This document shows positions 1 to 64,000 of a stretch of DNA of 64,000 nucleotides, piece after piece (positions within the stretch are counted from its first letter, which is position 1; every line of letters begins with the position of its first letter). Under the pieces are notes generated by a model. The model was given only the letters and a program-made list of their open reading frames with translations. It made no database searches and was not told where the DNA came from. Location of the stretch: IMG/VR virus record IMGVR_UViG_3300031784_000006; one strand, given 5' to 3'. Source of the stretch: a virus (lineage: Duplodnaviria > Caudoviricetes). The translations under genes were made by a program, and so were the position numbers.

Positions 1-468
1 AATATCCGAAGCTGTATATGCTGGTTCGTTTGCTCTCTGGAAGATACTTGCAATGTTATTTTGTAATTGTACAGATTCCCATTTCGTTGCCTGTAATGAA
101 TATTCAAAGTCAGTATCCATCAATGCTTGAGGGTTTGATACCCTCATTTTTTCTACAGGATCTTGATAGGTAAGATTGGGAGAAATTTTCTGTTCATTAT
201 AATATTCATCAATATAAATCTGCAACTTGTGAGAAGCAGACATTGAACTAGTGTTGGTTTGAAAAGTCAGTGTGGTTACATTTGTTGTGGCATTATATGA
301 AGCAGTACCACCTAGACCAGAAGACGCAAAGTTATAAATGATCGTATTGGTTGTTGTATTTGTAACTAATAAAAATCTAGACAATTCAACATAACCAGGA
401 ATCTGAATATTTCCAACTTCAGAAGCACCTGGATTAAATGTATAATTATAAACAAGTTTCTTTGCCAT
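1..468 (-). CDS. Virion structural protein, 5' part (runs off the left edge of the window)
   Basis: Manually translated from ATG at 468: MAKKLVYNYTFNPG...DPVEKMRVSNPQALMDTDFEYSLQATKWE, open to position 1; late-promoter-like CATAAATA 23 nt upstream. Confidence 0.7.
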   Translation of the reverse strand, partial: MAKKLVYNYTFNPGASEVGNIQIPGYVELSRFLLVTNTTTNTIIYNFASSGLGGTASYNATTNVTTLTFQTNTSSMSASHKLQIYIDEYYNEQKISPNLTYQDPVEKMRVSNPQALMDTDFEYSLQATKWESVQLQNNIASIFQRANEPAYTASDI

Positions 469-490
469 TATTTGTTTATTTTATTTCCGG

Positions 491-498
491 TATTTATG
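491..498 (-). promoter_or_regulatory. T4-type late promoter (CATAAATA)
   Basis: NNTAAATA motif in the intergenic gap upstream of the ORF starting at 468. Confidence 0.55.
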
Positions 499-502
499 AG
501 AA

Positions 503-946
503 TTAACCAAGAGCAATTGAAAATGCTATTACTTGAGATTGAGAAACTCCACCAGAAGCAGTGATGGTAACATTTCCTGTAGATTGGTCAATAGAAATTC
601 CAGAACCAGCAGTTATTGATGTAACTCCAGCACCAGTTAAAGTCTGTCCACCTATTGTGACGGAAGTTGCATTAATTGTTCCAGAATTTCCATTAATCGT
701 AACACCAGAACCAACAGTAATTCTATTACCAGACCCATCTAACGTGATTGAACTACTACCAACCGTCAGTATTCCTGATATTCTTGCATCACCATTAACA
801 TGCAAAGAAGTTCCTGATGTACCTACAGAACCAACTTCTAACTTAAATCTAGGTAGTGTGGTTCCTATACCAACTCTGCTGTGAGTTATGTCTACAGTTA
901 TATGTTCATTAGAAACTAAACTTGAAGTCTGTCTTGACTTTCCCAT
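503..946 (-). CDS. Short tail-fibre-associated protein
   Basis: 147 aa, G/S/T-rich beta-strand composition, RVGIGTT fibre motif, ends AFSIALG. Confidence 0.6.
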   Translation of the reverse strand: MGKSRQTSSLVSNEHITVDITHSRVGIGTTLPRFKLEVGSVGTSGTSLHVNGDARISGILTVGSSSITLDGSGNRITVGSGVTINGNSGTINATSVTIGGQTLTGAGVTSITAGSGISIDQSTGNVTITASGGVSQSQVIAFSIALG

Positions 947-961
947 TATTGAGAGTAATTT

Positions 962-3900
962 TTAACTATTTAGATTTTTTTGAATGATGTTAAGATTCTC
1001 TTTGACAATTTCAATTTCCTTTTGTTGTTCTTTGATTGCTTCAATTAATACACCTACAATATTTCCGTAAGAAACTGACTTAAGACCATTTTCATTTTCA
1101 ACAACGACTTCTGGAATTACTTTTTCAATATCTTGTGCAATCACACCAATTGATGGTTGATTGTGATTATCCTTCCACTTATACCTTACACCTTCCATTT
1201 GTGATACCAAATCAAGTGCGTTTTCAATTAATTGAATATCAGTTTTTTGTGTTCTATCAGATAGTGAAGTAAATACGGTTGCTGATAATGTTCCTGTGGA
1301 AGGATTGAAGTTTAATTTAGTACTTGAAGCATAAGTTGCTGTTGGTGTTCCAGTAGAAACATCAGAAAATAGTGGATATCTTGTGCTATTTGTAGTAGTA
1401 TCATTAGTGATAGATGAACTACCAGAACTTCCAGTAGTGCCTTGAGCACCTGTAGTTCCTTGTGCTCCAGTTCCAGTGGTGCCTTGAGCACCTGTAGTTC
1501 CTTGTGCTCCAGTTCCAGTAGTTCCTTGTGTTCCAGTAGTTCCTTGAGCACCTGTAGTTCCTTGAGCACCTGTAGTTCCTTGAGCACCTGTAGTTCCTTG
1601 TGCTCCAGTGGTGCCTTGCGTTCCGGTGGTTCCCTGTACTCCTTGATTACCAGTTCTTGAGAATTGAACTGCTACAGATGCACCATTTGAAGGTAAAGAA
1701 CCTGATATATGCGATACTGGAATTTTATAGTATCCAGACGCTGCAATGACTGAGCCCGTAATACTCCAGATATTAATAAGAGTGCTTCCTGAAGTTGCTC
1801 CTTGTACAATTAAGTAACCTTTTTGGGATGAAGATGTTGAATCATCCCAAGTATCATACCAAGTTGTCTGAACATTTGAGTTAGTGTCATTATTATCAAT
1901 GTATATAAAACTGACAGACCCAATTGTTCCACTATCATACCTTAAAATTCCATTTCCGGGATCCGCATCAGTAGTTGTTGAACTAAATGTATATGGAGCA
2001 CCACCGGTTGCATCACTTCCTGTTGTTCCTTGAGCACCTGATCCTGCAGCACCTTGGACTCCCTGAGTACCTTGAGCACCTAATGTTCCACCATTGTATG
2101 AAATAATATCAATAACATCACCTAATACTGCACCTACTGCCAATACCACAGAAGTTCCATTTGATGCAGTGTATTCTGATTCTGAAAGTCTGACACCATT
2201 TAAAAATACGTCAATAAATCCAACCGTATAAGTTACTGAAAAATTAGTCTGTCCAGATGTTGCGGTATATGACGCAATTGACTTGTCATAATTAACACCT
2301 GAAGTTCCTTGTGTTCCGTTGGATCCTTGAGTTCCAGTAGTACCTTGAGTTCCAGTAGTACCTTGAGAACCAGTTGTTCCCTGAGTTCCTGTAGCACCTT
2401 GAGTTCCTGTAGCACCTTGAGTTCCTGTAGCACCTTGAGAACCAGTTGTTCCTTGAGAACCAGTTGTTCCTTGTGTTCCGTTGGATCCTTGAGTTCCTGT
2501 AGCACCTTGAGAACCAGTTGTTCCTTGAGTTCCTTCTGTACCCTGTGATCCAGTTGTTCCTTGAGTTCCTTCTGTACCCTGTGATCCAGTGGTTCCTTGA
2601 GTTCCTTCTGTACCCTGTGATCCAGTTGTTCCTTGAGTTCCTGTAGCACCTTGAGAACCAGTTGTTCCTTGAGTTCCTTCTGTACCCTGTGATCCAGTGG
2701 TTCCTTGAGTTCCTTCTGTACCCTGTGATCCAGTTGTTCCTTGAACACCTTGAATACCCGCATCAAATGGAGTTGTCCAAGAAACTCCAGCACCAGTTGA
2801 AATAAGAACTGATCCAGCTACTCCCACCTTTTCATAAAAATCTTTAAGACCAGAACGAAGTCTTAAGTTTCCGCCAGTTATATCTAATTTGTCTGTTGGA
2901 GATTGAGTTCCAATACCAACGTTGAAAAAATTATTTCCACTAATCCAAGCAGTATTTCCAGAACCAATTAATAATTGAGTATTTCCAGTTTCACTTGGTA
3001 ATGAAAGTGTAGATGAAGAACCACCTAGAATGACAACATTTGAACTCCCTGATGTAATTTCATTTCCAGCATAATTTCCTAGAAGTAAATTTCCATTTCC
3101 TGATGTTATTGCAGCACCCGCTTGAACTCCAATGCCTATATTAAAATCACCATTTGTAGTAGTAGTACCATAAAGTGATTGATAACCAACAGCAATATTA
3201 TAAGAACTGTCGGTTCCATCTTGATATTTTGCTTGATAACCTATTGCGATGTTATAATCACCATCATCATGTGCATACATTGCCTCCTGTCCTAAGGAAA
3301 CATTAGATATACCTGCAATAATACCAAAACCTGCACCAAAACCAATTAAGGTATTTCTTGATCCAGATGTTAGCGCCTCACCCGCTTGATATCCAATTGC
3401 AACATTATAATCACCACCGGTAGTTGAATAAAGAGACTGATATCCAATAGCAACATTACCTAATGCACTAGAATTAAGAGTTCCTCCATAAAATGCTTGA
3501 TAACCAATCGCAACATTATAATCGCAAGATGAAAGATCATAACCGGCTTGATATCCAATTAAAACATTATACTCGCAAGTACTAGTTGCAAGTTCTGCTG
3601 CTTGATATCCTGCAACAAAGTTATAATCGAATGAAGTAGGCCAGTGAGTATTAAATCTTGCCGCAGTTACGATACCTGTAAAGTTTGAATTGCCTGTTAC
3701 TGACAGTATACTAAAAGTAGAAATCCCAGAAATATTCAGTTGCGGAGAACTAATAGTACTATCAGTAACTTGCATACCTCCAGCAGCAAGTCTTACTCCA
3801 TTTGGTAACTGTGTCGAACCAATACCAATTGCATAGTTACTCAACCAAGCATCAGTATAACCAGCACCAATATCACCACCCCTGAACCACATAATTTTCT

Positions 3901-4984
3901 TATATGTGTCTGGATTAGTTTCTCCACCAATTGCAAGACTTACAAGTGGAGTCCCTTCAGTTGATGCAATCGCAATACCACCATGGCTTGCAGTTGCATC
4001 AGTTGGTGAGAATGAAGTACCAATACCAAGAACAATATCAGCATCAATTACTGTAAGTTGTTGAGTATTAAGTTGTGCTGATGTGCCACCAATAGTAATT
4101 GCACCATCAACATTTAAATTGCCGTTGATGTCAGTGTTATTTAAAACTGTCAGTGTATGAGTAACTAACTCGGTTCCATTGAATGTGAGATTAGAAGAAC
4201 CAGTTGGATTATTAGAACCATCTTTATAAACAACTTGATTTGCAGAACCTGCTACTGGTCCTGTAATACCTTGAATGCCCTGAGATCCTTCAGTACCTTG
4301 TGCTCCAGTAGTTCCTTGTGTACCATCAGTACCTTGAGTTCCTGTTGCCCCCTGAGTTCCTGTGGTTCCTTGAGTTCCTGTGGTTCCTTGAGTGCCTTGG
4401 GTTCCCTGAGTACCTTGGGTGCCATCAGTACCTTGTGTTCCGTCAGTACCTTGAATTCCCTGAGTACCTTGAGTTCCTTGGATTCCCTGAGTACCTTGTG
4501 TTCCGTCAGTACCTTGAATTCCCTGAGTACCTTGAGTTCCTTGGATTCCCTGAGTACCTTGTGTTCCGTCAGTACCTTGAATTCCCTGAGTACCTTGAAT
4601 TCCCTGAGTACCTTGTGTTCCTTCAGTACCTTGAATTCCCTGAGTACCTTGTGTTCCTTCAGTACCTTGAATTCCCTGAGTACCTTGTGTTCCGTCAGTA
4701 CCTTGAATTCCCTGAGTACCTTGAGTTCCTTGGATTCCCTGAGTACCTTGTGTTCCTTCAGTACCTTGGATTCCCTGAGTACCTTGTGTTCCTTGAGTTC
4801 CTTGTAGTCCTTGAACTCCAATTTGAACTACTGTAGTTCCTATTCCTACCCCTAAAGTATCTTGGCGAATAAACAACTTTCCATCATAATGGTTAATAGC
4901 TATTTCTCCAAGACCTAACTGTTCGACTGTGGGTGTTTTTCCCTGAACGGTAGACCTTTTAACTCTTATGATGGGATCAGCCAT
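962..4984 (-). CDS. Collagen-like tail fibre with YadA-head-like repeats and C-terminal peptidase S74 intramolecular chaperone
   Basis: 1340 aa; N-terminal IRVKRS...LGEIAINHYDGKLF fibre-anchor motif; three G-X-Y blocks; NVAIGYQA beta-roll repeats; C-terminal SLSDRTQKTDI...GVRYKW...IGVIAQDIEKVIPEVV S74 motif. Confidence 0.85.
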   Translation of the reverse strand: MADPIIRVKRSTVQGKTPTVEQLGLGEIAINHYDGKLFIRQDTLGVGIGTTVVQIGVQGLQGTQGTQGTQGIQGTEGTQGTQGIQGTQGTQGIQGTDGTQGTQGIQGTEGTQGTQGIQGTEGTQGTQGIQGTQGIQGTDGTQGTQGIQGTQGTQGIQGTDGTQGTQGIQGTQGTQGIQGTDGTQGTDGTQGTQGTQGTQGTTGTQGTTGTQGATGTQGTDGTQGTTGAQGTEGSQGIQGITGPVAGSANQVVYKDGSNNPTGSSNLTFNGTELVTHTLTVLNNTDINGNLNVDGAITIGGTSAQLNTQQLTVIDADIVLGIGTSFSPTDATASHGGIAIASTEGTPLVSLAIGGETNPDTYKKIMWFRGGDIGAGYTDAWLSNYAIGIGSTQLPNGVRLAAGGMQVTDSTISSPQLNISGISTFSILSVTGNSNFTGIVTAARFNTHWPTSFDYNFVAGYQAAELATSTCEYNVLIGYQAGYDLSSCDYNVAIGYQAFYGGTLNSSALGNVAIGYQSLYSTTGGDYNVAIGYQAGEALTSGSRNTLIGFGAGFGIIAGISNVSLGQEAMYAHDDGDYNIAIGYQAKYQDGTDSSYNIAVGYQSLYGTTTTNGDFNIGIGVQAGAAITSGNGNLLLGNYAGNEITSGSSNVVILGGSSSTLSLPSETGNTQLLIGSGNTAWISGNNFFNVGIGTQSPTDKLDITGGNLRLRSGLKDFYEKVGVAGSVLISTGAGVSWTTPFDAGIQGVQGTTGSQGTEGTQGTTGSQGTEGTQGTTGSQGATGTQGTTGSQGTEGTQGTTGSQGTEGTQGTTGSQGTEGTQGTTGSQGATGTQGSNGTQGTTGSQGTTGSQGATGTQGATGTQGATGTQGTTGSQGTTGTQGTTGTQGSNGTQGTSGVNYDKSIASYTATSGQTNFSVTYTVGFIDVFLNGVRLSESEYTASNGTSVVLAVGAVLGDVIDIISYNGGTLGAQGTQGVQGAAGSGAQGTTGSDATGGAPYTFSSTTTDADPGNGILRYDSGTIGSVSFIYIDNNDTNSNVQTTWYDTWDDSTSSSQKGYLIVQGATSGSTLINIWSITGSVIAASGYYKIPVSHISGSLPSNGASVAVQFSRTGNQGVQGTTGTQGTTGAQGTTGAQGTTGAQGTTGAQGTTGTQGTTGTGAQGTTGAQGTTGTGAQGTTGAQGTTGSSGSSSITNDTTTNSTRYPLFSDVSTGTPTATYASSTKLNFNPSTGTLSATVFTSLSDRTQKTDIQLIENALDLVSQMEGVRYKWKDNHNQPSIGVIAQDIEKVIPEVVVENENGLKSVSYGNIVGVLIEAIKEQQKEIEIVKENLNIIQKNLNS
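967..974 (-). promoter_or_regulatory. T4-type late promoter (TCTAAATA)
   Basis: Motif in the last codons of the fibre gene, upstream of ATG 946. Confidence 0.45.
1428..1650 (-). repeat. Collagen-like block 3 (GAQGTT units, 18-nt period)
   Basis: Tandem ccttgagcacctgtagtt units; boundaries approximate. Confidence 0.85.
2298..2758 (-). repeat. Collagen-like block 2 (GSQGTEGTQGTT / GATGTQ units)
   Basis: 36-nt higher-order repeats at DNA level; boundaries approximate. Confidence 0.85.
4260..4821 (-). repeat. Collagen-like block 1 (GTQ/GIQ/GTD/GTE units)
   Basis: 9-nt units with a 63-nt higher-order repeat (e.g. 4432-4494 and 4495-4557). Confidence 0.85.
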
Positions 4985-5035
4985 TTATTCGCATAGTGGT
5001 AGGGACCTTAGAGATTCTTATATAAGAATCTTAGG

Positions 5036-5043
5036 TATTTATG
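5036..5043 (-). promoter_or_regulatory. T4-type late promoter (CATAAATA) for the collagen-like fibre
   Basis: Motif ~50 nt upstream of ATG 4984, followed by a 20-bp palindrome. Confidence 0.55.
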
Positions 5044-5227
5044 AAAAATCTCCTTCTACCTTTGAACTCCTTTTTGGTTTTCTCAATTTTTCTAACTCAG
5101 CACTCAAAGAATTTACAGTTGCGGTGAGCGATTCCACTTGAGTTTCCAATACAATATTGCGGTTAAACAAGTCAAATGCCTTCTGTTGGTATTTTGCAAG
5201 AACCGCTTTCAAATCTTCTTCAGACAT
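5039..5227 (-). CDS. Small coiled-coil hypothetical protein
   Basis: 62 aa with heptad pattern; sits between two fibre genes and has its own late-promoter motif. Confidence 0.65.
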   Translation of the reverse strand: MSEEDLKAVLAKYQQKAFDLFNRNIVLETQVESLTATVNSLSAELEKLRKPKRSSKVEGDFS

Positions 5228-5229
5228 AA

Positions 5230-5258
5230 AAATACACCCAGTTTTTCTGGGTGTATTT
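5230..5258 (-). terminator. Hairpin, probable intrinsic terminator overlapping a late promoter
   Basis: Perfect 12-bp stem AAATACACCCAG/CTGGGTGTATTT with A5 loop, then TTTTT on the minus strand. Confidence 0.6.
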
Positions 5259-5261
5259 ATG
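5254..5261 (-). promoter_or_regulatory. T4-type late promoter (CATAAATA)
   Basis: Motif forms part of the 5' arm of the hairpin. Confidence 0.55.
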
Positions 5262-5276
5262 GTTTATGAATTAACT

Positions 5277-8200
5277 TCAGAAAGTCCCAGCGTCAATAGT
5301 AATATTTTGTAGATTTCTCGTAGAACCAGTACAAGAAATAACTTGAGATGTTCCAGCGCAATCAGTGACCCAAAGAGAACCAATTTCAATAGGAGCAAAT
5401 GTGGAAACTGTAATTTGAGGACTGTTGGCATCTGTTCCTCCACCATCACTAATTGCAGAACCAAACTGAAATCTTCCATCTGCGTGTTCCCAAACAACTG
5501 CAGATTGTTTTGCGCTATCAGTGTAGTAATTAAAGAGAACTCCAAGGTCCCAAGTCGTTGCAGTTGTTGGTGCAGCACCATCAACAATACCTAGTTGAAT
5601 AGTGCGGTCTTCTACAGTAAGAGAAGCAGTATTAACTTGAGTAGTGTTTCCATTTACATAAAGATTACCTTGAACTGTTAGGTCATCAGCAATCGTAACA
5701 TCATTCGCAGCAATCGTAATTGCAGTTGCGCCAGTGTTTGATGATTGAATAGTTGCAGTTCTTAATGTTGGAGCACTTAAGGAAGTTCCAACAACAACTG
5801 CATTTGGAAGACCTACAGTAATAGTTTGAGCCGATACTGAGGTTTCAACTTCATTCGCAGTTCCATTAATAACTAAGGTTTGTGAAGTATTAAGAGTACT
5901 TGGACCACCACTATCAGCATTCAGTCCAAGAGTTAGATTAATTGCCCCAATCTCAGCATCAACATAATTAATAATTGCTGAAGAAGTGGGAACTGAAGAA
6001 GTTGAAGTTCCCGATCCGACTGCAGATGAGAACTGAGTAATGCCAACTCCAGTCCCTACCGTAGTAATACCACTAATAATTAAGTTTCTTGCAAAAGTTG
6101 CATCCAAATCAACAAAAGATAGTGTATTACTTGCGTTTGTTGAACTTCTAAAACTATTTGCAATGATTTTACCTTGGAACGATACATCGCCAGATGTATC
6201 GTACATATACATCGCACGAGTTCCATTTGCAGAATCAAGATAACCGCTACCTGCAATTAGGTCTCCAGCAGATTTTACATTTCCAGTTACTGTTGAAATA
6301 GAAACTGCAACAGTACCATCACTTGCCTGAATGTCATTACCACCAATCTTAACATCTCCAGCAAAAGTAGTTAATGTATTTGATGTTAATGTGATATTAG
6401 TATTGCCATCACTCGCTTTAATGTCATTGCCATTGATACGAATATCTCCATCAACAACGACATCGGTAGAGAAAGTTGAAATACCTGTTACGTTAATTCC
6501 ACCAGAACCAACAATTAATCCACCAGCACCAAAAGTAAGATTTGAACTATCTTCAAGAGCTCCAGAAGTTCCTGCGAGAACAACTCTACCTGCAGTTAAG
6601 TCAGAAACTGTTGCAGATGATAGTGTTGTTTCTCCACCAGAAATATCAGCACCACCATTAGCATCAATTGCGCCAGTAAATGTTGATATTCCACTTACTA
6701 AAGTATTGCCAGTAAACTCAGCGTGTTGTGTAGTAAGTTTATTAGTACCTGGGTTGTAGTAAATACCGTCATCAGTATAAATTGATTCATTTGTTGCAGA
6801 ACCATTGTTTGCATCAACAAATGTGATATGATAATTTGCATTGGTATCTGCTGCAGTGACAGTCTTAACCTGGTCTGCTGATGATACATTACCTACTAAA
6901 GAACCATAGAAAGTTGTTGCACTTACCTCAGTATCACTAACAGTAACACCTGAACCAACAGCAAGACGAACTCCGCTTGCCATTTGAGTGGTTCCGATTG
7001 CAACTCCATAGTTAAACCCAAATGCATCTGTAGAAAATCCAAGAGTTCCACTCTTGAACCACATCATCTGCTTATAAGTATCTGGAAGTGTATTGATTCC
7101 AGAAGCAGTAAATGATACTAATGGTGTTCCCTCAGTAGATGCAATAGCTACACCAGCGTGATTTGCTGAGGTATCTGTTGGTGTAACTGAAGTTGTGTAT
7201 CCAAGTATAATATCTTTGTTTTCAATATAAACATCTTGTCCGAGTAATGTGACTGTGGTTCCACCAATAGTTACATTACCATTTACCGTTAAATCATTCT
7301 GAATAATAGTATTATCTTGAATGATTACGCTGCCTGCTGGATCAAGAACAAGATTTCCCGATGAAGTTGTAATCTTATTTGCATCATCAGCACCGATTCT
7401 TATATTACTTGCGTCTATTCCACCATCAAATGTACCTATACCAGCAAAACTTGTATGTCTCCACTGCCTTGCACCATCACCTAAATCATAAGTATTTGAC
7501 GCATTTGGATATAATCCTGAAGTAAACTCACCACCAACATTAATATTATCTCCAGTATCATCACCAAGATTAATTAACCCACCTTTAAATGTTACGACAC
7601 CAACAAATTCACTATAACCTTGTACTCCAAAGTTTCCTCCAACATAAAGGTCACTTAAGAATGTACCAACTCCAACAAATGTAGAGATTCCTGATACATT
7701 CAATGCATCATCAATTGAGGTAAATCCTGTGGCAGAATCTAATATCAGATTTCCAACAGAAGTATCAATTTCATTATTTGTAGATACACCAATTCTTATA
7801 TTTTTAATCTCTGCACCACCATTGGCATCAAGTAGTCCAGTAAGAGTAGAAATTCCAGATACAAATAAATCAGTAAATGCTGCCTGAGATCCAGGAACTG
7901 CAACACCTAAAATACCAGCGTAAACTGCACCACTAACATAAACACTTTTACCGGAAATCCCACTTGGTAAATTTGCTCCAATAAAGTTTAAGGTTCCTGA
8001 TTGATAATCAAAGAACCACTCATCATCATTTCCAGAACCTGCTCCATATATTTGAGTGCCACTGGAGGCAGCAGATGCAGCATTACCTGGAGTATGTAAA
8101 TAAACTTTTACAAGATAGGTAGAACCAATTTCTGGAGGAATCCAATCGGTAATATTTGTTTTCCAAGTTCTGTTAAGAGAAGAAGTTGTATCGGCAGCAC

Positions 8201-8429
8201 ATTCTACGGGACTTGAAGTTGGATATACTGTTACAATACCAGAGGTGCTCCCTGGCATAACTCCAGGTACTAAATTTGCTTGAGACCAAACTTTATCACC
8301 ACGGAGAAGTAGTGGACTTGATATAGATTCATTGGTCGCTGCTTTTAGAGTGCCAGTATCTGTTTTAGCCCTACCATAACCAATTTTTTTCCAGAGATAA
8401 TCAACCTTTTGAGTGTCTGTGATTGCCAT
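5277..8429 (-). CDS. Tail-fibre-like protein (module A, gene 2; paralogue of 24852..27674 at the N-terminus)
   Basis: 1050 aa; N-terminal ~185 aa (QKVDYLWKKIGYGRAKTDT...EWFFDYQSGTLNFIG) shared with 24852..27674; VSGISTF fibre-shaft motifs. Confidence 0.8.
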   Translation of the reverse strand: MAITDTQKVDYLWKKIGYGRAKTDTGTLKAATNESISSPLLLRGDKVWSQANLVPGVMPGSTSGIVTVYPTSSPVECAADTTSSLNRTWKTNITDWIPPEIGSTYLVKVYLHTPGNAASAASSGTQIYGAGSGNDDEWFFDYQSGTLNFIGANLPSGISGKSVYVSGAVYAGILGVAVPGSQAAFTDLFVSGISTLTGLLDANGGAEIKNIRIGVSTNNEIDTSVGNLILDSATGFTSIDDALNVSGISTFVGVGTFLSDLYVGGNFGVQGYSEFVGVVTFKGGLINLGDDTGDNINVGGEFTSGLYPNASNTYDLGDGARQWRHTSFAGIGTFDGGIDASNIRIGADDANKITTSSGNLVLDPAGSVIIQDNTIIQNDLTVNGNVTIGGTTVTLLGQDVYIENKDIILGYTTSVTPTDTSANHAGVAIASTEGTPLVSFTASGINTLPDTYKQMMWFKSGTLGFSTDAFGFNYGVAIGTTQMASGVRLAVGSGVTVSDTEVSATTFYGSLVGNVSSADQVKTVTAADTNANYHITFVDANNGSATNESIYTDDGIYYNPGTNKLTTQHAEFTGNTLVSGISTFTGAIDANGGADISGGETTLSSATVSDLTAGRVVLAGTSGALEDSSNLTFGAGGLIVGSGGINVTGISTFSTDVVVDGDIRINGNDIKASDGNTNITLTSNTLTTFAGDVKIGGNDIQASDGTVAVSISTVTGNVKSAGDLIAGSGYLDSANGTRAMYMYDTSGDVSFQGKIIANSFRSSTNASNTLSFVDLDATFARNLIISGITTVGTGVGITQFSSAVGSGTSTSSVPTSSAIINYVDAEIGAINLTLGLNADSGGPSTLNTSQTLVINGTANEVETSVSAQTITVGLPNAVVVGTSLSAPTLRTATIQSSNTGATAITIAANDVTIADDLTVQGNLYVNGNTTQVNTASLTVEDRTIQLGIVDGAAPTTATTWDLGVLFNYYTDSAKQSAVVWEHADGRFQFGSAISDGGGTDANSPQITVSTFAPIEIGSLWVTDCAGTSQVISCTGSTRNLQNITIDAGTF

Positions 8430-10920
8430 TTTGTCTAAATTCTCCTTATGTTATGCTAAGGCTTGTTACCGATTGACCAGAAGCGAGAGCGATTCTGACT
8501 AAAAGAACATTACCAGTAGCATTACTTAAGTTTTCACTACCAAGAGTTAAAGTATAACTTCCACTCAAAGAGGTTCCGGAAGATATAACGTCACCAGGCG
8601 TATCCGCACATCCATTACTGCCATTACCACCTGCTCCAGTATTTGCACCTGGAACACCTGAACCTGCATATACAGTATCCGCTCTTAACCAACCATTAAG
8701 AGTGCTAGTACTATCTATACTTGTTCCAGGTGCAGCAATCCAAAGTCCAGTGATACCAGAAGATGTAATATTAACATTAACATTAGCAACTGCTTGTCTT
8801 CTAAATGCAAAAGTGAAATATTGAGTTCCACTTCTGTTAGATGAAAAATCTGGACCAACGGGCAGATATCCAGTTGAATAATTTACTTGATTATGAGTAA
8901 TATTTCCAAGTCTTACAACTGCTTCTCTAGTTGTAGTAATTCCTGCGGGTGCAGAACCTTCAGAGTATGGATTGTTGGTATAGAAATTAGTTGAACTATT
9001 GTATGAAGGAGTATCTGTAGCAATTCCAGGTCCAAAATCGTAAATTCTCTTACCATCATCAGTGTAAGTTCCATTACCTAAACTATCAGAAACTGCAATT
9101 GCAAGTTCACTAATTCCACTTTGTGCTGCAGTGTGAACTTGGATATTAGTTCCAATATCACTAGAATATCCACTGATTCCATTTACATTTCTAGCACGAA
9201 CCTTTACTCTATCAACTGTTCTTACACTTGAAGATGTGATAGGAACAGTTAAGTTACCTAATGTATATGCAGATGAAGTTCCAGTATTTGCATTTGGAAT
9301 TCCGCCAGTCAACATACTTGAAGAACCATTTATCTGCGAGTATGTGTAATCACTATCAGTTGTACCAGCACTAGAGGTTCCTTCTTGATTTGTACCAGTG
9401 TCAACTTCTACAATATTTGACTGGTTAGTATAGGTTTGACCGACTATATTTGTAACTGTAACTCCAGAGAGAGTTAAACTTGGGGACCCAGTATTGTAAT
9501 ATGGGATACCAGAAACATAGCGATAAGTACCAGAAACGTTTTCTGCTAAAGAAGCTCCTGCAACACTAACAGTAGGAGTTCCTGTCATATCGTCTTTAAC
9601 AAACTCCACAGTATTAGTGTTGCCTGTAGCACTGTGAAGTAACTGCATACTGTTTAAACCAGTATTCAGATTTGAAACTAACTTTGAAACCTTTGCTTTG
9701 AAACCTTTATATAATCCAGGGTAGAAGGTACTTGCAGCAAAGGTAGTTGTTGCTCCAGTTGAATTCAATAACTGATAATCACTTTCTGAAGTAATTACCA
9801 GACTTGTATAAGTTCCAGAATCATCTCCACTTGTTAGTGTTGTTGAACCATCCGAAGAACCATTTACGTTTGCAGTAAGAGTTCCACTATTCGCATTATA
9901 AGCAAATGTGGAGATTGGTCCAGCTTCTGCACTTCCTCCTGTTACACGATTGACATCGTTTCCTGCACTTAGAACTGCACCACCAGTGTTGTCGGTAAAT
10001 CCAGAAGCAAGTTTTGGACTTGTGCCTACGCTAGTAACATTTGTTAGAGTTTTGCTGCTTAATCCGTCAGGTGCTGCAGGTGAATCATCATAAACCTTAA
10101 GTGCTACAGTACCAGTGGCAGGAATAACACCTGGATTTGCGGTGTTATGCGAGTTTAGAGTTAATGTGAGAGTATCAGTACCAGTTGAACTATTTGTGCC
10201 CTGACTCCAAGTGTGTTGAAGTCTTGCTGCACCTGCACCTGCTCCACCAGATGCTGAATCGTTTGCAATTGAGTCATTTGAGGAACCATCTCCCCAACCC
10301 ATCGTATAATCAACTGTTGCGCCCGATGTATTTGTTGTATTATTGTCTAAGTAAAGAGATTCTCCCTCAACAACATATAAGTCATTACCTGAAAGAGCAC
10401 TTCCGCCACTAGAACCTCTGTATAATGCAAATCCAACTACTGGATTTGGTGTGTAAAGAGTGATGTAATCTGTCTTAGAGGTTGTGAACGAACTTCCCGC
10501 ACCTACTCCTGTATTATTCTTTGCAGTTAATGTGATTGAGAACAATCCGCCATTAGCATCACTATAGGTGTGGGGGATAGATGCCGATGAATAGTTGGAT
10601 GTTGTTGTACCGTCTCCCCAATCGACATCATAACGGTTAGCATTTCCAGAACTTGTAACCGTTAGTGTCACTGCAAGTGGAGAACCTCCTGCAAGAGTAT
10701 TGGAAGAAAAGTCTACATTAGTAACCGCAGTGTTTCTTATGATATTGAATGCGAGTTCATTTAAGTCATCAATACTATCAACAATTTTTGTTGAAGTTGT
10801 AAGAGTATTAAGTGCCCCATTACTAGTAATACTAGAATCTGTAGGAGTTCCTAACGTTAACGCACCACCTTCACCATAATAGTTTGTTGCGGTTACAACT
10901 CCAGATACAGAAACACTGGG
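7900..10920 (-). repeat. Copy A of a ~3 kb direct repeat (duplicated two-gene fibre module)
   Basis: Colinear similarity to ~27140-30140 in protein and DNA; boundaries approximate. Confidence 0.8.
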
Positions 10921-11274
10921 GAATTGGTTAGACCAAGTTAATTCCCCAGTTGAATTTGTTTTTAAGAAGTAAGAACCAGCAGGATTTTCTGGAAAAGTGT
11001 ATGTTGTGATTCCAGAGAGAGTGTTCGGAGCTTTAAAGGAAATATGATTTGTTCCGTCTTTATCTACAAGATTTAAGCGGAGAGAAGTACTTGCATCTTC
11101 TCTTCCCCAATAACGATGAGAACCGAAGAATTTATTACCATTAACAGACGTGTTTAGTCCTACAAATAAATCATATTTGTCAAGTGTTAATGCAGGTTCA
11201 CCTGGACGAAGAGCAGGAATAGTTGCCGCCGCCCCAATATTACCACGCTTAAACTGTAAGATTGGTGAAGCCAT
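8446..11274 (-). CDS. Tail-fibre/adhesin-like protein with PKD-like domains (module A, gene 1)
   Basis: 942 aa; N-terminal ILQFKRG...LRPGEPAL anchor motif; YDVDWGDG and YTMGWGDG PKD signatures; C-terminal ~820 aa paralogous to 27676..31722. Confidence 0.8.
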   Translation of the reverse strand: MASPILQFKRGNIGAAATIPALRPGEPALTLDKYDLFVGLNTSVNGNKFFGSHRYWGREDASTSLRLNLVDKDGTNHISFKAPNTLSGITTYTFPENPAGSYFLKTNSTGELTWSNQFPSVSVSGVVTATNYYGEGGALTLGTPTDSSITSNGALNTLTTSTKIVDSIDDLNELAFNIIRNTAVTNVDFSSNTLAGGSPLAVTLTVTSSGNANRYDVDWGDGTTTSNYSSASIPHTYSDANGGLFSITLTAKNNTGVGAGSSFTTSKTDYITLYTPNPVVGFALYRGSSGGSALSGNDLYVVEGESLYLDNNTTNTSGATVDYTMGWGDGSSNDSIANDSASGGAGAGAARLQHTWSQGTNSSTGTDTLTLTLNSHNTANPGVIPATGTVALKVYDDSPAAPDGLSSKTLTNVTSVGTSPKLASGFTDNTGGAVLSAGNDVNRVTGGSAEAGPISTFAYNANSGTLTANVNGSSDGSTTLTSGDDSGTYTSLVITSESDYQLLNSTGATTTFAASTFYPGLYKGFKAKVSKLVSNLNTGLNSMQLLHSATGNTNTVEFVKDDMTGTPTVSVAGASLAENVSGTYRYVSGIPYYNTGSPSLTLSGVTVTNIVGQTYTNQSNIVEVDTGTNQEGTSSAGTTDSDYTYSQINGSSSMLTGGIPNANTGTSSAYTLGNLTVPITSSSVRTVDRVKVRARNVNGISGYSSDIGTNIQVHTAAQSGISELAIAVSDSLGNGTYTDDGKRIYDFGPGIATDTPSYNSSTNFYTNNPYSEGSAPAGITTTREAVVRLGNITHNQVNYSTGYLPVGPDFSSNRSGTQYFTFAFRRQAVANVNVNITSSGITGLWIAAPGTSIDSTSTLNGWLRADTVYAGSGVPGANTGAGGNGSNGCADTPGDVISSGTSLSGSYTLTLGSENLSNATGNVLLVRIALASGQSVTSLSIT

Positions 11275-11307
11275 CCGAATACCTTTATGCAGTTTCCTAA
11301 TTAATAT

Positions 11308-11315
11308 TATTTAGA
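11308..11315 (-). promoter_or_regulatory. T4-type late promoter (TCTAAATA)
   Basis: Motif upstream of ATG 11274. Confidence 0.45.
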
Positions 11316-11319
11316 ATAT

Positions 11320-11625
11320 TTAAAATGTTCCACCATCAAGATTAATTTTATTATCTAGGTCAACATCTACACGATCTAGGAAGGCAGTTGCATATCCAAC
11401 AAATCCAGGTTGTGTTGTTTCTGTAGATGCTGCTGCATTAAAGACTTCATCTGGATTTACATCTTTCCACTTACCAGAAGCAGCATCATACATTAAAACA
11501 TACTTATCTCTATTACCACTTATCTGTACATCATATAATTCGTTTAAATTTTGTGGCATGATCTCTATCTTAGATGAAAGACTTACTTTGTAATTTTGTT
11601 GAGATAACTTGACGTTATAAGTCAT
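11320..11625 (-). CDS. Small hypothetical virion/fibre accessory protein
   Basis: 101 aa; LNELYDVQI..KYVLMYDAASGKW fibre-type motif; ends LDGGTF like the fibre at 5277 (IDAGTF). Confidence 0.6.
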   Translation of the reverse strand: MTYNVKLSQQNYKVSLSSKIEIMPQNLNELYDVQISGNRDKYVLMYDAASGKWKDVNPDEVFNAAASTETTQPGFVGYATAFLDRVDVDLDNKINLDGGTF

Positions 11626-11957
11626 ACTGATACACTCTCCTCTACCATGGCAGTACCTTTTATAACTTTAATTCTCTTTTCATTTAAAGTAAGCACAACA
11701 TCAAAATAATTTCTACCTGCTGTTAAATTTGCAGTTTGTTCTGGAGTCAATGTAAGTTTTATTGTTCCATTTCCAGAGGTAATTGTTTTTGCAAACTCTT
11801 CGTATGATGTTGAGGTTTGATGTTTGCGAATGGACGCATAAGTTGTTGTGAGTCCTGTTAGAACTGAAGCAGACTGATTCGGATCAAAAAGATTAAAAGT
11901 TGCCTCAAAGTGAGTTCCCTTCTCAATGACTATATTTGTAATCTCAGCAACTGCCAT
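11622..11957 (-). CDS. Small beta-rich structural/connector-like protein
   Basis: 111 aa; NIVIEKGTHF...GTIKLTLTPEQTANLTAGRNYFDVVL pattern typical of phage Ig-like connectors. Confidence 0.55.
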   Translation of the reverse strand: MAVAEITNIVIEKGTHFEATFNLFDPNQSASVLTGLTTTYASIRKHQTSTSYEEFAKTITSGNGTIKLTLTPEQTANLTAGRNYFDVVLTLNEKRIKVIKGTAMVEESVSV

Positions 11958-11977
11958 TTTTCTTGGGTATTTTTAAG

Positions 11978-11985
11978 TATTTATC
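11978..11985 (-). promoter_or_regulatory. T4-type late promoter (GATAAATA)
   Basis: Motif in the 30-nt gap upstream of ATG 11957. Confidence 0.55.
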
Positions 11986-11987
11986 TA

Positions 11988-12344
11988 TCAATATAATTTA
12001 ATCTCTTTGTAATATGAATTAGTTACTTCATTAATTTTTCTTTTTATCTCTGCTCTTTTATCATTGGTAATATAAACACTTCGAGCAAGTTCAACAAACT
12101 TTTCTCCAAAGTCTTGCTTCTTTTCCAGTTCTCTCAATTCATCTTCAATCTTCCAGAGTTTTAAATTTACCTCACGCAATTCATTCATATATTCAAAAGT
12201 AAATTGCGTGAGAGTATTTTTAATTTGATTCAAGTCCTCAAGTTCTTTAATGACATATTCATTGTTGGTAAACATAGACTTAATTTCAAGAATTGAAATC
12301 TTATCTAATAGTTCACCTACAGATACTGGAATTGTGATTTTCAT
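11988..12344 (-). CDS. DUF6165-like protein
   Basis: IPVSVGELLDKISILEIK ... LWKIEDELR ... ARSVYITNDKRAEIKRKIN signature. Confidence 0.75.
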   Translation of the reverse strand: MKITIPVSVGELLDKISILEIKSMFTNNEYVIKELEDLNQIKNTLTQFTFEYMNELREVNLKLWKIEDELRELEKKQDFGEKFVELARSVYITNDKRAEIKRKINEVTNSYYKEIKLY

Positions 12345-13111
12345 AATACTTCCTTTACTCTATTTTGAATTGTTTGAATTCTATTTTGCCACCAATTCAA
12401 AACTGGCATATTATCTACAGGTTTTTCTAGTAGTGACTCACATTTATCTAATGCATCATTCCAAGTTTCCGCAAATACCCAAGGAGGATTTTCTTCATAC
12501 TTAAATGTAGATTCAATCTCTTCCTTCGAACCAACGACAACAGGTATAGATCCATTCATAGATGCTTCATAAAGTCTAAAACAATCTAGTGACGAATTGC
12601 CTCTCCCACAAGGAACAAATATAGATTTAGAATATATCTTGCACATTAAATCTTTGGGTAAAGACTTTCCTACAAAGTGTTTTGGAATACTTTTGAAAGT
12701 ATCAATCATTTTTTGTCTGTCTGTTTTAATTTCTCCAAGAAAAGACCAATGTAATTCTTTTTTCTCTTTGAATGATTTGCATCCATTTGTATATCCAAGA
12801 GGAATATGAATAGTATTTGGTGTGTAACTATATTGTGGGTGATGATATTGTCTTAAAAACAAATCACAATAATTTCCCAACTGATTGAACTGATGTAGAT
12901 TTTCCGCAATCAATTCATCAGAAAGGCAAATTATAATTTTTGGTTTTGTTTTTTGAACAATTGATAATATTTGGTTATATGAATGTGCTCTTGATGCAAA
13001 AACAAAAACATCCCCCACATCATTTAGATTATGAGAAACTTCTCCTTTGGATAAAATGTCTTTTAATAGAAAGTCAGTTTCCCATAATCCATTTTCAATT
13101 ACAATCTTCAT
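12341..13111 (-). CDS. Exostosin-like (GT47-like) glycosyltransferase
   Basis: WSFLG...SIFVPCGRGNSSLDCFRLYEASMNGSIPVV motif. Confidence 0.65.
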   Translation of the reverse strand: MKIVIENGLWETDFLLKDILSKGEVSHNLNDVGDVFVFASRAHSYNQILSIVQKTKPKIIICLSDELIAENLHQFNQLGNYCDLFLRQYHHPQYSYTPNTIHIPLGYTNGCKSFKEKKELHWSFLGEIKTDRQKMIDTFKSIPKHFVGKSLPKDLMCKIYSKSIFVPCGRGNSSLDCFRLYEASMNGSIPVVVGSKEEIESTFKYEENPPWVFAETWNDALDKCESLLEKPVDNMPVLNWWQNRIQTIQNRVKEVL

Positions 13112-14652
13112 AGATTAAATGTTGTTTTAATTTCATTGATAATTGTGGGATTCTTGCAAACCACACCTAAACCAAAAGAATGTTCAAATGTAAATTTAGG
13201 CATATCGAGTTCATCAAAGAACTTTTTAACTCCATACTCCTTTCCTTCATATTGTTCTACGCAAGTGTCGTGCATTAGAATAATACCATTATCAGAAACA
13301 AACTTACTCCAAGTTTCAAAGTCTTTTTTAACGTCTTCGTAGTGATGACTACCATCAATGTGAAGAATGTCAATTTTTTTATCCCAGGTTTCTGCTACTT
13401 CATTAAAATCACCTTTGATAAGAGTGACATTATCTTGAAGATGGAGTTTTTCTCTCTTCATATTTACAAAATTATATTGGTAAGAAGAATGTTCTCCAAC
13501 AAAATCATCACCAACAAAGTTATCAACACCATAAACGTGACCGATTCTTGGAATAGCAAAGGAGAATGTTGAGAACCCATAATCAACTCCCAAATCAACA
13601 ATTACTTTTGGATTTAAAAACTTAACTAACCATTCGGCAAAATTACGATGACCTGACCAAGCTGTTGCTGGTGTGTCATCAAGATTATTCAAGAAAAGAT
13701 TGTCAATGGCATCAGTTCTTTCTTTGAGTCTTAATGTATCTGGATTAAATCCTGATGCAAATACAATAATGTTTGGATTTTGTGTAAGTTGACCGATTTT
13801 CAGGAGATGAGTGAATGCATTACCCATAGCATTTCCACCAATATTCATTGCCTCACTTACAGCATGGAAAGCATAATTAGATGCTTGTTGAATATTTTGA
13901 AGATTCACTAAAGCAATACTAGACATAATGAATACATCAATTCTTTGTGGGTCAAAATATGCTTTAGAAACATTGAGATACTCTTGACCCATCTCTAATG
14001 CTTTTTGGAAGTTCTTTACTTCAAAATAATGCTTGAAGATAAACCAAATATAATATGAATTTTCTGGATTATTTTGATACTCTCTTTCACAAATTGAAAG
14101 ATAGAAAAGTTGCTTATCAATACTTGGTTGAATTGTTTTTGTAATCTTAATTGTCGTATCTACTGCAACTTCACCAAGATGTTCTTCAGTAGGAAGGAAC
14201 ATTGGTGTTTCGTGAACTGCATTAACCCAAGTATAGTTTTTAGTTCTATGAAAACGAACATGTGCTGTTTGACCTAGAGTTGGTTCTTCTTCTCCAACTT
14301 TATCATATCGTTCGTGATTAAATGCAGTAAATTCTCCAGAGATTACTTCAAAACCTTCAGGGAAAAACTCATCAAGGTCTTCATTAAAGTCCAGAGAAAA
14401 AGCCCAATCTGTTTTTACATAAGAAAGTGCTTGATTTCTTGCTTTGGAGAAATCAAACTCATCTCTGCTTTGAGGATGTTCGTGAACTTCAATACCAGCA
14501 TCCTTAAGAAGTTGAACCGTATTATCTGTACTGCCAGTATCAACTACAACTGTATGAGAAAATTTCTTTGAATTTTCAATAAACTTTTCAATGTTCTTTT
14601 CTTCGTTTTTTGCAATAGCATAAAGTGTGATGTTCATAAAAATTTTTCCCAA
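13108..14652 (-). CDS. GT2 glycosyltransferase / helical (TPR-like) / class I SAM-methyltransferase fusion
   Basis: N-term AIAKNEE...VVVDTGSTD...FSLDFNE; C-term IVDLGVDYGFS...ILHIDGSHHYEDV...GIILMHD. Confidence 0.75.
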   Translation of the reverse strand: MGKIFMNITLYAIAKNEEKNIEKFIENSKKFSHTVVVDTGSTDNTVQLLKDAGIEVHEHPQSRDEFDFSKARNQALSYVKTDWAFSLDFNEDLDEFFPEGFEVISGEFTAFNHERYDKVGEEEPTLGQTAHVRFHRTKNYTWVNAVHETPMFLPTEEHLGEVAVDTTIKITKTIQPSIDKQLFYLSICEREYQNNPENSYYIWFIFKHYFEVKNFQKALEMGQEYLNVSKAYFDPQRIDVFIMSSIALVNLQNIQQASNYAFHAVSEAMNIGGNAMGNAFTHLLKIGQLTQNPNIIVFASGFNPDTLRLKERTDAIDNLFLNNLDDTPATAWSGHRNFAEWLVKFLNPKVIVDLGVDYGFSTFSFAIPRIGHVYGVDNFVGDDFVGEHSSYQYNFVNMKREKLHLQDNVTLIKGDFNEVAETWDKKIDILHIDGSHHYEDVKKDFETWSKFVSDNGIILMHDTCVEQYEGKEYGVKKFFDELDMPKFTFEHSFGLGVVCKNPTIINEIKTTFNL

Positions 14653-15332
14653 TCAATACAAGGTGATAATAAGTCTGCTTGACAATGTGTAGAATAACCG
14701 GGTAAACAAGAGATTAAATAGTTTCCTCTTTGATTGAGATCTAAAAACTTTGAATGGTCTTGTGTCGGTTCAGTATCTGTTGAATACTTCTGATGTATGT
14801 ATAAGTCTTTTAAAAGTGTCTTATATTTTACAGCAAAGGTATTTGTAGTGGAAGGAACTGGTTTCCAATGAGAACTTTCAGTAATCAAAATCTTACTCAT
14901 TAGTTCAGCATACATCTCTTGATACTTGTCTCTGTGGTCGTACAAGGTTACATAAGAAACTGGAAGTGTAAATCCCTCCATTAAAATCTTATCCCATTCT
15001 GGGCGGTGTACATAATCATCTTCAAGGAAATAGATGATGTCTTCTGAAGAATGATTTTGAGTTTGAATATATTCTAAAGTTTTAAGAAAACTCTTTGCTT
15101 CTCCTCCACAATTGATTGTATAAACATTCTGTTCTTGAGATAGGAAAGTATCTTCTATCTTCCCATAATGTTCGTCATAGATGATTGTGTATTTGGTGGT
15201 TTCTGGATTGAGTGTATTCTTAAAGTTTTGGAATACCTTTTCCTTATCCCACCAAGAAGGTCTCTGCTTTCCCGGACTTTCCTGTATCTTTGAGTAATAG
15301 CAGTGCCTTAAATATACATTAATTTTTTTCAT
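14634..15332 (-). CDS. Putative GT-A fold glycosyltransferase
   Basis: IIYFLEDDYVHR acidic motif; start moved from 15395 to MKKINV at 15332 (coupled to the upstream gene). Confidence 0.55.
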   Translation of the reverse strand: MKKINVYLRHCYYSKIQESPGKQRPSWWDKEKVFQNFKNTLNPETTKYTIIYDEHYGKIEDTFLSQEQNVYTINCGGEAKSFLKTLEYIQTQNHSSEDIIYFLEDDYVHRPEWDKILMEGFTLPVSYVTLYDHRDKYQEMYAELMSKILITESSHWKPVPSTTNTFAVKYKTLLKDLYIHQKYSTDTEPTQDHSKFLDLNQRGNYLISCLPGYSTHCQADLLSPCIDWEKFL

Positions 15333-16122
15333 TGAGTTTCTCCAAATCGTATTCATTCCACCAAGACTTCCAATCAATAAAGAAATCTCTATCATACTCT
15401 CCTTGTAAATGAAGTGTTAATGATGGGATAGGTGTAAAGCAAAAATGTCCTCTTTCATAATAGATTTTGCAAATACTATCCATTTCCATTGTTTCACTCA
15501 CTTCACTGGTTCCCATTTTGTGAAATAAATCCCAGTGCTTTCTTATAATACCTATGTGAGTCATCAAAGTGACTGCTGGATGAATATTAGTTCTCCAATA
15601 TCTGTCCTTTGATACTACAATATTACAAGAAACAGCAGTATTCTCTGCTTGATGATATTCTGCTGGTTTATTAAATGGAAAGATACTTGCTGGAGCATTT
15701 AGATTACAACTAAACTGATTAATAGCGTGTATCATCAGTTCAACAGAGTTTTGTTGATGAAGAAAATCATCCTGAACAAAATATACCCAATCTTTCCCAA
15801 AGTCTCTTCCGTGCTCGTAACACCTCAAGATAGAAGGCATAATACCATAAGTCTCAAGATGAGTTAGATTAGTTTTAAACTTTGCGATGGTGATAAGTTT
15901 TTTTAGAATATCTAAAAACTCTTTGTCCGAGTGGTCATCAAAGATTTGTAGTTCAATCTCATAATCTGGATAATGTTCTTGTGTGTAATTGAGACTATCA
16001 ATCAAAGAAAAGATACACCTTGAAGAAACTTCAATCTTTGGTGCCTCACAATATCTTCCAGAATCCTTATCACGATTTCCTTTTGAATGTGTCTGAACAA
16101 CAACTAACAAATGAGTTTTCAT
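15319..16122 (-). CDS. Putative GT-A fold glycosyltransferase
   Basis: IFDDHS and WVYFVQDDFLH motifs; paralogous pattern to the neighbouring gene. Confidence 0.55.
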   Translation of the reverse strand: MKTHLLVVVQTHSKGNRDKDSGRYCEAPKIEVSSRCIFSLIDSLNYTQEHYPDYEIELQIFDDHSDKEFLDILKKLITIAKFKTNLTHLETYGIMPSILRCYEHGRDFGKDWVYFVQDDFLHQQNSVELMIHAINQFSCNLNAPASIFPFNKPAEYHQAENTAVSCNIVVSKDRYWRTNIHPAVTLMTHIGIIRKHWDLFHKMGTSEVSETMEMDSICKIYYERGHFCFTPIPSLTLHLQGEYDRDFFIDWKSWWNEYDLEKLNEKN

Positions 16123-16901
16123 AAGTCAAACTTGGAATAAAGTTTTACATTCTCTTCTCCTATTACATCAATAGGATTTTGTGAAATTTTAGCAAGATTT
16201 GGACGAATATCGTGAAGCCCTTTAAGTCCCCATTCTTCATCCTTTTGTTCTCCACAAGCATTTTCAATATTATTAAAAGTATTTGTATGAGATGGAACTT
16301 CTAGAAAGTTGTAAATCTTATTAAGTTCTTCTTCTGGATTATTTACAAGAGCATTATATTCAACTAAATGAACCCAATCTGGATACTTATTGAGTCCATA
16401 AATCATTGATTCATAAGAAGGAGCAACATAATATCTCCAAATGTATTCGGCACGATTGTTATTTGTGATTGGTAGATTATCTTTTCTTAAATGATTATCA
16501 ATGAAGTTATTTTCGTGTTGAGTTCTTTCTATAAGTGAAATATAAGATGTAAGAACTTCTGGTATAGAACGATAAGTTGCTACAATCTTTGGTTTGTTAG
16601 AAAGAAACATTTGAACTGTATCAAGGTTCTTTCCCCAAAACCGATGCTTATCTAGGATTGTTGATTTTGGAATGTGATTATAAAAGTTTGCAAGAACTGC
16701 CTTATAGACATTATAAGAGATTGCCTTGCGGTCAAAGGTGAATTGAATATCTAAAGTATTAAATGATTTCTCAATATCAGTCACTACATCACCCAATGGA
16801 GATGTTGGTGATACATAAATGTCTGGATGTTGATTGAGAAGAGACCCAAGTAATGTAGAACCACTTCTTGGAAGTCCTCCAAGAAAATATAATGTCTTCA
16901 T
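16119..16901 (-). CDS. Sulfotransferase family protein
   Basis: 5'-PAPS loop GLPRSGSTLL; ILDKHR; YRSIPEVLTS; LVEYNALVNNPEEELNKIYNFL. Confidence 0.8.
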   Translation of the reverse strand: MKTLYFLGGLPRSGSTLLGSLLNQHPDIYVSPTSPLGDVVTDIEKSFNTLDIQFTFDRKAISYNVYKAVLANFYNHIPKSTILDKHRFWGKNLDTVQMFLSNKPKIVATYRSIPEVLTSYISLIERTQHENNFIDNHLRKDNLPITNNNRAEYIWRYYVAPSYESMIYGLNKYPDWVHLVEYNALVNNPEEELNKIYNFLEVPSHTNTFNNIENACGEQKDEEWGLKGLHDIRPNLAKISQNPIDVIGEENVKLYSKFDL

Positions 16902-16925
16902 AGTTTATTGCTTTCTTATTATGTA

Positions 16926-18113
16926 TTATATCACAGGGTCTATGTATGTGAGTGCTGATGTATGAAAATATGCAGAACTTACTTGTTTCCAGTTGGTTCC
17001 TCCGGCAAAGGTAGTGACTGGAGTACTTATGTTACCTGCTATTACTGCGTTTCCAAGTCTTCCACTATTACCAGAACCCCAAGTCCATAGAGTTCCATCA
17101 GTCTTGATTGCTGCTGTATGAGAAATTCCACCACTTACTTGTTTCCAGTTGGTTCCACCAGCAAATGTGGTGACTGGAGTGGATACATTGGTTGTTACTG
17201 CGTTTCCAAGTCTTCCATTAGCACCATTACCCCAAGTCCATAAGGTTCCATCAGTCTTGATTGCTGCTGTATGAGCATTATTATATCCAGAACTTACTTG
17301 TTTCCAGTTGGTTCCTCCAGAGAATGTGGTGACTGGAGTGGATACATTGGTTGTTGTTGCGTTTCCAAGTCTTCCATAACCACCAGCACCCCAAATCCAT
17401 AAGGTTCCGTCAGTCTTGATTGCTGCTGTATGAGAAACTCCAGAACTTACTTGTTTCCAGTCGGTTCCACCAGCAAAGGTAGTGACTGGAGTACTTATGT
17501 TACCTGTTGTTACTGCGTTTCCAAGTTTTCCTTGACTACCAGAACCCCAAGTCCATAAGGTTCCATCGGTCTTGATTGCTGCTGTATGAGAATTTCCAGA
17601 ACTTACTTGTTTCCAGTTGGTTCCTCCAGAGAATGTGGTGACTGGAGTACTTATGCTACCTGTTGTTGCTCCGTTTCCAAGTCTTCCATTACCACCAGAA
17701 CCCCAAGTCCATAGAGTTCCATCGGTCTTGATTGCTGCTGTATGAGAATTTCCACCACTTACTTGTTTCCAGTTGGTTCCACCGGCAAATGTGGTGACTG
17801 GAGTACTTATGCTACCTGTTCCTACTGCGTTTCCAAGTCTTCCACTAAAACCAGTACCCCAAGTCCATAGAGTTCCATCGGTCTTGATTGCTGCTGTATG
17901 TTCTCTTCCACCACTTACTTGTTTCCAGTTGGTTCCTCCAGCAAATGTGGTGACTGGAGTGGATGTATTAATTATTGTTGCGTTTCCAAGTATTCCATTA
18001 GAACCAGAACCCCAAGTAAATAAGTTCCCTTCACGAAATAACTCAGCAGGAACAAAGATATCATCAAAACTATAATCAAGTCCGTTTTCTCTAAAGTTAT
18101 AAAAGGTAGGCAT
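16926..18113 (-). CDS. RCC1-repeat 7-bladed beta-propeller protein 1
   Basis: Seven ~52-aa repeats STPVTTFAGGTNWKQVSxGxxHTAAIKTDGTLWTWGxGxxGxLG. Confidence 0.9.
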   Translation of the reverse strand: MPTFYNFRENGLDYSFDDIFVPAELFREGNLFTWGSGSNGILGNATIINTSTPVTTFAGGTNWKQVSGGREHTAAIKTDGTLWTWGTGFSGRLGNAVGTGSISTPVTTFAGGTNWKQVSGGNSHTAAIKTDGTLWTWGSGGNGRLGNGATTGSISTPVTTFSGGTNWKQVSSGNSHTAAIKTDGTLWTWGSGSQGKLGNAVTTGNISTPVTTFAGGTDWKQVSSGVSHTAAIKTDGTLWIWGAGGYGRLGNATTTNVSTPVTTFSGGTNWKQVSSGYNNAHTAAIKTDGTLWTWGNGANGRLGNAVTTNVSTPVTTFAGGTNWKQVSGGISHTAAIKTDGTLWTWGSGNSGRLGNAVIAGNISTPVTTFAGGTNWKQVSSAYFHTSALTYIDPVI

Positions 18114-18135
18114 TGGGATTTCTTGGAAACGACTT

Positions 18136-18495
18136 TTACTCTATAAAAATCACAGGAGTGTTCATTTTTTCACTCCACTCTTGAAGATATTGTCTAACTT
18201 CGGAATTCATTTCTTTATTATTTATTCTCAATGCTTTTAGATATTGACCATTCTCATTTTGCTCCACAGACACCAGTACATCACATTTATCGGGTCTCAT
18301 TTCTTCGGGAAGTAAATGCTGACTCCAAGCACATTGATAATTTCTACAAGATTCTGGTCGTCCTTTATGAACTCCACATCCATTACATTCTAAAAACTTA
18401 CAAGACTTTCCTGCTCCAAACTCCCAAGCAAAAGAATCACCAATTAACCAAGTACAACAAGCAGTGCATTCTCCACAATCACGAAACATATTCAT
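18136..18495 (-). CDS. YkgJ-like CxxCxxCC cysteine-cluster (Zn/Fe-S) protein
   Basis: CGECTACC...CKFL...CGVHKGRPESCRNYQC. Confidence 0.75.
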   Translation of the reverse strand: MNMFRDCGECTACCTWLIGDSFAWEFGAGKSCKFLECNGCGVHKGRPESCRNYQCAWSQHLLPEEMRPDKCDVLVSVEQNENGQYLKALRINNKEMNSEVRQYLQEWSEKMNTPVIFIE

Positions 18496-19163
18496 ATGTT
18501 TATATAAGATTTCTCATTGTATATATCCTCATAAAAATCACCAATATCTCCATTCATTCTAGAATGAAATAGACATTTTGCATTGCAATTTGGATTACTA
18601 CCAATCCAGAGTTCTCTATCAAGTCTATAATCACTTTCCAAATATTTGTCATCTAATGTATTAATGTAAGAAGAATTTGCCCACCAAAAATTACCAGCAA
18701 AAAAAGAAGTGTTTTCTTTTGGATAACTCATAGAACCATCACCCCATAAAGTTGGTCCTGTTGGATAATGGTCAGTACCACAACAATCATAATCTTCCAA
18801 ATATTTTATACATTCTTTCCATTTATCAATCACAAAATATTCCATATATAATCTCCAAGCATTTGTTTGAAGATTGGTTTTACTTGCTCCTTTAGTATGA
18901 AAATAAAGAACCTTATAGTCTGAATTTTCCCTACAAAAATCTCTTAAGGACATTAGGGTTTCTGTTTCTTCTTTCCAATTATAGTTTCTTTTTATGACCG
19001 CTTTTTCTGGTACATTGAATAATTCCTGATCTCCATTCACTCCAAAGTGAATATGAGATGCATCTTTGACAAGACCTGAAGTATATAACCTATGCAATTG
19101 TTGCTGATAAACGAAGGCACCTAAACCTATTTGGGCAATATGATAAAAGATTGCGAGTTTCAC
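18492..19163 (-). CDS. Glycosyltransferase-like hypothetical protein
   Basis: KVLYFHTKG ... FFAGNFWWANSSYI motif common in phage glycosylation clusters. Confidence 0.45.
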   Translation of the reverse strand: MKLAIFYHIAQIGLGAFVYQQQLHRLYTSGLVKDASHIHFGVNGDQELFNVPEKAVIKRNYNWKEETETLMSLRDFCRENSDYKVLYFHTKGASKTNLQTNAWRLYMEYFVIDKWKECIKYLEDYDCCGTDHYPTGPTLWGDGSMSYPKENTSFFAGNFWWANSSYINTLDDKYLESDYRLDRELWIGSNPNCNAKCLFHSRMNGDIGDFYEDIYNEKSYINI

Positions 19164-19948
19164 GAATGATATACTCCTCCATTTTCTCCAGACATTCCTT
19201 TAACCATAGTAAGACCAAGATTTGAAATACTAATGATATTGTCTTTATTGATAAAACGATAAAGAGAATGTTCTACATCAGTGCCAGCAGTATATTGAAT
19301 CATTCTTTCCATATACTTAAATGCTTTCTCAAGTGCTTCTACTGCATCATTAAATAATATTCTATCAAAAGACCAGAGACCAGTAATCATCATACCTTTT
19401 GCACCATAGAGATATGCATAAACATTCTCAAGTTCTTTCTCATCATAGTTTTCTGTTTCTTGAGGTAGATACTCATATCTTTTTAGAATATACTTACCTT
19501 CTAGAAACTTACTTTGATAATCTTTTATATCAAAATCATCGTTCAATAAGTATCTACCAGTAAGTTTAAAAACTCTTTGACTATCACTGAATAGATTGTG
19601 TTTCTTGATTACATAAAGGGTATTTAATAATCCTCTTGTTTCTAATAATGATTTGCCATAAGTAATCAATTCTGGTCTTTCTTCGAGATTCTCATAGATT
19701 TGTTTTAGAACTGGTTCTTCACAAAACTCTAAAAACAAATCTGCTTTTTCTTTAAGAATATCTTTTTGTTTTTCTTCAATCGGTCTAGAAGAGCACTCAA
19801 ATAAAACCACATAAGACTCTGGAACTTTATTACGAATACATTCAATCGTTTCTAATGTTTGATTAAATCTTTGCTCTTCATCATAAGCACTGAACTTATC
19901 TTCTTGAAAGTGTTTGAGTGCTGAACCAACTAAAAATAAAAATTTCAT
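19160..19948 (-). CDS. Glycosyltransferase-like hypothetical protein
   Basis: RFNQTLETIECIRNKVP ... RVFKLTGRY pattern; coupled by ATGA overlaps. Confidence 0.4.
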   Translation of the reverse strand: MKFLFLVGSALKHFQEDKFSAYDEEQRFNQTLETIECIRNKVPESYVVLFECSSRPIEEKQKDILKEKADLFLEFCEEPVLKQIYENLEERPELITYGKSLLETRGLLNTLYVIKKHNLFSDSQRVFKLTGRYLLNDDFDIKDYQSKFLEGKYILKRYEYLPQETENYDEKELENVYAYLYGAKGMMITGLWSFDRILFNDAVEALEKAFKYMERMIQYTAGTDVEHSLYRFINKDNIISISNLGLTMVKGMSGENGGVYHS

Positions 19949-20403
19949 AGGTAATCTGTATTAAAACTAATAATAATTCTTTCTTCTGTTTCTTCTTCTG
20001 TGAAGTGAACTAAATCACTTGAGAAGATTACTAACAACCCAGGATAAGGTTTGATTGATGTATCTGGAAAAATGAGTGGAGTGCTTCCAGAAATATAAAA
20101 TGCTCCACTTATAATACTTTCTTCGTGCTTATGTGCTTTGAGTTTATTTCCTGGTTGCGAGATATTAAACCAACTATTGATAAATTTTAGAGGTGGAATA
20201 TAATACTTATTACAATATAGTCTTACATATTGCTTAAGAATGTTTTTTAATCCAGTCAATTCTGGGTACATTAAAGTAGGCATTCCGTGATTATAAGTAG
20301 AAACACCTTTTGTTACAAGTCCGTGAGAAGAAGTTTCTATTTCCAGAAGTTTGCTCTTGATGGTATTTAGATTGAGAAAAGAAAGGTTATACTCCTCTAT
20401 CAT
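19945..20403 (-). CDS. 2OG-Fe(II) oxygenase-like protein
   Basis: SWFNISQPG...AHKHE..ISGAFYI...LVIFSSDLVH...RIIISFN. Confidence 0.7.
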   Translation of the reverse strand: MIEEYNLSFLNLNTIKSKLLEIETSSHGLVTKGVSTYNHGMPTLMYPELTGLKNILKQYVRLYCNKYYIPPLKFINSWFNISQPGNKLKAHKHEESIISGAFYISGSTPLIFPDTSIKPYPGLLVIFSSDLVHFTEEETEERIIISFNTDYL

Positions 20404-21727
20404 TCATAAACTCTCCAAACTCTTTAATGGTGGCGTCCCAAGTTCTTGGTTTCTTTTGACGGAATAGATGAACATTATCTCCATACCACCAAGACTTACC
20501 AGTAGAACTTGTCCATACATAATACTCCATAATCGGCACAAATACACAAACTTCTTTACCCATTGATGCTGCAATATGAGCAATAGAAGTGCAAGAAGTA
20601 ATCACCAAATCCATTTGAGATACGATAGAGAATGTATCTGTAAAATCACGATTTGGAATATCAAAAGTCTTTACATCATAACCTTCTGGTGGTTGTTCAT
20701 CTGGTAGTTGAAGTGAATAGAGTGATGCATTGGTTTTTGAAACAACATCAAATAATCCATCAGCATTCACTGAACGAAAATGTGCTTGTTCAAATCCAGA
20801 ACCAGAGTTCCAGAACATACCAATCTTAAACTTTTGGTCTTCTTGTAAATAAGAATATTGTTCTTCTTTTTCTGGAAGTGGTTTGATATATGGTGTTTGT
20901 CCTAAATCTTCTACTTTAAGATTGAGATAGTAAGGAAGTGCAAGACCATAAACCCAACAAGCATCTTTTGGTAGTTCTGGATTATCCCAAACACACTCAA
21001 CTTCAAATCCATTGTATTGAAAGATTTTTTGTAGGTCTCTTCGTGTGGTTGTCCAGACTGGTTTCATTCCAAGTTTTTCAATGTGTTTCATAAAACGAAT
21101 GTGAATAATCTCATCACCAGCACCACACTGATTATCAATAATAATAGTTCTTCCTGGAGTTACTATTCCATTCCACTTCTCAAACTCTGGAAGTTTTCTG
21201 TTTTTATATGCCTCAACCTCTCCTGCTTTGAGGAAATGTTGAAGTCCTGTATGAATATCATCCTTACGGAAATAATGTCCTGATAGATTATGATATGCTT
21301 TTCTTTCAATCTCCTCTGGAAGTTTATATTTAAGAAGATTGAAGAGTAGTTTTTCTGCTTTCTCTTTTTGATTCAGTGCAGAATAAGAGAAAGTTTCCTC
21401 AAGAAGCAGTTCAGTATCTTGAGGATTTTGTGACTTGATTTTTGAGATTTGAGTTAGTGCTTTATCTGGATAATTATTTTGATTATATGCGTTGATTAGA
21501 TTTTTTGTGGTTGTATAGTTTTCTTCTTTTGTTTTTGTGAGTTTTAATGCTTTTTCTCCACAGATTATAGCATTTGAGAAATCTTTTATCTCAAAGAAAA
21601 TCTTGGCAACATCATTGTGTTGCTCAAAGGTTTCTGCTCTTTTACCAAATGCTTGAAGAACTTGTGTTGTAAGTTCTTTTTCTTCAAACGAATATAAGGT
21701 CTTTGCTACCAACTCAAGTGGATTCAT
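20387..21727 (-). CDS. TPR-containing GT9-like glycosyltransferase
   Basis: Helical N-terminus; GAGDEIIHIRF; DLVITSCTSIAHIAASMGK C-terminal GT-B motif. Confidence 0.75.
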   Translation of the reverse strand: MNPLELVAKTLYSFEEKELTTQVLQAFGKRAETFEQHNDVAKIFFEIKDFSNAIICGEKALKLTKTKEENYTTTKNLINAYNQNNYPDKALTQISKIKSQNPQDTELLLEETFSYSALNQKEKAEKLLFNLLKYKLPEEIERKAYHNLSGHYFRKDDIHTGLQHFLKAGEVEAYKNRKLPEFEKWNGIVTPGRTIIIDNQCGAGDEIIHIRFMKHIEKLGMKPVWTTTRRDLQKIFQYNGFEVECVWDNPELPKDACWVYGLALPYYLNLKVEDLGQTPYIKPLPEKEEQYSYLQEDQKFKIGMFWNSGSGFEQAHFRSVNADGLFDVVSKTNASLYSLQLPDEQPPEGYDVKTFDIPNRDFTDTFSIVSQMDLVITSCTSIAHIAASMGKEVCVFVPIMEYYVWTSSTGKSWWYGDNVHLFRQKKPRTWDATIKEFGEFMNDRGV

Positions 21728-21751
21728 TGTATGATTATGATGTATTTTGAG

Positions 21752-21759
21752 TATTTAGA
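21752..21759 (-). promoter_or_regulatory. T4-type late promoter (TCTAAATA) heading the modification operon
   Basis: Motif built on the TAA stop of RCC1 gene 2, 25 nt upstream of ATG 21727. Confidence 0.55.
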
Positions 21760-22981
21760 TGAAGTCTGATGATTTGATTGCTGCTGTATGAAAACCTCCA
21801 GAACTTACTTGTTTCCAGTTGGTTCCTCCAGAGAATGTGGTGACTGGAGTGGATACATTGGTTGTATCTTTGGTTCCAAGTCTTCCAAGACTACCATAAC
21901 CCCAAGTCCATAAGGTTCCGTCAGTCTTGATTGCTGCTGTATGACTTACAAGAGATGAACTCACTTGTTTCCAGTTGGTTCCACCAGCAAAGGTAGTGAC
22001 TGGAGTACTTATGTTACCTGTTGTTACTGCGTTTCCAAGTCTTCCACTATTACCAGAACCCCAAGTCCATAAGGTTCCATCAGTCTTGATTGCTGCTGTA
22101 TGAGAATTTCCACCACTTACTTGTTTCCAGTTGGTTCCTCCGGCAAATGTGGTGACTGGAGTACTTATGCTACCTGTTGTTACTGAATTTCCAAGTCTTC
22201 CATTAGAACCATCCCCCCAAGTCCATAGAGTTCCATCGGTCTTGATTGCTGCTATATGATGATATCCACAACTTACTTGTTTCCAGTTGGTTCCTCCAGC
22301 AAATGTGGTGACTGGAGTGGATGTACTAGTTATTGTTGCGTTTCCAAGTTTTCCACTACCCCCCTCCCCCCAAGTCCATAAGGTTCCATCAGTCTTGATT
22401 GCTGCTGTATGATAACCTCCAGAACTCACTTGTTTCCAGTTGGTTCCACCAGCAAAGGTGGTTACTGGAGTACTTATGATACCTGTTCTTACTGCGTTTC
22501 CAAGTCTTCCAGTAAGACAATAACCCCAAGTCCATAAGGTTCCATCAGTCTTGATTGCTGCTGTATGAGAAGCTCCAGAACTTACTTGTTTCCAGTTGGT
22601 TCCTCCAGAGAATGTGGTGACTGGAGTGGATACATTGGTTGTTGTTGCGTCTCCAAGTTTTCCAAAAAAACCATCCCCCCAAGTCCATAGAGTTCCATCA
22701 GTCTTGATTGCTGATGTATGAGCTCGTCCACCACTTACTTGTTTCCAGTTAGTTCCTCCAGAGAATGTGGTGACTGGAGTGGATGTAGTAGTAGTTATTG
22801 TTGCGTTTCCAAGTATTCCACTAGAACCATGACCCCAAACCCACAACTCTGGAGTCTTTCCAATTTCTTGAGCGATACTTGGATAAACACTCATCAAATA
22901 ATCTTTAGTTATAAATTCATAAGCAACATCAACACCATTACTTCTTCTGAAGTTAGTAGTTACTCTCTGATTAGAACTCAT
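21755..22981 (-). CDS. RCC1-repeat 7-bladed beta-propeller protein 2
   Basis: Seven repeats, framework nearly identical to gene 1 at DNA level. Confidence 0.9.
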   Translation of the reverse strand: MSSNQRVTTNFRRSNGVDVAYEFITKDYLMSVYPSIAQEIGKTPELWVWGHGSSGILGNATITTTTSTPVTTFSGGTNWKQVSGGRAHTSAIKTDGTLWTWGDGFFGKLGDATTTNVSTPVTTFSGGTNWKQVSSGASHTAAIKTDGTLWTWGYCLTGRLGNAVRTGIISTPVTTFAGGTNWKQVSSGGYHTAAIKTDGTLWTWGEGGSGKLGNATITSTSTPVTTFAGGTNWKQVSCGYHHIAAIKTDGTLWTWGDGSNGRLGNSVTTGSISTPVTTFAGGTNWKQVSGGNSHTAAIKTDGTLWTWGSGNSGRLGNAVTTGNISTPVTTFAGGTNWKQVSSSLVSHTAAIKTDGTLWTWGYGSLGRLGTKDTTNVSTPVTTFSGGTNWKQVSSGGFHTAAIKSSDFI

Positions 22982-22982
22982 T

Positions 22983-23660
22983 TTACTCTGCTACTGGTGG
23001 TTGAATTTCTTCTGGAAGTTCTCTCACAATCACATCATAAACTTCATCAATGGTCTCACAAGCATCAATCTCTTGAAGTTTTGCAAGTTCCCAATCAAAT
23101 GCTGCTTGAACTACTTTGTCAATTTCACTTACAATATATTGAAGATTTTCTGTGCTAACTTCTAACCAACCACTCAAGAACTTAAAATTATGAGAATCTG
23201 GTGCTGCACTTAACTTACTTGCAAGCAACACTCTTTCTTCTCTTGAAGTTGATACTTGAACTGAATTTCCATTAACATCTAAAGTAATTATTGTATTTTC
23301 TTTTTCTTTTCTGTATGGAGAAACTTCTTGTTTGCGAATTACTTTAACTTCTTCTAGAGTCTTATCAACAATTGGATAAGTAAATATTACTTTTATTGGA
23401 ATATCATCTTCAATATCTTCAATGATTTCCCAAGTAAAGTTTCCAATATTATGATACTTTGGATCGTGTTCTGGAACTACCTTTTCAATTGGTAGAAGAT
23501 GTGTAAGACCATCACTAAAATGAATTGGAAGGTCTGTATAACTTTGTGGAGAAATTCTTTCTTCTACTTCAAGGTCTTCTAAATCGGCATTAATGTATTT
23601 CACATTAAATCCCATTGGACCAAGTTCTAATGAGTTATTGTGAATGAGTGCGATTTCCAT
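22983..23660 (-). CDS. DUF4376-like (fibre-assembly-type) protein
   Basis: C-terminal LEEVKVIRKQEV..RKEKE...QAAFDWELAKLQEIDACETIDEV pattern. Confidence 0.55.
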   Translation of the reverse strand: MEIALIHNNSLELGPMGFNVKYINADLEDLEVEERISPQSYTDLPIHFSDGLTHLLPIEKVVPEHDPKYHNIGNFTWEIIEDIEDDIPIKVIFTYPIVDKTLEEVKVIRKQEVSPYRKEKENTIITLDVNGNSVQVSTSREERVLLASKLSAAPDSHNFKFLSGWLEVSTENLQYIVSEIDKVVQAAFDWELAKLQEIDACETIDEVYDVIVRELPEEIQPPVAE

Positions 23661-23674
23661 TATAGTTTTTTAAG

Positions 23675-23682
23675 TATTTATG
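23675..23682 (-). promoter_or_regulatory. T4-type late promoter (CATAAATA)
   Basis: Motif built on the TAA stop of RCC1 gene 3. Confidence 0.55.
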
Positions 23683-24859
23683 AGATTGGTAGGTCTGGTG
23701 TGGTTCCGGAGAAGACTGCTGATGTATGTCGAAATTCTGCAGAAACTTGTTTCCAGTTAGTTCCTCCAGCAAATGTAGTGACTGGGGTTGATTTGGTGAC
23801 TGATGTATTATCTCCAATCTGAGCATAAGCAGATGATCCCCAAGTCCATAATGTACCATCAGTTTTGATTGCTGCGGTATGAGAATCTCCGCCAGAAACT
23901 TGTTTCCAGTTAGTTCCTCCAGCAAATGTTGTGACTGGAGTTGATTTTGTGACTAATGTACTATCTCCCAATTCACCTCTAGCATTATAACCCCAAGTCC
24001 ACAAGGTTCCATCAGTTTTAATTGCTGCTGTATGATAACCTCCAGAACTTACTTGTTTCCAGTTGGTTCCTCCAGCAAATGTGGTTACTGGAGTGCTTCT
24101 ATTGGTTAATGTATTATCTCCCAAACCTCCAAAAAGATTATAACCCCAAAGCCATAAAGTTCCATCGGTTTTAATTGCTGCAGTGAAGACACCGCCACAA
24201 GAAACTTGTTTCCAGTTAGTTCCTCCAGAAAATGTTGTGACTGGAGTTGATTTTGTGTCTAATGTACTATCTCCTATTCCCCCGAATGAATTGCGTCCCC
24301 AAAGCCATAAAGTTCCATCAGTTTTAGTTGCTGCAATATGGCCAGCTCCACAAGAAACTTGTTTCCAGTTAGTTCCTCCAGCAAATGTAGTGACTGGAGT
24401 ACTTCTGGAACCTGTGGCATTAATTCCTATTTGCGAATACTGATTTTGTCCCCAACACCACAAAGTTCCATCAGTTTTAATTGCTGCTGCATGATATTGT
24501 GCAGTAGAAACTTGACGCCAGTTAGTTCCTCCAGCAAATGTAGTGACTGGGGTTGATTTGGTGACTGATGTATTATCTCCCAATATTCCAAAGGAATTAA
24601 TTCCCCAAGTCCACAAAGTCCCATCAGTTTTTATTGCTGCTTTATTTTTAAATCCACCAGCAACTTGTTTCCAGTTGGTTCCTCCAGCAAATGTAGTGAC
24701 TGGAGTGGATCTATTACCAGTAGCGTTGATTCCTAATTGGCTAACATCATTTCGTCCCCAAGTCCACAACTCATCACCAATATACTGGTCTATTAGTTGA
24801 TACTCAGTTACAAAATAATTTTCTAAATCTCCTTCTGGTGATAAGAACTGATTAGGCAT
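23678..24859 (-). CDS. RCC1-repeat 7-bladed beta-propeller protein 3
   Basis: Seven repeats, same amino-acid framework but different synonymous codons; overlaps the upstream fibre gene by 8 nt. Confidence 0.9.
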   Translation of the reverse strand: MPNQFLSPEGDLENYFVTEYQLIDQYIGDELWTWGRNDVSQLGINATGNRSTPVTTFAGGTNWKQVAGGFKNKAAIKTDGTLWTWGINSFGILGDNTSVTKSTPVTTFAGGTNWRQVSTAQYHAAAIKTDGTLWCWGQNQYSQIGINATGSRSTPVTTFAGGTNWKQVSCGAGHIAATKTDGTLWLWGRNSFGGIGDSTLDTKSTPVTTFSGGTNWKQVSCGGVFTAAIKTDGTLWLWGYNLFGGLGDNTLTNRSTPVTTFAGGTNWKQVSSGGYHTAAIKTDGTLWTWGYNARGELGDSTLVTKSTPVTTFAGGTNWKQVSGGDSHTAAIKTDGTLWTWGSSAYAQIGDNTSVTKSTPVTTFAGGTNWKQVSAEFRHTSAVFSGTTPDLPIS

Positions 24860-27674
24860 TTAATTTTCTCTCCAACTCTTCGATACGAATTTGCTGCTCT
24901 TTAATTGCTTCAATTAATACTCCAATCATATTAGAGTAACTTACTGACTTTATACCATCACCATTAGTTTCAACGAGTTCGGGTAAAACTTTTTCAACAT
25001 CCTGTGCAATTAAACCAAGTGAAGGTTTATCATTATTTATCCAATCGAACCTTACTCCTTGAAGTTGTTTTGTAAGTTCTATCGAATTTTCAATAGGTCT
25101 TACATTTTTTTTCTTTGTAGCATCAGAAAGAGAGGTAAATTGAGTAGCTGATAAATTCCCTGTTGATGGTACATATTGAAGTTCTGAATTTACATTTGCC
25201 TCACTGTTTCCACCTAAAGTATCTGTAAATACAAGATATCTTGTTGATGGGGATGATGAAGATGCAAATGATAATTGAGATGCAGTAGTCGCGGTAGTCG
25301 CGGTAGTTGCGCTAGTTGCGCTAGTTGCATTTCCACTAAAAGAAGATGCGGTTACAATTCCCGTGACATTCAAAGAAGTTAATGTACCTACTGATGTCAA
25401 ACTAGAGGCAGTAACACTAGAACCTAAAGTTGTTGCATCAAGAACTGCAGTTCCATTAACTCGATATGTTTGTCCAGATGCAATATTTAAACCACCCGAC
25501 AATGTTCCGACAGAGGTTAAAGATGAAGTAACAACATTTGCGCCCAAAGTTGTTGCAGATAAAACATTGACCCCGGCAATTTGATAAGTATTTCCTGTAA
25601 TTAAATTGTGAGTACCTGTTGTCACAATTCCAGATACACTTAATTGCCTAGAGAATAATGTTGTTCCGGTAACAGTTGCAATACCAGCAAGAGTTGTTGT
25701 TCCAGATACATTTAGAGAAGTTAGAGTTCCAACAGAAGTTAGAGAAGAATTAACAACTCCAGAACCTAAAGTTGTTGCATCAAGAACATTGGTATTATTA
25801 ATTTTATAAGTCTGCCCTGAATCAATGTTAAGGCCACCCAACAGTGTACCTATAGATGTTAAAGAAGAATTAACAACTCCAGAACCTAAAGTTGTTGAAG
25901 ATAACACCTCAGTATTATTAATTTTATAAGTCTGAGCCGAAGCAATATTAAGACCACCCGACAGTGTACCTATAGATGTTAAAGAAGAATTGACAACACC
26001 AGAACCTAAAGTTGTTGCAGTGAGAACTGAAGTCCCATTGATTTTATAATCATTTCCTGTGGTTGCATTATATCCACCTGAAGTTGTTACTCCAGCAACA
26101 ACTAATCTAGTTAGAGTTCCAACAGAAGTTAGAGAAGAATTAACAACTCCAGAACCTAAAGTTGTTGCATCAAGAACATTGGTATTGTTAATTTTATAAG
26201 TCTGCCCTGAATCAATGTTAAGGCCACTAGAAAGAGTTCCAACAGAAGTTAATGATGAGTTGACAACTCCAGAACCTAAAGTTGTTGCATCAAGAACATT
26301 GGTATTATTAATTTTATAAGTCTGCCCTGAATCAATGTTAAGGCCACTAGAAAGAGTTCCAACAGAAGTTAGTGATGAGTTAACAACTCCTGAACCTAAA
26401 GTTGTTGCAGTGAGAACTGAAGTCCCATTGATTTTATAATCATTTCCTGTGGTTGCATTATATCCACCTGAAGTTGTTACTCCAGATATTAAAACGTTTC
26501 CTACGACAGTAAAGGTTGATGTTGGATTTGTTGTTGCTATTCCAACACTAGAAAAAGTATGAATGCCCGTAGGATTGGAGACCCATTGAGATGAAGCTCC
26601 ACCACCAGACGAAGTAACAGTAACTACTCCAGCAGATATTGTAGAAACTGTTAAATTATCACCAAAATCTATCGTACCTGCCGTTCCAACTAAAATTCCA
26701 GAGTCTCTGATAATAATCCCAGACCCAGAAGCAGTAATGCCAGTCAGTCCAGAACCATCACCAACAAATACTGTAGCAGTGACGATTCCAGTTACATTTA
26801 CGTCTCCCCTAACATCAAGTTTTGATGTTGGGTCTATGGTTCCTATCCCAACATTTCCATTCAAACGATAAATATCGCTTTGATAAGTATTTGTTGGATT
26901 TTCATACTCCCAATTTCCACCACCGATACTAATATCAACAACTTTAGTTCCTGCATTATATGAAATAGAATTACCAGAACCAACAAAATTTAATGCAGTA
27001 ATAATCCCCGTTGCGATATTGACACTTCCGGACTGAATGCCAATACCCCGAATACCGCCCACAAATGTGGAAACACCAGATACATTTAAATTTCCAGTTA
27101 AATCTAAATTTGTAAAGGTATTTGCAGAACCTACTGCAGGAACTCCTTTAATTCCACTATAAACTGCACCACTAATATAAACACTCTTTCCAGTAAAATT
27201 AACTCCACTAGGAAGGTTTGTTCCAATAAAGTTTAAAGTTCCTGATTGGTAGTCGAAGAACCACTCATCATTATTACCAGAACCTGCAGCAACTAATTGA
27301 GTTCCAGATGCAGCAGCAGTTGCTGCGTTACCTGAAGTATGAACGTAGACTTTTACGAGATAAGTAGAACCAATTTCTGGCGGAACCCAATCTGTAATAT
27401 TTGTTTTCCAAGTTCTATTTGTGGACGAAGTAGTATCTGCAGTACATTCGACGGGTAGTGATGTTGGATATAAAGTAACTACTGATGTACTACTACCGGG
27501 AATAGTTGTTGGTATTAAATTTGATTGAGCCCAGACATTATCACCTCTCAACAATAACGCACTTGAGATGGATTCGTTTACTGCATCCTTAATTGCTGCA
27601 GTATCAGTCTTCGCTCTACCATAACCAATTTTTTTCCAGAGATAGTCTATCTTCTGATCGTTTGAAATAGCCAT
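24852..27674 (-). CDS. Tail fibre with 40-aa shaft repeats and C-terminal peptidase S74 chaperone (module B, gene 2)
   Basis: 940 aa; N-terminus paralogous to 5277..8429; TTLGSGVVNSSLTSVGTL repeats; SLSDATKKKNV...GVRFDW...LGLIAQDVEKVLPELV. Confidence 0.85.
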   Translation of the reverse strand: MAISNDQKIDYLWKKIGYGRAKTDTAAIKDAVNESISSALLLRGDNVWAQSNLIPTTIPGSSTSVVTLYPTSLPVECTADTTSSTNRTWKTNITDWVPPEIGSTYLVKVYVHTSGNAATAAASGTQLVAAGSGNNDEWFFDYQSGTLNFIGTNLPSGVNFTGKSVYISGAVYSGIKGVPAVGSANTFTNLDLTGNLNVSGVSTFVGGIRGIGIQSGSVNIATGIITALNFVGSGNSISYNAGTKVVDISIGGGNWEYENPTNTYQSDIYRLNGNVGIGTIDPTSKLDVRGDVNVTGIVTATVFVGDGSGLTGITASGSGIIIRDSGILVGTAGTIDFGDNLTVSTISAGVVTVTSSGGGASSQWVSNPTGIHTFSSVGIATTNPTSTFTVVGNVLISGVTTSGGYNATTGNDYKINGTSVLTATTLGSGVVNSSLTSVGTLSSGLNIDSGQTYKINNTNVLDATTLGSGVVNSSLTSVGTLSSGLNIDSGQTYKINNTNVLDATTLGSGVVNSSLTSVGTLTRLVVAGVTTSGGYNATTGNDYKINGTSVLTATTLGSGVVNSSLTSIGTLSGGLNIASAQTYKINNTEVLSSTTLGSGVVNSSLTSIGTLLGGLNIDSGQTYKINNTNVLDATTLGSGVVNSSLTSVGTLTSLNVSGTTTLAGIATVTGTTLFSRQLSVSGIVTTGTHNLITGNTYQIAGVNVLSATTLGANVVTSSLTSVGTLSGGLNIASGQTYRVNGTAVLDATTLGSSVTASSLTSVGTLTSLNVTGIVTASSFSGNATSATSATTATTATTASQLSFASSSSPSTRYLVFTDTLGGNSEANVNSELQYVPSTGNLSATQFTSLSDATKKKNVRPIENSIELTKQLQGVRFDWINNDKPSLGLIAQDVEKVLPELVETNGDGIKSVSYSNMIGVLIEAIKEQQIRIEELERKLNA
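25370..26480 (-). repeat. ~8 copies of a 120-nt (40-aa) shaft repeat
   Basis: Anchor a/gcc(t/c)aaagttgttg at ~25422, 25542, 25764, 25884, 26004, 26154, 26274, 26394. Confidence 0.85.
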
Positions 27675-30140
27675 TTTACGCTGCAGCTCCTATACTAAGA
27701 CTTGTTACGGATTGCCCTGAGTTCAAAGCAATTCTTATAAGAACAACATTACCAGTAGCATTACTCATGTTTTCGCTACCTAGTGTCATAGTATAACCAC
27801 CACTTAAAGATGTTGATGCAAGAATTCTATCTCCATTAGTGAAAGCACAACCATCAGAACCATTTCCACCCGGCCCACTACCAGGAACTCCAGAACCTCC
27901 ATAAGCAGTATCTGCTCTTAACCAACCATTTAATCCACTTGTAGTATCTATACTTGTTCCTGGAGCAGCAATCCAAACACCAGCGACACCAGTTGAACTT
28001 GTAATGTTAATATCAAAGTTAGCAACAACTCTTCTTCTAAACGCAAAAGTAAAATACTGAGTTCCACTTCTTCCTGATGAAAAATCTGGACCAACTGGAA
28101 GATATCCAGTAGAATAATTTACTTGATTGTGAGTGATAGCACCCAATCTAACAACTGCTTCTGCTGTTGTAGTAATTCCTGCCGGAGAAGATGATTCGGA
28201 ATATGGATTGTTAGTATAGAAATTAGTTGCTCCATTATAAGAAGGAGTTGTCGTAGTAACTCCAGGGCCAAAATCATAAATTCTCTTTCCATTATCAGTA
28301 TAAGTTCCATCACCAAGTCCAGAAGGAACTGCTATTGAAATTTCACTAATTTCACTCTGCGCTGCAGTATGAACTTGAATATTAGTAGCAATATCACTTG
28401 CGTAACTACTGGTTCCATTTACATTCTTAGCACGAACTCTAACTCTATCGATAGTTCTTACACTTGATGTTGTAATAGGAACTGTTAGGTTACCCAATGC
28501 ATATGGGGAAGACACCCCAACATTAGCAATAGGTATTCCTCCACTCAACATACTTGAAGGACCATTAATTTGAGTATATGTATAATCAGTATCTGGTGTA
28601 GCTGCACTGGAGGTTCCCTCTTGGTTTGTTCCAGTGTCAACTTCAACAATGTTTGTTTGGTTAGTGTAAGTTTGTCCTGTTAAATTAGTAACCGTTAATC
28701 CGGATAAAGTTAGAGTTGGTGAACCAGTGTTGTAATATGGAATACCAGAAACATAACGATAAGTACCAGCAACATTTTCTGCAAGTGTTGCAGTCGAAAT
28801 ACTTACAACAGGTGTGGCAGTTACATCATCCTTAACAAACTGCACTGCGTTTGTATTACCAGTGTCACTATGAAGCAATCTCATACTATTCACACCAACG
28901 CTTAAAGCAGAAACTGCTTTTGAAACTTTTGCCTTAAATCCTTTATACAACCCAGGATAATAGATACTTGAGGCAAAAGTTGTAGTTGAACCAGAAGAAT
29001 TCAATAACTGATAATCACTCTCTTCTGTAATTACCAAACTTGTATATGTTCCAGAATCATCACCACTAGTTAATACTCGGGAACCATCGGAGGAACTGTT
29101 TACATGTGCTGTAAGAGTTCCACTATTTGCATTATATGCAAACGAAGAAGTTGCCGTGGCTTCAGCAGTTCCACCAGTTACACGAGTAACATCATTCCCT
29201 GCGGATAAAGTAGTTCCGCCAGTATTATCAGTAAATCCAGAAACAAGTCTTGGATTTGTCCCTGTACTAGTGACATTAGATAATGTTTTACTACTTAATC
29301 CATCTGGAGCTGCAGGAGCATCATCGTAAACTTTCAACAATGCAGTTCCGTTAGTGGGAATAACGGCAGGGTCTGCAGTGTTATGTGCGTTTAAAGTTAA
29401 AGTAAGCGTATCTCTAGTTGTAGAACTATTTGTTCCCTCGGACCAAGTATGCTGAAGTCTTGAAGCAGAAACATCTGCTCCACCATTAGCAGTATTGTTT
29501 GCAATAGAATCATTTGATGAACCATCCCCCCAATTCATTGTATAATTGACTGTTGCTCCACTTGTATTTGAAGTATTATTATCTAAGTACAGTGATTGCC
29601 CTTCAACTACATATAAATCATTTCCAGAAAGAACTGAACCCCCAGAAGATGCTCTATACAAATCAAAAGTAACCACTGGATTTGGCGTATAAACTGTAAT
29701 ATAATTACTCTTTGCAGTAGAATAACTGCTTCCTGCACCAATTCCAGAATTATTTTTAGCAACTAAAGATATTGAGAACTGTCCACCAGCAGGTTGGGTA
29801 TATGTATGTGGAATAGAAGCAGATGTATAGTTTGATGTTGTTGTACCGTCTCCCCAATCAACATCATAACGATTAGCGTTTCCAGAACTTGTAACCGATA
29901 GTGTAATTGATAGTGGAGAACCTCCAGCTAATGAATTTGAAGAGAAATCTACATTAGTGACTGCAGTATTTCTTATAATATTAAATGCAAGTTCGTTGAG
30001 GTCATCAATACTATCAACCAACTTAGTACTTCCAGAAAGAGTATTGAGTGCCCCGTTGCTAGTAATACTAGAATCTGTTGGAGTTCCTAAAGTTAATGAA
30101 CCACCTTCTCCATAATAATTTGTTGCAGTTACAACACCAC
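27140..30140 (-). repeat. Copy B of the ~3 kb direct repeat
   Basis: Colinear with ~7900-10920; boundaries approximate. Confidence 0.8.
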
Positions 30141-31722
30141 TAATATTTGCGTCAGTGTTAAAATTTGTGGAAGTGGATGATATTGTAGCGGATAATGAAC
30201 CATTATTGTAGAAGAATAAAATATTTTCATTTGCTCCAGGAGATGATTCTGGAATAATATAGGTGTTGCCATCAACATCCTTAACACCACCAAGAGAACC
30301 CCAAGAACCACCAGGTCCATAACCTTCAAAGGTTGAGAATTCAGTGTTATATCGGATTTGTCCAGTTACAGCTACACCAACAGAATCTCTTTGTGCTGTT
30401 GTCCCAACAGGAATTTGAATGGAATTTGTGCTGTTAAAAATAACTCTGTTATTAAAAGTAGATACTCCAGATACCGATAACTGGTCGTCAACAATTACTG
30501 TGCCATCAAAAGAATTAAGTGTTAGGTTTCCTGAAGAGGTATCAATTTCATTATCATCCGCAACACCTATTCTTACATTATCAATTGTTGCTCCATTGTT
30601 TGCATCAATTAAATTAGTAAAGGTTGATATTCCTGTTACATTTAAATTATTACTTACATTTAAATCTGAATTAACATCAACTCTGTTATTAAAAGTAGAT
30701 ACTCCAGATACTGATAATTGGTCGTCAATTATTATTGTACCCTCAGCAGAATCAAGTGTTAGATTTCCAGAGGAAGTATCAATTTCATTATCATCAGCAA
30801 TCCCAATTCTTACATTATCAATCGTTGCTCCATTGTTTGCATCTATGGTATTGGAGAATGTAGAAACACCAGTTACGGTCAAATTATCACTTATATTCAG
30901 ATCTGAATTAATATCAACTCTACTGCTAAAAGTAGATACTCCAGATACCGATAACTGGTCGTCAACAATTACTGTGCCATCAAAAGAATTAAGTGTTAGG
31001 TTTCCTGAAGAGGTATCAATTTCATTATCATCCGCAACACCTATTCTTACATTATCAATTGTTGCTCCATTGTTTGCATCAATAGTATTAGAGAATGTAG
31101 AGACTCCTGCAACATATAGATTATCATTAAATGTAGAAAATCCAACAAATGTACTAATTCCACTTAATGTTGTATTCCCACCTACATATAAATCTTGGAT
31201 TAAGTTAACATTATCATTAAATGTAGAAAATCCAGAAATACTTAATTGATTTGAAAATAATGTTTCCGAAATAGTAGTAATTCCGGACAAAGTTGAAATG
31301 CCATTTACAGTAATATTGTTGGAAACAAAAACATCTCCAGAAACTGTCAATTCTGAAGATGGATTTGTTGTTGCTATACCAACTTTACCACCACCGGTTG
31401 CGAGAACAACGTCTTTATCTGTTGAAGAATTTATTTCTAAAACATCTAAAGTATGAGAATTGAAAGAAATATTTCCCTTCAAAACTCCATTTTGCTTAAA
31501 ATTCAAATAAGAAGTTGAAGTAATTCCAGAATCAATATCTAAAAAGGATTCTCCCTCAGTGCTTCTAACAGATAATTTAGCTTTGGGTGGAAAATATAAC
31601 TCTAAATCTGCTGCGGGATTTGTGGTTCCCAGACCAACTCTACCAGTATCTGCATCAGCAACAATGAGATTTGAGTTAACCTCTAAACCATGTTTTACTA
31701 CAAAGTTTTTGTTTATACCCAA
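27676..31722 (-). CDS. Tail-fibre/adhesin-like protein with PKD-like domains (module B, gene 1)
   Basis: 1348 aa; N-terminal KNFVVKHGLEV fibre motif, 79-aa shaft repeats, IPVGTTAQR motif, C-terminal PKD region paralogous to 8446..11274. Confidence 0.8.
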   Translation of the reverse strand: MGINKNFVVKHGLEVNSNLIVADADTGRVGLGTTNPAADLELYFPPKAKLSVRSTEGESFLDIDSGITSTSYLNFKQNGVLKGNISFNSHTLDVLEINSSTDKDVVLATGGGKVGIATTNPSSELTVSGDVFVSNNITVNGISTLSGITTISETLFSNQLSISGFSTFNDNVNLIQDLYVGGNTTLSGISTFVGFSTFNDNLYVAGVSTFSNTIDANNGATIDNVRIGVADDNEIDTSSGNLTLNSFDGTVIVDDQLSVSGVSTFSSRVDINSDLNISDNLTVTGVSTFSNTIDANNGATIDNVRIGIADDNEIDTSSGNLTLDSAEGTIIIDDQLSVSGVSTFNNRVDVNSDLNVSNNLNVTGISTFTNLIDANNGATIDNVRIGVADDNEIDTSSGNLTLNSFDGTVIVDDQLSVSGVSTFNNRVIFNSTNSIQIPVGTTAQRDSVGVAVTGQIRYNTEFSTFEGYGPGGSWGSLGGVKDVDGNTYIIPESSPGANENILFFYNNGSLSATISSTSTNFNTDANISGVVTATNYYGEGGSLTLGTPTDSSITSNGALNTLSGSTKLVDSIDDLNELAFNIIRNTAVTNVDFSSNSLAGGSPLSITLSVTSSGNANRYDVDWGDGTTTSNYTSASIPHTYTQPAGGQFSISLVAKNNSGIGAGSSYSTAKSNYITVYTPNPVVTFDLYRASSGGSVLSGNDLYVVEGQSLYLDNNTSNTSGATVNYTMNWGDGSSNDSIANNTANGGADVSASRLQHTWSEGTNSSTTRDTLTLTLNAHNTADPAVIPTNGTALLKVYDDAPAAPDGLSSKTLSNVTSTGTNPRLVSGFTDNTGGTTLSAGNDVTRVTGGTAEATATSSFAYNANSGTLTAHVNSSSDGSRVLTSGDDSGTYTSLVITEESDYQLLNSSGSTTTFASSIYYPGLYKGFKAKVSKAVSALSVGVNSMRLLHSDTGNTNAVQFVKDDVTATPVVSISTATLAENVAGTYRYVSGIPYYNTGSPTLTLSGLTVTNLTGQTYTNQTNIVEVDTGTNQEGTSSAATPDTDYTYTQINGPSSMLSGGIPIANVGVSSPYALGNLTVPITTSSVRTIDRVRVRAKNVNGTSSYASDIATNIQVHTAAQSEISEISIAVPSGLGDGTYTDNGKRIYDFGPGVTTTTPSYNGATNFYTNNPYSESSSPAGITTTAEAVVRLGAITHNQVNYSTGYLPVGPDFSSGRSGTQYFTFAFRRRVVANFDINITSSTGVAGVWIAAPGTSIDTTSGLNGWLRADTAYGGSGVPGSGPGGNGSDGCAFTNGDRILASTSLSGGYTMTLGSENMSNATGNVVLIRIALNSGQSVTSLSIGAAA
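30443..31115 (-). repeat. Three copies of a 237-nt (79-aa) shaft repeat
   Basis: Anchors at 30481, 30718, 30955; outer copies identical over ~155 nt. Confidence 0.85.
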
Positions 31723-31753
31723 GGTTCACTCTCCCCTTGCTTTTCTTTTTAGT

Positions 31754-31761
31754 TATTTATA
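31754..31761 (-). promoter_or_regulatory. T4 late promoter (TATAAATA)
   Basis: Exact T4 consensus upstream of 31722. Confidence 0.7.
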
Positions 31762-31765
31762 AAAA

Positions 31766-31772
31766 CTAAATA
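31766..31772 (+). promoter_or_regulatory. Divergent late promoter (CTAAATA)
   Basis: Motif 25 nt upstream of plus-strand ATG 31798. Confidence 0.5.
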
Positions 31773-31797
31773 ATAAAAAAAGTATTTTTGAAACAAT

Positions 31798-32127
31798 ATG
31801 GCTTCTCAAGTATTAAGTGGTTCAACTGATGTTGGATATACAAATAACACCGGGCAAAATGTAAGGGTAATAATAAATTACATGGGTGGTACTGATATTT
31901 CTATCAGTTGGGCTGGAGTTTCTGTAAGTAGCACAGGTTTATCTGCGATAGGTAGAAATCTAGCTTATACCAGCGCATCTTCAACATCTTCAAACAACTC
32001 ACTAACTCTAGATTTAACCGGTACTGCAGCAGCTCTTCCAACAGAAATAATGTTAGCACCAACGCAAACATTTTCAGCAACTGGTATTACTTCGTATAAT
32101 ATCGTAGTAATACCAGAACTTGGTTAA
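31798..32127 (+). CDS. Small hypothetical beta-rich protein
   Basis: 109 aa; fills the gap between two minus-strand genes and has its own promoter motif. Confidence 0.7.
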   Translation: MASQVLSGSTDVGYTNNTGQNVRVIINYMGGTDISISWAGVSVSSTGLSAIGRNLAYTSASSTSSNNSLTLDLTGTAAALPTEIMLAPTQTFSATGITSYNIVVIPELG

Positions 32128-32136
32128 TTGGGGCAA

Positions 32137-35100
32137 TCAAATAGGAATACTAAATCCGCGAGTGGTATATGGATATAGTGAGAAACTATTGTCAAAATTG
32201 ATTCTATTGTTTGCATCATCATAAGTAACGCTAATTCCTGTCTGAATTCCAGAATTAATTGCGGCACCAATAGCATCCTGAACTCTCTCTTCACTGAAAT
32301 AAAGATTTGTTGACCCTTCATTTAAGAAGTCAGTACTTGTCAATACGCCACTAACAACAGAAGAGGCTGAAGACCAAATTAAAGTACCAGAACCATTTGT
32401 CGATAAAATACTTCCAGCAGTACCAACTGTAGTTGGAAGGGTCCAAGTGTAGTTAGAATTTAAAGTTGGCGCATTTACTCCAATATAATTACTCCTATCA
32501 GATTCATATATTCTAATTTCACCAGCAACAACTAAGTTTCCAGTAACATCTAAAGCTCCCAATGGAGTTGGGGTATTAATTCCAACATTACCATTAAAAT
32601 CCACTACAAGAGGAGTTGTTGTATCATCCGGATTTCTGCTGTCAATTCTGACAATATTTCCAGAAGTACTTGTCGATCTAATGCGTACAGAACCACCCGA
32701 TGTAGAAACAATATCCAATCTTGTTGAAGGTGATGAAGAATTGATTCCTAGAGCATTTCCTACAAAAAGATTTGTACCATTAAAAGATAATGCGGAAGAA
32801 CCTCTAAAGAATCCACCATCATTATATTGAAGAGAATTCAAAGGAAGTCCGGGATATCCAGTTCCGCCACCTGTCGCATCAAATGTAATACTCGCTATTC
32901 CAGAATTTTGAACTGCAGATATAGTAACACCATATCCAACAAAGTTAATTTCCGTAGCAACTCCAACAAAAGTTCTGTTGGAACCCAATCCAGTAGAAAC
33001 ACCAACACGAAGAGGATTTGAACTAAATGTTAAAGTTGTAATTCCACTAACAGTGTCATATGATGAAGTTATCGTGGCACCAAGACCCGATCTAAAGTTA
33101 ATTAGGGTGGAAAAACCAACATAAGAACCTGATGAAGATACCCCAACGCCAAAGTTTCCAATATATCCAAAATTTTCCCATCTATTATTCGAGGTGTATA
33201 CCCATCCAATATAATCATTTGTTGCCGGAATTGCATTATATGTAACATCTCCAGGATTTCCGGCAACTGTTGGCGTTGAAATACCTACAGTATACTTTCT
33301 AGATATATTTTGGTCTCCTTTCAATAGTAAAGAATTAGATTCAATACCTTTCTCTGAAGAAGAAACAATTTTGTTATTAAAAATGACAGGACCATCAAAT
33401 TTAGAAATAACTTTATTTTCTGGCCCACCATCGACTCGAATAGAATTCTTAACATTTACATCAATAGGTGATATTACATTAAACCCTACATTTGGACCGG
33501 AGGTAAAATCTTCTCCAACTGTCGTTTGTATTGGGGTTTCAACAAACTCTTCTTGTCCTGTGGTTGCATTTATTTTTTTATTTCCGGTATAGAAACTACC
33601 ATCGGCATTCATTCCGGAGAATACAACCATACCACCATTTTTCTTAACCGATTGTGATAAAACTTCTTCCTGTTCGGTTAAGATTCTTTGCTGCTTATCT
33701 GGCAATGATGTTGAATAATTGCCAGGGCCATATCCAACGTATTCAAAGGTATGTGCAGACGCTCTAATTAAAGAGTTTCTACGGAATTCTATAGGTCTTG
33801 GATTAATTCTTTTTACAACAGCACCATTTACATGTGTTGACTTACTACTTCCAAGTAATCCCCTAAAAACTGAAACAGGATTTCCAGTTACTGTGCTCCT
33901 AATTCTAACAATCTCTTCATCTATTTGAAGATAATCTCCAACATTTAAACTTAGATTAGTGACATTTGAAATACTTATTGTATTAGCATTTAAATCAGTA
34001 ATTGCAGCAGATAGTGTAGTAGTAATACCTGCATATGGAGATACTAGTCTTCCAAAAAGATTTTCATTTGACCTAGTAACATTTCCACCACCAGCAGAAA
34101 AACCGTTTATATAACCAAATATAGTGCCAGATGTTGATGGAGTTGTCGTGCTAATGCCAAAATTAACAATAAACGTAGAAAGACCAACAACATTATTAAC
34201 TACAAAATTTCCATTGTAGAAAGATTGTTGAGCGCCACCAAAAGTAATAGAACTATTTCTAAATAATCCATGAGGTTGTTGTGTAGTAACTGTAGCTAAT
34301 CCAGTAAATCTATTATAAGAAATTGATAATATATTCAAACTTTGTCCGGTTAAAACTAAACCACAACCCAAAGTAATTGTTACTCCAAGACCAGTTACAG
34401 AAGGATTTTGAATAGTTGAAGCAGATGAAACCTGTATTTTTTTATGTTCACCAGTAGATATTCCTACAATTCTGTAAAGATTATTGTATGATTCGTATTC
34501 ATCAACATTAATTCCAACAAAACTTAAAGTATCGCCAATATTAGAATTAATGTTACTCGATACAATTGATGCGGGGACAAAGGAAGTCGTTGTAGCAATG
34601 CCAACAACTGTCATGGTGTTGCCAATTCCATATGCACTACCACCATCCATAATTTTTATATCAAAAATAGTACCCGCAGCACTAACAGCAACTCTAGCAG
34701 TTGCATTTTTCCCAGATGTTGATTCTCCATAACCAACTAATCTGCAGTTATAAAAATACTCAACACTACCACTACCAGTACCATATCCATTTCCACCATT
34801 TACTATGGTTACTCCAGTTAATTGATTAAATCCATGATCTATCTTAGTATAGAAAGTATGAGAAGTTCCCACTGAATTAGAAATCACATCAGTAACTCCA
34901 ACACCAACATGCAAATCTAATAACTTTTTCTCTAAAGTTTCTTTAGTAATACTATTTTGTGGTTCATTAATAACAACTTGTCCTATAGGAGAAGACAGTG
35001 CAAATGATTTTGCTGATTTTGGATCAGATGCTGGATTATCTCTATTTGTTTGTGGATAGAGATTTTTAATTGGTTGTAAGTATTTTTCAGATGTAAAAGG

Positions 35101-37998
35101 AGAAGTTGTTGGGGAATTTGAGGCATTTACTACAGATAAGTAATAAATTCCATCCCTCTCACCTTGAACATATCTTTGAATTTCTTCACTTTGATATACT
35201 AAGTAAGTATTTGAAAATTCTTTTTTCTTAAAGTATGGTGAAGTCGTATCTCTCAGTGAAGTATTATTAGTAAAAGTACCTGGATTATTTTTAACGGGTA
35301 TATAAAATTCTCTTGCACTACTAATACCGGAAACAACAAAAGTGCCATTAAATGAAGTATTTGCAATTCCAGATTCATTATTAGTACTCTTTACATTTAA
35401 TATTTCAACTTTAGAACCTATTTCCAAACCATGAGGTAATTCTGTAACGACTTTAGCTACACCAGATTCCCATGTAGCACCCGCAATGAGTCTTTGATTT
35501 CTTAGTTGTGTAGAATTTGTTAAAGTAGTACCGGAAGGATTAAATTGGTATCCAACTTCCAATGAAGTTGGTTCTATAGAACTATTAGACTCTTGAATTA
35601 CATATCCATTAAGAGGTGGACTTGCTACAAATGGCGAATCTGCAGGAATTACATACCTAACTCTATAAATTGTATCTAATGGATTTCTATTATCAGGAAT
35701 TCTCTTGATGTATGTCTTTGGTGTTGCTTGGCCCAAAGAAGTTGTTCCCAGACCAACAATTCTCGAATACAATGTATTTTCGCTAGAAGCAGATGATACA
35801 TTTACATACCATTGATTATTTGAGGAATCCCATTGTATTGGATGTCCCAAATCTCCACTATTCTTGTCAGATACTCTACTAACAACTTTTAGTATTCCAC
35901 CACGATTGTTAATATCTATTTCATTTAGCCCAATTGCATCATTTAATGATTTAGCTATTTTAATGGTATTGGATGAAATTCCGGTAGTAATAGCATAATA
36001 TATTTGATTATGGTCTACTCCATCGGGAAGATGTCCATCATTCGATACGATTCTTATTGTTTCTCCATTTGCAAAGGTGTGAGGCGCAGTAAAAGTAATT
36101 ATATTTGAAGTTATACTATTAACTCCAACTGAATTCCTTCCAACATAAAAAATCTTTTCCAAAGAAGTAGATGTTGTGAGTGGCATTACCACTTTTGCAG
36201 AATATTCTGTAGAAACTCCACTTCTGGTTAAAGTGAGGTTTAAAGTTTCTCCAGATTTTGCACCTATACGATATCCTTCAATTACACTATCGGGAAGTAG
36301 TGCTTCATTATTTTGATTGTATAAGTATAACCTTCCAGAATTTGAAACACTTAAAGTTTTAGGTACATCAATAGAATAATAATCTACATTTATTTCTGAA
36401 GAATCTATTACTTTTGGTGGAATAATATGAGTTATGTACCCAATATCATCTTTTTTAAACGCATTTGATTTAAATCCAGAAGAAACAAGTCCTCTACTTC
36501 CAAAAGTGCAGTTCGAGTTGTTGACAGATTGATCACCACCACTCTCTGCAACAAATTGCTCACAATAACCAATAGAAAATACAGATACTAATTGGAGATA
36601 TGCATCATTTTTACACTTTACATGGTAGTTTGAATATTCTGGTTTATATCTTGCTAAAATATCTGATGTAATATTTTCATTACCAGATGCTGTGCTATCT
36701 TGATATAATCCCAATGTAGGATTGTATTTCACAAAAGCATTTCGATCTTTTTGCAGTCCAACAGCAGTAAATTGGGCTACAACCATACTCTTAAATCCAT
36801 CTGCTTTACTTCCATCAGCAAGCAGTCCACACATTCCATATACAGAACGCAATGAACAGTTAAAGATATATGGAGAAGCAGAAGTGACAGTATCTACAAC
36901 AATACTAAGGTTTGCAGAACCACTGCCGGGAAGGGGAACTGTTGGTGCATTCTGAACTCTATATTCTACTTGTGTAGAACTATTAACTTTACTTACTACA
37001 TATTGTCCATTAAATCCTAAAGCATCTACTCCAGAAATCTTAATTGGAGTATCAACCTCCAGACCACTAACTGGTTGCTGAAGATCGACAGTAATTGTTG
37101 TGCTAGTTACTGAGCCATTTCCAGAACGAATACTAGAAATACCAACTTCAACTCCACGAGAACCAACAATTCTATATTCATCTACTTTTGGTTGAATATC
37201 AAGAGATGTTGATGGGTAATCAGGTTGAATTTCTCTCCCAGATGATTGTCCATAAGCAAGACCAATCTTTTCATAATACATCTTAAGATCAGTTCTACCA
37301 GAATAATAAGTGGCAAAACTATCATCAATAACTACAGGATTTACACCATCAGCATACTCAAATGCAGTAAGTTTATGATGAGAGAAATTGGGAACAAAAG
37401 TACTTGATGAATAATCGGAATATGCAAAAGAATTTGGGTCAGAATCTAGAAACGTAAACTGCCAAAAATAACAAGAACCAGTTACTCTAAAAATTGCAGA
37501 AGATTCTACGTTTGGATTTTCTGGATTAGGTACATATAATGGTCGAATTTTTGTCTTTCTTAAATCAAGTCCAACGATTGAAGTTCCTCTAGGAACTATA
37601 ACACCACCATAAACAGAATTAAATTTGTAGAGTTGGTTTTCTGAAGAAGATAAGTCAAAATTTGAATTTAAGTCTAAGGGAGGAAAATCTGAAGAGGTTG
37701 TTCCATTTCTAAGAAGATATGTATTATTTCCGTATGGTATCCATCCAGGTCTGTTATCTACTAAATGGTCTCCTGGATACAAAACAATTGTAGTTTTTCC
37801 AAATCTATCATTATCAATTCCTGCTTGATAAGAAAATCTAGAAGCTTCTATTAATGCTCTCTGAATAGTTTTAAATGGTCTAGTTAAACTATTACCCTGA
37901 TTTTCAATGCTATCTGTAGAGTCAATACTATTTGGATCAACATATAAAATCGTTCCGCGTACTGATTTCAGAAAATTATCGAGACGTGAAAGACCCAT
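32137..37998 (-). CDS. Large virion structural protein (cyanomyovirus tail/baseplate-associated type)
   Basis: 1953 aa; N-terminal LSRLDNFLKSVRGTILYVDPNS...PFKTIQRALIEA and repeated TxxPHGL/F small beta-barrel motifs. Confidence 0.7.
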   Translation of the reverse strand: MGLSRLDNFLKSVRGTILYVDPNSIDSTDSIENQGNSLTRPFKTIQRALIEASRFSYQAGIDNDRFGKTTIVLYPGDHLVDNRPGWIPYGNNTYLLRNGTTSSDFPPLDLNSNFDLSSSENQLYKFNSVYGGVIVPRGTSIVGLDLRKTKIRPLYVPNPENPNVESSAIFRVTGSCYFWQFTFLDSDPNSFAYSDYSSSTFVPNFSHHKLTAFEYADGVNPVVIDDSFATYYSGRTDLKMYYEKIGLAYGQSSGREIQPDYPSTSLDIQPKVDEYRIVGSRGVEVGISSIRSGNGSVTSTTITVDLQQPVSGLEVDTPIKISGVDALGFNGQYVVSKVNSSTQVEYRVQNAPTVPLPGSGSANLSIVVDTVTSASPYIFNCSLRSVYGMCGLLADGSKADGFKSMVVAQFTAVGLQKDRNAFVKYNPTLGLYQDSTASGNENITSDILARYKPEYSNYHVKCKNDAYLQLVSVFSIGYCEQFVAESGGDQSVNNSNCTFGSRGLVSSGFKSNAFKKDDIGYITHIIPPKVIDSSEINVDYYSIDVPKTLSVSNSGRLYLYNQNNEALLPDSVIEGYRIGAKSGETLNLTLTRSGVSTEYSAKVVMPLTTSTSLEKIFYVGRNSVGVNSITSNIITFTAPHTFANGETIRIVSNDGHLPDGVDHNQIYYAITTGISSNTIKIAKSLNDAIGLNEIDINNRGGILKVVSRVSDKNSGDLGHPIQWDSSNNQWYVNVSSASSENTLYSRIVGLGTTSLGQATPKTYIKRIPDNRNPLDTIYRVRYVIPADSPFVASPPLNGYVIQESNSSIEPTSLEVGYQFNPSGTTLTNSTQLRNQRLIAGATWESGVAKVVTELPHGLEIGSKVEILNVKSTNNESGIANTSFNGTFVVSGISSAREFYIPVKNNPGTFTNNTSLRDTTSPYFKKKEFSNTYLVYQSEEIQRYVQGERDGIYYLSVVNASNSPTTSPFTSEKYLQPIKNLYPQTNRDNPASDPKSAKSFALSSPIGQVVINEPQNSITKETLEKKLLDLHVGVGVTDVISNSVGTSHTFYTKIDHGFNQLTGVTIVNGGNGYGTGSGSVEYFYNCRLVGYGESTSGKNATARVAVSAAGTIFDIKIMDGGSAYGIGNTMTVVGIATTTSFVPASIVSSNINSNIGDTLSFVGINVDEYESYNNLYRIVGISTGEHKKIQVSSASTIQNPSVTGLGVTITLGCGLVLTGQSLNILSISYNRFTGLATVTTQQPHGLFRNSSITFGGAQQSFYNGNFVVNNVVGLSTFIVNFGISTTTPSTSGTIFGYINGFSAGGGNVTRSNENLFGRLVSPYAGITTTLSAAITDLNANTISISNVTNLSLNVGDYLQIDEEIVRIRSTVTGNPVSVFRGLLGSSKSTHVNGAVVKRINPRPIEFRRNSLIRASAHTFEYVGYGPGNYSTSLPDKQQRILTEQEEVLSQSVKKNGGMVVFSGMNADGSFYTGNKKINATTGQEEFVETPIQTTVGEDFTSGPNVGFNVISPIDVNVKNSIRVDGGPENKVISKFDGPVIFNNKIVSSSEKGIESNSLLLKGDQNISRKYTVGISTPTVAGNPGDVTYNAIPATNDYIGWVYTSNNRWENFGYIGNFGVGVSSSGSYVGFSTLINFRSGLGATITSSYDTVSGITTLTFSSNPLRVGVSTGLGSNRTFVGVATEINFVGYGVTISAVQNSGIASITFDATGGGTGYPGLPLNSLQYNDGGFFRGSSALSFNGTNLFVGNALGINSSSPSTRLDIVSTSGGSVRIRSTSTSGNIVRIDSRNPDDTTTPLVVDFNGNVGINTPTPLGALDVTGNLVVAGEIRIYESDRSNYIGVNAPTLNSNYTWTLPTTVGTAGSILSTNGSGTLIWSSASSVVSGVLTSTDFLNEGSTNLYFSEERVQDAIGAAINSGIQTGISVTYDDANNRINFDNSFSLYPYTTRGFSIPI

Positions 37999-38028
37999 CT
38001 TATTAATACTTATAGTTCCGTTATGGAT

Positions 38029-38036
38029 TATTTATC
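38029..38036 (-). promoter_or_regulatory. T4-type late promoter (GATAAATA)
   Basis: Directly downstream of a terminator, 30 nt upstream of ATG 37998. Confidence 0.6.
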
Positions 38037-38042
38037 ATACAA

Positions 38043-38067
38043 CAAAACCTCCACAAGGGAGGTTTTG
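38043..38067 (-). terminator. Intrinsic terminator
   Basis: 10-bp inverted repeat CAAAACCTCC/GGAGGTTTTG with 5-nt loop and a U-rich tail. Confidence 0.75.
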
Positions 38068-38084
38068 AAGTCACACTTTTCGGG

Positions 38085-38726
38085 TCACTGTAACGATTCA
38101 GTATCGTCTTGATTATTATACCACGACTCTTCTTTCCACGTCAACTTTTCTTTGAGTTTCTTGTCAAAAACCATAAGATACCGATGTTTACGACTCCTAC
38201 TACGCCACTCACCATCAGCACCCTTGACGCTACCCCTAGAATGTTTTGTTCCATCAGTATAGTAAAAATCTTTTTTGGGTTCTGTTAGACCGTAGTATTG
38301 AAAATTACAAGCTCTGTATATAGTTCCAGCGTGGTGATTAGAGTCAGCATAACTAAGAATTGCAGAAACGCGGGCATCTTTCCTAAACCTCTTGATACAA
38401 CGACTTACAAACCAGGATGTGATATTATACTCTTCTTTTTGAACTTCTGGATGAATACAAAGTCTTGAGAGTTCAAATATTCCTTGTTGTTCATTACGAC
38501 TTAATCCAAATGCTCCTACGGCAATTTCTGGAACTGGGAGACCAGTAAAAATACAAACACCAACAGACCCGCCAATATTAAGGACATCTGTGAATGATTT
38601 GCGGTAAAGAGAGTAATTATATCCACTTTTGAAATCTTTTGATTCGTCTTTTAGATAATGATAGGTATAAAGAAGTTCTTTTATTTCTTCTTTGCCTACC
38701 CTATCTATATAAAAGTCAGATTTCAT
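38085..38726 (-). CDS. mom: Mom-like adenine-modification enzyme (GNAT fold)
   Basis: YHYL...GVCIF...FELSRLCI...SWFVSRC...LSYADSNHHAGTIYRACNFQYYG matches the Mu Mom family pattern. Confidence 0.7.
   Translation of the reverse strand: MKSDFYIDRVGKEEIKELLYTYHYLKDESKDFKSGYNYSLYRKSFTDVLNIGGSVGVCIFTGLPVPEIAVGAFGLSRNEQQGIFELSRLCIHPEVQKEEYNITSWFVSRCIKRFRKDARVSAILSYADSNHHAGTIYRACNFQYYGLTEPKKDFYYTDGTKHSRGSVKGADGEWRSRSRKHRYLMVFDKKLKEKLTWKEESWYNNQDDTESLQ
38115..38144 (-). promoter_or_regulatory. Sigma70-type promoter TTGACG-N18-TATAAT inside the 3' end of mom
   Basis: Near-consensus hexamers; points at the terminator ~60 nt downstream. Confidence 0.5.
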
Positions 38727-38736
38727 TTAGGTATTT

Positions 38737-38910
38737 TTACTCACTTTGTTTGCATTCTAACATATATTCAACAGTGTTTGCAACATCATTCATTGCATCA
38801 CGCAGATGAGGTTGCTGGCCAGATTCTTGCTTAAGAATAGGTCGTGAATCATCAGTCAGCGTCCAACGCCACTGTTTCATTTCATTACAATACCAAAGAT
38901 TAACTTTCAT
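38737..38910 (-). CDS. Small hypothetical protein
   Basis: MKVNLWYCNEMKQWRWTL..., 57 aa; start reassigned from 39021 because the upstream stretch is occupied by another ORF. Confidence 0.6.
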   Translation of the reverse strand: MKVNLWYCNEMKQWRWTLTDDSRPILKQESGQQPHLRDAMNDVANTVEYMLECKQSE

Positions 38911-39058
38911 GTTTGAAGTGCTCCAGTTGGACCCAGTTAAGGAGTGTTTGGAATGCACTGATAGAGGCAGGAGTGCAGTTATCTTCCTTAAGTTTCTGAA
39001 CATAATATTCAAGTGCTTCAATGACCATCTCGCGGTCAGTTTGTGAAATAAGTGACAT
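38900..39058 (-). CDS. Small hypothetical protein (not in ORF track)
   Basis: Manual translation MSLISQTDREMVIEALEYYVQKLKEDNCTPASISAFQTLLNWVQLEHFKHES, 52 aa, GGAG-type RBS upstream. Confidence 0.6.
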   Translation of the reverse strand: MSLISQTDREMVIEALEYYVQKLKEDNCTPASISAFQTLLNWVQLEHFKHES

Positions 39059-39079
39059 TTTTGGAGTTTTATGAACTCA

Positions 39080-39151
39080 AGCCCCCGACCGGATTTGAAC
39101 CAGCGACCAACGGTTTACAAAACCGTTGCTCTACCACTGAGCTACAAGGGC
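39080..39151 (-). tRNA. tRNA-Thr(UGU)
   Basis: GCCCTTG TA GCTC AGTGGTA GAGC A ACGGT TTTGTAA ACCGT ... GTTCAAATC; no encoded CCA. Confidence 0.95.
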
Positions 39152-39152
39152 A

Positions 39153-39422
39153 TTAATCAACAGGCAACATTTCTGGATTTTCCAGTTCCAACTCATATAA
39201 GAGAGGATGACATTCTTCAAGCATTAAGTAGTATGATGCCTGATAAAGGTCTTCTGGTTCAAATCTTCTTTCGTTATCTGCTAATTCGATTAATTCCAAA
39301 TCGAATATTGATTCGTCTGGCAAATCGTCAAAAGTAAAGGGAATTTGATTTATGAAATACAGCAGAACAATTTGTGTTCCGCGATTATACCAAACGTATC
39401 TGGCATCTATTCTGTATTTCAT
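39153..39422 (-). CDS. Hypothetical protein between the two tRNAs
   Basis: 89 aa acidic ORF with a late-promoter motif upstream. Confidence 0.65.
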   Translation of the reverse strand: MKYRIDARYVWYNRGTQIVLLYFINQIPFTFDDLPDESIFDLELIELADNERRFEPEDLYQASYYLMLEECHPLLYELELENPEMLPVD

Positions 39423-39443
39423 AGAATAGTCCTTTCTTTTGTT

Positions 39444-39451
39444 TATTTAGA
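39444..39451 (-). promoter_or_regulatory. T4-type late promoter (TCTAAATA)
   Basis: Between tRNA-Leu and ATG 39422. Confidence 0.4.
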
Positions 39452-39463
39452 GGAAGAACCTCA

Positions 39464-39536
39464 TAGGCGTGGTCGGATTCGAACCGACCCTGGAGGCGTT
39501 TTAAGCGCCCTGTCTCTGCCGCTGGACTACACGCCC
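39464..39536 (-). tRNA. tRNA-Leu(UAA) with short variable loop
   Basis: GGGCGTG/CACGCCT acceptor, GGGCG CTTAAAA CGCCT anticodon arm, GTCGG TTCGAAT CCGAC T-arm, A73; 73 nt. Confidence 0.9.
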
Positions 39537-39545
39537 ATAAAAAAC

Positions 39546-39758
39546 TTACGCCTCGTAAGTAATAGGATTATACTTGATATACTCCCAGAATGTCAACTTC
39601 ATTTCTTTTTGTGACATTCCGCAGTGCTTTGCTGCTTTAGGGAGATTCCACTTTGCTGCAAAGAGTGCCTCATTTGCCTCTTTCACGTTTTCTGGAGTTG
39701 TCTTAACTGGTTCCTCTTTGAGGTCTTTGTATGAAATTTTATAAACCATACTTTTCAA
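39546..39758 (-). CDS. Small hypothetical protein
   Basis: 70 aa; TTPENVKEANEALFAAKWNLPKAAKHCGMS short helix-turn-helix-like pattern. Confidence 0.6.
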   Translation of the reverse strand: MKSMVYKISYKDLKEEPVKTTPENVKEANEALFAAKWNLPKAAKHCGMSQKEMKLTFWEYIKYNPITYEA

Positions 39759-39812
39759 AAAAGTAATAAGGGCAATTTTTACCGGGAGATTTTTTTCGAC
39801 CTTTTTTGAAAC

Positions 39813-39995
39813 TTAAAGTGGATTTGCGTATGAGAGAGTCTCTTCATCCACTGTAGCACGAACGAAGTCTAGTACATTCATAAATTCTTCTACCGTATCA
39901 CAGGTCACTTGCTTTTCATCTCCTTCATTGGAGTAAAGGTACACGGTTCGTTTGATGGGGTCCACAACGCAGCGTGAGAGGTACTCGTCTTGCAT
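39813..39995 (-). CDS. Small hypothetical protein
   Basis: 60 aa, directly downstream of a strong sigma70 promoter. Confidence 0.65.
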   Translation of the reverse strand: MQDEYLSRCVVDPIKRTVYLYSNEGDEKQVTCDTVEEFMNVLDFVRATVDEETLSYANPL

Positions 39996-40010
39996 TCGTT
40001 CGTCCGTTGA

Positions 40011-40577
40011 TTACCCATGTATCATAGCACGGTCAGGGGTCCGTGTCAACCCACTGTACCAGAGGGAGAGGACAAATCTTTCACTGTCCTCAACTTTTGT
40101 AACGTGATGAAGATATTGTGAGTTGGAAAATATAACCAATTTTCCTAATTGTGGTTTCACTTGAAATTCCTCAAAGCAAGTATATCCACCTTTATAAGAG
40201 TCGTTTAGGTATACTAATACAGCAAAAACATCAGGATTATCTTGATAGGAATTGTCATAATGAGGTTTCATAAAAGTTCCTTCAGGCCATCTCACAATCG
40301 TTGCATAGTCTAATTTAATATTTTCATCAAAAGACTTACAAATTTTTGTAATTGAAGAAATTATTGGACTTTTTATACTTTCCAAGTTAGTACAATCTGG
40401 TATTCCCCCCTGATACAGATTGCCACCGTAATCCAAATTAGTAATAAAAGTATCTCCACCCCTACTTTCGCTACCATACGGAACTTCTTTATCTTTATTT
40501 TCGATAGCAAAATCCACAAAAGACTTACACTCTATTGAATCTAAAAAATTTTCTTCAATATAAATTAATTTTTTCAC
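40011..40577 (-). CDS. 2OG-Fe(II) oxygenase (prolyl-4-hydroxylase-like)
   Basis: MKPHYD...VLVYLNDSYKGG...VKPQLGKLVIF...HHVTKV...RFVLSLW (HxD...H...R). Confidence 0.85.
   Translation of the reverse strand: MKKLIYIEENFLDSIECKSFVDFAIENKDKEVPYGSESRGGDTFITNLDYGGNLYQGGIPDCTNLESIKSPIISSITKICKSFDENIKLDYATIVRWPEGTFMKPHYDNSYQDNPDVFAVLVYLNDSYKGGYTCFEEFQVKPQLGKLVIFSNSQYLHHVTKVEDSERFVLSLWYSGLTRTPDRAMIHG
40021..40049 (-). promoter_or_regulatory. Sigma70-type early promoter TTGACA-N17-TATGAT
   Basis: Consensus -35, near-consensus -10, 17-nt spacer. Confidence 0.75.
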
Positions 40578-41386
40578 AGAGTCTTTGTATTTACCTTATT
40601 TGCATATTGGGGATCATTATAATCTTTATCAGGATAATCACTCCACTCATTACCATCATATTCAACAACCAATGCATTGACATCCTTTCTCTCTGCATAA
40701 ACATGATAGAAAGAATCAATTGGTATTGCACTCTTTGATTGCAGATATATTTTTTCCGAATCCCATCTTTTCACAATAATATCTTGATGAGAACCTATTG
40801 GTTGAAGTTGAACAGATATGCTATTAACATGAACCAAGTCTTTCCAATACCAAGGAAGTTCAATTTCAGTTTGATTTGTTATTCTACCCCTAAAATATAC
40901 TCCAACTTCTGGACCCTCAATACATGCATATCTAAGACGATGACCATTTCCCAATGATGGATGAATCATATCAAATGGTTTTGGTCTAGCATCTGCTTGC
41001 GAAAATCTAGCTGCGAGTCTTCCTTTATTATCACAATCTACTTTTCCACTCACATATAAGTCACCATCAATATAGACCACATCAGTAGTAGTGCCAGTGA
41101 CGTAAAGGGCATTACTAGTTTGCCCATCACCTTCAATCTTAACATCACCTTTTACATGCACAGATCTTTTTGCATTTGATGGTGTATCTGGATTAGTTTC
41201 TCTACCAATCATTAAAGATGCTTCAACACTTCCAAAATCACTATCTTTTCCGATATGAACTGGCGCTTGAAAATATGCAGAACCATGAATGCTTTTTGGA
41301 CCTCTTCCTAAAGCTTCTGGTTTTGATTCTTCATTTGTCACATGGAGTTGTCCATGAATTAATTCAAAATCACTTGAACTTGACAT
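40574..41386 (-). CDS. Tail spike/fibre-like protein with C-terminal intramolecular-chaperone-like domain
   Basis: Beta-helix-like VHVKGDVKIEG/VYIDGDLYVSG repeats; PFDMIHP...LRYACIEGPEVGVYFRG. Confidence 0.55.
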   Translation of the reverse strand: MSSSSDFELIHGQLHVTNEESKPEALGRGPKSIHGSAYFQAPVHIGKDSDFGSVEASLMIGRETNPDTPSNAKRSVHVKGDVKIEGDGQTSNALYVTGTTTDVVYIDGDLYVSGKVDCDNKGRLAARFSQADARPKPFDMIHPSLGNGHRLRYACIEGPEVGVYFRGRITNQTEIELPWYWKDLVHVNSISVQLQPIGSHQDIIVKRWDSEKIYLQSKSAIPIDSFYHVYAERKDVNALVVEYDGNEWSDYPDKDYNDPQYANKVNTKTL

Positions 41387-41388
41387 AG

Positions 41389-41964
41389 TTATGCTTGCGG
41401 TTTAGTTAATTGTACTATTTTATCTAATATTGGCAATGATGGTGTTTTCTCTGCACTCATAGAAGTTATTCTTTGAATGCTACCACCATAAATTCGCATA
41501 ATATTTATTGCGGTTTGTTGCATCTGACCATCAGTAAAAATACTGATGGATTCATTTGCGTTAGCAGTAAATTTTTTAGTTTCAATATTAACGCTTTCGT
41601 TTGAAATAATATTGACTATACCCTTTGTAGGGTCCGGACCTCTGGCAATTATATCAATATTTTCAGCTTCAAGTCTTAGTCTACCTTTTGTTTGGATTAA
41701 GATATCACTTCTATCGGCATTAAACCACATTCCAATTTCATCTTTTGGAATATCATCTCCACATTTAACTTGATATCTTCCCCTGCATCTAGAAGTAATC
41801 CACCTTTTTCTTGGGGCGGTTTGGTCTATCGTAATATATTCAAGAGACTCTTGACCTTGAAGCATGACAGAAGATTTCACTTGGTCAGGATGAATATTGC
41901 CAAAAGTTATCTGACCATCTTTTGTTCCCGTTGTTTTTGTTTCGTAATTTTTAGATTTTGCCAT
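41389..41964 (-). CDS. gp5 C-terminal-like (beta-helix) baseplate spike fragment
   Basis: Position after gp5-like ORFs; short beta-strand repeats DILIQTKGRLRLEAENIDI..NIISNESVNIE. Confidence 0.5.
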   Translation of the reverse strand: MAKSKNYETKTTGTKDGQITFGNIHPDQVKSSVMLQGQESLEYITIDQTAPRKRWITSRCRGRYQVKCGDDIPKDEIGMWFNADRSDILIQTKGRLRLEAENIDIIARGPDPTKGIVNIISNESVNIETKKFTANANESISIFTDGQMQQTAINIMRIYGGSIQRITSMSAEKTPSLPILDKIVQLTKPQA

Positions 41965-41967
41965 GTT

Positions 41968-43689
41968 TTATCTCGGTACTATATCAAAAGTTTCTGTTGG
42001 AGGAACTCTACCAACACAATCAACTACACTAACAACTGCTGTTGTGGGTTCAATGTCCCCAATATTTGCAATTGCCTCTACAGGGATAGCTCTAAGAACT
42101 GGGATAAGTTTTGCGTTATATCCAGTATTAGAATTTACTATGATTTCGGGTATGTCAGTGAATCCAGAACCAGGATTAATAATATTAACCTGTGTTATTT
42201 CTTCTCTTTCATTTATCACTGGTTGAAGTATTGCTCCATTATTGGGAACAACTTCCAAAGTATCTCCTGGCAAATATCCAAAACCAGAATCTTCAATATA
42301 AATTTCATCAATAATGAGAATAACAGGATAAGTTAACGATGTGGCATCTGATGGAACTGCCAAAGTAGACTCTGGTGGGAAAAATACACTATCTGGGGGT
42401 AAATTTGGTGGTTCTATTCCAGAAGGAACAGTAAAATAATCGCCATTAGGTGTAACAACATACCCCTCTTGGGATTCTTTCCATGTGATACCATTTCCAC
42501 CCAAAGAACCATCTGGAGCAGGCAAGTACCCGTCTCCCCGCGCAGCTACTACAATATTTTTAATCTCCAATCCACCTTTAGGTGAAGGTCTAGTTTGAAC
42601 AACTAATGATGCACCAGATCCATTTCCACACTCGTCAACAATATTTGCAAATGGTGGCGCGAGGTAACTAAATCCGGGATTAACAATATCAAATCCAATA
42701 ATTGAATTTGAATTTGGACTGACTATAGCGTTTGCCATTGCACCTATACCATTACCACCAAAAAATTGCACTCTTGGTGGTCCACAGGGTAATGGATTTG
42801 TTGGACAACTTCTAGAAGTATCTGAAGGAGAAAGAAATTTGCTGAATGGATTTTTTCCTACTGGGTCTCCTCCTTGGGGATTATTTTGACCTGCTCCAGA
42901 TAAAGTTGTTTCCTGAACTGAAGGGCACGCTTTATCATCGTCACATTTAAAGAAATTTAAAATACCCGTGATAAAATCTAATGCGTTAAATAAACTTCCA
43001 GCAAGATTTGCAATTTTACCCAAAGCAACATTAAGAAGTGATACTGCAGACTTTATTGCCTTCTCAATTGGATTCATAATTTTTTTCAGCAAATTGCCAA
43101 TGAAATTTTCAACAAAACACATTGGTCCATTTATAAACTTATCCAACATTTGCAATAAAAGATTGCCAATAGTCTTTGCAAGTCCTCTAATTATTTTAGC
43201 AAAAGCACAAGAAATTCCATTTAAACCTTTATCTAGTTTGTCAATAAAGGATGGCATTTCTCCAGGGAAAAAATAAGGAAGTTTCTCTTTAACTTTATCT
43301 TGTATTGTATTCATTACCCACCCACGAGCACCACCCAGAATATTAATAACATATCCAGAAATATCAGTTGCAGAAAAATTTACTATTCTTTTAATAGACT
43401 TTCCAGGTTCTTGGTCCTCTCTGGTTAATGCATCAACAGCGGAATTAACATTTGAAAATCTTTTTATTCTTTCCAAATCTATCTGCATATTTTTAATAGT
43501 TCTCTGAATTCCTTTCATAGAACTATTATCACTTTTACATGGACTTTGTATATGTACAACGGTTCTAAGATCTATATCTTGTTGCCAAGCAAGTTTAGAA
43601 ATCTCCGCAAATGATTGGGAGTGCCTGTGAGTTACTGGAGATTGGTCAATATCTTTAGTCTGAGGAGTTCCTGCGGGAAGTACTGTCAT
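41968..43689 (-). CDS. Baseplate hub/spike-associated protein (gp5-region, central part)
   Basis: 573 aa; helical region followed by IINPGSGF/IVNPGFSYLAPP repeats. Confidence 0.5.
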   Translation of the reverse strand: MTVLPAGTPQTKDIDQSPVTHRHSQSFAEISKLAWQQDIDLRTVVHIQSPCKSDNSSMKGIQRTIKNMQIDLERIKRFSNVNSAVDALTREDQEPGKSIKRIVNFSATDISGYVINILGGARGWVMNTIQDKVKEKLPYFFPGEMPSFIDKLDKGLNGISCAFAKIIRGLAKTIGNLLLQMLDKFINGPMCFVENFIGNLLKKIMNPIEKAIKSAVSLLNVALGKIANLAGSLFNALDFITGILNFFKCDDDKACPSVQETTLSGAGQNNPQGGDPVGKNPFSKFLSPSDTSRSCPTNPLPCGPPRVQFFGGNGIGAMANAIVSPNSNSIIGFDIVNPGFSYLAPPFANIVDECGNGSGASLVVQTRPSPKGGLEIKNIVVAARGDGYLPAPDGSLGGNGITWKESQEGYVVTPNGDYFTVPSGIEPPNLPPDSVFFPPESTLAVPSDATSLTYPVILIIDEIYIEDSGFGYLPGDTLEVVPNNGAILQPVINEREEITQVNIINPGSGFTDIPEIIVNSNTGYNAKLIPVLRAIPVEAIANIGDIEPTTAVVSVVDCVGRVPPTETFDIVPR

Positions 43690-43694
43690 TTTTT

Positions 43695-44282
43695 TTATGT
43701 TGTAATTCTTGCTTTTATTTCAGATATGGTCAGAGTGTTTTGGGGGATAATTTTATACTGATTACTTGCAACTTTTGGTCTTTCAATCTTTTTAATTGTT
43801 TGTAAAGAGTCAGGAACATATGCCGCCGTTTGTGGGTTAGTTCCTTTATATGTATCATTAAAAAGTTGCAACCCACCAATATTTCCCTGTGGTTGCTTCT
43901 TTGGTACAGTGTTATTTGAATTTATCAAGATACCATCAATATAAGGTTCTTGACCAGCGATACCATCAAGGAAGAATCCAGTCACAATAGTTCCGGCAAG
44001 TATTGCAGGCGTATCAAATGACCCACCCAATCCAGAACCAGATGTTACTGGCATAACAACATTAGCCATTGGTAGTTGTTCATCAGGGAGTTCTTCAGTA
44101 TTTCCCGAGTGTATGCCAAAGTACCTAACACGATATCTATAACCCCAACCTTTTTGATTTTTTGGATCAAAATGCGATGCTTCAATGTTATCCTGCCACG
44201 AAACACTGGACACAACTCTACCAAACCATCTTGGTAGGGATGATATTGAATTTAGGTCAAAATTTCCTGAATATTCATTCAT
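43695..44282 (-). CDS. gp5: gp5 N-terminal OB-fold domain protein
   Basis: WFGRVV...YRVRYFGIH....LPDEQLPMANVVMPVT...VTGFFLDG..GQEPYIDG is the gp5 OB signature. Confidence 0.75.
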   Translation of the reverse strand: MNEYSGNFDLNSISSLPRWFGRVVSSVSWQDNIEASHFDPKNQKGWGYRYRVRYFGIHSGNTEELPDEQLPMANVVMPVTSGSGLGGSFDTPAILAGTIVTGFFLDGIAGQEPYIDGILINSNNTVPKKQPQGNIGGLQLFNDTYKGTNPQTAAYVPDSLQTIKKIERPKVASNQYKIIPQNTLTISEIKARITT

Positions 44283-44283
44283 T

Positions 44284-44700
44284 TTAGAATTCGCCTAAGT
44301 CTGGAGGAATGTCTATAGCAGCCTTATCTAAAGTTTGATTTATAAAAATATCGTTAGCTCTATCAATAGAAGAACTTATAACAGAATCAGAACCGCCTTG
44401 ACCCACTCCAGAAGTATATTTACCCGAAATAGATCCTGTTGGTGAATGGTCATTCACCGTTAATTTATTAACGTCAGCAATTAAAAGTTCTCTCTGATAA
44501 CCATCACCATCTTGAAAATAAAAAAGTTGTGATGGATTTGCAGATGCAACACAGTTTGCTTCACTGCGAGTTACATCATCAATTCTTTCGCCATCTTTAT
44601 CATAAAAAGAAACTCTGATAGGATCATTCGGATCTCCCTGAAATGATTTCCTAAATCTATTTTGCCTATCAACACAACTATCTCTATATTGATCTGCCAT
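44284..44700 (-). CDS. Hypothetical baseplate-region protein
   Basis: 138 aa, translationally coupled between CP12 and the gp5 OB ORF. Confidence 0.55.
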   Translation of the reverse strand: MADQYRDSCVDRQNRFRKSFQGDPNDPIRVSFYDKDGERIDDVTRSEANCVASANPSQLFYFQDGDGYQRELLIADVNKLTVNDHSPTGSISGKYTSGVGQGGSDSVISSSIDRANDIFINQTLDKAAIDIPPDLGEF

Positions 44701-44915
44701 TAGTCATCATAAACTCTACATTCTAAAGCATCAGGATGAGCATCACAATAAAGTTCTAGAGACGATGGATCATGGTCGTCATCTGGATGATTAACTTGAT
44801 ACTGCTCTAATGCATCAAGTTCACCCTCTAAATGACGACGACGCTGACTACTTGTGTTTGGATTATCTAGTTCATCCCTGTCATTATTAATATGTTGTTG
44901 AAGTGACTTTTCCAT
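44700..44915 (-). CDS. cp12: CP12 Calvin-cycle inhibitor (phage type)
   Basis: C-terminal LELYCDAHPDALECRVYDD (C-x8-C) CP12 motif; no N-terminal Cys pair. Confidence 0.9.
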   Translation of the reverse strand: MEKSLQQHINNDRDELDNPNTSSQRRRHLEGELDALEQYQVNHPDDDHDPSSLELYCDAHPDALECRVYDD

Positions 44916-44924
44916 TTAAAATAC

Positions 44925-46244
44925 CTACTTTCTTTGGATAGATTCCCTTACAAGATTAATTCTTGTAAAGCAACTATTTTTAGTTACATGATGACATACA
45001 TCGACTATCATATATATGCCACTTTTTTTCTGGCTTATAGAAGTTTTCTTTTTAGAAGAAACTTCTGGAAAATCGCAAAAAATTAAATCTCCAGCTCTCA
45101 AACTCATATCGCCAGCAACCGCAATAGAAAGTTTTATAGAGAATAAGTTATTATATCTCATATAAGACTGCCGCAATATTTCATCGTTACTATAATTGAT
45201 ATAAGTTGATTTTGGCAGTTGCTCTTTAAGTGTTTTTCCTTCAACAAGAAACCCGGGGTCATCCCATTTATAAGATATTCTTGAAGTCTCTTGCTGCAGA
45301 TTAATATCTTTAGCAATTATTGGTTGTTCCTTTCCACCAATCGTGTCTGGATTAAATTGCTTTTTAGAATCAAAAGTACTTTCTCTGTAAGCACTTTCGA
45401 ATGAATTTACCGCATTCATTTTAGTATTTAATTGAGCGCCAGATAGCAACACTCTTTTTAATTCTAAGGTACTATCAAAAGAGTAATCAAGAATCTTTCC
45501 ATCATACCCAGGAGGAACAGATTTCTCAATTAAATTGTTAAAGATATATCTTTTTTTTGGTTTTTGTTTAAAAAGATTATCTATAGATTTAAATTTAAAT
45601 CCATCATAAGTTTCATAAAAAAAGAATCCTGCAAGAATTCCTTTTGCGTTTGAGATATCTGGAACAGACCTAGGGCCCAACCATGTGATTTTATAAAAGG
45701 GTTTTTCAACATTACCAATGAAACTCAATTTATTTAAAGTTGTATCAATATCTACAGTTTTTGAAGTTTTTAAAGTTTCTTTTAAAATTTTCTGTGCAGA
45801 GTCTGATATTTTACCATCATATCTTTTTTTAACTCTACACCTTTCTAGTTCATTATCAATAGATTCTTTAGAAAATAAGTCAATAACAAACATCATTTTG
45901 TCAGTACTCTCGTCAATATTTCTAACTTCTTTTATTCTAAAATGTTTATCTCCAACAAAATCTAAATTAAATTGATTTCCATCAGTTACTTTAAGATTTA
46001 CTTTTTCACCAACAGTCAAATTAAGGTCATCAGATTCTAAAGATGATGTTCCCTCGCTACCACCTCTATGTCCAGTATCGATGATAATTGCAGTTGCTCT
46101 TACAGTATTATCAAGAATACTTTCATAATATTCAAATTCTATGCAACCACTAGAAACATCTACGGGTTTATTATAATTCGAATTAATTTCAAATAACTTA
46201 ATTTGGGCTTCACCTGCTTGTGCGGCAATGTTTGCTGCTGGCAT
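44925..46244 (-). CDS. Baseplate hub protein (gp27-like)
   Basis: YYESILDNTV...FFFYETYDGFKFKSIDNLF...IAVAGDMSLRAGDLI...SGIYMIVDVCHH. Confidence 0.65.
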   Translation of the reverse strand: MPAANIAAQAGEAQIKLFEINSNYNKPVDVSSGCIEFEYYESILDNTVRATAIIIDTGHRGGSEGTSSLESDDLNLTVGEKVNLKVTDGNQFNLDFVGDKHFRIKEVRNIDESTDKMMFVIDLFSKESIDNELERCRVKKRYDGKISDSAQKILKETLKTSKTVDIDTTLNKLSFIGNVEKPFYKITWLGPRSVPDISNAKGILAGFFFYETYDGFKFKSIDNLFKQKPKKRYIFNNLIEKSVPPGYDGKILDYSFDSTLELKRVLLSGAQLNTKMNAVNSFESAYRESTFDSKKQFNPDTIGGKEQPIIAKDINLQQETSRISYKWDDPGFLVEGKTLKEQLPKSTYINYSNDEILRQSYMRYNNLFSIKLSIAVAGDMSLRAGDLIFCDFPEVSSKKKTSISQKKSGIYMIVDVCHHVTKNSCFTRINLVRESIQRK

Positions 46245-46245
46245 C

Positions 46246-49032
46246 TTATCCTCTGACTAAACTTTGCATATTACTACTATTTACACTACCCGCAACCATA
46301 AATGTAGTTGTTGAACTAGAAGTTTTTGATACTGGAATTGGAACAGTCTCTTTAATAATAATTGGTTGAATCATAACTTTTGTGCTACCGTCAGCATATG
46401 ATGGATATGATGTAAGAGACACTGCTTTATTCTTTGGATTTTGTTTTGGAATATAACCACCACCCTGATAACGAAGTTCAACATCAGTAATATCTTGGCC
46501 CCCCAAAGCATCTCTTGATGCTTTGTTTAAATCAATAACTCTAGTTGGATGTGGTCTTAAAGGATAAATTGCCTTTCCATTTCTATCAACTGCATATGGA
46601 CCCCTATCATTAATTCTAACTTGAATACTCTTACCATTTGATTTATTAGTAACAGTAACCATAGTACCAAAAGGTAACGTTGGGTGTGCTGCAGTATATT
46701 CAGTATCACCTTCACGAAATTTTTCACCATTCGCAGTTCTATTTCCATAAAAACCTGGACCATACCAAGATGCTTTACCAGTTTGTCTTACTGGTTTATC
46801 TGTACCGGGTCTATCAAACAATGAAGGAAGTTGTCCAGGTTTTGTTTTTATTGGTTGAACTTTATCAATACCCAATACACTTCTCACTTTAGCAGAACCA
46901 TTATATTGTGCTTGTGTTATAGGAGAACCCGGCGCTCCTCCCCATTGACCGCCAGGAACATCAATTGCTTGATTCGAACCGTGATATCCCGGATCACCAA
47001 TTCTATCAAGATATTCACTTCCTGTTTGAATACCTGCTGCCAATAAAGCCTTTTTTGCATTATCCTTATCCTTTGGAGTAGCAAAAGCAATATGATCGTG
47101 GTAATTAAATGGAGTTCCATGTCCATCATAATCATAGTTTGATGGATAATTTTTATCTCCAGTAATATATTCAATTGCATTGAAATATCCTGGAGAAGCA
47201 GGTTTCCATGAACCACTGTAATTTGTTTTGGGTGGAGGAGGTTCATAAGAAAACAATGAAGATGGAATATTTTTCCCCCCTCTGACCGAAACTTGTTTTT
47301 GAACTTCTCTAATAGCTTGATTGACCTTTTGTTTGATATTAGTTCCGATAATTTTTATTGGGTCTACACTAACACTTGGTTTAGATTCAAAAGTTCGTTT
47401 AACAGAACCACCAGAAGCCATCGTTGGAATTTGATTCTGTATTGAAGACACACCTTGATAACTTTTTGAAGAAATCGATCTAAATGTTTCAAATAAATTT
47501 TCAAGACCATAATTTATACTTTTAAGAGTTGCCTGAGTTATGTTTTGTCCAAGGGCAACATCAACCGAACTTCCCATCAAAGATCCAATACCGTATGGTA
47601 TATCTTTTAAGATTGAAGCTACTTCAGTAAGTGCTTTATATGGGTTTGGTTTATCTTTTTTCTTTTCCCATTCTTCTTCATATTGTTGATATGTTCCAGC
47701 ACCTCCAGCAAGATTCCATTCAGCTACTGATAATTTTCTTGATGGGTCGGGATATAACTTTTGAATTTTTTTCTTTCCACCAACATCTTTTCCCGGTTGA
47801 GTTGATTGTGGAGGAACATATGGTTTTTTAAATTTTTTAGTTGTTATAGTTCTTCCACCAGAACCCAAGACCTCACCACCTTTTGCATAACGTCGGATAA
47901 CTTTTCCACCACGACGTTGAGTTTGAACTGATGCCTCTGGACTTTTATTTGCAAAAAGAACATCATATAATTTTCCAGCAAGTTCTGCACCAGCATATCC
48001 ACCAATAAAAGTTCCAAACCCAGGCATAATTAAAGAACCAACAGCGCCGAGGAGTAAAGTTCCAACTCCTCTAAATGCTGCCTTACCTGGATTATCTCCA
48101 AGAGCCCAAGAAAGACCAAACTCAACAAGTGCTCCCACAATAGGTAACCTTGATAAAGGTCCTTTCGCAAGTCTTAATAATTGACGTGTTGCTTGCTTTC
48201 CTATAACTGCTCTAGATGCCTTTATTGTAGACGCTTGTGCAGGCCTAACTACTCTTTGTATTGGACCTCTCTGCGGAACTGGTCCTCTAGGAGTTCCTTG
48301 TGGGGTTGGTTTTGGTGGTTTATATTTTCTTGCATTATTTGCAAAGGTATTGATAGCACCTGTGAGTGCCATTCCTCCAATTAGAACATAGTTAATATAC
48401 TCATTCAACTTTCCAGATATTTTATCAAATTCACCCTGAGCCTTTTCGCCGCCAACCGTTTTTACAAGACCTTGTATCTTATCGTAAGTTTGATATCCAC
48501 GGTCTATAAAGTTTACGACACTCTCTAAAATAAATTTAAATACATTTTCAACAACACTTACTATTGGAGTAATAATTTTAACAATTCCGGTCAACTTAGG
48601 AAGTTGTTCTCGAAACTTGGTAAACAACCATCCAAGAGCAGTAAAGAATAAGAATCTCTTAATTCTATCTAAGAAACTCATTCCAGGAAGAGAAACCTTT
48701 GGGAGATTAAACTTCTTAGATTCCTTAGGAGTTTCTAATTTTGTTTCCCTCTGTTCGTTTTCTTCTTGTTCTTTTCCAATTCTCTTTGCTCTTTCTGTTT
48801 TTTGGTCTTCAGTTAATACAGATTTTAAAAGACCATCAATATCAATTAAAGATTTTTTTATAATACTTACATTCTCTTCACTACGTCTAATTGATAGAGC
48901 AGTTAATTTTTTAGTATCAATAGTCTTCTTATTAATTGCAAGAGATGATGAAACTGCCTTTGCCCCAATTTTTGCAATTGCGGATGTCTTTGCTGCAGGT
49001 AATAACTTCTGAACGTTAATAGCCATCGTCAA
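46246..49032 (-). CDS. Tape-measure-like protein with M15-like peptidase and RlpA-like domains
   Basis: 928 aa; coiled coil, hydrophobic Gly-rich helices, xxGG linkers; GKASWYGPGF...TAAHPTLPFGT..VTN...VRINDRGPY...VIDL RlpA motif. Confidence 0.7.
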   Translation of the reverse strand: MTMAINVQKLLPAAKTSAIAKIGAKAVSSSLAINKKTIDTKKLTALSIRRSEENVSIIKKSLIDIDGLLKSVLTEDQKTERAKRIGKEQEENEQRETKLETPKESKKFNLPKVSLPGMSFLDRIKRFLFFTALGWLFTKFREQLPKLTGIVKIITPIVSVVENVFKFILESVVNFIDRGYQTYDKIQGLVKTVGGEKAQGEFDKISGKLNEYINYVLIGGMALTGAINTFANNARKYKPPKPTPQGTPRGPVPQRGPIQRVVRPAQASTIKASRAVIGKQATRQLLRLAKGPLSRLPIVGALVEFGLSWALGDNPGKAAFRGVGTLLLGAVGSLIMPGFGTFIGGYAGAELAGKLYDVLFANKSPEASVQTQRRGGKVIRRYAKGGEVLGSGGRTITTKKFKKPYVPPQSTQPGKDVGGKKKIQKLYPDPSRKLSVAEWNLAGGAGTYQQYEEEWEKKKDKPNPYKALTEVASILKDIPYGIGSLMGSSVDVALGQNITQATLKSINYGLENLFETFRSISSKSYQGVSSIQNQIPTMASGGSVKRTFESKPSVSVDPIKIIGTNIKQKVNQAIREVQKQVSVRGGKNIPSSLFSYEPPPPKTNYSGSWKPASPGYFNAIEYITGDKNYPSNYDYDGHGTPFNYHDHIAFATPKDKDNAKKALLAAGIQTGSEYLDRIGDPGYHGSNQAIDVPGGQWGGAPGSPITQAQYNGSAKVRSVLGIDKVQPIKTKPGQLPSLFDRPGTDKPVRQTGKASWYGPGFYGNRTANGEKFREGDTEYTAAHPTLPFGTMVTVTNKSNGKSIQVRINDRGPYAVDRNGKAIYPLRPHPTRVIDLNKASRDALGGQDITDVELRYQGGGYIPKQNPKNKAVSLTSYPSYADGSTKVMIQPIIIKETVPIPVSKTSSSTTTFMVAGSVNSSNMQSLVRG

Positions 49033-51341
49033 GCAATCCCGTAAATACTAGCATTAGTAGACCTATCAAAACTTCCACTAGAAGAAGTTGCTGAGAATGT
49101 TGGAACTTTAGAACCTGCAGCAGCACTACCACCACCTTTCATTCCAGACGATTGTACTATTGGTGGTAGAGTTACAACATTTTGAGAACCATCTCTTGTC
49201 AATGGTTTTATTTGAGGAATATTTTTGGTTCGATATCCAAGTTTAGCTGCGTTCGAATCACTGTCAGTCATTGCAACTAATTTATCAATGAGAGAAGTTC
49301 CAAGACGATTTACTGTATTAACTGGAAGAACATACTCCCCAGGTTGAGCAAAAACAACTTGCCTATCTGCTGTTGCTCCACGAATATCCATTCCAGTATT
49401 CTCTTTAATCAGTCCACCACCCATACGCTGCACAGGTCTAGGACCCTTATAACCAGGAGCATTATAATATGCATTCGGTCCTGTCAATTGACTATATGAA
49501 GAAGTCCCTTCTGGGAATAGCATATCACTGATGACAGGAGCATTTAAAGCACCAACAAACCTACCACCAAGTCTGGCAGTTCCAGTGGCAAATGAACGAG
49601 CCATGGATGGTGTTTGTTGGGTTAATAATGGCATCAAAGATCTTGCTTTAGCACCAGTATATTTGCCACTCATGATACCTTCAGCAATTCTTAATCCCCT
49701 ATTTGCTTGACGCGCAGAAACAACTGTGGCACCTCTTAATGTTCTTGCCCCCTCAGGAACTAACATATTTAATCTGGGTCCTTGGCCAGGTAAAAGACCT
49801 TTAAATTTGCCGGCACCTCTATAAGTATCAGCAACCCAACCCTTTACACTACCATAAACTCCTTTACCAAGCATTCCCATTTGTTCTCTAAAACCGGTAG
49901 CACGAATAGATTCTGGTGCTCCGAATGATGTCCCATGCATAATTCTTTTAAGAGGAGCACCACGGAGACCTTTAGTTGTAGATTTTCTTCCAGATACTGG
50001 TGCTACTGCGTTAATAATTCTTTCGATTGGAGTTGCCAATCTTGTAACAACTCCACCAACCATTCCTCCAGTATTAAATAATCTACCAAATTTAGGTTGA
50101 TTAGCCCCAGAACCACCATAATACTTGTTTAAAGTTAAAAATGTATCTGCACCAACTGCATCTACAGTTCTCTTATTAATAACAACTTCGCCAGGTTGTG
50201 CGGCAATTAATTGCGTATCAGGACCAAATCCAGATATTCGTTGTCCTGTAGTATTGTCTATACCAGAATATCCATCAAGCACAGAACCACCACGAGCAGC
50301 ACCTTGAAGAAGACCATATGGTGTTGTTGCTCCCATATTACCAACACTAGGAACCTTATCGGTCATAGTATCAGTTCCTTGAGTGCCTAGACCCTTTCCA
50401 GTCTGTGCTCTTGCTTTATTCTCTGCTTGAACTCCTGCTGCCTTTCTTTGACCAGTGACTTCATTTGCAGCTGCTGCTAATCCAACCGCTGCGGCAGGAA
50501 CGGCAACCCAAGGATTAAGTAAAACTTTACTGAGACCTTTTATTGCACCAGCAATCTTAGGTATTGCACCAACTAGTTTGCCAGTTAAACCACCAACAAT
50601 TCCAAGTATTCCTCTTACAAATTTACCAAAGGGCGTGAAAAATAAAACAAAAGCACCAAGTAAAGATGGCCACCAATCCTTTAAAAATCTTTTTAGTGTC
50701 TTAATTTTATTTTGATTCTTTGGATCCTTAAACCAATTTACAAGTTGATTAAATGCCCTACCTAACAAAGTAAAGAAAATAAATCGGAATACTCTATCAA
50801 TGATACCCTGAAATGGAGAAATAAATTTCTTTGCGGCATCAGATACCGCTGCCATCCCTTTCTTAACAGTTTCTAACCCTTCCTCTCTTTTGGACCTCTT
50901 CTTCGCTTCATTATCTTTTCTTTCTTGGTCTGCAGTATCTTCTTTAAAATCTAAAAATGAAATTAATACTTTCTTAATAGAATCAAGAGGACCTTGAAGT
51001 GTTGCTAAATTTGCAGGTTGAATTTGTGAGGATTGAATACCACCTGCGGGTGCAATTAAAGGGGTTGATATTGGTTGTACTGATGGTTTTAAAAACTTAG
51101 TTGTTGCTATCTTATTTGCATTTATCTTTTGAGTCTTTGGTTTAAATCTACCCTTCTTTCCTCTTATTCTTTTTCTTTCATTTGCAAGCAGAGCAAGTTC
51201 TTCTGGTGGCAATTTTCTTGCACCAGAGACCATTGCTTCTCTAATAAGATTGAGATAAGTATCATAATCCAAGTCAAACGTATAATCAAGACCCAGTAGC
51301 CTTAAAATTCTTTCATCGATTTTTTCGGATACTGAGTTCAT
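49029..51341 (-). CDS. Tape-measure-like protein with an internal ADP-ribosyltransferase-like motif
   Basis: 770 aa; N-half architecture similar to the neighbour; two AQPGE(V/Y)V domains; HGTS...SI...GF...GMLGKGVY...A..Y. Confidence 0.6.
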   Translation of the reverse strand: MNSVSEKIDERILRLLGLDYTFDLDYDTYLNLIREAMVSGARKLPPEELALLANERKRIRGKKGRFKPKTQKINANKIATTKFLKPSVQPISTPLIAPAGGIQSSQIQPANLATLQGPLDSIKKVLISFLDFKEDTADQERKDNEAKKRSKREEGLETVKKGMAAVSDAAKKFISPFQGIIDRVFRFIFFTLLGRAFNQLVNWFKDPKNQNKIKTLKRFLKDWWPSLLGAFVLFFTPFGKFVRGILGIVGGLTGKLVGAIPKIAGAIKGLSKVLLNPWVAVPAAAVGLAAAANEVTGQRKAAGVQAENKARAQTGKGLGTQGTDTMTDKVPSVGNMGATTPYGLLQGAARGGSVLDGYSGIDNTTGQRISGFGPDTQLIAAQPGEVVINKRTVDAVGADTFLTLNKYYGGSGANQPKFGRLFNTGGMVGGVVTRLATPIERIINAVAPVSGRKSTTKGLRGAPLKRIMHGTSFGAPESIRATGFREQMGMLGKGVYGSVKGWVADTYRGAGKFKGLLPGQGPRLNMLVPEGARTLRGATVVSARQANRGLRIAEGIMSGKYTGAKARSLMPLLTQQTPSMARSFATGTARLGGRFVGALNAPVISDMLFPEGTSSYSQLTGPNAYYNAPGYKGPRPVQRMGGGLIKENTGMDIRGATADRQVVFAQPGEYVLPVNTVNRLGTSLIDKLVAMTDSDSNAAKLGYRTKNIPQIKPLTRDGSQNVVTLPPIVQSSGMKGGGSAAAGSKVPTFSATSSSGSFDRSTNASIYGIA

Positions 51342-51347
51342 TTATCG

Positions 51348-51518
51348 CTATCGTTGTCTTTGTTTAAATTCTTCTTCTTCGAGATGATTCTTTAATAGTC
51401 CAACATAAACGTCCCTTTCCCAGGGTATCATATTTTCAATCTCCGTTAATGAATATTTATGGAACTGGACAAGAGAAAAATTTAATTTAAAATAATTCTC
51501 CAAGTCCATATGGGACAT
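51348..51518 (-). CDS. gp51: Baseplate hub assembly catalyst gp51 (not in ORF track)
   Basis: Manual translation MSHMDLENYFKLNFSLVQFHKYSLTEIENMIPWERDVYVGLLKNHLEEEEFKQRQR. Confidence 0.85.
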   Translation of the reverse strand: MSHMDLENYFKLNFSLVQFHKYSLTEIENMIPWERDVYVGLLKNHLEEEEFKQRQR

Positions 51519-51520
51519 TC

Positions 51521-52240
51521 CTATGAGAAAAAACTTGATAACCCTTCAAGAACAACATCATTTTCGACTTGAGTGTTTGGATTTGTAACTTTAATCTTAT
51601 GAGAAAGTTTTGGCATTGTCTCAAAGAACTGTTCAATCTCTTTAAATTGAACTGAGTTCATTTGATCCAAAAACTCCAACAGTTCTTTCTTAGTAACGTC
51701 AGCAGCTACCCATACATCATCTTCTGTATAAATTTTATCAATACAAGAAGATATTAGTTCGAAAGACTGGTCCATAGTATTATCAGAGGACAAGTCAAAA
51801 TTACTCTTAATAAATTGGTCCAATGATGGATACTTCATTTCCATCATAATAGAATCATCAAGTTTTATTTTATTATTATGTTCGGGAACTCTTAAAACTT
51901 GAATATCATCTACAGAAATTTTTACAGGAACTACAGTCTCTTCATCATCAGGACAAATAACATTTACTTCAATCTCTTCCCCGACAGATTTACCTCGGAT
52001 GTTGAGAAAGAGATATTCAATGTCAAAGGTTGGAAGAGACTCTACTTTGACATTTTTTGTTTCAATACAATTCTTAATAACAGTTTTAATTGCCGTAGTA
52101 ATTTGCTTGGTATCTTCAGACTCTAAAGCAAGAACTAAAAGTTTTTCTTCTCTTACAAGAAAAGGTCTATACTTAATTTTTTGTCCTGTGGATGGCAACT
52201 CAAGTTCATAAGTTGGCGTAGAAATCTTAGGTAAAGGCAT
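51521..52240 (-). CDS. gp26: Baseplate hub subunit gp26
   Basis: MPLPKISTPTYELELPSTGQKIKYRPFLVREEKLL...FDIEYLFLNIRGKSVGE. Confidence 0.9.
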   Translation of the reverse strand: MPLPKISTPTYELELPSTGQKIKYRPFLVREEKLLVLALESEDTKQITTAIKTVIKNCIETKNVKVESLPTFDIEYLFLNIRGKSVGEEIEVNVICPDDEETVVPVKISVDDIQVLRVPEHNNKIKLDDSIMMEMKYPSLDQFIKSNFDLSSDNTMDQSFELISSCIDKIYTEDDVWVAADVTKKELLEFLDQMNSVQFKEIEQFFETMPKLSHKIKVTNPNTQVENDVVLEGLSSFFS

Positions 52241-52267
52241 AATGTCCTATAGAAGTTTCAGTGTGAT

Positions 52268-52275
52268 TATTTATT
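52268..52275 (-). promoter_or_regulatory. T4-type late promoter (AATAAATA)
   Basis: Overlaps the tandem stop of the upstream gene, 27 nt before gp26. Confidence 0.55.
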
Positions 52276-53188
52276 AGGCTACTGTTGGGTTCAAGTTTCC
52301 TGTTAAACCAGGAATTCCGGGTCCTAAAGGAAAAGAATTTCCATCCACATCTCCAAAAACAGGGGAATTTTGATTTATTGACCTAACATCTGATGGAGAA
52401 GGAACACCAGTTGCGGTAGATTGTTTTGGTTCAGATTCTGGAGTATATGCTCTTGACGCAAGAGTATATCTATTAAAAGTAAAGGACACAGTACATTTCA
52501 ATAACTGAGCGGAATCATAAGAAACTGGCATTGAGGCAACGCTTACTGGATAAGCCTTAACGAAGGTATAATTTAAATAATTTCCATTGAAATCCCTTTC
52601 AAACTTATTAATAAAAATTTCAGTTCTATATCCATTATCTCCATCAGGATATCCAACTCTATAATTATAATTTCCATCTGGTGCAGTAGAAGTTTCTCCC
52701 ATTGCATATCTCATCCACCCCTCAAAAAAATTAATCACATTATATCCACTATTCAATACTCCACCATCAACATAAAAAGTAAAATCTACAGTATTATCAT
52801 ATTGCCTACGATATCCTAGTCTTTCAGTGACTCCAGTATAATCATCATTAATTTCATTTGTAATGATAGATGACCCGGGAAGAGATGCTTCGGTACAAGA
52901 TATTGAAATAAAATCATCATTATAATTTGTCACCGCCCTAACAGATGCTGGTGGATTAAACCAACACTGAAAGTGAGATGTTAATGCAGGTCTCAGTAAA
53001 AAAGATTTTATTTCAAAAGCACCTTTATAATTTCTTGGTGGTGGAGCTCCACCAGGATTTGATGAAGTAGCACTACCAGTTCCAGGACTTTTTCCTGTAC
53101 CAGAAGTTTGAATGCTGGGAGTTGGAACTGCAGGAACTCCAGGAGCTGGTTGGGGATTAAATGGAATTACCTCTAATGGAGTTGCCAT
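52274..53188 (-). CDS. Tail-tube-fold protein (gp54/gp19-like)
   Basis: CTEASLPG...YDNTVDFTFYVD...FFEGW...AYPVSVASMPVSYD...CTVSFTF; Pro-rich termini. Confidence 0.65.
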   Translation of the reverse strand: MATPLEVIPFNPQPAPGVPAVPTPSIQTSGTGKSPGTGSATSSNPGGAPPPRNYKGAFEIKSFLLRPALTSHFQCWFNPPASVRAVTNYNDDFISISCTEASLPGSSIITNEINDDYTGVTERLGYRRQYDNTVDFTFYVDGGVLNSGYNVINFFEGWMRYAMGETSTAPDGNYNYRVGYPDGDNGYRTEIFINKFERDFNGNYLNYTFVKAYPVSVASMPVSYDSAQLLKCTVSFTFNRYTLASRAYTPESEPKQSTATGVPSPSDVRSINQNSPVFGDVDGNSFPLGPGIPGLTGNLNPTVA

Positions 53189-53189
53189 T

Positions 53190-53197
53190 TATAAATA
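53190..53197 (+). promoter_or_regulatory. T4 late promoter (TATAAATA)
   Basis: Exact consensus 30 nt upstream of gp4. Confidence 0.7.
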
Positions 53198-53227
53198 CTT
53201 TTACTGATATATTATGTATGATAGAAA

Positions 53228-53668
53228 ATGGCAGAGAGTATTAAAAGTATCTATAAACCATCCTATCCCGAAAAATATAAAGGAAATCCAAATAATATTA
53301 TATGCCGAAGTAGTTGGGAAAGAAAGTTTTGTTATTATTGCGACCACAATCCAAGTATAATTTCTTGGGCGTCTGAAGAGTTTTGTATTAGTTATGTTTC
53401 TCCCGTAGACGGTAAAGTGCATCGATACTTTCCAGATTACCTCATCAAAGTTCAAGAATCTTCTGGAAAGATTAAAACTTATGTAATAGAAGTTAAACCA
53501 AAGAAACAAACTGTTCCACCAAAACAAAGATCTAGAGTAACAAAATCATACCTGTATGAATGCAAAACATATGCAGTGAATCAGGCAAAGTGGAAAGCGG
53601 CAAAAGAATGGTGCGCTGATAGAATGTTAGAGTTTAAACTCATTACCGAAGAGGAGTTATTTAACTGA
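53228..53668 (+). CDS. gp4: Head completion nuclease gp4
   Basis: YKPSYPEKYKGNPNNIICRSSWE...WASEE...YFPD...IEVKPKKQT...NQAKW. Confidence 0.92.
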   Translation: MAESIKSIYKPSYPEKYKGNPNNIICRSSWERKFCYYCDHNPSIISWASEEFCISYVSPVDGKVHRYFPDYLIKVQESSGKIKTYVIEVKPKKQTVPPKQRSRVTKSYLYECKTYAVNQAKWKAAKEWCADRMLEFKLITEEELFN

Positions 53669-54054
53669 TGGCAAAAGGTTTCGGACAGTATGCTAATGTT
53701 CCTCCAAGAATGAGAGAACTTAAAAAGAAAATATCAGATGCTGGAACCAATGACCCCGAAGATTTGATGATAATTATTATGGACACATTGAAAGAAGAGG
53801 TATTATATCCGGAACCAGGAAAATTTTATACATTTCTTTACTCACCAAAAACCCCAGATATTGAATACGATCAACACCCTTTGATTGCCTGCACCTCTTT
53901 AGAAAGATGGGGATTTAAAGGAATAAATTTTCATTGGAGACAAAGTAGACAATATACTTGGGAAGAAGTTTTAGGAAAACTTCATGTCGTAAGGTACGAT
54001 GAACTTGACGAAATGATGTCCATACCTTATGCAAAATTCCGTCTAAATAAATAA
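53668..54054 (+). CDS. gp2-like DNA end protector (short form)
   Basis: PGKFYTFLYSPKT...YDQHPLI...GFKGINFHW; follows gp4. Confidence 0.55.
   Translation: MAKGFGQYANVPPRMRELKKKISDAGTNDPEDLMIIIMDTLKEEVLYPEPGKFYTFLYSPKTPDIEYDQHPLIACTSLERWGFKGINFHWRQSRQYTWEEVLGKLHVVRYDELDEMMSIPYAKFRLNK
54042..54049 (+). promoter_or_regulatory. T4-type late promoter (TCTAAATA)
   Basis: In the last codons of the gp2-like gene, upstream of gp48. Confidence 0.5.
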
Positions 54055-54069
54055 AACCCTTCCTCATAA

Positions 54070-54132
54070 ATGTCTCATACTCTACAAAAAATTGAGATGA
54101 TTTTTCCCATATTTAACTGGGAGGAAGTTTAA
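54070..54132 (+). CDS. Candidate 20-aa leader peptide coupled to gp48
   Basis: MSHTLQKIEMIFPIFNWEEV*, TAATG overlap with the gp48 start. Confidence 0.35.
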   Translation: MSHTLQKIEMIFPIFNWEEV

Positions 54133-55475
54133 TGGCGAATCAAACATCTTTCAACTATGGTATGAACTTGGGTGGGAAAACACTGCCAGGAAAAATACTC
54201 ATAGATTATGATAATGGAAATGCAGAATGGTTTAGATTAGGCACATCATATCCAACTTTTAGTTCATCAAAAGATACAGGTGGTTCTGGAAAGTGGGGAT
54301 GGACGCCTTCGGCAAGCGATTCCATTTCAAATTTAAGAAGAGACTTGCCTGTAGGGTTAGACTACAACTCAGATGACGCTTTAATAAAAGATTTTTATAC
54401 TGGCGATTCAATACCAGGATTAAACAATCAAAGAGCATATGCATTCAATAAAAATGCTCCACAAACTGGAAGAAATTTGGGACTTCCGGGCGTAAGAGGA
54501 ACATCTTCAACTCCAGGAGTTCAACCTCAACAACCATCAGACCCAGTAACTCCAGGACAACAACCAGCAGCTACACCAACACCAGATGGGCCAAGTAGTT
54601 CTCCAACAACGGTAGGAGCAAAACCAAAAACAGATCAATCTGCAAACACCTCAGTTATTGCAACGTATCCCCTAGGAATGGATACTACGCAACAAGACAG
54701 AATTAAATTTACCGCATTGGAATATATTCCAAGTGGTAGTTTAAGTGGAGGAACTATTGCCATCCAAAACAGATCAAACCTCAGCGGTAAAAAACCATTA
54801 GGTCATGTATTTTTACCAATACAAGCTACGATTACAGATACAAACTCAGTAGATTGGCAAGGTTCTTCATTAAATGAAATAGACAGAAGTTTAGTAAATC
54901 TTTCTTCAAATGTGATGAATGCTAGTACCAAATCTGCTTTAGATACTGCTTTAGGTTCTGCAGGAACTAAAGCTATAGATAAAATAATCGGAAGCAGTAA
55001 CGAAATTAAAGTTGCCCTCGCCGGAGAAGCTGCTGGCGTTCAAAACTTATTGGGAAGATTTGGAACAATTTTAAACCCAAATTTAGAACTTCTATTTACT
55101 GGGCCCCAACTAAGACCTTTTGATTTTAGATTTCAATTGTCAGCAAGACAAAAAGATGAAGCAGACAATATCAAAAAAATAATAAACTTCTTTAAGAAGA
55201 ATATGGCAGCTCGAAAAGGTGACAATAGCATATTCTTACGTTCACCAAATACTTTTTTAATAGAATATAAGTATAAAGGTTCAGAGACAGAACATCCTGG
55301 AATAGGCAAAATCAAAGAATGCGCTCTTCTCAATTGTTCTGTGGATTATACACCACTAGGAACTTATATGACATATGATGATGGAACTATGGTTTCATAT
55401 GCTATAACATTATCATTTCAAGAATTGGAACCAATTTATGATGATGATTATACAGGTCACTCAATAGGTTACTAA
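54132..55475 (+). CDS. gp48: Baseplate tail tube cap gp48
   Basis: YPL...QDRIKF...VFLPI...LNPNLELLFTGPQLRPFDF...IKECALLNCSVDYTP...LSFQELEPIY. Confidence 0.88.
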   Translation: MANQTSFNYGMNLGGKTLPGKILIDYDNGNAEWFRLGTSYPTFSSSKDTGGSGKWGWTPSASDSISNLRRDLPVGLDYNSDDALIKDFYTGDSIPGLNNQRAYAFNKNAPQTGRNLGLPGVRGTSSTPGVQPQQPSDPVTPGQQPAATPTPDGPSSSPTTVGAKPKTDQSANTSVIATYPLGMDTTQQDRIKFTALEYIPSGSLSGGTIAIQNRSNLSGKKPLGHVFLPIQATITDTNSVDWQGSSLNEIDRSLVNLSSNVMNASTKSALDTALGSAGTKAIDKIIGSSNEIKVALAGEAAGVQNLLGRFGTILNPNLELLFTGPQLRPFDFRFQLSARQKDEADNIKKIINFFKKNMAARKGDNSIFLRSPNTFLIEYKYKGSETEHPGIGKIKECALLNCSVDYTPLGTYMTYDDGTMVSYAITLSFQELEPIYDDDYTGHSIGY

Positions 55476-55476
55476 T

Positions 55477-56490
55477 ATGGCAAATCACTATTTTAAAAAC
55501 GTACCAAACTTTGAATACGTAGATAGGACAAAAGATAGTAAAGAAATATCAAATTACATTACTGTAAAAAATTTATTCAGAAGAGCAAAACTTCGAGAAG
55601 ATATATTTTCTAATCTTTCTTTTTTTGAAAAGTATGAAATACAAGGAGATGAAAGACCTGATAATGTAGCATTTAAATTTTATGAAGATGAAACTTTGGA
55701 TTGGGTAATTCTTCTTTCAAATAATATTCTAAATTCTCAAACAGAGTGGCCACTTCCACAGAATGCATTCACCAAGATACTACTTGATAAATATGGTTCT
55801 TATGATAATCTTTATAATGGAGTTCATCACTATGAGACAATTGAAGTCAGAGACTCTTTAAATAATATCATTCTTCCTCAAGGACTGAGAATCAATAATA
55901 CGTGGAAGACAAATGGGAATTTTATAGAGATGAATAATTCAAAAATATCCCAAGTCTTTTCTGGAAATGGAGTAACTCCATCTACAACTGCAACAATAAC
56001 ATTGAAAACAGGACTTCAGGGATTGACTGTTGGTTCGGAAGTTTTAATCAATAATATTTCTGAGCAAGTATACAACGGAAGATATGAAGTTACTTCAGTA
56101 TCTTTAGATGCATCTTCTAACCTAACAATATCGTTTACATGTGAATTACCAACAACTCCAGTTGCAGCTTCACCAACACTAAGTACTAGCAGTCAAGAAG
56201 AAGTTTTATTTAAAGATAATATTGGAGGCAATTCTTATTACTATGAATACTTTGATTACAACTTGGGATATTATATCACATTATCATCTTCATCAATATT
56301 ATCAGAAATTACAAACTACAATTACGAATTAAGTGAAGAAAATAAAAAAAGAAGTATTTTTATTTTAAAACCAAGTTATTTGAATGTCTTCTTTAATGAT
56401 TTGGCAGATATTATGACATACAAAAATGGTAGCACTCAGTATGTGAATGCTACCTTGAAGAGAGGAAATAATTCTAGACTTTATGAATAA
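55477..56490 (+). CDS. gp53: Baseplate wedge subunit gp53
   Basis: YFKNVPNFEY...VKNLFRRAKL...YEIQGDERPDNVA..FY...LDWVILLSNNI. Confidence 0.9.
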   Translation: MANHYFKNVPNFEYVDRTKDSKEISNYITVKNLFRRAKLREDIFSNLSFFEKYEIQGDERPDNVAFKFYEDETLDWVILLSNNILNSQTEWPLPQNAFTKILLDKYGSYDNLYNGVHHYETIEVRDSLNNIILPQGLRINNTWKTNGNFIEMNNSKISQVFSGNGVTPSTTATITLKTGLQGLTVGSEVLINNISEQVYNGRYEVTSVSLDASSNLTISFTCELPTTPVAASPTLSTSSQEEVLFKDNIGGNSYYYEYFDYNLGYYITLSSSSILSEITNYNYELSEENKKRSIFILKPSYLNVFFNDLADIMTYKNGSTQYVNATLKRGNNSRLYE

Positions 56491-57441
56491 TCAGTCTTCA
56501 GCAAGACGCTGGAAGTAGGAGAGAGCATCATCTTCATCATCATCCTGTGTAATCTTGGGAAGTGAGGGAGACTTTGAGCGAACATAAGACTGTTCTAGTT
56601 CTTCCATAACTTTATCCTCACGAGTAGGAGTGGAAGAATAAGATTCGAACTCATCCTCTTGCTCAACGACAGCACGAGATTGAACTGCTGTATTAGTCTG
56701 ACTCAAACCAAGAACATAGTTCATACGAGTCTCAAGTTCTTTATATGTCTTGAATTGGTCTGGTGCAGTGATTGCAGAAAGAGAATATTCCTTCTTCCAG
56801 ATTGCTTCAAGTGCATCATCATCGTCCAGAAGAGGTGCAACACGATCAAACTCAGACTTATCGTAGTTCCAATAACCATCCTTCTTGACAATCTTGAGTT
56901 TGAAGTTTGCTCCAGCCCAGAAGTCAAAGGGATTGATTGGTTCTTCATCTTCAAATTCTGGTTGCATTGCATTCAGAATTTTATCAAAGATTTTCTTACC
57001 ATATTTAAATAGAAATACTTTTCCCTCATTTTGAGGATTAGTAGGATCCTTGACTACGTAAATGTTGGAATAATAAGACAGTTTACGCTTTTGTTTACGA
57101 ACAGTATCCTTATCTTTTTCACTACCACTATTCCAAAGACCACGATTGAATTCGCTGACAGGATCTTTTTGGCCTAGAGTTGTCAATGAATTTTCGATAT
57201 ACCAACCACCAGGACCTTGGAATGCATGAGAATACATCTTAATCCAAGGAAGTTCTTCCCCATCGGGAGCGGGAAGAAAACGAATGATTGCCGAACCTAC
57301 TCCAGTTTTATCCATCTCGGGTTTCCAGAGACGCTCATCAGCTCCACTGGAAGTAGTGCTCATTTTTTCTACTTGCTTTACCAACTTTTCAGTCAGAGAA
57401 CCAAGAGAAGATTGCTTTTTAAGATTTGCAAAATTAGACAT
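56491..57441 (-). CDS. gp32: Single-stranded DNA-binding protein gp32
   Basis: DERLWKPEMDKTGVGSAIIRFLPAP...GWYIENSLTT...NYDKSEF; acidic tail DDEDDALSYFQRLAED. Confidence 0.97.
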   Translation of the reverse strand: MSNFANLKKQSSLGSLTEKLVKQVEKMSTTSSGADERLWKPEMDKTGVGSAIIRFLPAPDGEELPWIKMYSHAFQGPGGWYIENSLTTLGQKDPVSEFNRGLWNSGSEKDKDTVRKQKRKLSYYSNIYVVKDPTNPQNEGKVFLFKYGKKIFDKILNAMQPEFEDEEPINPFDFWAGANFKLKIVKKDGYWNYDKSEFDRVAPLLDDDDALEAIWKKEYSLSAITAPDQFKTYKELETRMNYVLGLSQTNTAVQSRAVVEQEDEFESYSSTPTREDKVMEELEQSYVRSKSPSLPKITQDDDEDDALSYFQRLAED

Positions 57442-57485
57442 TTGTACCTCGTATTATTTGAGATTTGGCCTTTGTGTACTTCGTT

Positions 57486-57514
57486 ATTCTACAGGTCAGA
57501 ACCCGTCTTGTCAA
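57486..57514 (-). promoter_or_regulatory. Sigma70-type promoter TTGACA-N17-TAGAAT for gp32
   Basis: Consensus -35 and 17-nt spacer, 45 nt upstream of the gp32 start. Confidence 0.75.
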
Positions 57515-57833
57515 TCTGATGTTTCATCATCTCAAGCATCTTTGACATATTATTGAGAATGACATTCATATCTGTGCCAGGAGGCATACCCATCATAATA
57601 GCAGAACTGACAATACGTTCTTTCATTTCTTTTGCCTCAGGGTCATCAGATAAACTCATTCTTGTGTAAAGAACTTTTTGTTTATCCAAAAGAGTTTCAA
57701 GAACTTTAACATGTTCAAGTTTTTCACTTTTAGACATTGATGAAAACTTAAAAATATTACTATAAATTTGTTCTTGAAGTTCTGCAATTTCAGTCATCTC
57801 TGCACGGACAACTTCGGAACTAAAAAAACTCAT
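57489..57833 (-). CDS. DUF1825-like protein
   Basis: FFSSEVVRAEM...LLDKQKVLYTRMSLSDDPEAKEMK. Confidence 0.7.
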   Translation of the reverse strand: MSFFSSEVVRAEMTEIAELQEQIYSNIFKFSSMSKSEKLEHVKVLETLLDKQKVLYTRMSLSDDPEAKEMKERIVSSAIMMGMPPGTDMNVILNNMSKMLEMMKHQIDKTGSDL

Positions 57834-58426
57834 TGATCCTCCAAGACAATTTCCTTTAAAATTCGCCTGAAACGAAATACGTCAATATTTAGGAATGGAT
57901 TATATTTTTTAATCCGACGACTGACGGTTTGCCACACCGGGTCTTGAAGTTTCTTATCGAACCTGTTCCCGAACAGGAATATTCTATCATAAATCACCAT
58001 AGTTTCCAGGCTAATTTTCCCGCTCAGGAACTTTTTTAGAAGAGGTGGATGTCCCTTAGAACACTTAAAGACATCCTCAAATTTATTTTCTTCAAATAAA
58101 GATTGACTTTCTTCTTTAAAGATATAAGACAGTGATTGAATTTTCTTCTGCCAGTTTTGATATCTTTCCTCTCCCTCCTTTATCATTTCACCAATCCAAA
58201 GTGTTTCTGGATCTGGACAAGATACAAAATTAGCAACAAAAAAATCTACAACCTCTTCATCGGTTTTTTGTCTTGAAATTTTTTCAAACCACATTCTATC
58301 TTTTCTTTTATAAAAAGATTGAATAGTTGCTCTTGATTTACCACAATATTTAAAGTAATCATAAGTGTCTTTTGTGAAGTGATTCTTCAAAGACAAATAG
58401 CATTTATATGAATCAAAAGGCATCAT
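57830..58426 (-). CDS. gp59: Helicase loader gp59
   Basis: YLSLKNHFT...YDYFKY.GK...FYKRKDR..FEKISR; between gp33 and gp32. Confidence 0.88.
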   Translation of the reverse strand: MMPFDSYKCYLSLKNHFTKDTYDYFKYCGKSRATIQSFYKRKDRMWFEKISRQKTDEEVVDFFVANFVSCPDPETLWIGEMIKEGEERYQNWQKKIQSLSYIFKEESQSLFEENKFEDVFKCSKGHPPLLKKFLSGKISLETMVIYDRIFLFGNRFDKKLQDPVWQTVSRRIKKYNPFLNIDVFRFRRILKEIVLEDQ

Positions 58427-58683
58427 TAAAAAACTAATTTAGCACGAGATGTTTTCTTTAGAAAATTCAGTTCCATTGCTTCATACTTAATCTTTTCCTT
58501 CAAAGGTTTTGAAATAAGTTTAGGAACTGATTCTAAATCAATGTTGTTTTGTTCACAGAAATAGATAATCGCATCAATGTAATTCATCTCAACGTTTACC
58601 TGCACAAGACTTTCAATCTCCTGAGCGAAACGTGACGGACAAAAGAATTTACTTTCTAATGCTTTCTCTAATTCATTCTCCAT
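58426..58683 (-). CDS. gp33: Late-transcription coactivator gp33
   Basis: FAQEIE...YIDAIIYFCEQNNIDLESVPKLISKPLKEKIKYEAMELNFL; start reassigned to MENEL. Confidence 0.88.
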   Translation of the reverse strand: MENELEKALESKFFCPSRFAQEIESLVQVNVEMNYIDAIIYFCEQNNIDLESVPKLISKPLKEKIKYEAMELNFLKKTSRAKLVF

Positions 58684-59353
58684 CTGACCCAATATTGTGA
58701 TGTACAAATTCTTTGATATAACGAACTAATAGTCTAATATAATCGTCTTTGTTTCTTTTGTCAAATACTTTAACTTCGCCACCAGGAGTAACCATTAGTG
58801 TAATAAGTTTTTTAACAACTTGACCAGTAAGTTCATAGTACGCAGCAGCATAAAATGTTTCTTGCACAAAGTAGTTTTCAATCCACTCTTCTGGTTTAAT
58901 TTTGTCTGAGGTCTTAAAGTCAATGACTGCTAACTCCCCTTCATATTCAGCAATACAGTCAACCCGCCCAGCGAGTCCAAGATATTCTGAATAGAGAGTT
59001 CTTTCAATCGCATGAATATTATTTATCTTATCAAGGTAGGGTTTAGCATGGTGAAACATATGTTTTGTCAGGACTTGATAATTATCCCAAACAAGTTCTT
59101 TATTTTCGAGATAGTCTTGACAGACTTGGTGAAAATCGGTCCCCCTTGCAGTAGCTCTTTTAGTAATACGATTTGCTTCTTCAAGACCTACACGTTGTCT
59201 CCACTTTGCAAAAATTTGACGATTATAAAAAGAAGTTACAGAGGTAATAGAAGGCACCCAGTTTCCATTAGGTAAATTATAGAGACGGATGCTTTCTGTT
59301 GTTTTACACTCTAATTCAATGTCACCCAAATAATTATGATGAATAAAACTCAT
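58673..59353 (-). CDS. PD-(D/E)XK (Cas4-like) exonuclease
   Basis: PSITSV...RGTDFH...E...AGRVDCIAEYEGELAVIDFKTS...YFVQ. Confidence 0.85.
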   Translation of the reverse strand: MSFIHHNYLGDIELECKTTESIRLYNLPNGNWVPSITSVTSFYNRQIFAKWRQRVGLEEANRITKRATARGTDFHQVCQDYLENKELVWDNYQVLTKHMFHHAKPYLDKINNIHAIERTLYSEYLGLAGRVDCIAEYEGELAVIDFKTSDKIKPEEWIENYFVQETFYAAAYYELTGQVVKKLITLMVTPGGEVKVFDKRNKDDYIRLLVRYIKEFVHHNIGSDGE

Positions 59354-60102
59354 ACACCGACTTCCATTTTAGCAAGAATATATTCTTTTACAAATCCACT
59401 GCGAACAATGTCATCAACACCAAACTCAATAATATCAATTGAAGGCATGAGACGAAGAACCTTCATAAAATCAACAATACCATTCCTTTCGTTTGTTTTA
59501 ATCAAATCGGATTGAGTAGCATCTCCACAGAACATAATCTTAGAGTTCTCACCAACACGAGTAATGATACTATCGAGTTCATGATAGTTTAGATTTTGAA
59601 ATTCATCTACAATAATGATTGCATTGTCCAGAGTAGTTCCGCGAATAAAAGAAGTACTCCAAAAACTAATCGTTCCTTGAGTTTTGAGGTTTCCATAGAG
59701 CATTTCAAATGATGCATCATCTGGCATTTGGAACATATACTTTACCATATTCTTATACGGAATCTGATAAAGTGAAGACTTATCTTCATGGTCTCCTGGG
59801 AGAAAACCAATCTCACGAGTGGCAACAAGAGACCTTACAATATAAATTTTTTCGTAAGGACTTCTTTCATCAAGAACATCTTGAAGTGCATTATAAAGAG
59901 TGATGAAGGTCTTTCCTGTTCCAGCACATCCATAAGCAACTATATGTTGACCCTTTTCATATGCCCCAAATAAAAGCTTTTGATTATCTGTCAGAGGTTC
60001 AATGTCTCGCATCAAATCAAGACTGATTGGTTTTTTGCGCTTCATTTGTTTAGCCGTCATTCCAACACCAATTGGTTGGTCTTCTTTTCTTCTTCTTGCC
60101 AT
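59350..60102 (-). CDS. phoH: PhoH-like ATPase
   Basis: Walker A GCAGTGKT; IGFLPG; SFIRGTT; IIVDEFQN; FCGDATQSD; DIVRSG. Confidence 0.95.
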   Translation of the reverse strand: MARRRKEDQPIGVGMTAKQMKRKKPISLDLMRDIEPLTDNQKLLFGAYEKGQHIVAYGCAGTGKTFITLYNALQDVLDERSPYEKIYIVRSLVATREIGFLPGDHEDKSSLYQIPYKNMVKYMFQMPDDASFEMLYGNLKTQGTISFWSTSFIRGTTLDNAIIIVDEFQNLNYHELDSIITRVGENSKIMFCGDATQSDLIKTNERNGIVDFMKVLRLMPSIDIIEFGVDDIVRSGFVKEYILAKMEVGV

Positions 60103-60109
60103 AAAAAAA

Positions 60110-60358
60110 TTAAATTGGTTTTACTGTTGAACCTGGGACTTTTGATGCTTTGTGGAGAACATCATTCCAACCTGGATGAGACTTCTTAAGTCTATCATAA
60201 ACTTCTCCGACTTCTCCGGAAGAGGGGCAAGTGGATGGGTCTGACCAATCCCTATCCCACTCAGGATTATCTTTTTTCCATTGATCCCAATCATGAACAC
60301 TGAGAACGACTTCTTTTTGTTCTCCAGTATTTTTATTAATAACAGGATATGTTGCCAA
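60110..60358 (-). CDS. Small conserved hypothetical protein
   Basis: ATYPVINKNTGEQKEV...HPGWNDVLHKASKVPGS; TTG start. Confidence 0.65.
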   Translation of the reverse strand: MATYPVINKNTGEQKEVVLSVHDWDQWKKDNPEWDRDWSDPSTCPSSGEVGEVYDRLKKSHPGWNDVLHKASKVPGSTVKPI

Positions 60359-60384
60359 ATTTATTCCTCCATTGTATGTAAGGA

Positions 60385-60392
60385 TATTTATT
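60385..60392 (-). promoter_or_regulatory. T4-type late promoter (AATAAATA)
   Basis: Built on the thyX TAA stop. Confidence 0.4.
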
Positions 60393-61110
60393 CAATAGTA
60401 ATCGAAGGGGGATCAATACAATCCGAACATCCTTCGCGAGTCCAACCAAGTGCTTCAGATACTGCAGGAAACTGGCAGGTGAAGATGCAACGAACAAGTT
60501 CTGCAATCTCCATGTGTTCCTTCTGTGTTCCATGTGCAGAGCGAAGATCGATGTAGTGTATCCATGACCGCACAGAACCGGTCATATAGAGGCGTGTAGG
60601 GGTCGCTAGCGGCAGTACGAACCTTGCACACTCCTTTGCTACTCCTTTCTCCAGAAGGCGATTATAGAGGCGTAGAGACTGCTCAAAATGAACACGGATA
60701 TCTTCTGTAAGAGTCAAACGCAGATAGTCAGGAATATCATCAATACTATTCTGACGATTCTTGGTATCCTGACGACGGAGTTCAGGAAGAGGAATAGTCT
60801 TATTCAAAAGATTTGCGTCAGCATATCGTTGAGAAAATTCTTGATATGTAAAACTACGGTGACGCAAAATTTGAGCCGCAATACCACGAGTAGTATTAAT
60901 TTCTACAGTCATACTCGCTTGCTCAAAGATACTCCAGTGTTGATGTTGAATACAATACTTGAGCAGTCCAGAGAACTTCTCATTCTCTTGATTAGCAGGA
61001 TTACTCACTCTTGCACAATAAGCCATGTGCTTCTCTGCATCCGGAGTAACACTGATGAGTTTTACTTCTGGTTTCATGAACTCGAATTCAGTATAATTCT
61101 CAATAGTCAT
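60388..61110 (-). CDS. thyX: Flavin-dependent thymidylate synthase ThyX
   Basis: HWSIFEQA; RHRSFTYQEFSQRY (RHRx7SxR); ARFVLP; RSWIHYIDLR. Confidence 0.96.
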   Translation of the reverse strand: MTIENYTEFEFMKPEVKLISVTPDAEKHMAYCARVSNPANQENEKFSGLLKYCIQHQHWSIFEQASMTVEINTTRGIAAQILRHRSFTYQEFSQRYADANLLNKTIPLPELRRQDTKNRQNSIDDIPDYLRLTLTEDIRVHFEQSLRLYNRLLEKGVAKECARFVLPLATPTRLYMTGSVRSWIHYIDLRSAHGTQKEHMEIAELVRCIFTCQFPAVSEALGWTREGCSDCIDPPSITIE

Positions 61111-61273
61111 CTAAATCACTATCCTCAAAAATTTCGTCATAGTCGGCAAGATAAGGAACAACTTCCTCATAATTCAGTTTATAAGAATCTACATCAGAAT
61201 AAATCTCCGACTTTAAACATTCTACCAGAGATTCAAGATTTCTGACAATTAACTTAAGCTTCTCTCTATCCAT
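61100..61273 (-). CDS. Small acidic hypothetical protein (not in ORF track)
   Basis: Manual translation MDREKLKLIVRNLESLVECLKSEIYSDVDSY...DDY, 57 aa, directly after a sigma70 promoter. Confidence 0.65.
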   Translation of the reverse strand: MDREKLKLIVRNLESLVECLKSEIYSDVDSYKLNYEEVVPYLADYDEIFEDSDLDDY

Positions 61274-61296
61274 TCATATGAACGCTGACAAAGCTA

Positions 61297-61325
61297 ATTA
61301 TATACAAAAAAAAGAGGGGAGTCAA
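61297..61325 (-). promoter_or_regulatory. Sigma70-type promoter TTGACT-N17-TATAAT
   Basis: Near-consensus; overlaps the terminator hairpin. Confidence 0.75.
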
Positions 61326-61334
61326 GTCCCCTCT
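61306..61334 (-). terminator. Intrinsic terminator
   Basis: AGAGGGGA-CTTGAC-TCCCCTCT followed by a long T run on the minus strand. Confidence 0.85.
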
Positions 61335-61357
61335 GATTTAAACATTTTTTTCAAACA

Positions 61358-61456
61358 TTATCTATTACCAACAAGTTGAGCAATAGATGCTTGATAACGA
61401 CGATTTTCTTTTAGCTTCTGCTCTTTAATGAGTTGAAGTACATTGAGTTTCTTCAT
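61358..61456 (-). CDS. 32-aa basic peptide (not in ORF track)
   Basis: MKKLNVLQLIKEQKLKENRRYQASIAQLVGNR; ATGA overlap with the DUF4278 ORF; GGAGG RBS. Confidence 0.6.
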   Translation of the reverse strand: MKKLNVLQLIKEQKLKENRRYQASIAQLVGNR

Positions 61457-61590
61457 TTGTGACCCTCCTTAGTAAACTTAACACCACGATAGGTTTCGTT
61501 ATACTGTTGGGGTTGTTGCATCATTTGTTGTTGATACTCCAGACGCTTCTGGGTATCATACTCGATGCCACGATATACTACTTTAGCCAT
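61453..61590 (-). CDS. DUF4278-family small protein (not in ORF track)
   Basis: MAKVVYRGIEYDTQKRLEYQQQMMQQPQQYNETYRGVKFTKEGHK; twin YRG(I/V)xY/F motifs. Confidence 0.8.
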   Translation of the reverse strand: MAKVVYRGIEYDTQKRLEYQQQMMQQPQQYNETYRGVKFTKEGHK

Positions 61591-61620
61591 TAGGATTTCT
61601 TCCAGAATGAGATTGTTAGT

Positions 61621-61715
61621 CCCGTTCCTTCGGGCGGTTTGCGTTCGCTATATGCGAATAGCGAATGAACGTTCCGTTCCGCCGTCCTACTTGCGTCGGA
61701 TTTCTCCGATGAACG
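61621..61715 (-). ncRNA. Glutamine riboswitch-like RNA (glnA / downstream-peptide class), tandem
   Basis: Two CGUUC-A-hairpin-CGCAA...GGAACG units; AGUAGG...CCGAAG loop-E-like strands; starts at the predicted TSS and precedes DUF4278. Confidence 0.75.
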
Positions 61716-61722
61716 TAAGGTC

Positions 61723-61751
61723 ATTATAGACCCGTTAATATAGTTATGCAA
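61723..61751 (-). promoter_or_regulatory. Sigma70-type promoter TTGCAT-N17-TATAAT
   Basis: -10 ends 7 nt before the first riboswitch nucleotide. Confidence 0.7.
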
Positions 61752-61769
61752 GAACTTTTGTTACTTTTG

Positions 61770-62096
61770 TTACCGTTCTATATAACTCAATGTATGGTTC
61801 TGTGCATACAACTGCTCTATGATAATATCACATCCAATCTTGGGATTACAATCACCGCAAGTATATACATCCACAGCGGCTTTACCTTCTTCTGGCCATG
61901 TATGAATGCTGATATGACTTTCTGATAATAAACAGATTACAGTTACCCCTTGTGGTTCAAACTTTTTTGATATTGTTTGAACCACTGTGGCACCGCTGGC
62001 AATTGCGGCATTTTCTAATAAATCTATAAGACAACGCTCATCGTCCAAAAGAACAAATGAGCAACCATATAAGTTAAGTAGATAATGTTTTCCCAT
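61770..62096 (-). CDS. speD: S-adenosylmethionine decarboxylase proenzyme (pyruvoyl-dependent)
   Basis: F(E)PQGVT...LSESHISIHTWPE...AVDVYTCG; E|S autocleavage site. Confidence 0.92.
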   Translation of the reverse strand: MGKHYLLNLYGCSFVLLDDERCLIDLLENAAIASGATVVQTISKKFEPQGVTVICLLSESHISIHTWPEEGKAAVDVYTCGDCNPKIGCDIIIEQLYAQNHTLSYIER

Positions 62097-62748
62097 TTAA
62101 TTTTCTCCAGAAAACAGGATCAGAAAACATCATTTCTCTATTAACTAATCCTGGTATATTTTTACTTGTAATTGTAATGTCATAGGTTATAGAAATTCTA
62201 GGTGTTTCTCCATAATAGTCATCTACCCAATGACGCAAAGATGAAGGAAACATCAAACAGTTATTAGTAATAGCAGGAATAGAGATTGTACCTTCTTCGA
62301 ATGGAACAGTCCCATCCCACCAATCCAATCTACGTTTAAAATATAATTGACCGGTTTTATTGTCAGGCTCAGTCTGTAAGTAATAAACAAAACTAATGTG
62401 AGAATTTGGATGAGAATGGGGAAATAATCCAACATCTCCATTTTTTAAAATAACAGGCCAGCATTTTTGCACATAGAAGTTACATTTATCACTTTCTATA
62501 CCATATACGTCAATAAATTCTAAAAGCATTTTATTGACTTCATTATTTAACCAATCAAATTCTTTAAAAGTATGCAATTTGTCAAAGCAGACTTTATCAC
62601 CAACATAACTTGTATTTGAGTCAGATTCCAAATATTCATTCTCTTCATATTTAATTATTTCCTTCATCCCAAAAACAGTTTGTTCTGATGGAGATGATTT
62701 ATTTACTAAAACAGGACAGTAAAAAGTATCAAATATTTCCATTATCAA
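62074..62748 (-). CDS. 2OG-Fe(II) oxygenase-like protein
   Basis: PHSHPNSHISFVYYL...LMFPSSLRHWV...RISITYDI. Confidence 0.8.
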   Translation of the reverse strand: MIMEIFDTFYCPVLVNKSSPSEQTVFGMKEIIKYEENEYLESDSNTSYVGDKVCFDKLHTFKEFDWLNNEVNKMLLEFIDVYGIESDKCNFYVQKCWPVILKNGDVGLFPHSHPNSHISFVYYLQTEPDNKTGQLYFKRRLDWWDGTVPFEEGTISIPAITNNCLMFPSSLRHWVDDYYGETPRISITYDITITSKNIPGLVNREMMFSDPVFWRKLNGKTLST

Positions 62749-62944
62749 GTTCTTGCTCCAAATCGTCCAATAAAGAACTTATAATTGTCTCATTACCATC
62801 CATGGTTTTAATTTTATATAAAGAGGAATTTCTATATTTTTTAATTTTTTTATATCTTTTTAAAAGTTTAGTGACTTCATCATCATTAATAATTACTACT
62901 GCTTTACCATTCTTTGCTCTTTCAGCACCAAATCCTGCACTCAT
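62729..62944 (-). CDS. Small hypothetical protein
   Basis: 71 aa, overlaps both neighbours. Confidence 0.55.
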   Translation of the reverse strand: MSAGFGAERAKNGKAVVIINDDEVTKLLKRYKKIKKYRNSSLYKIKTMDGNETIISSLLDDLEQELDNGNI

Positions 62945-63249
62945 TTTCTTTTCTTTTTCTCTGGTTGTTTATATCCCCAAAGTTTTGGATTAGTTCTACC
63001 ATATCCAAAATCAATCTTTTTAACGGCACCGGGACCATACTTGTCATAATACATATCAAAAAGATTCACTCGTTTGGGGCAACGAGTTAGATCGATGTAT
63101 TCTTCACCATCTACAATATACCAAATTAAATATGCATCATTTGGAAGTGAAGAATCCTTTGCCTTTTCTACAGTAGTTTTTTCTAGAAGAATTTCGCATC
63201 CATATTCATGAGGCAGAACTTTATTGATTTTAGATTTATTTTCTGCCAT
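62941..63249 (-). CDS. Conserved hypothetical protein
   Basis: LPNDAYLIWY...FDMYYDKYGPGAV..IDFGYGRTNPKLWGY; start reassigned to MAENK. Confidence 0.65.
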   Translation of the reverse strand: MAENKSKINKVLPHEYGCEILLEKTTVEKAKDSSLPNDAYLIWYIVDGEEYIDLTRCPKRVNLFDMYYDKYGPGAVKKIDFGYGRTNPKLWGYKQPEKKKRK

Positions 63250-63275
63250 TCTTTCTTTCCCCTCTATTACTACAC

Positions 63276-63842
63276 TCATGAACGACCACCCCATTGAATA
63301 TCGGGGTATGCTTCTTTAACATTTTCAAAAGATATCTTATATTTACTGGTAAGATTTTTATCTTTTGTAAGGATTAATACTTCTGCTTCTTTTGGATGAA
63401 GACCCTGAAGTAGGTTTATAAACATCATTTCTCTGCGAATTGTTGTCAAAGAATCATTTCCACCCTTTAGGTAATGGTAAAGATTTTGATACTCTCTGCG
63501 AAGAGATGTTTTTCCTCTACCATCAAGGTCTTGACCAGTTGCAGATTCTCCTCCCAAAGATTCTCTTTTTAGATTTTCGGAAAGAGTACCTGAATATACA
63601 GACTGTTCTTCAGCATTTGCATATGGCACTTCGCCTTCAGGAAGAAGAGAAATTACGGAATCATCAAAGTTCCAAATAAAAATGGATTTTAATGAGTCAT
63701 GTTCGTATGTTTTAAGAACTTCAACTTTCTTTGCATTAGATTTTTGCTTTGATGCGAGTTCTAATACTTCAAATATAAAAGGATTTGTTGGAAGAGTCTC
63801 GATATTATCTTGACTCCTCTTCGTCTTCGTCGTCGTAGTCAT
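63276..63842 (-). CDS. Conserved T4-like hypothetical protein
   Basis: IFIWNFDDSVISLLPEGEVPY...RREMMFINLLQGLHPKEAEVL; start reassigned to MTTTT. Confidence 0.7.
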   Translation of the reverse strand: MTTTTKTKRSQDNIETLPTNPFIFEVLELASKQKSNAKKVEVLKTYEHDSLKSIFIWNFDDSVISLLPEGEVPYANAEEQSVYSGTLSENLKRESLGGESATGQDLDGRGKTSLRREYQNLYHYLKGGNDSLTTIRREMMFINLLQGLHPKEAEVLILTKDKNLTSKYKISFENVKEAYPDIQWGGRS

Positions 63843-63999
63843 AATCGTAATCGTTTTCAAATCGTACAGATACTATTTCGTCAGGTATTATTTGCCCATT
63901 TTCATCGAAGAACTCTGGATGCAAATATGGAGGTTTTGATTCTAACAAATATCTATAGGTTAACCAACCTATTATACCTCCTACCATAAAAAAGAGCAA
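63805..63999 (-). CDS. Small membrane-anchored hypothetical protein, probably 5'-truncated by the window edge
   Basis: Hydrophobic segment then HPEFFDENGQIIPDEIVSVRF and an acidic tail. Confidence 0.55.
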   Translation of the reverse strand: MLFFMVGGIIGWLTYRYLLESKPPYLHPEFFDENGQIIPDEIVSVRFENDYDYDYDDEDEEESR

Positions 64000-64000
64000 T

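Follow-up and report, generated by a model that had tools for sequence, protein, structure and literature searches.

Self-encoded glycosylation is known from giant viruses, as in the fibril glycosylation clusters of Mimivirus; A064R of chlorovirus PBCV-1 is a GT-GT-methyltransferase, and soluble glycosyltransferases (GTs) fused to sugar methyltransferases occur in these self-glycosylating viruses. Among phages, the GTs encoded by mycobacteriophages are held to glycosylate the phages' own structural proteins (Freeman et al. 2023, as cited in PMC12619734). In bacteria, FlmG of Caulobacter is a flagellin O-glycosyltransferase of 596 residues, made of a TPR region that binds the flagellins and a GT-B domain; the paper that describes it refers to the flbA literature (PMC7591256). 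The autotransporter heptosyltransferases TibC and AAH are GT9-related protein O-glycosyltransferases (Lu et al. 2014, as cited in PMC7591256). The large marine cyanomyoviruses S-SCSM2R, S-SCSM1 and P-SSM2 carry GT clusters placed under 'Cell wall synthesis and modification', and cyanophage clusters of this kind are read in the literature as modifiers of the host cell surface or of DNA (PMC12801897).

The locus described here lies in a 64,000-nucleotide stretch of viral DNA, hereafter the window, and its carrier is a freshwater T4-like cyanophage. An earlier note on this DNA had described twelve tightly coupled genes with overlaps or gaps under 25 nt. An ORF check found all of them on the minus strand, at the limits given there, in one tightly packed run (g01 to g12, from 21727 to 11988), in which neighbours overlap by 4-19 nt or stand 22 or 24 nt apart. 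Two starts probably lie further inside: that of g09 at 15332, because the Atlas record begins at residue 22, and, in view of the invariant M6, that of g10 at the 14637 ATG. The island is flanked by fibre genes, namely an S74-chaperone fibre, matches to tail-fibre PHROGs and to a fibre-assembly PHROG, and a collagen-like fibre. Directly 5′ of g01 stands a conserved neighbour, an RCC1 propeller gene of 408 aa (21755..22981, minus strand), and beyond it a tail-fibre-like gene of 225 aa and a third RCC1 propeller gene of 393 aa (22983..24859, minus strand). Downstream of the island, g13 is tail-fibre-assembly-like, on the basis of phrog_3304.

The T4-type late-promoter-like motif TCTAAATA is located where it had been reported (21752..21759, minus strand), 25 nt upstream of the g01 ATG, and shares bases with the stop codon of the RCC1 gene that precedes g01. 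It differs at one position from the published NATAAATA consensus, which counts against the reading preferred below, and by itself the 8-mer was not enriched (7 found for 5.5 expected). On the minus strand, 9 of the 35 copies of [ACT]TAAATA have a start codon 10-40 nt downstream, compared to 0.83 expected; composition-matched permuted motifs reached 0-6 in the same test, and therefore part of the excess reflects the AT-rich composition of intergenic DNA. NTAAATA is found at the same distance before the g01 homologue in 14 of 16 relatives, and the window encodes a gp33-type late coactivator. The next motif of this kind, GATAAATA (11978..11985, minus strand, 21 nt before g13), marks the downstream limit of the unit. 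Sigma-70-like promoters and terminators showed no excess within the operon.

The lead enzyme g01 (446 aa, 20387..21727, minus strand) consists of an N-terminal TPR region (about residues 1-175), supported by TPR profile matches, and a C-terminal GT9-like GT-B domain, recognised in a structure model of pLDDT 84, so that its earlier label of TPR-GT9 holds. Its best whole-length match in AFDB was Swiss-Prot entry P21296, FlbA of Caulobacter (TM 0.77, E 1e-16, residues 8-443), with about 16% identity in the structural alignment. We read P21296 as FlmG because the organism, the length (596 aa) and the cited flbA history agree. The resemblance is structural, no sequence family model joining g01 to FlmG having been found. 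Further fold matches in AFDB and PDB were the TPR-GT41 protein glycosyltransferases SPINDLY and OGT, followed by GT9 enzymes, structure 3tov being among the PDB matches; the GT9 enzymes matched are LPS heptosyltransferases only. Going by the model, g01 is a candidate FlmG-like protein O-glycosyltransferase.

A second notable enzyme, g10 (514 aa, 13108..14652, minus strand), combines a GmaR/SunS-like GT2 domain, a helical linker and a C-terminal Methyltransf_24 domain, according to Pfam and profile searches. It had been labelled GT2-TPR-MTase; both catalytic parts stand and the TPR was not confirmed. The GT2 profile is closest to GmaR (1.4e-8), which we take to be the flagellin O-GlcNAc transferase of Listeria, and then to SunS (6e-6, residues 7-249). 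The best NCBIfam match was the SunS family, at 31 bits and far below the equivalog cut-off of 350 bits. The methyltransferase domain, closest to 6g7d in profile search, appears to be sugar O-methyltransferase-like.

The other genes of the run are likewise on the minus strand. The earlier note had called for HMM and structure searches on each gene; these upheld most of its labels, with weaker matches for g04, g05, g09 and g11. A 2OG-Fe(II) oxygenase of the 2OG-FeII_Oxy_5/TIGR02466 type is encoded by g02 (152 aa, 19945..20403; Pfam 1.7e-12, phrog_81 2.9e-21), a seven-blade RCC1 propeller by g06 (395 aa, 16926..18113; Pfam RCC1 1.7e-67, phrog_4219), a PAPS-type sulfotransferase by g07 (260 aa, 16119..16901; Sulfotransfer_3 5.4e-15, Sulfotransfer_1 3.9e-11) and a DUF6165 protein by g12 (118 aa, 11988..12344; Pfam 2.5e-10), the last gene, which closes the island on its 3′ side in nearly all relatives; all four had been so named. 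In the g06 alignment the scaffold is constant and the loops are variable. The first ~30 residues of g07, read as the PAPS-binding loop, matched TPST1/2 and weakly the CurM sulfotransferase in the PDB, and by these resemblances its target could be a sugar or a tyrosine. Among two proteins previously called GT-like, g03 (262 aa, 19160..19948) is confirmed by a GT-A fold (model pLDDT 80) that matches glycogenin, alpha-1,3-GalT and YeGT; its domain recurs in AFDB clusters fused to entries named GT47 and GT1 (viral-metagenome proteins), and two homologues lie inside a bacterial dTDP-sugar locus. The GT-like label is weakly supported for g04 (223 aa, 18492..19163), a member of DUF8361 (PF27674), a mostly viral family associated with glycan loci; in a Parachlamydiales MAG, three homologues of g04 stand in tandem next to nucleotide-sugar genes. 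The YkgJ-like CxxCxxCC motif noted before is present in the Cys-rich g05 (119 aa, 18136..18495; phrog_9155 6e-18), with invariant cysteines and a weak PF03692 match (E 0.7). As for the proposed pair of GT-A-like proteins, g08 (267 aa, 15319..16122), present in most but not all relatives, is a GT2 (GT-A) enzyme (Pfam 1.8e-5, above cut-off), and g09 (232 aa from the revised start, 14634..15332) is GT-A-like by an EDD(Y) DxD motif and a weak GT2 match (PF00535, E 0.099). The exostosin-like label of g11 (256 aa, 12341..13111), a gene found in a minority of relatives, has support from a weak RXYLT1/exostosin-like C-terminal GT motif (RXYLT1_C 4.4e-4, below the curated cut-off; 5.7e-5 in the L045 homologue).

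A simple hydropathy scan predicted no membrane segment in the twelve proteins (maximum KD19 1.43), and in profile searches the operon yielded no initiating phosphoglycosyltransferase, flippase, polymerase, ligase or transporter/exporter family and no lipid-carrier-related enzyme. Since peripheral GT2/GT-A enzymes of O-antigen pathways are also devoid of membrane segments, the absence of such segments is not decisive. Nucleotide-sugar genes, reported before as absent, were indeed not found among the window ORFs scanned (the 12 cluster genes, 7 flanking genes, 4 large fibre/structural proteins and 27 other ORFs of at least 90 aa; outside this set lie the partial ORF 1-468 and, at 46246-51341, a pair of tape-measure-like proteins). 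This result concerns the window only, because epimerase/dehydratase genes occur in other parts of the genome in complete relatives.

The island is syntenic in the cultured phage S-SRM01 and in 47 IMG/VR loci, with 16 architectures among the 38 complete clusters. Its 3′ half is variable and cassette-like: the variable slots of relatives hold GT25 ('LPS biosynthesis'), nucleotide-sugar enzymes and TylF/FkbM-type methyltransferases, and sugar dehydratase and aminotransferase genes are found in the variable clusters of relatives L002-L006. The family names GT25, in relatives, and WavE and RgpF, met as weak Atlas leads, come from LPS or wall polysaccharide contexts, and speak against the reading preferred below.

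Linkage to RCC1 genes extends to distant phages. In BUCT-ZZ01 and in the marine virus AG-345-E08, an FlmG-like gene (~25% identity) lies downstream of RCC1 genes beside a tail fibre, with an RCC1 gene 1-2 genes upstream in both; AG-345-E08 has CxxC and DUF8361 genes too. In a podovirus, an FlmG-like gene sits between the capsid gene and that of a stabilization protein, and its neighbours encode an FkbM methyltransferase and a GalT-like protein. For g06, phrog_4219 is the best PHROG, and RCC1 proteins of this family were detected by mass spectrometry in virions of coliphage W70 (PMC11370258); an RCC1-like protein is also among the structural proteins of GAP32 (PMC5259590). By family membership g06 is a likely virion protein and a candidate glycan acceptor, and the conserved neighbours point to RCC1 propellers no less than to Ser/Thr-rich fibres.

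On balance, we lean towards reading the operon as one for late cytoplasmic O-glycosylation of the phage's own virion proteins, possibly the RCC1 propellers. The lead enzymes resemble bacterial flagellin glycosyltransferases, and therefore the operon probably decorates the phage's own particle proteins. A soluble cytoplasmic pathway of O-glycosylation and glycan tailoring would be expressed with the late structural genes and act before particle assembly; its enzymatic steps are all proposed from family resemblance. The TPR of g01 would bind a folded or nascent phage protein, and g01 would place the first sugar on Ser/Thr; the GT2 domain of g10 would then start a second type of site, or lengthen the glycan, and the GT-A enzymes g03, g08 and g09, perhaps with g04 and g11, would extend the chain. 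The methyltransferase domain of g10 would O-methylate the sugar, g07 would add sulfate from PAPS, and g02 would hydroxylate a sugar or an amino acid, with nucleotide sugars supplied by the host or by phage genes outside the island. As acceptors, the likeliest would be the RCC1 propellers, which the island is never without (one is encoded inside it), and/or the fibres encoded next to it. If this is true, the variable 3′ half would put different glycans on different phage strains. The earlier note had also arrived at glycan assembly on virion proteins, and the soluble operon, the flagellin-GT-like fold of g01, the nearness of g10 to protein/peptide GTs, the conserved position of the promoter-like motif and the location in the fibre region agree with it; its choice of Ser/Thr-rich fibres is not favoured over RCC1 propellers.

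That the enzymes remodel, in the course of infection, a polysaccharide of the host surface (LPS O-antigen, sulfated exopolysaccharide or capsule) seems doubtful to us. Peripheral transferases would here act on host lipid-linked intermediates, for instance to block superinfection or to alter the adsorption of released phage. For the GT-rich regions of large cyanomyoviruses this reading is the established one (PMC12801897), and the GT25 and nucleotide-sugar enzymes in relatives' variable slots, the g03 and g04 homologues in a bacterial dTDP-sugar locus and the likeness of the cassette-like variability to O-antigen loci would suit it. However, no initiating transferase, flippase, polymerase, ligase, exporter or membrane segment was found, among relatives of the lead enzymes the two that are best characterised have proteins or peptides as acceptors, and the island stands within the fibre module, preceded by a late-type motif, and holds a gene whose PHROG family occurs in another phage's virions. 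The acceptor might instead be a host protein (a pilin, S-layer, outer-membrane or defence protein), as the proteins modified by FlmG, GmaR and OGT-type enzymes are cellular ones and a TPR domain implies a protein partner without telling whose; we find this improbable, given that the linkage to phage RCC1/fibre genes is kept across lineages with different hosts and that late timing would leave a modified host protein little time to matter.

A free or lipid-bound sulfated, methylated oligosaccharide, or another small product with no protein attachment, is very improbable: CurM-type sulfotransferases and the TylF/FkbM-type methyltransferases of relatives do occur in natural-product pathways too, but neither scaffold-forming enzymes (PKS, NRPS, lipid synthesis) nor an exporter were found, and a polypeptide acceptor is favoured by the TPR of g01 and by the resemblance of g10 to SunS/GmaR. 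We give scarcely any credence to hypermodification of phage DNA with glycans against restriction. Phage GTs that glycosylate DNA are known (cited in PMC12619734 and PMC12801897), and a Mom-family gene in the window implies that this phage invests in DNA modification. Yet profile searches revealed no base-hydroxymethylase and no T4 alpha/beta-GT family in the operon, and such a modification is required while the DNA replicates, which a late structural promoter would not serve. To our knowledge, a TPR-fused protein-GT fold, a sulfotransferase and a sugar O-methyltransferase-like domain are also unlike the enzymes of T4-type DNA glucosylation.

Compared to described systems, glycosylation of the phage's own virion proteins would be akin to flagellin modification. 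Like g01, FlmG is soluble and cytoplasmic, with an N-terminal TPR and a C-terminal GT-B domain; it acts on the subunits of an extracellular filament before these are exported or assembled, and its gene lies beside those of its substrates, as proposed for g01. It is longer (596 vs 446 aa), the TPR of g01 being shorter, and it transfers pseudaminic acid, whereas nonulosonic-acid genes were not seen in the window; its acceptor is flagellin, that of g01 would be a phage protein. TibC and AAH share the GT9-like GT-B fold and, in the cytoplasm, attach sugars to Ser/Thr of a surface adhesin rich in beta structure, their genes adjoining the substrate gene much as the island adjoins RCC1/fibre genes; unlike g01, they are not known to have a TPR domain. 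GmaR and SunS, the SPbeta sublancin S-glycosyltransferase, are the nearest solved relatives of the g10 GT2 domain, and both act on polypeptides in the cytoplasm, without the C-terminal methyltransferase domain that g10 carries. Mycobacteriophage glycans sit on the C-termini of capsid and tail-tube subunits (as described in PMC12619734); the cyanophage operon differs by having at least 12 genes, predicted sulfation and methylation, a flagellin-type TPR-GT and a position in the fibre module. GT-methyltransferase fusions and variable clusters with sugar dehydratase/aminotransferase genes, as in L002-L006, are shared with giant viruses, and in the fold clusters the g03 domain too recurs fused to other GT domains; giant viruses infect eukaryotes and use different GT families. 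Finally, S-SCSM2R, S-SCSM1 and P-SSM2 are also T4-like cyanophages with many GT and nucleotide-sugar genes. Their clusters carry LPS sugar synthesis genes (KdsA/B, RmlC) that are not in the present island, which in contrast has a protein-GT-like lead enzyme and alternates with genes for RCC1 proteins and fibres.

Twelve ORFs on the minus strand, running from 21727 to 11988 and called here g01 (first) to g12 (last), form the operon. Successive genes overlap by 4-19 nt or are separated by gaps of 22 and 24 nt; the start of g09 is probably at 15332, and that of g10 probably at an invariant ATG at 14637. On the upstream (5′) side are genes for a 940-aa fibre bearing an S74 chaperone domain, for an RCC1 protein, for a 225-aa tail-fibre-like protein and for a second RCC1 protein. 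Downstream (3′), a fibre-assembly-like gene is followed by 942-aa and 1050-aa structural proteins, and by a collagen-like fibre of 1340 aa that has an S74 chaperone. As fibre-type genes flank it on both sides, the island is embedded in the fibre module, where the earlier note had placed it. The 1340-aa fibre (962-4984, minus strand) contains eight Collagen stretches and a terminal S74 intramolecular chaperone domain, and by analogy with glycosylated collagen-like filaments it is a possible further acceptor of the glycan.

The window has a GC content of ~36%, and nearly all its genes are on the minus strand. It encodes T4-type baseplate, gp53, tail-tube, gp32, gp59 and gp33 proteins, as well as ThyX, PhoH and SpeD. 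Several fibre proteins are modular (24852-27674, 5277-8429, 8446-11274, 27676-31722): the 940-aa and 1050-aa proteins have the N-terminal module phrog_9417 in common, and the 942-aa and 1348-aa proteins a C-terminal module of ~500 aa, phrog_8578. Apart from the glycosylation operon, a Mom-family protein (38085-38726, minus strand; PF25680, E 3e-20) is a candidate DNA adenine modification enzyme. The sole isolate with DNA-level similarity to the window is S-SRM01, a freshwater Synechococcus myovirus of the Kyanoviridae (a quarter of the region aligns, at 77% identity), and several studies of freshwater and lake metagenomes have yielded near-identical DNA.

The operon had been proposed to start from a late promoter. 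The coding strand does carry the motif TCTAAATA at 21752-21759, 25 nt ahead of the g01 ATG and sharing nucleotides with the stop codon of the preceding gene. Like a T4-type late transcription unit, the operon has a TATAAATA-like element at around -10, a short way ahead of its first gene. By itself, the 8-mer is not over-represented (7 found, 5.5 expected), and for this motif only position and conservation carry weight, not frequency. Copies of [ACT]TAAATA were found 10-40 nt upstream of a start codon in 9 of 35 minus-strand cases, compared to 0.83 expected, and composition-matched permuted motifs used as a control gave 0-6. An NTAAATA element, mostly NATAAATA, the published late-promoter consensus of cyanomyoviruses (PMC2984593), lies equally far from the g01 start in 14 of 16 relatives, while its flanks drift. 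The two internal gaps of the operon contain no late-type motif, and sigma-70-like sites and terminators within the operon do not exceed chance; the next late-type motif, GATAAATA, is found directly past the twelfth gene (11978-11985). Given this position, its conservation, the next motif after g12 and the lack of internal promoters or terminators above chance, a late-type promoter upstream of g01 is a reasonable reading. A gp33-type late-transcription coactivator encoded in the window (PF16805, E 6e-29) is consistent with T4-type late promoters; gp55 was not seen within the window. A second copy of TCTAAATA, at 20364-20371 (minus strand), falls within the coding sequence of g02, 32 nt past its start; with no gene start at promoter distance after it, it probably arose by chance.

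The lead enzyme g01 (446 aa, 20387..21727, minus strand) had been labelled TPR-GT9, which is right at the level of folds. Its N-terminal part matches profiles of consensus TPR proteins (residues 40-172), and its C-terminal part aligns with the GT9 structure 3tov and the heptosyltransferases WaaQ, OpsX and WaaC (residues ~146-444), with no match of the GT domain to Pfam or NCBIfam models. The structural model (pLDDT 84) has ten TPR-type helices at residues 3-173, followed by a GT-B domain. Its PDB matches are SPINDLY and OGT, two TPR-GT41 protein glycosyltransferases, and one GT9 enzyme. P21296, the 596-aa ‘FlbA’ of Caulobacter, stands well ahead of all other matches in AlphaFold DB/Swiss-Prot; it covers both domains (residues 8-443, TM 0.77 by query, E 1.3e-16) with 16% identity in the structural alignment. 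We take this protein to be FlmG, since the organism, the length of 596 residues, the TPR plus GT-B build and the cited flbA literature all agree: FlmG is a 596-residue TPR and GT-B protein of Caulobacter, and the paper describing it cites the flbA literature (PMC7591256). The TPR domain of FlmG binds flagellins, which the enzyme O-glycosylates in the cytoplasm (PMC7591256).

The description of g10 as GT2-TPR-MTase held for its two ends, a GT2 and a Methyltransf_24 domain, and was not confirmed for the TPR between them: hhalign of g10 against the g01 TPR returned a single 26-residue hairpin with a probability of 3%. Among solved structures, GmaR (1.4e-8) and SunS (6.2e-6 over residues 7-249) come closest to the GT2 domain. 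Since g10 scores 31.2 bits against the SunS equivalog TIGR04195, below the cut-off of 350, its sequence makes it a relative of SunS outside this equivalog. The methyltransferase domain resembles sugar O-methyltransferases of the TylF/CmcI type. Across loci that include L010 12858-15563, L045 12157-14313 and L016 11358-13505, g10 measures 510, 715 or 901 aa, the longer forms having one or two extra methyltransferase domains (TylF-like, class I) N-terminal to GT2.

Among the other genes, family matches bore out the earlier labels of g02 (2OG-FeII_Oxy_5 oxygenase), g07 (sulfotransferase, two Pfam families above their cut-offs), g12 (DUF6165) and g06, a seven-blade RCC1 propeller. The glycosyltransferase-like labels stand for g03, which folds as GT-A (structure matches to glycogenin, alpha-1,3-GalT and YeGT), and for g08, a GT2; they are weaker for g09, with a DxD motif and weak GT2 signals, and for g11, whose RXYLT1/exostosin-like match is sub-threshold. 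In g05 the CxxCxxCC cysteines are invariant, as had been noticed, and the Pfam score is at chance level. g04 belongs to DUF8361 (PF27674), a large, mostly viral family without known fold. Profile searches of g03, g04, g09 and g11 against PDB sequences gave chance-level matches only. The g03 domain recurs in AFDB clusters, fused to entries named GT47 and GT1, the accessions being presumably viral-metagenome records. For g07, tyrosine sulfotransferases of solved structure match the first ~30 residues only, which we read as the PAPS-binding loop, and CurM matches the whole domain weakly; by homology, the acceptor may therefore be a glycan or a tyrosine. A PKS/NRPS-type product pathway was considered and rejected. 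The earlier statement that the window lacks nucleotide-sugar synthesis genes was borne out for the ORFs scanned: the twelve operon genes, seven flanking genes, four large proteins of fibre or structural type and 27 further ORFs of at least 90 aa, a set without the tape-measure-like pair (46246-51341) and the partial ORF (1-468).

RCC1 propellers recur around the island. The three seven-blade paralogues of the window (16926-18113, 21755-22981 and 23678-24859, all minus strand) have a near-invariant scaffold (STPVTTF.GGTNWKQVS, AAIKTDGTLW.WG) and loops that vary freely, as would be expected of binding proteins. In relatives, two or three propellers are joined in a single protein of 560-1550 aa, and judged by sequence the set looks like a receptor-binding repertoire. 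The best PHROG for both g06 and the upstream paralogue is phrog_4219, and RCC1 proteins of this PHROG were detected by mass spectrometry in purified particles of coliphage W70 (PMC11370258); an RCC1-like protein is also among the structural proteins of GAP32 (PMC5259590).

The island is carried by 47 IMG/VR loci; nearly all of them have g01-g07, g09, g10 and g12, whereas g08 is merely common and g11 rare. The 38 complete clusters fall into 16 architectures, and the arrangement of the window is one more. The 5′ half is constant (g01-g05, RCC1, g07), whereas the 3′ half varies and gains FkbM methyltransferases, GT25, a second 2OG oxygenase, DUF3431, DegT aminotransferase, NAD-dependent dehydratase/epimerase, and, fused to g10, the extra methyltransferase domains of the TylF-like and class-I types. 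A glycan-structure locus under diversifying selection behaves in this way. In one sub-lineage, an insertion (L002 15447-18358, with equivalents in L003-L006, L038 and L047) encodes an NAD-dependent sugar dehydratase/epimerase, a DUF3431 protein and a DegT aminotransferase, so that these phages apparently produce the amino-deoxy sugar donor themselves. In S-SRM01 the gene order of the island is the same, with a nucleotide-sugar epimerase after it, and in complete relatives (247 and 258 kb) epimerase/dehydratase genes lie ~100 kb from the island.

Homologue searches with g01 and g04 profiles returned close phage relatives only, and a genome-contig search with the g01 profile found no relative; those of g01 are in four other phage records only. 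In BUCT-ZZ01 (host Synechococcus elongatus), a tail-fibre gene and a protein of 700 aa (L049 6131-8233), deposited as ‘BNR repeat domain protein’, come immediately before a g01 relative (~25% identity). The 700-aa protein is 36-40% identical to the window RCC1 proteins, and is therefore an RCC1 double propeller, located between the tail-fibre gene and the FlmG-like gene. In the marine virus AG-345-E08 (identities 25-43%), a fibre gene comes first, then RCC1, a gene of 230 aa, RCC1 again, two short genes and the FlmG-like gene, after which follow two genes, RCC1, and several genes including 2OG oxygenase, CxxC and DUF8361 genes. In a 44-kb podovirus, the TPR-GT gene has the capsid gene on one side and a stabilization protein on the other, with an FkbM methyltransferase and a GalT-like gene adjoining. 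Across four lineages, then, the lead enzyme is associated with virion modules, and in three with RCC1 genes. Outside phages, a Parachlamydiales MAG (L053, 1900-10500) has three tandem DUF8361 (g04) genes and two g03 homologues flanking a dTDP-sugar pathway (nucleotidyltransferase, 4,6-dehydratase, sugar C-methyltransferase, 3,5-epimerase, reductase), which links both families to glycan synthesis.

We moderately favour the reading that the enzymes, which are soluble, assemble an O-linked glycan in the cytoplasm late in infection, directly on structural proteins of the phage. In this scheme, whose timing, acceptor, donor sugars, step order and placement of sulfate on the glycan we infer, g01 would pick the acceptor via its TPR and add the first sugar, and g10 would begin or lengthen the glycan and methylate it. 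Further lengthening would be due to g03, g08, g09 and possibly g04 and g11, g07 would put sulfate on the glycan, and g02 would hydroxylate a sugar or a residue.

In the literature, cyanophage glycosyltransferase clusters are seen as remodelling the host surface polysaccharide (PMC12801897). For the island we find this rather unlikely, as the hallmarks of a lipid-carrier cluster are missing: the operon contains no initiating phosphoglycosyltransferase, flippase, polymerase or transporter/exporter family, none of its twelve proteins has a predicted membrane-spanning segment, and no 19-mer exceeds a KD hydrophobicity of 1.43. A lipid-carrier (Wzx/Wzy or ABC) surface-polysaccharide cluster was rejected on these grounds. 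That the same enzymes glycosylate a host protein seems quite improbable, and that they make a free product more improbable still. Least credible is hypermodification of DNA, for the operon has neither base hydroxymethylase nor DNA glycosyltransferase families and lies in a structural module behind a late-type motif, not with the replication genes; a phage DNA glycosylation system was accordingly rejected.

For T4-like cyanophages of lakes and oceans, we tentatively suggest that a flagellin-type cytoplasmic O-glycosylation system might place strain-variable methylated and sulfated glycans on RCC1 propeller receptor-binding proteins, a cassette-swapping glycan code that would add a second layer of adsorption specificity or protection to the hypervariable protein loops. 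Glycosyltransferase-rich regions of cyanophages are routinely classed as host-surface or DNA modifiers. Should fibres or RCC1 propellers be decorated by the island, cyanophages abundant in fresh and marine waters would bear a hidden glycan layer on their host-recognition apparatus, differing between strains (16 architectures in 38 clusters). This would bear on host range, on adsorption to mucilage/EPS, on stability and on the reading of ‘auxiliary metabolic’ sugar genes in viromes, and would offer a source of compact soluble protein glycosyltransferases with TPR targeting domains. As S-SRM01 is cultured and its island syntenic, the question is directly testable.

The literature searched contains no flagellin-type TPR-GT leading a variable glycosylation/sulfation/methylation operon in the fibre module of a T4-like cyanophage, and the S-SRM01 paper does not discuss the island. 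Self-glycosylation is known in giant viruses, and to our knowledge phage-encoded glycosylation of phage particles has been shown in mycobacteriophages only. Virion glycosylation by phage enzymes is known there (as cited in PMC12619734); a flagellin-type, TPR-GT-led variant in a cyanophage fibre module would be new. In the mycobacteriophage-type system, phage glycosyltransferase genes adjoin structural genes, and so does the island. With the GT2 polypeptide glycosyltransferases of the SunS/GmaR type, g10 has a homologous GT-A domain, and it does not reach the equivalog score. With FlmG, g01 has in common the N-terminal TPR, the C-terminal GT9-like GT-B domain and the fold over its whole length, and the binding of the acceptor by the TPR and the transfer of sugar to Ser/Thr are predicted for g01 as well.

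Follow-up and report, generated by a model that had tools for sequence, protein, structure and literature searches.

What are three genes for RCC1-like proteins doing in the tail-fibre region of a phage, and how did their repeats come to be nearly invariant in one part and hypervariable in another? The stretch analyzed here (the window, 64,000 nucleotides) belongs to a T4-like freshwater (lake) cyanomyophage related to Synechococcus phage S-SRM01, in which gp335, gp337 and gp344 show the same three-gene synteny. Among metagenomic sequences we found at least 7,994 relatives, and the synteny was retained in more than 30 loci. Each of the three genes (g1, g2 and g3, Table 1) codes for a class-specific N-terminal leader, followed by a propeller of seven repeats and a short C-terminal tail (ALTYIDPVI in g1, AAIKSSDFI in g2 and AVFSGTTPDLPIS in g3). 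As RCC1-like we considered proteins with seven tandem repeats of about 51-68 aa above the Pfam gathering thresholds, and this is what all three contain: PF25390 (RCC1-like domain) scored 229-241 bits (cut-off 150) and PF00415 (RCC1) 195-211 bits, with seven stretches per protein. RCC1 proper acts in guanine-nucleotide exchange on Ran or in chromatin binding, but no Ran is known in bacteria or phages, and the database name 'regulator of chromosome condensation' is a description of the fold only.

Table 1. Features of the propeller genes and their surroundings, in positions of the window.
Feature	Position	Strand	Description	Basis
g1	16926..18113	-	395-aa RCC1-like 7-blade propeller	ORF, Pfam, unit parsing
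g1 class-1 leader, MPTFYNF...SFDD	about aa 1-30, 18024-18113	-	leader class kept in relatives	
Five genes between g2 and g1	18136..21727	-	co-oriented, tightly packed	ORFs, Pfam, PHROGs
g2	21755..22981	-	408-aa RCC1-like 7-blade propeller	ORF, Pfam, unit parsing, AF2, Foldseek
g2 class-2 leader, ...TKDYLMSVYP...	aa 1-45, 22847-22981	-	partly helical	
225-aa conserved gene	22983..23660	-	between g3 and g2, synteny anchor; weak tail-fibre-type similarity	
g3	23678..24859	-	393-aa RCC1-like 7-blade propeller	ORF, Pfam, unit parsing
g3 class-3 leader, MPNQFLSPEGDLENYF...	24770-24859	-		
940-aa tail-fibre-type protein	24852..27674	-	C-terminal Peptidase_S74 intramolecular chaperone domain; directly upstream of g3	
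T4-type late-promoter-like TATAAATA	31754..31761	-	putative	consensus match only

The initial annotation had described 21 blades built on a shared framework with two variable windows, and a distinct short leader in each gene. These descriptions hold: the leaders are real, each class being conserved across many phage contigs, and all 21 units begin with STPVTTF. Splitting the proteins at this motif gave exactly seven units in each gene, repeating every 51-53 aa, and 18 of the 21 are complete. Unit 7 of each gene breaks off behind the strand HT(A/S)A; the '(F/W)xWG' segment at the N-terminus contributes the missing last strand, in a velcro closure. The column entropy of STPVTTFxGGTNWKQVS and HTAAIKTDGTLWxWG was zero or near zero. 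High entropy was found in unit columns 18 and 22-23, before the His (the A-B hairpin), and in columns 40, 42, 43 and 45, after WG, where every loop string listed in the earlier description is present. A third variable window had been overlooked, the linker between LGN and STP (columns 49-55), which occurs as two types. In 217 blades from relatives, the loops were four residues long in 90% and 98% of cases; this nearly fixed length indicates that the loops vary by substitution, and their composition leans to Ser, Asn, Tyr and Gly. The statement that g1 and g2 are near-identical in DNA was too strong, since nucleotide identity between their blades averaged 84.5% with a maximum of 94%, and the longest exact tract common to both was 77 nt. 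The blades of g3 form a separate DNA pool, with 75% identity among themselves and 68% to those of g1 and g2.

To locate the variable windows we used an AF2 model of g2, which is moderately confident (pTM 0.72, mean pLDDT 65.6), with three confident strands per blade and a poorly modelled outer strand and linker. A Foldseek search with this model returned HERC1/2, RPGR, UVR8, RCC1 and BLIP-II at TM 0.74-0.84 (E about 1e-21), and we predict a seven-bladed beta-propeller for these proteins. The first variable window corresponds in the model to the three-residue A-B hairpin, and the second directly follows strand C. With HMMER, the variable columns pair with W/R of GWRHT and W94/D96 of WGWGDFG in UVR8, residues that build the UVR8 dimer interface (PMC4501546). 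The earlier proposal that the framework is fixed and that hypervariable loops occupy one face of the propeller thus agrees with both the strand topology and the UVR8 alignment. The selected positions may accordingly cluster on an interaction surface, although the loops of the model are of modest confidence. The variable ring would comprise about 7 residues per blade, roughly 49 per propeller, rich in the four residues named above. The FAGGTNW and KTDG loops, on the opposite face, are invariant, and this face stays conserved even between phages whose variable loops have nothing in common. The face that varies here would correspond to the one by which RCC1 contacts Ran and by which BLIP-II, an RCC1-like propeller that inhibits beta-lactamase, contacts this enzyme. 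UVR8, RCC1 and BLIP-II share the fold (TM 0.7-0.84), and UVR8 the matching face, but their blades are only about 20-30% alike, each has one fixed partner, and they involve no repertoire, concerted evolution or viral context.

Our analysis of substitutions indicates that a few codons per blade evolve under diversifying selection. Among the g1 and g2 blades of the window, scaffold dS was 0.25 and dN 0.03, and loop dN was 1.19 for loop 1 and 0.79 for loop 2. The loop columns were picked after viewing the window data and then re-tested in 10 other genomes, which share the window's ancestry; there pN was 0.43-0.68 versus a scaffold pS of 0.11-0.45. Loop dN/dS was about 2-7 in 11 genomes and in one syntenic pair with flank controls (NG86 partitions), values given by a counting method on few codons, near saturation and with recombination present. 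When g2 was compared with the syntenic locus L036, scaffold pS (0.258) was near that of the flanking genes (0.28-0.32) and scaffold pN was 0.035. Loop pN was 0.56-0.58 in this comparison, and the silent sites of the loops were not raised (pS 0.08-0.22). Loop residues are thus replaced faster than silent sites, which argues for diversifying selection and not for local hypermutation. The same is apparent in a protein (P0074) whose leader differs from that of g2 at one of 45 residues (98% identical): scaffold differences amounted to 5%, and 72-86% of the loop residues were replaced.

The blades also evolve in concert within each genome, both inside a gene and across paralogs that lie as much as 5 kb from each other. 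On a tree of propeller bodies, the genome label required 16 changes against a mean of 22.4 after shuffling (0 of 500 shuffles were as low), and the locus class required 14 against 12.9. The bodies therefore group by genome and not by locus, as the proposed homogenization of blades by recombination implies. In the window, g1 and g2 have a common derived linker type that their S-SRM01 orthologs lack, and the scaffold retains rare C-ending codons (AAC 20/20, GTC 19/21) against the bias of the genome. Syntenic loci carry from 5 to 18 units per gene, a variation that rests on metagenome assemblies of repeats; Pfam confirmed 15 RCC1 repeats in one protein of 1170 aa (from L010). The concerted evolution of the blades is most simply explained by gene conversion, or by unequal exchange, taking place between conserved blocks.

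One of the two closest published concepts is the HNWD family of Podospora anserina (het-d, het-e), with WD40 repeats (Paoletti, Saupe and Clave, 2007; PMC1805685). As in the phage genes, their beta-propeller repeats are of very high inter-repeat identity and varying number, paralogous loci evolve in concert both internally and with each other, and diversifying selection acts on a handful of codons in each repeat. In HNWD these codons lie on the interaction surface, a position that is also predicted for the phage loops. The HNWD genes differ by their WD40 fold, their role in fungal self/non-self recognition and the RIP hypermutation proposed for them. The phage, in turn, has its propellers at three loci, each with a leader of its own class, within a tail-fibre module.

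Could the loops be rewritten by a programmed mechanism, or vary for no functional reason? The initial annotation saw here a repeat-module diversification system that needs no reverse transcriptase, and the second half of this view agrees with the lack of a retroelement-type signature in the window. Diversity-generating retroelements (DGRs) work with a reverse transcriptase and a template repeat, and their changes are adenine-specific. The Mtd-type DGR of Bordetella phage BPP-1 resembles the present case in being a tail-fibre-associated binder with a fixed scaffold and few hypervariable positions, but its fold is different, and we found neither adenine bias in the blade mismatches (share at A 0.28 on average, maximum 0.5, versus an A content of 0.33) nor template-like blade DNA outside the three genes within the 64 kb. 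An active, frequent process, whether retroelement-type mutagenesis or site-specific shuffling that often rewrites loops or blade order within the population, is extremely doubtful. Of the loop codons, 82-86% are NNT, and this might initially be taken for a trace of adenine mutagenesis in AAT codons, but it is the normal codon bias of the genome (AAT 81%, TAT 83%). Short metagenome contigs do link scaffold 31-mers to other loops, but the sides of these joints span about 31 nt, as expected from repeats and co-occurring relatives. Moreover, where a clonal lineage was recovered from several metagenomes (2 to 6), its RCC1 genes were identical to the base, so that we are dealing with a regime of evolution rather than a programmed mutator; the silent loop sites, not elevated, and the closest g3 ortholog (L005/L006, 88% identical), in which the loops of the first ~150 residues (the first half) are conserved, speak likewise against frequent rewriting. 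Neutral relaxation, with recently amplified repeats kept alike by structure and gene conversion and loops drifting without a binding role, would suit this ortholog with few loop changes, the nature of the loops as short surface turns and the roughly neutral rate of the g3 linker (omega about 1, by the same counting method). However, we consider it quite improbable, given that, over the same span of divergence, loop pN (0.5-0.6) lies above the pS of scaffold and flanks (about 0.26-0.30), that the excess over silent sites holds in 11 genomes, and that the loops are biased to Ser, Asn, Tyr and Gly as binding sites are.

The genomic context is that of a tail-fibre module. The start of g3 overlaps by 8 nt with the stop of the S74 fibre gene, whose product matched Pfam PF13884 (E 2.5e-14) and many tail-fibre PHROGs. 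The C-terminus of this fibre is 47% identical to a 1710-aa fibre with an S74 domain (L035), which contains a propeller related to those of the window (same family, about 50% identity); a homolog of the latter fibre (L034) is without propeller, and one class-3 protein (L023) has an added Gly_rich_2 domain. The 225-aa gene matched phrog_10508 'tail fiber protein' at E 1.3e-6, its ortholog has a weak precomputed match to DUF4376, and in 34 IMG/VR loci it was located in each case between RCC1 genes. The five genes between g2 and g1 code for a TPR-type protein of 446 aa, a 2OG-Fe(II) oxygenase, proteins of 262 and 223 aa and a Cys-rich one of 119 aa, in an order that matches S-SRM01 and the IMG/VR loci. 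They are part of a glycan-modifying island to which a sulfotransferase and a GT2, both downstream of g1, also belong. The putative late promoter lies 31 nt upstream of a 1348-aa structural gene heading the co-oriented array with the fibre and RCC1 genes, although the motif has 2 matches in the window, not above chance. No convincing intergenic terminator was found on the minus strand down to 14000.

Comparison of close relatives suggests an adhesin-like pattern, with a conserved N-terminal attachment part and a divergent distal part. Between g2 and L002 the leader was 96.3% and the flanks 91-92% identical in nucleotides, versus 69.2% for the propeller, and in general leaders and flanks were 90-96% identical where propellers reached 68-69%. 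None of the 15 proteins with the g2 leader joins it to a known receptor-binding tip; all carry RCC1 domains. The other close published concept is gp38 of T-even phages, an adhesin whose N-terminal attachment domain binds the fibre tip and whose C-terminal specificity domain has hypervariable segments between conserved core motifs, where recombination tends to occur (Trojet et al., 2011; PMC3157838). Both cases come from T4-like phages and combine an address peptide and hypervariable loops with a conserved scaffold. However, gp38 is a single small protein of unrelated fold (a glycine-rich core with 4 loops) and proven receptor binding, whereas here there are three paralogs on a seven-blade scaffold, with about 14 loops and a putative binding role. 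Arrays of RCC1-like proteins of ~40 kDa are also encoded by the jumbo coliphage phAPEC6, which has eleven, and its virion proteome contains six ~40-kDa 'DNA condensation proteins' (PMC7247149) that, from our reading of its Table 1, are among the eleven. These are distant relatives, for which the authors suggested a DNA-condensing role (PMC7247149). In the literature searched we found no analysis of loop hypervariability or concerted evolution in phage RCC1-like proteins.

The propellers might not be virion parts and might be made during infection as intracellular binders that block variable host proteins, such as those of defence or surface biogenesis, in the manner of BLIP-II acting on beta-lactamase, with an arms race driving the loops. 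Diversifying selection on one face suits any protein-protein arms race, BLIP-II is among the structural matches, and on reading the sequences the leaders have no evident signal peptide. We consider this rather unlikely, because the genes lie in a co-oriented late structural array with g3 overlapping a fibre gene, L035 carries a propeller of this kind within an S74-type fibre, and three conserved leader classes at fixed gene positions resemble docking addresses. Another role within the glycan island is conceivable from the position of the genes, interleaved in all relatives with the sulfotransferase, the GT2, the 2OG oxygenase and the TPR-type protein. The invariant face or a pocket in each blade (FAGGTNW, KTDG) would then bind a conserved sugar or serve the transferases, the blades would be so alike because they hold seven equivalent sites, and the variable loops would be of lesser importance, in agreement with the conservation of that face across phages with unrelated loops. 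This is still less probable: replacement above the silent rate is unexpected for merely unconstrained residues, lectin propellers were absent from the top PDB matches of the Foldseek search, and N-x-S/T sequons were not enriched in the propellers, giving no hint that they are glycosylation substrates.

A nearly frozen scaffold with loops on one face outpacing silent sites is most likely to mean interchangeable host-binding heads. Because the N-terminal strand closes blade 7, leader and C-tail are adjacent in space, and together they would form a handle on the seven-bladed propeller. By this handle the leader may dock each propeller on a site of the virion fibre or baseplate, and the A-B hairpin and the first residues after WG, which would point to one face in every blade, would present a variable surface able to bind a host-surface structure. 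On balance we favour, with some reserve, three modular binding proteins of the tail-fibre region that act as putative virion adhesins and would be interchangeable for host recognition, as gp38 adhesins are in T-even phages.

We have analyzed the three RCC1-like genes g1, g2 and g3 of this T4-like freshwater cyanomyophage. Each of them lies far above the Pfam cut-offs, with seven RCC1 repeats and the RCC1-like domain. Splitting the proteins at STPVTTF divided each into seven units that recur every 51-53 aa; 18 units are complete, and the seventh of each gene stops after the second inner strand, the missing strand being the N-terminal '(F/W)xWG' segment. Closing a propeller with an N-terminal strand in this way is common (velcro closure). 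In an AlphaFold model of g2 (36 homologs; pTM 0.72, mean pLDDT 65.6) each blade shows three confident strands (WKQVSG, HTAAIK and TLWTWG), while the outer strand and the linker were weakly modelled. Its best PDB matches (E about 1e-21, TM 0.74-0.84) were the RCC1-like domains of HERC1/2 and RPGR, followed by UVR8, RCC1 and BLIP-II.

Column entropy is near zero over STPVTTFxGGTNWKQVS and HTAAIKTDGTLWxWG. It is high ahead of the His, at columns 18, 22 and 23 (loop 1), and after WG, at columns 40, 42, 43 and 45 (loop 2), exactly the two variable windows around an invariant framework that the initial annotation had described. A third variable window, absent from that annotation, is the linker between LGN and STP; N-glycosylation sequons showed no enrichment against shuffles in these Thr/Asn-rich linkers. 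In the g2 model, loop 1 is a three-residue turn from the innermost strand to the next and loop 2 comes directly after the third strand, so that, as exits of an up-down meander, the two share one end of the sheet. HMMER aligned loop 1 with the Trp-Arg of the UVR8 GWRHT motifs and loop 2 with W94 and D96 of WGWGDFG, all residues of the UVR8 dimer interface (PMC4501546). Strand topology and the UVR8 alignment support the single variable face proposed earlier, on a map that is topological and homology-based, not measured on coordinates.

The family is large. A database search returned at least 7,994 proteins at E <= 1e-10; among the matches listed, the best were 77-79% identical, lengths went from 305 to 712 aa and many were on contigs of 100-260 kb. 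The three N-terminal leaders of g1, g2 and g3 define three classes that recur across related proteins. A search with the g2 leader alone, aimed at proteins that join it to some other domain, gave 15 matches, all RCC1. With the 225-aa gene that separates g3 from g2 as anchor, we collected 34 syntenic loci from IMG/VR. Nearly all of them run from the fibre gene through class 3, the anchor, class 2 and the enzymes to class 1, and the RCC1 genes have 5 to 18 units. The 217 blades parsed from 50 distinct proteins contained 167 different versions of loop 1 and 181 of loop 2, almost fixed in length and rich in Ser, Asn, Tyr and Gly. Some loci have multi-propeller forms of these classes (L010:4471-7983, the class-1 gene of L033, L013 and L028), among them a 1170-aa protein of 15-18 repeats, an 822-aa protein of 14 units and others of 12-13 units. 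These blade counts are roughly doubled or tripled and come from metagenome assemblies of repeats. One class-1 ortholog (L006:13502-15181) has an insertion of ~165 aa after the first seven leader residues, which brings it to 559 aa and has no Pfam match.

The nearest named relative is the cultured Synechococcus phage S-SRM01 (76% nucleotide identity across the matched part), where the counterparts of the three genes appear in the same order, annotated as 'regulator of chromosome condensation'. In the window they are part of a long co-oriented minus-strand gene array, g3 has an 8-nt overlap with the stop of a fibre gene whose 940-aa product carries a Peptidase_S74 chaperone domain, and neighbours of the RCC1 genes match tail-fibre families. 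One copy of the late-promoter motif TATAAATA heads the structural array, its count in the window being no higher than expected by chance. The complex prediction of g2 with its 225-aa neighbour scored 0.00 in a run without controls, evidence neither way. The two fibre modules are paralogous, the 942-aa and 1348-aa proteins having in common a ~545-aa C-terminal domain (phrog_8578) and the 1050-aa and 940-aa proteins a ~185-aa N-terminus (phrog_9417); the RCC1 genes come only after the second module. Within the coding sequence of the 940-aa fibre, the repeat DNA includes three identical 25-nt hairpin-like sequences that were flagged by a terminator scan and are probably not terminators. In relatives the gene of the Cys-rich protein keeps its place immediately upstream of the class-1 RCC1 gene, and in loci as distant as L034 and L035 it still adjoins RCC1 genes.

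Propeller genes and neighbouring features in the window
Feature	Coordinates	Strand	Description
First fibre module	5277-11274	minus	two genes
g1	16926-18113	minus	395-aa ORF, RCC1-like
Cys-rich protein	18136-18495	minus	119 aa, CGECTACC... motif, phrog_9155 (unknown function)
Second-variant segment	19439-19829		part of a 262-aa gene
g2	21755-22981	minus	408-aa ORF, RCC1-like
Anchor gene	22983-23660	minus	225 aa
g3	23678-24859	minus	393-aa ORF, RCC1-like
Second fibre module	24852-31722	minus	two genes
Repeats of the 940-aa fibre	25752-26166	minus	about ten ~40-aa repeats (TTLGSGVVNSSLTSVGTL...)

At the DNA level, the blades of g1 and g2 form one pool, with 25 exact common tracts of at least 32 nt between the two genes (the longest of 77 nt). 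To call them near-identical, as was done initially, is too strong, the mean identity being 84.5% and the maximum 94%. Blades of g3 are 75% identical among themselves and 68% to those of g1 and g2. Sharing between g2 and g3 is modest: exact matches reach 40 nt at most (at g2 nt 673 and g3 nt 775), and the most similar pair, the third blade of g2 and the fifth of g3, both with a GGY loop, reaches 80%. We stripped 29 propellers of their leaders and tails and built a maximum-likelihood tree of the remaining bodies. Locus class required 14 changes on this tree against 12.9 when shuffled, indicating no grouping by locus, whereas genome required 16 against 22.4, and none of 500 shuffles was as low. 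Sister pairs of paralogs from one genome or one phage lineage were seen in several lineages. The window's g1 and g2 have in common a derived linker type, GxGxxGRLGNAVTTGxIS, that is missing from their S-SRM01 orthologs, all S-SRM01 blades being of the type xNxxGQLGDNTxxxRS. The proposed homogenisation of blades by recombination is supported by propeller bodies that group by genome and not by locus. The scaffold of the 21 units is also atypical in its codons, with the rare C-ending AAC (20/20), GTC (19/21), ATC (14/18) and TCC (8/21) in a genome that otherwise uses AAT in 81% and GTC in 7% of cases, a bias followed by the loop codons. This indicates that scaffold DNA has been inherited and spread as blocks. 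Blade shuffling alone was rejected as the source of the differences between orthologs, since the loops of P0074, the g2 ortholog of locus L036, are almost without counterparts in the window's 21 blades when the loop strings are compared by eye.

Selection on the loops was estimated with the counting method NG86, without a likelihood site model, and the values are to be read with the caveats of few codons, near-saturation and recombination.

Nucleotide change in scaffold, loops and controls (NG86)
Comparison	Scaffold	Loops	Linker or flanking genes
12 blades of g1 and g2, within the window	dS 0.25, dN 0.03	loop 1 dN 1.19, loop 2 dN 0.79	linker dN 0.51
Same columns, 10 other genomes	pS 0.11-0.45, pN 0.05-0.16	pN 0.43-0.68	
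g2 vs syntenic L036	pS 0.258, pN 0.035	pN 0.56-0.58, pS 0.08-0.22	
Control, g2 vs L036			four flanking genes, pS 0.28-0.32, pN 0.025-0.14

The cleanest case is the L036 ortholog pair, where at equal time depth the loops change at ~2 times the silent rate and ~16 times the rate of scaffold replacement. Its protein P0074 differs from window g2 at 1 of 45 leader residues, 5% of the scaffold and 72-86% of the loops. On the dN/dS comparison suggested in the initial annotation, loop replacement exceeds the silent rate, the opposite of purifying selection. Since the silent sites of the loops are not raised between g2 and L036, these substitution patterns point to selection rather than local hypermutation as the source of loop turnover.

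The same annotation had read the propellers as a diversification system. Taken as a programmed mutator, this was not borne out: the RCC1 genes of lineages seen in two to six separate metagenomes are identical to the base, no extra blade-like template was found within the 64-kb window, and the blade-to-blade mismatches show no adenine bias. NNT codons in the loops were considered as a retroelement footprint and rejected, being the normal codon bias of the genome. The closest g3 ortholog (88% identical) has kept all its loops across the first ~150 residues. When four freshwater metagenome runs were compared with positions 16800-25000, the short Logan contigs broke at the repeats, leaving 'joints' with sides of ~31 nt. 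Outside the propellers, four such runs from four studies had second-variant contigs over part of the 262-aa gene, each contig with about 24-38 substitutions packed into a dense block; in 3 of the 4, window-identical contigs were present too at comparable depth, suggesting that strains co-occur or that the segment has recombined.

What the propellers do is suggested by their surroundings. Judging from sequence and position, they are plausibly the host-binding heads of the tail-fibre region, that is, virion adhesins. In close relatives the leaders and flanks are 90-96% identical and the propellers fall to 68-69%, a mosaic that is usual in receptor-binding proteins. The 232-kb contig L035 carries, at the same position as the window fibre, a tail-fibre-type protein of 1710 aa (L035:333-5465, plus strand) with a complete RCC1-like propeller (aa 952-1301) upstream of its Peptidase_S74 domain, about 50% identical to the window family and with the same scaffold motifs; the homolog in its close relative L034 (L034:1787-5464) has 1225 aa and lacks the propeller. 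One class-3 protein has an added glycine-rich domain. The gp38 adhesins of T-even phages follow the same modular logic, in which an attachment part is joined to hypervariable segments set among conserved core motifs (PMC3157838). In the jumbo coliphage phAPEC6, which encodes eleven RCC1-like proteins, virion proteomics detected six 'DNA condensation proteins' of ~40 kDa (PMC7247149). The propellers may alternatively have an intracellular or glycan-related role, as sulfotransferase, glycosyltransferase, 2OG oxygenase and related enzyme genes are interleaved with them.

Phage RCC1-like genes were already known, annotated in databases and noted in jumbo coliphages. Our literature searches on RCC1 with cyanophage or receptor-binding protein found no description of a hypervariable face, concerted evolution or a host-binding role, most 'RCC1' matches being culture-collection strain numbers. 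The observation itself is solid and the evolutionary mechanism well supported; the phage propellers match the regime of the fungal HNWD WD40 repertoire (PMC1805685) point for point, the placement of the selected sites on an interaction surface being a predicted feature here. A more ambitious scheme, which we consider rather unlikely, would have frozen, atypically coded blade blocks of ~50 nt kept alike as recombination substrates, leading to exchange of loops and blades among the three docking classes and co-infecting phages, and so to an antibody-like repertoire of host-binding heads in freshwater T4-like cyanophages, with a scaffold also usable for engineered binders. Compact and stable, with about 49 tolerant positions on one face, the modelled scaffold could be an attractive binder framework. 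Should they prove to be host-binding heads, the propellers would be a major determinant of host range in abundant lake cyanophages, and one not described so far. They would also be a second natural propeller repertoire diversified by concerted evolution and selection, after the fungal WD40 recognition genes, and the first viral case.

Follow-up and report, generated by a model that had tools for sequence, protein, structure and literature searches.

A predicted PARP/Gig2-like ADP-ribosyltransferase fold in an exchangeable cassette of a cyanophage tape-measure-like protein

The carrier gene and its neighborhood

The DNA analyzed here (the window) is a stretch of 64,000 nucleotides from an uncultured T4-like cyanophage (cyanomyovirus), and all features described below lie on its minus strand. 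Positions 49029-51341 encode a 770-residue protein (ORF P0001), identified as a hub-associated, tape-measure-like module carrier from the open reading frame list, its translation, a profile match to phrog_35029 (E 5.6e-53), and synteny; 82 homologues were found. The plus-strand translation of 49650-49960, the interval of the original prediction, is full of stops, so that the minus strand is the one that codes; there, this interval corresponds to residues ~461-564.

The surrounding genes form a baseplate-hub block in the order gp54-like, gp26, gp51, the 770-residue ORF, a DPBB protein, a phrog_350 tail protein, and gp5, an order kept in six IMG/VR loci and also in relatives. The gp26 baseplate hub subunit (51521-52240) matches PF12322 (E 9.3e-76) and phrog_150 (E 7e-80), and the 56-residue gp51-like hub assembly gene (51348-51518) is covered by a megablast match to the “putative baseplate hub assembly catalyst” of SynMITS9220M01. 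On the other side of the carrier lie a 928-residue paralogous tape-measure-like protein (46246-49032) with a DPBB (RlpA-like) lytic domain (PF03330, E 1.9e-15, and endolysin-type PHROG matches) and a 439-residue tail protein in the gp27-like position (44925-46244; phrog_350 “tail protein,” E 7.7e-78). The last gene of the block encodes a gp5 OB-domain protein (43695-44282), whose match to PF06714 (E 3.3e-4) is below the Pfam cut-off; its synteny partner in cultured relatives is annotated “baseplate hub and tail lysozyme.”

The N-terminus of the carrier is paralogous to that of its lytic 928-residue neighbor: residues 111-267 match residues 54-209 of the latter (BLASTP, E 2e-7). Residues 111-300 (50442-51011) comprise a charged segment, which by its composition only may be a coiled coil, and a hydrophobic, Gly-rich region; the hydrophobic segments are residues 230-249 and 273-292. 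Tape-measure and ejection proteins that carry lysozyme, M23, or lytic transglycosylase domains are built in a similar way, with a hydrophobic Gly-rich N-terminal region and globular C-terminal cargo, and homologues of the 770-residue protein add Peptidase_M23 or Hydrolase_2 (SleB-like) domains. There is also a weak match to a tape-measure profile (phrog_37649, E 0.0022 over 85 residues), and one homologue matches PF06791 (E 0.021). The original prediction had called the protein a putative ejected tail protein; its gene does lie in the baseplate-hub block, and the protein resembles tape-measure or ejected proteins.

Features of the C-terminal region

Two homologous repeats (43% identity, E 3e-7) flank the region of interest, as the original prediction had proposed. 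The first (residues 361-397; 50151-50261) has AQPGEVV at residues 381-387 and is 62% identical to proteins of S-PM2 and other cyanophages; the second (residues 645-681; 49299-49409) has AQPGEYV at residues 665-671. The ADP-ribosyltransferase (ART)-like module, as modelled, spans residues 456-598 (49548-49976), with a confident core at residues ~464-575 (49617-49952). It contains a NAD-pocket-type motif, the peptide IMHGTSFG...VADTY at residues 467-507 (49821-49943), defined by profile alignment and conservation and made up of HGT (His469), GKGVYGS (Tyr496), and ADTY (Tyr507); the translation places these three residues exactly as first described. Further along the module, RTLRGATVV (residues 533-541; 49719-49745) is an invariant motif on the strand where a catalytic Glu is expected, and the GATVVS within this region corresponds to residues 537-542.

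A conserved linker motif, NAPVI..FPEGT..YYNAPGYKGP (residues 599-636; 49434-49547), follows the module. It is separate from the ART-like module, since ~35 hub proteins match it on its own and have no ART-like portion.

Sequence relationship to PARP and Gig2

A phmmer search of residues 430-660 against 1.84e9 proteins matched 61 proteins, and the only non-phage matches were three tandem-repeat PARP-domain (Gig2) proteins: P0107, P0123, and P0125 (E 6.9e-10, 7.1e-5, and 2.2e-4, respectively). The lead of Gig2 over other PARPs in this search arises in part because the three to four tandem repeats in each protein are summed. All three proteins match the Pfam PARP family PF00644 (E 4.7e-36, 7.4e-22, and 4.5e-19); P0107, a protein of the fish Astyanax, falls in a 90% cluster with “GCRV-induced gene 2e.” Profile comparison with hhalign aligned the phage profile with the Gig2 repeats at 97.4-98.0% probability over HGT...GxGVY...AxxY, and residues 465-508 with Gig2/PARP repeats at 97.4% probability (E 8.9e-12). 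The similarity to PARP/Gig2 ends at residue 508; a forced global alignment to Gig2 beyond this point has near-zero confidence.

The phage proteins themselves are not recognized by the Pfam models of ART families. Pfam searches with P0001, with residues 440-600, and with 32 family members gave no ART family match even at E up to 10; for PF00644 this covers P0001 at E up to 1 and the 32 members at E up to 10. Neither PF01885 (Tpt1/KptA), searched in P0001 and the 32 members, nor PF18760 (ART-PolyVal), searched in the phage proteins, was matched. The Pfam PARP link of the phage protein is transitive only, through the Gig2-like proteins. Searches of PDB sequences with the protein and with its profile gave nothing relevant, and feature searches of the ESM Atlas gave only unnamed viral clusters (scores 0.77-0.85).

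Predicted structure

An AlphaFold2 model of the module was built from an alignment of 66 phage-only sequences, without PARP sequences and without templates, and reached a pLDDT of 80.1 and a pTM of 0.73; a single-sequence prediction of residues 360-700 was unusable (pLDDT 36). The model predicts the split β-sheet and the β-α-β-α NAD-binding half of the ART fold, with His-Gly-Thr on β1, GxGxY-x-Ser on β2, and a helix that ends in AxxY. ART-fold proteins head the results in all five structure libraries searched with it. When VIA-align compared the model with 48,161 chains, ART-superfamily folds took every one of ranks 1-28; the best match in the pdb_via library is Tpt1 (Z 7.2, 81 residues aligned, rmsd 2.8), followed by PARP16 (Z 6.5) and tankyrase-2 (Z 6.4, 99 residues aligned, 22-24% identity). 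PARP13 and the TASOR pseudo-PARP are also among the structural matches. Foldseek searches of PDB, AFDB, and BFVD, as well as the ESM Atlas, all list PARP, Gig2, or exotoxin-A domains. The ART-fold matches have Z 5-7.2 and TM 0.49-0.57; taken singly, the matches score only moderately well (Z no higher than 7.2, Foldseek E no lower than 5e-3), in a range that a common arrangement alone can give.

The ART-like fold that the original prediction had suspected from a motif is recovered by both profile (97.4-98.0%) and structure searches (the top of five libraries). Residues ~456-598 are best described, from alignment and model together, as a compact ART-fold domain and a homologue of the NAD-binding half of the PARP/Gig2 enzymes, and in size the module resembles the NAD lobe of Tpt1.

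Conserved residues and the missing glutamate

In 15 non-redundant modules of the His type, which share a mutual identity of only ~30-50%, conservation is 85% or higher at H469, G470, T471, G492, G494, Y496, S498, A504, and Y507. His469-Gly-Thr aligns with the HGT of the Gig2/PARP repeats, and Tyr496 and Tyr507, 11 residues apart and invariant in 32 of 32 homologues, align with Gig2 tyrosines, so that the His and both Tyr lie in the HG[ST], GxGxY, and AxxY motifs to which they had been assigned. In one distant member, residue 496 is Phe. His469 itself is kept in the His-type modules only; a sister clade has Gly, Ser, or Arg at that position.

The absence of a catalytic Glu, also part of the earlier claim, is borne out by the conservation table: no conserved acidic residue was found at residues 520-548 of the His-type modules, and no conserved Asp, Glu, or Gln at residues 531-548. 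E530 is Gln in most relatives. The invariant RT[LF]RGATV motif takes the place of the catalytic Glu strand residue, which would fall near Gly537 if the global hhalign alignment, of low confidence here, is right in setting the Gig2 “LEED” on “LRGA.” Arg533 and Arg536, beside this position, are conserved. From the second Tyr to the Glu strand, the module has ~40 residues fewer than a PARP domain, and its net charge is +12 to +21 in both the His-type and the His-less clade. Poly-ADP-ribosylation by the module is unlikely.

Cassette exchange and distribution

The module sits in an exchangeable cassette (residues ~431-597; 49551-50051), delimited by protein and DNA comparison with the orthologue in a near-identical phage (L012). 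DNA identity between the two phages is 83-100% in the flanks, but 30-48% across the cassette; protein identity is ~90-100% in the flanks, but ~25% inside. The same slot in the near-identical phage holds a His-less variant cassette, which is equally compatible with a non-catalytic role and with alternative effectors. So sharp an exchange between phages that are otherwise almost the same identifies this slot as one where function turns over rapidly, as is typical of host-interaction modules. A tblastn search of 50,697 phage records with the module gave no match, that is, the module occurs in no cultured phage there; Bellamy and SynMITS9220M01, both cultured phages, have orthologous proteins without it. 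The related IMG/VR contigs come from freshwater or estuarine samples.

Comparison with known systems

The fish Gig2 (GCRV-induced gene 2) repeats are the closest relatives by sequence, with ~41% profile identity over 44 columns and the same order and spacing of β1 HGT, helix 1 ending in GF, GMLGxGVY, and AxxY; Gig2 models are also among the AFDB structural matches. However, Gig2 has its own C-terminal half (WHD..GYDTAW.PP.CGMV.SG.EE.CVWDP), which bears the Glu, and the shorter phage module has no counterpart to it. The PARP domains of PARP10, PARP12, PARP14-16, and tankyrase share the His, Tyr, and Tyr and match the model at Z 5.7-6.5 (85-99 aligned residues, 18-24% identity). The H-Y-hydrophobic mono-ARTs among them (PARP10, PARP12, and PARP14-16) also resemble the phage module in having a non-acidic residue at the Glu position, whereas tankyrase differs. 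Unlike PARP domains, the module has no PF00644 match and lacks the ~40 residues from the second Tyr to the last strands, and the phage model has three helices in place of, or after, the C-terminal strands. The Tpt1/KptA NAD lobe is the best structural match, of similar size and with a Glu-independent chemistry; its identity to the module is only 14%, its motif is H-H while that of the phage is H-Y, and the phage module has no equivalent of its N-terminal RNA lobe, which bears the Arg-His-Arg-Arg tetrad.

Among phage proteins, ART-PolyVal (PF18760), Tox-ART-HYD2, and T4 Alt are alike in concept, each being an ART in a large virion protein delivered at infection; virion-delivered phage ARTs of the H-Y-[EDQ] clade are often fused to lysozymes (PMC5512222, PMC9503650). 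The polyvalent-protein ARTs also have wall-degrading domains alongside and belong to the H-Y-[EDQ] superclade shared with PARP and Gig2, but they are associated with the head or portal (MuF fusions, N4 vRNAP), and their third residue is still acidic; the phage module lies in a tape-measure-like tail protein of the hub and lacks the acidic residue. In particular, the last strands of the module have no conserved Asp to match the H-Y-D triad of ART-PolyVal. T4 Alt belongs to the unrelated R-S-E clade. An ART-fold cargo in a tape-measure or ejection protein is not described in the literature searched, and the cyanophage A4 paper makes no mention of an ART-like domain.

Possible functions

The module has the PARP/Gig2 fold and the NAD-pocket residues but no catalytic glutamate, so it may be a pseudo-enzyme or may act as an effector that reaches the cell through the tail. 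The preferred reading, to which a probability of about 0.5 is given, is an exchangeable, NAD-binding ART-fold module in an ejected tape-measure-like carrier, acting by Glu-independent transfer or by binding NAD or ADP-ribose. The carrier would be assembled into the lumen or hub of the tail and would leave it at infection along with the paralogue, which bears cell-wall hydrolases. The module would bind NAD+ in the preserved pocket and, like the H-Y-hydrophobic mono-ARTs and Tpt1, could transfer a single ADP-ribose with no need of the canonical Glu; alternatively, it would be the NAD/ADP-ribose-binding part of the ejected protein. A bolder form of this idea is rather doubtful: an active Glu-independent ART waiting in the tail lumen would enter the cell with the DNA end, ahead of any other enzyme, and there would modify a host defense or takeover target or cap a nucleic-acid phosphate by Tpt1-like chemistry. 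Under this doubtful reading, His-type and His-less cassettes would be interchangeable arms-race effectors, and the animal Gig2 antiviral ARTs would have a recent common origin with the phage module.

The module may instead descend from a PARP/Gig2-like enzyme and have lost the use of NAD, now serving the tape-measure-like protein as a basic, compact structural or binding module in contact with, for example, the DNA end, the tube lumen, the membrane, or the cell wall. Several points favor this tentative explanation: the missing Glu and the ~40 residues lost between Tyr507 and the Glu strand, the His-less sister cassette exchangeable in the same slot, the presence of PARP13 and the TASOR pseudo-PARP among the structural matches, and the net charge of both clades. 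The companion domains in relatives are also wall hydrolases, which act on peptidoglycan in the periplasm, a site without NAD+. However, His-Gly-Thr, GxGxY-x-Ser, and AxxY, which line the PARP NAD pocket, are kept across His-type modules whose identity is otherwise only ~30-50%, and H-Y-hydrophobic PARPs and Tpt1 are active without the Glu.

Two further explanations are less probable. Tpt1-like ADP-ribosylation of a terminal phosphate of DNA or RNA during genome entry, with either the DNA end of the phage itself or host nucleic acid as a possible target, would agree with the Tpt1 NAD lobes as best structural matches (Z 6.8-7.2, 81 of ~88 residues, rmsd 2.8), with the positive charge of the module, with the conserved Arg533 and Arg536, and with a tape-measure-like carrier that would adjoin the DNA end. 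It is nevertheless improbable: the Tpt1 RNA lobe and a PF01885 match are both lacking, the sequence motifs are of the PARP/Gig2 (H-Y) and not the H-H-h type, and the positive charge is a property of the entire carrier protein, not of the module in particular. That HGT...GxGxY...Y is a coincidence in a domain of unrelated fold would explain why there is no direct Pfam or PDB sequence match and why single structural scores are moderate, but this idea is close to refuted by the database-wide phmmer matches to PARP-domain proteins (down to E 6.9e-10), the hhalign probability of 97-98%, and the ART folds at the top of five independent structure libraries.

To our knowledge, the phage ARTs delivered with DNA are head-packaged (T4 Alt, MuF fusions, and polyvalent proteins). 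An ART-fold cargo in a tape-measure-like tail protein of the hub, if true, would be a second delivery route for phage ARTs and would bring NAD chemistry into play from the earliest contact of phage and cell; if the module is inactive, it still clearly exemplifies how a tail protein can take up an enzyme fold as one of its structural parts. Through its sequence tie to fish Gig2, the module also provides a tractable model of ~140 residues for Gig2, a poorly understood branch of the PARP-like domains. Separately, one homologue, P0092, is a stand-alone protein of 160 residues.

Reading frame and hub-gene context

The Gig2/PARP-like motif placed by the original prediction at 49650-49960 is encoded on the minus strand, as stops interrupt the plus-strand translation of this interval. 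By the ORF list and its translation, it belongs to P0001, the 770-aa product of 49029-51341 (-), in which the motif peptide spans aa 467-507 (49821-49943, -). His469, Tyr496, and Tyr507 are at their claimed positions, and GATVVS is aa 537-542. The motif also lies, as proposed, between two copies of AQPGE[VY]V: AQPGEVV (aa 381-387) within the repeat at 50151-50261 (-) and AQPGEYV (aa 665-671) within that at 49299-49409 (-), and the flanking segments aa 361-397 and 645-681 are homologous (43% identity, E 3e-7). This repeat, which no Pfam family covers, is also found at 52-63% identity in proteins from cyanophages including S-PM2, S-B43, and RN05-S; some of these proteins carry an endolysin annotation.

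The window (36% G+C) is from an uncultured T4-like cyanomyovirus with Synechococcus phages SynMITS9220M01, S-SM2, and Bellamy (Kyanoviridae) as nearest cultured relatives. The minus-strand order is gp54-like tube protein (52274-53188), gp26 hub subunit (51521-52240; PF12322, E 9.3e-76), a 56-aa gp51-like ORF (51348-51518; its counterpart in SynMITS9220M01 and Bellamy is annotated "baseplate hub assembly catalyst"), P0001, a 928-aa protein with a DPBB/RlpA-like lytic domain (46246-49032; PF03330, E 1.9e-15), a phrog_350 tail protein (44925-46244), and a gp5 OB-domain protein (43695-44282). This gene order is repeated in six IMG/VR loci and in the cultured relatives. P0001 has a charged segment, whose composition suggests a coiled coil, Gly-rich linkers, and strongly hydrophobic segments at aa 230-249 and 273-292; aa 111-267 have a paralogous counterpart in the N-terminal part of the 928-aa neighbour (E 2e-7), and a tape-measure PHROG matches P0001 weakly (E 0.0022). 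Synteny and architecture fit a tape-measure-like, ejected hub protein, and the carrier is probably an ejected tail-lumen or hub protein. Homologues of P0001 additionally have Peptidase_M23 or SleB-like Hydrolase_2 domains. In the database relatives P0089 (981 aa), P0008, P0009, P0013-15, P0045, P0049, and P0085, one of these domains and the module resembling ADP-ribosyltransferases (ARTs) are in one polypeptide; the hub protein is therefore a carrier of several cargo domains at once and not of one chosen among them. In a single comparison, P0001 aa 511-558, the C-terminal half of the ART-like module with its first helix, resemble aa 246-294 of the 928-aa neighbour (35% identity over 49 aa, E 0.001), which has no counterpart of the HGT/GxGxY half; the two proteins may share a scaffold element here, or the match may be due to chance.

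Relationship to PARP and Gig2 proteins

Direct Pfam and PDB sequence searches gave no ART match for the phage protein. An exhaustive phmmer search of 1.84 billion representatives with aa 430-660 found 61 proteins, 58 of which are phage hub-protein relatives. The other three, P0107 (E 6.9e-10), P0123 (E 7.1e-5), and P0125 (E 2.2e-4), are tandem-repeat proteins matching the query only at aa 467-498, and the lead of such Gig2 proteins over other PARPs is partly due to summing three or four repeats per protein. All three match the PARP family PF00644 (E 4.7e-36, 7.4e-22, and 4.5e-19, respectively) as well as the ART-PolyVal and Exotoxin-A families. P0107, a protein of the fish Astyanax mexicanus, shares its 90% cluster with "GCRV-induced gene 2e"; PARP10 aligns with one Gig2 repeat over YHGT...GKGVYF...RY. 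A profile of 66 phage modules matches a profile of 10 Gig2 repeats at aa 465-508 (probability 97.4%, E 8.9e-12, 44 columns) with HGT, GF, GMLGxGVY, and AxxY in register, and the modules with IMHGT (His-type) alone reach 98.0%. Because of the phmmer matches and this in-register alignment, the Gig2/PARP reading of the motif is correct.

The AlphaFold2 model of aa 456-598, built without templates from a 66-sequence alignment of phage proteins only, has a pLDDT of 80.1 and a pTM of 0.73. It has β-strands at 464-470 (with His469), 487-489, and 492-498 (with Tyr496), α-helices at 475-482 and 501-507 (ending at Tyr507), a poorly defined loop at ~508-522, further strands at 523-529 and 538-541, and three helices over 543-595, the last with low confidence. 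Against 48,161 representative chains (VIA-align), all of ranks 1 to 28 are ART-superfamily folds, including KptA/Tpt1 (Z 6.8), PARP13 (6.3), tankyrase-2 (5.8), PARP10 (5.7), PARP1 (5.6), and diphtheria toxin (5.3). Realignment of the Foldseek PDB list gave Z 7.2 for Pyrococcus horikoshii Tpt1 (81 aligned, rmsd 2.8), 6.5 for PARP16, and 6.4 for tankyrase-2 (99 aligned, 22-24% identity). PARP, Gig2, and exotoxin-A domains top the lists from Foldseek (PDB, AFDB clusters, BFVD) and ESM Atlas. Foldseek and profile checks of the kind suggested earlier for residues ~460-560 place ART folds at the top and return a Gig2 match. Although the individual structural scores are all moderate, the fold assignment is secure because five libraries agree and there is a sequence link; we put the probability of an ART fold homologous to PARP/Gig2 at about 0.95. 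The model also weakly resembles residues 1278-1600 of PDB 9k3a chain B (Z 3.7, 80 residues, 20% identity), an ejection protein of the cyanopodophage A4 pre-ejectosome. The paper on cyanophage A4 says nothing of an ART-like domain; the match may be noise, or else a second ejected cyanophage protein with such a fold.

Active site and possible activity

Conservation was assessed in 15 non-redundant His-type modules (<75% mutual identity), the distant ones only ~30-50% identical to P0001. Residues at least 85% conserved are H469, G470, T471, I479, G483, F484, G489, M490, L491, G492, G494, Y496, S498, A504, Y507, P529, T534, G537, A538, T539, V540, G549, A553, G559, Y561, and A566. These include the motifs lining the NAD pocket of PARPs, which argues for a preserved pocket; that it is functional is slightly favoured. 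As the original prediction had it, no catalytic Glu is evident: none of the acidic residues in aa 520-548 is conserved among the 15 modules, 29 of 32 homologues have Gln in place of Glu530, and a forced global profile alignment of low confidence sets Gig2 "LEED" on "LRGA," with the Glu position at about Gly537. The configuration, as read from these alignments, is therefore H-Y-(Gly/Ala). PARP and Gig2 have ~40 residues more than the module between the second Tyr and the Glu-position strand.

Poly-ADP-ribosylation is unlikely with such a site, while Glu-independent mono-transfer would be possible by analogy with PARP10-type enzymes or Tpt1; catalytic ADP-ribosyl transfer of any kind is plausible but falls somewhat short of probable. 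The module may also be a simple NAD/ADP-ribose binder or have lost its function. It is strongly basic (net charge +12 to +21), and the main rival explanation, a tentative one to be weighed against the conserved pocket residues, is a pseudo-ART acting as a basic structural or binding module.

Delivery of phage ARTs at infection is known, T4 Alt (R-S-E clade) being packaged in the head, and there are also precedents for wall hydrolases embedded in tape-measure and ejection proteins. H-Y-D ARTs of phages, relatives of PARP, Gig2, and diphtheria-type toxins, occur as MuF fusions or within polyvalent proteins, often with lysozyme or SpoIID-like domains alongside (PMC5512222, PMC9503650). In the papers examined, no tail hub or tape-measure-like protein is described as having cargo with an ART fold. 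An ART fold and delivery by the virion both have precedents. New here are the carrier protein, the lack of an acidic residue, the compact build of Tpt1 size, and the module's behaviour as a cassette.

Exchange of the module

The module family has two kinds, the His-type, including that of P0001, and a sister clade in which Gly, Ser, or Arg replaces the His, the first helix is shorter, and RTLRGATV is missing; confident homology between them begins only at GMLGxGxY (98.2%). The IMG/VR loci L012 and L015 are from a phage almost identical to that of the window (gp26 98%, neighbouring proteins 66-93% identical). In these loci the orthologue of P0001 keeps ~90-100% identity over aa 1-430 and 598-770; across aa 431-597, the stretch taken up by a sister module, identity is only ~25%. 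DNA identity falls from 83-100% to 30-48% between ~50050 and 49553. The drop is confined between conserved flanks, and the module has thus been exchanged as a unit. It is absent from cultured relatives and from all 50,697 deposited phage records.

Downstream of the module, aa 599-636 (49434-49547, -) form a separate conserved motif, NAPVI...YYNAPGYKGP, found alone, without the ART-like part, in ~35 hub proteins; it may serve the cassette slot as a junction or for docking. Conservation of this motif, NAPVI.DMLFPEGT..Y.QLTGPNAYYNAPGYKGP, is very strong. A stand-alone version of the module, P0092 (160 aa), is on a 2.6-kb contig of NCBI assembly GCA_037933065.1, with VHRGTT replacing IMHGT and RTFRGATVL kept, so the module is able to exist outside the hub protein.
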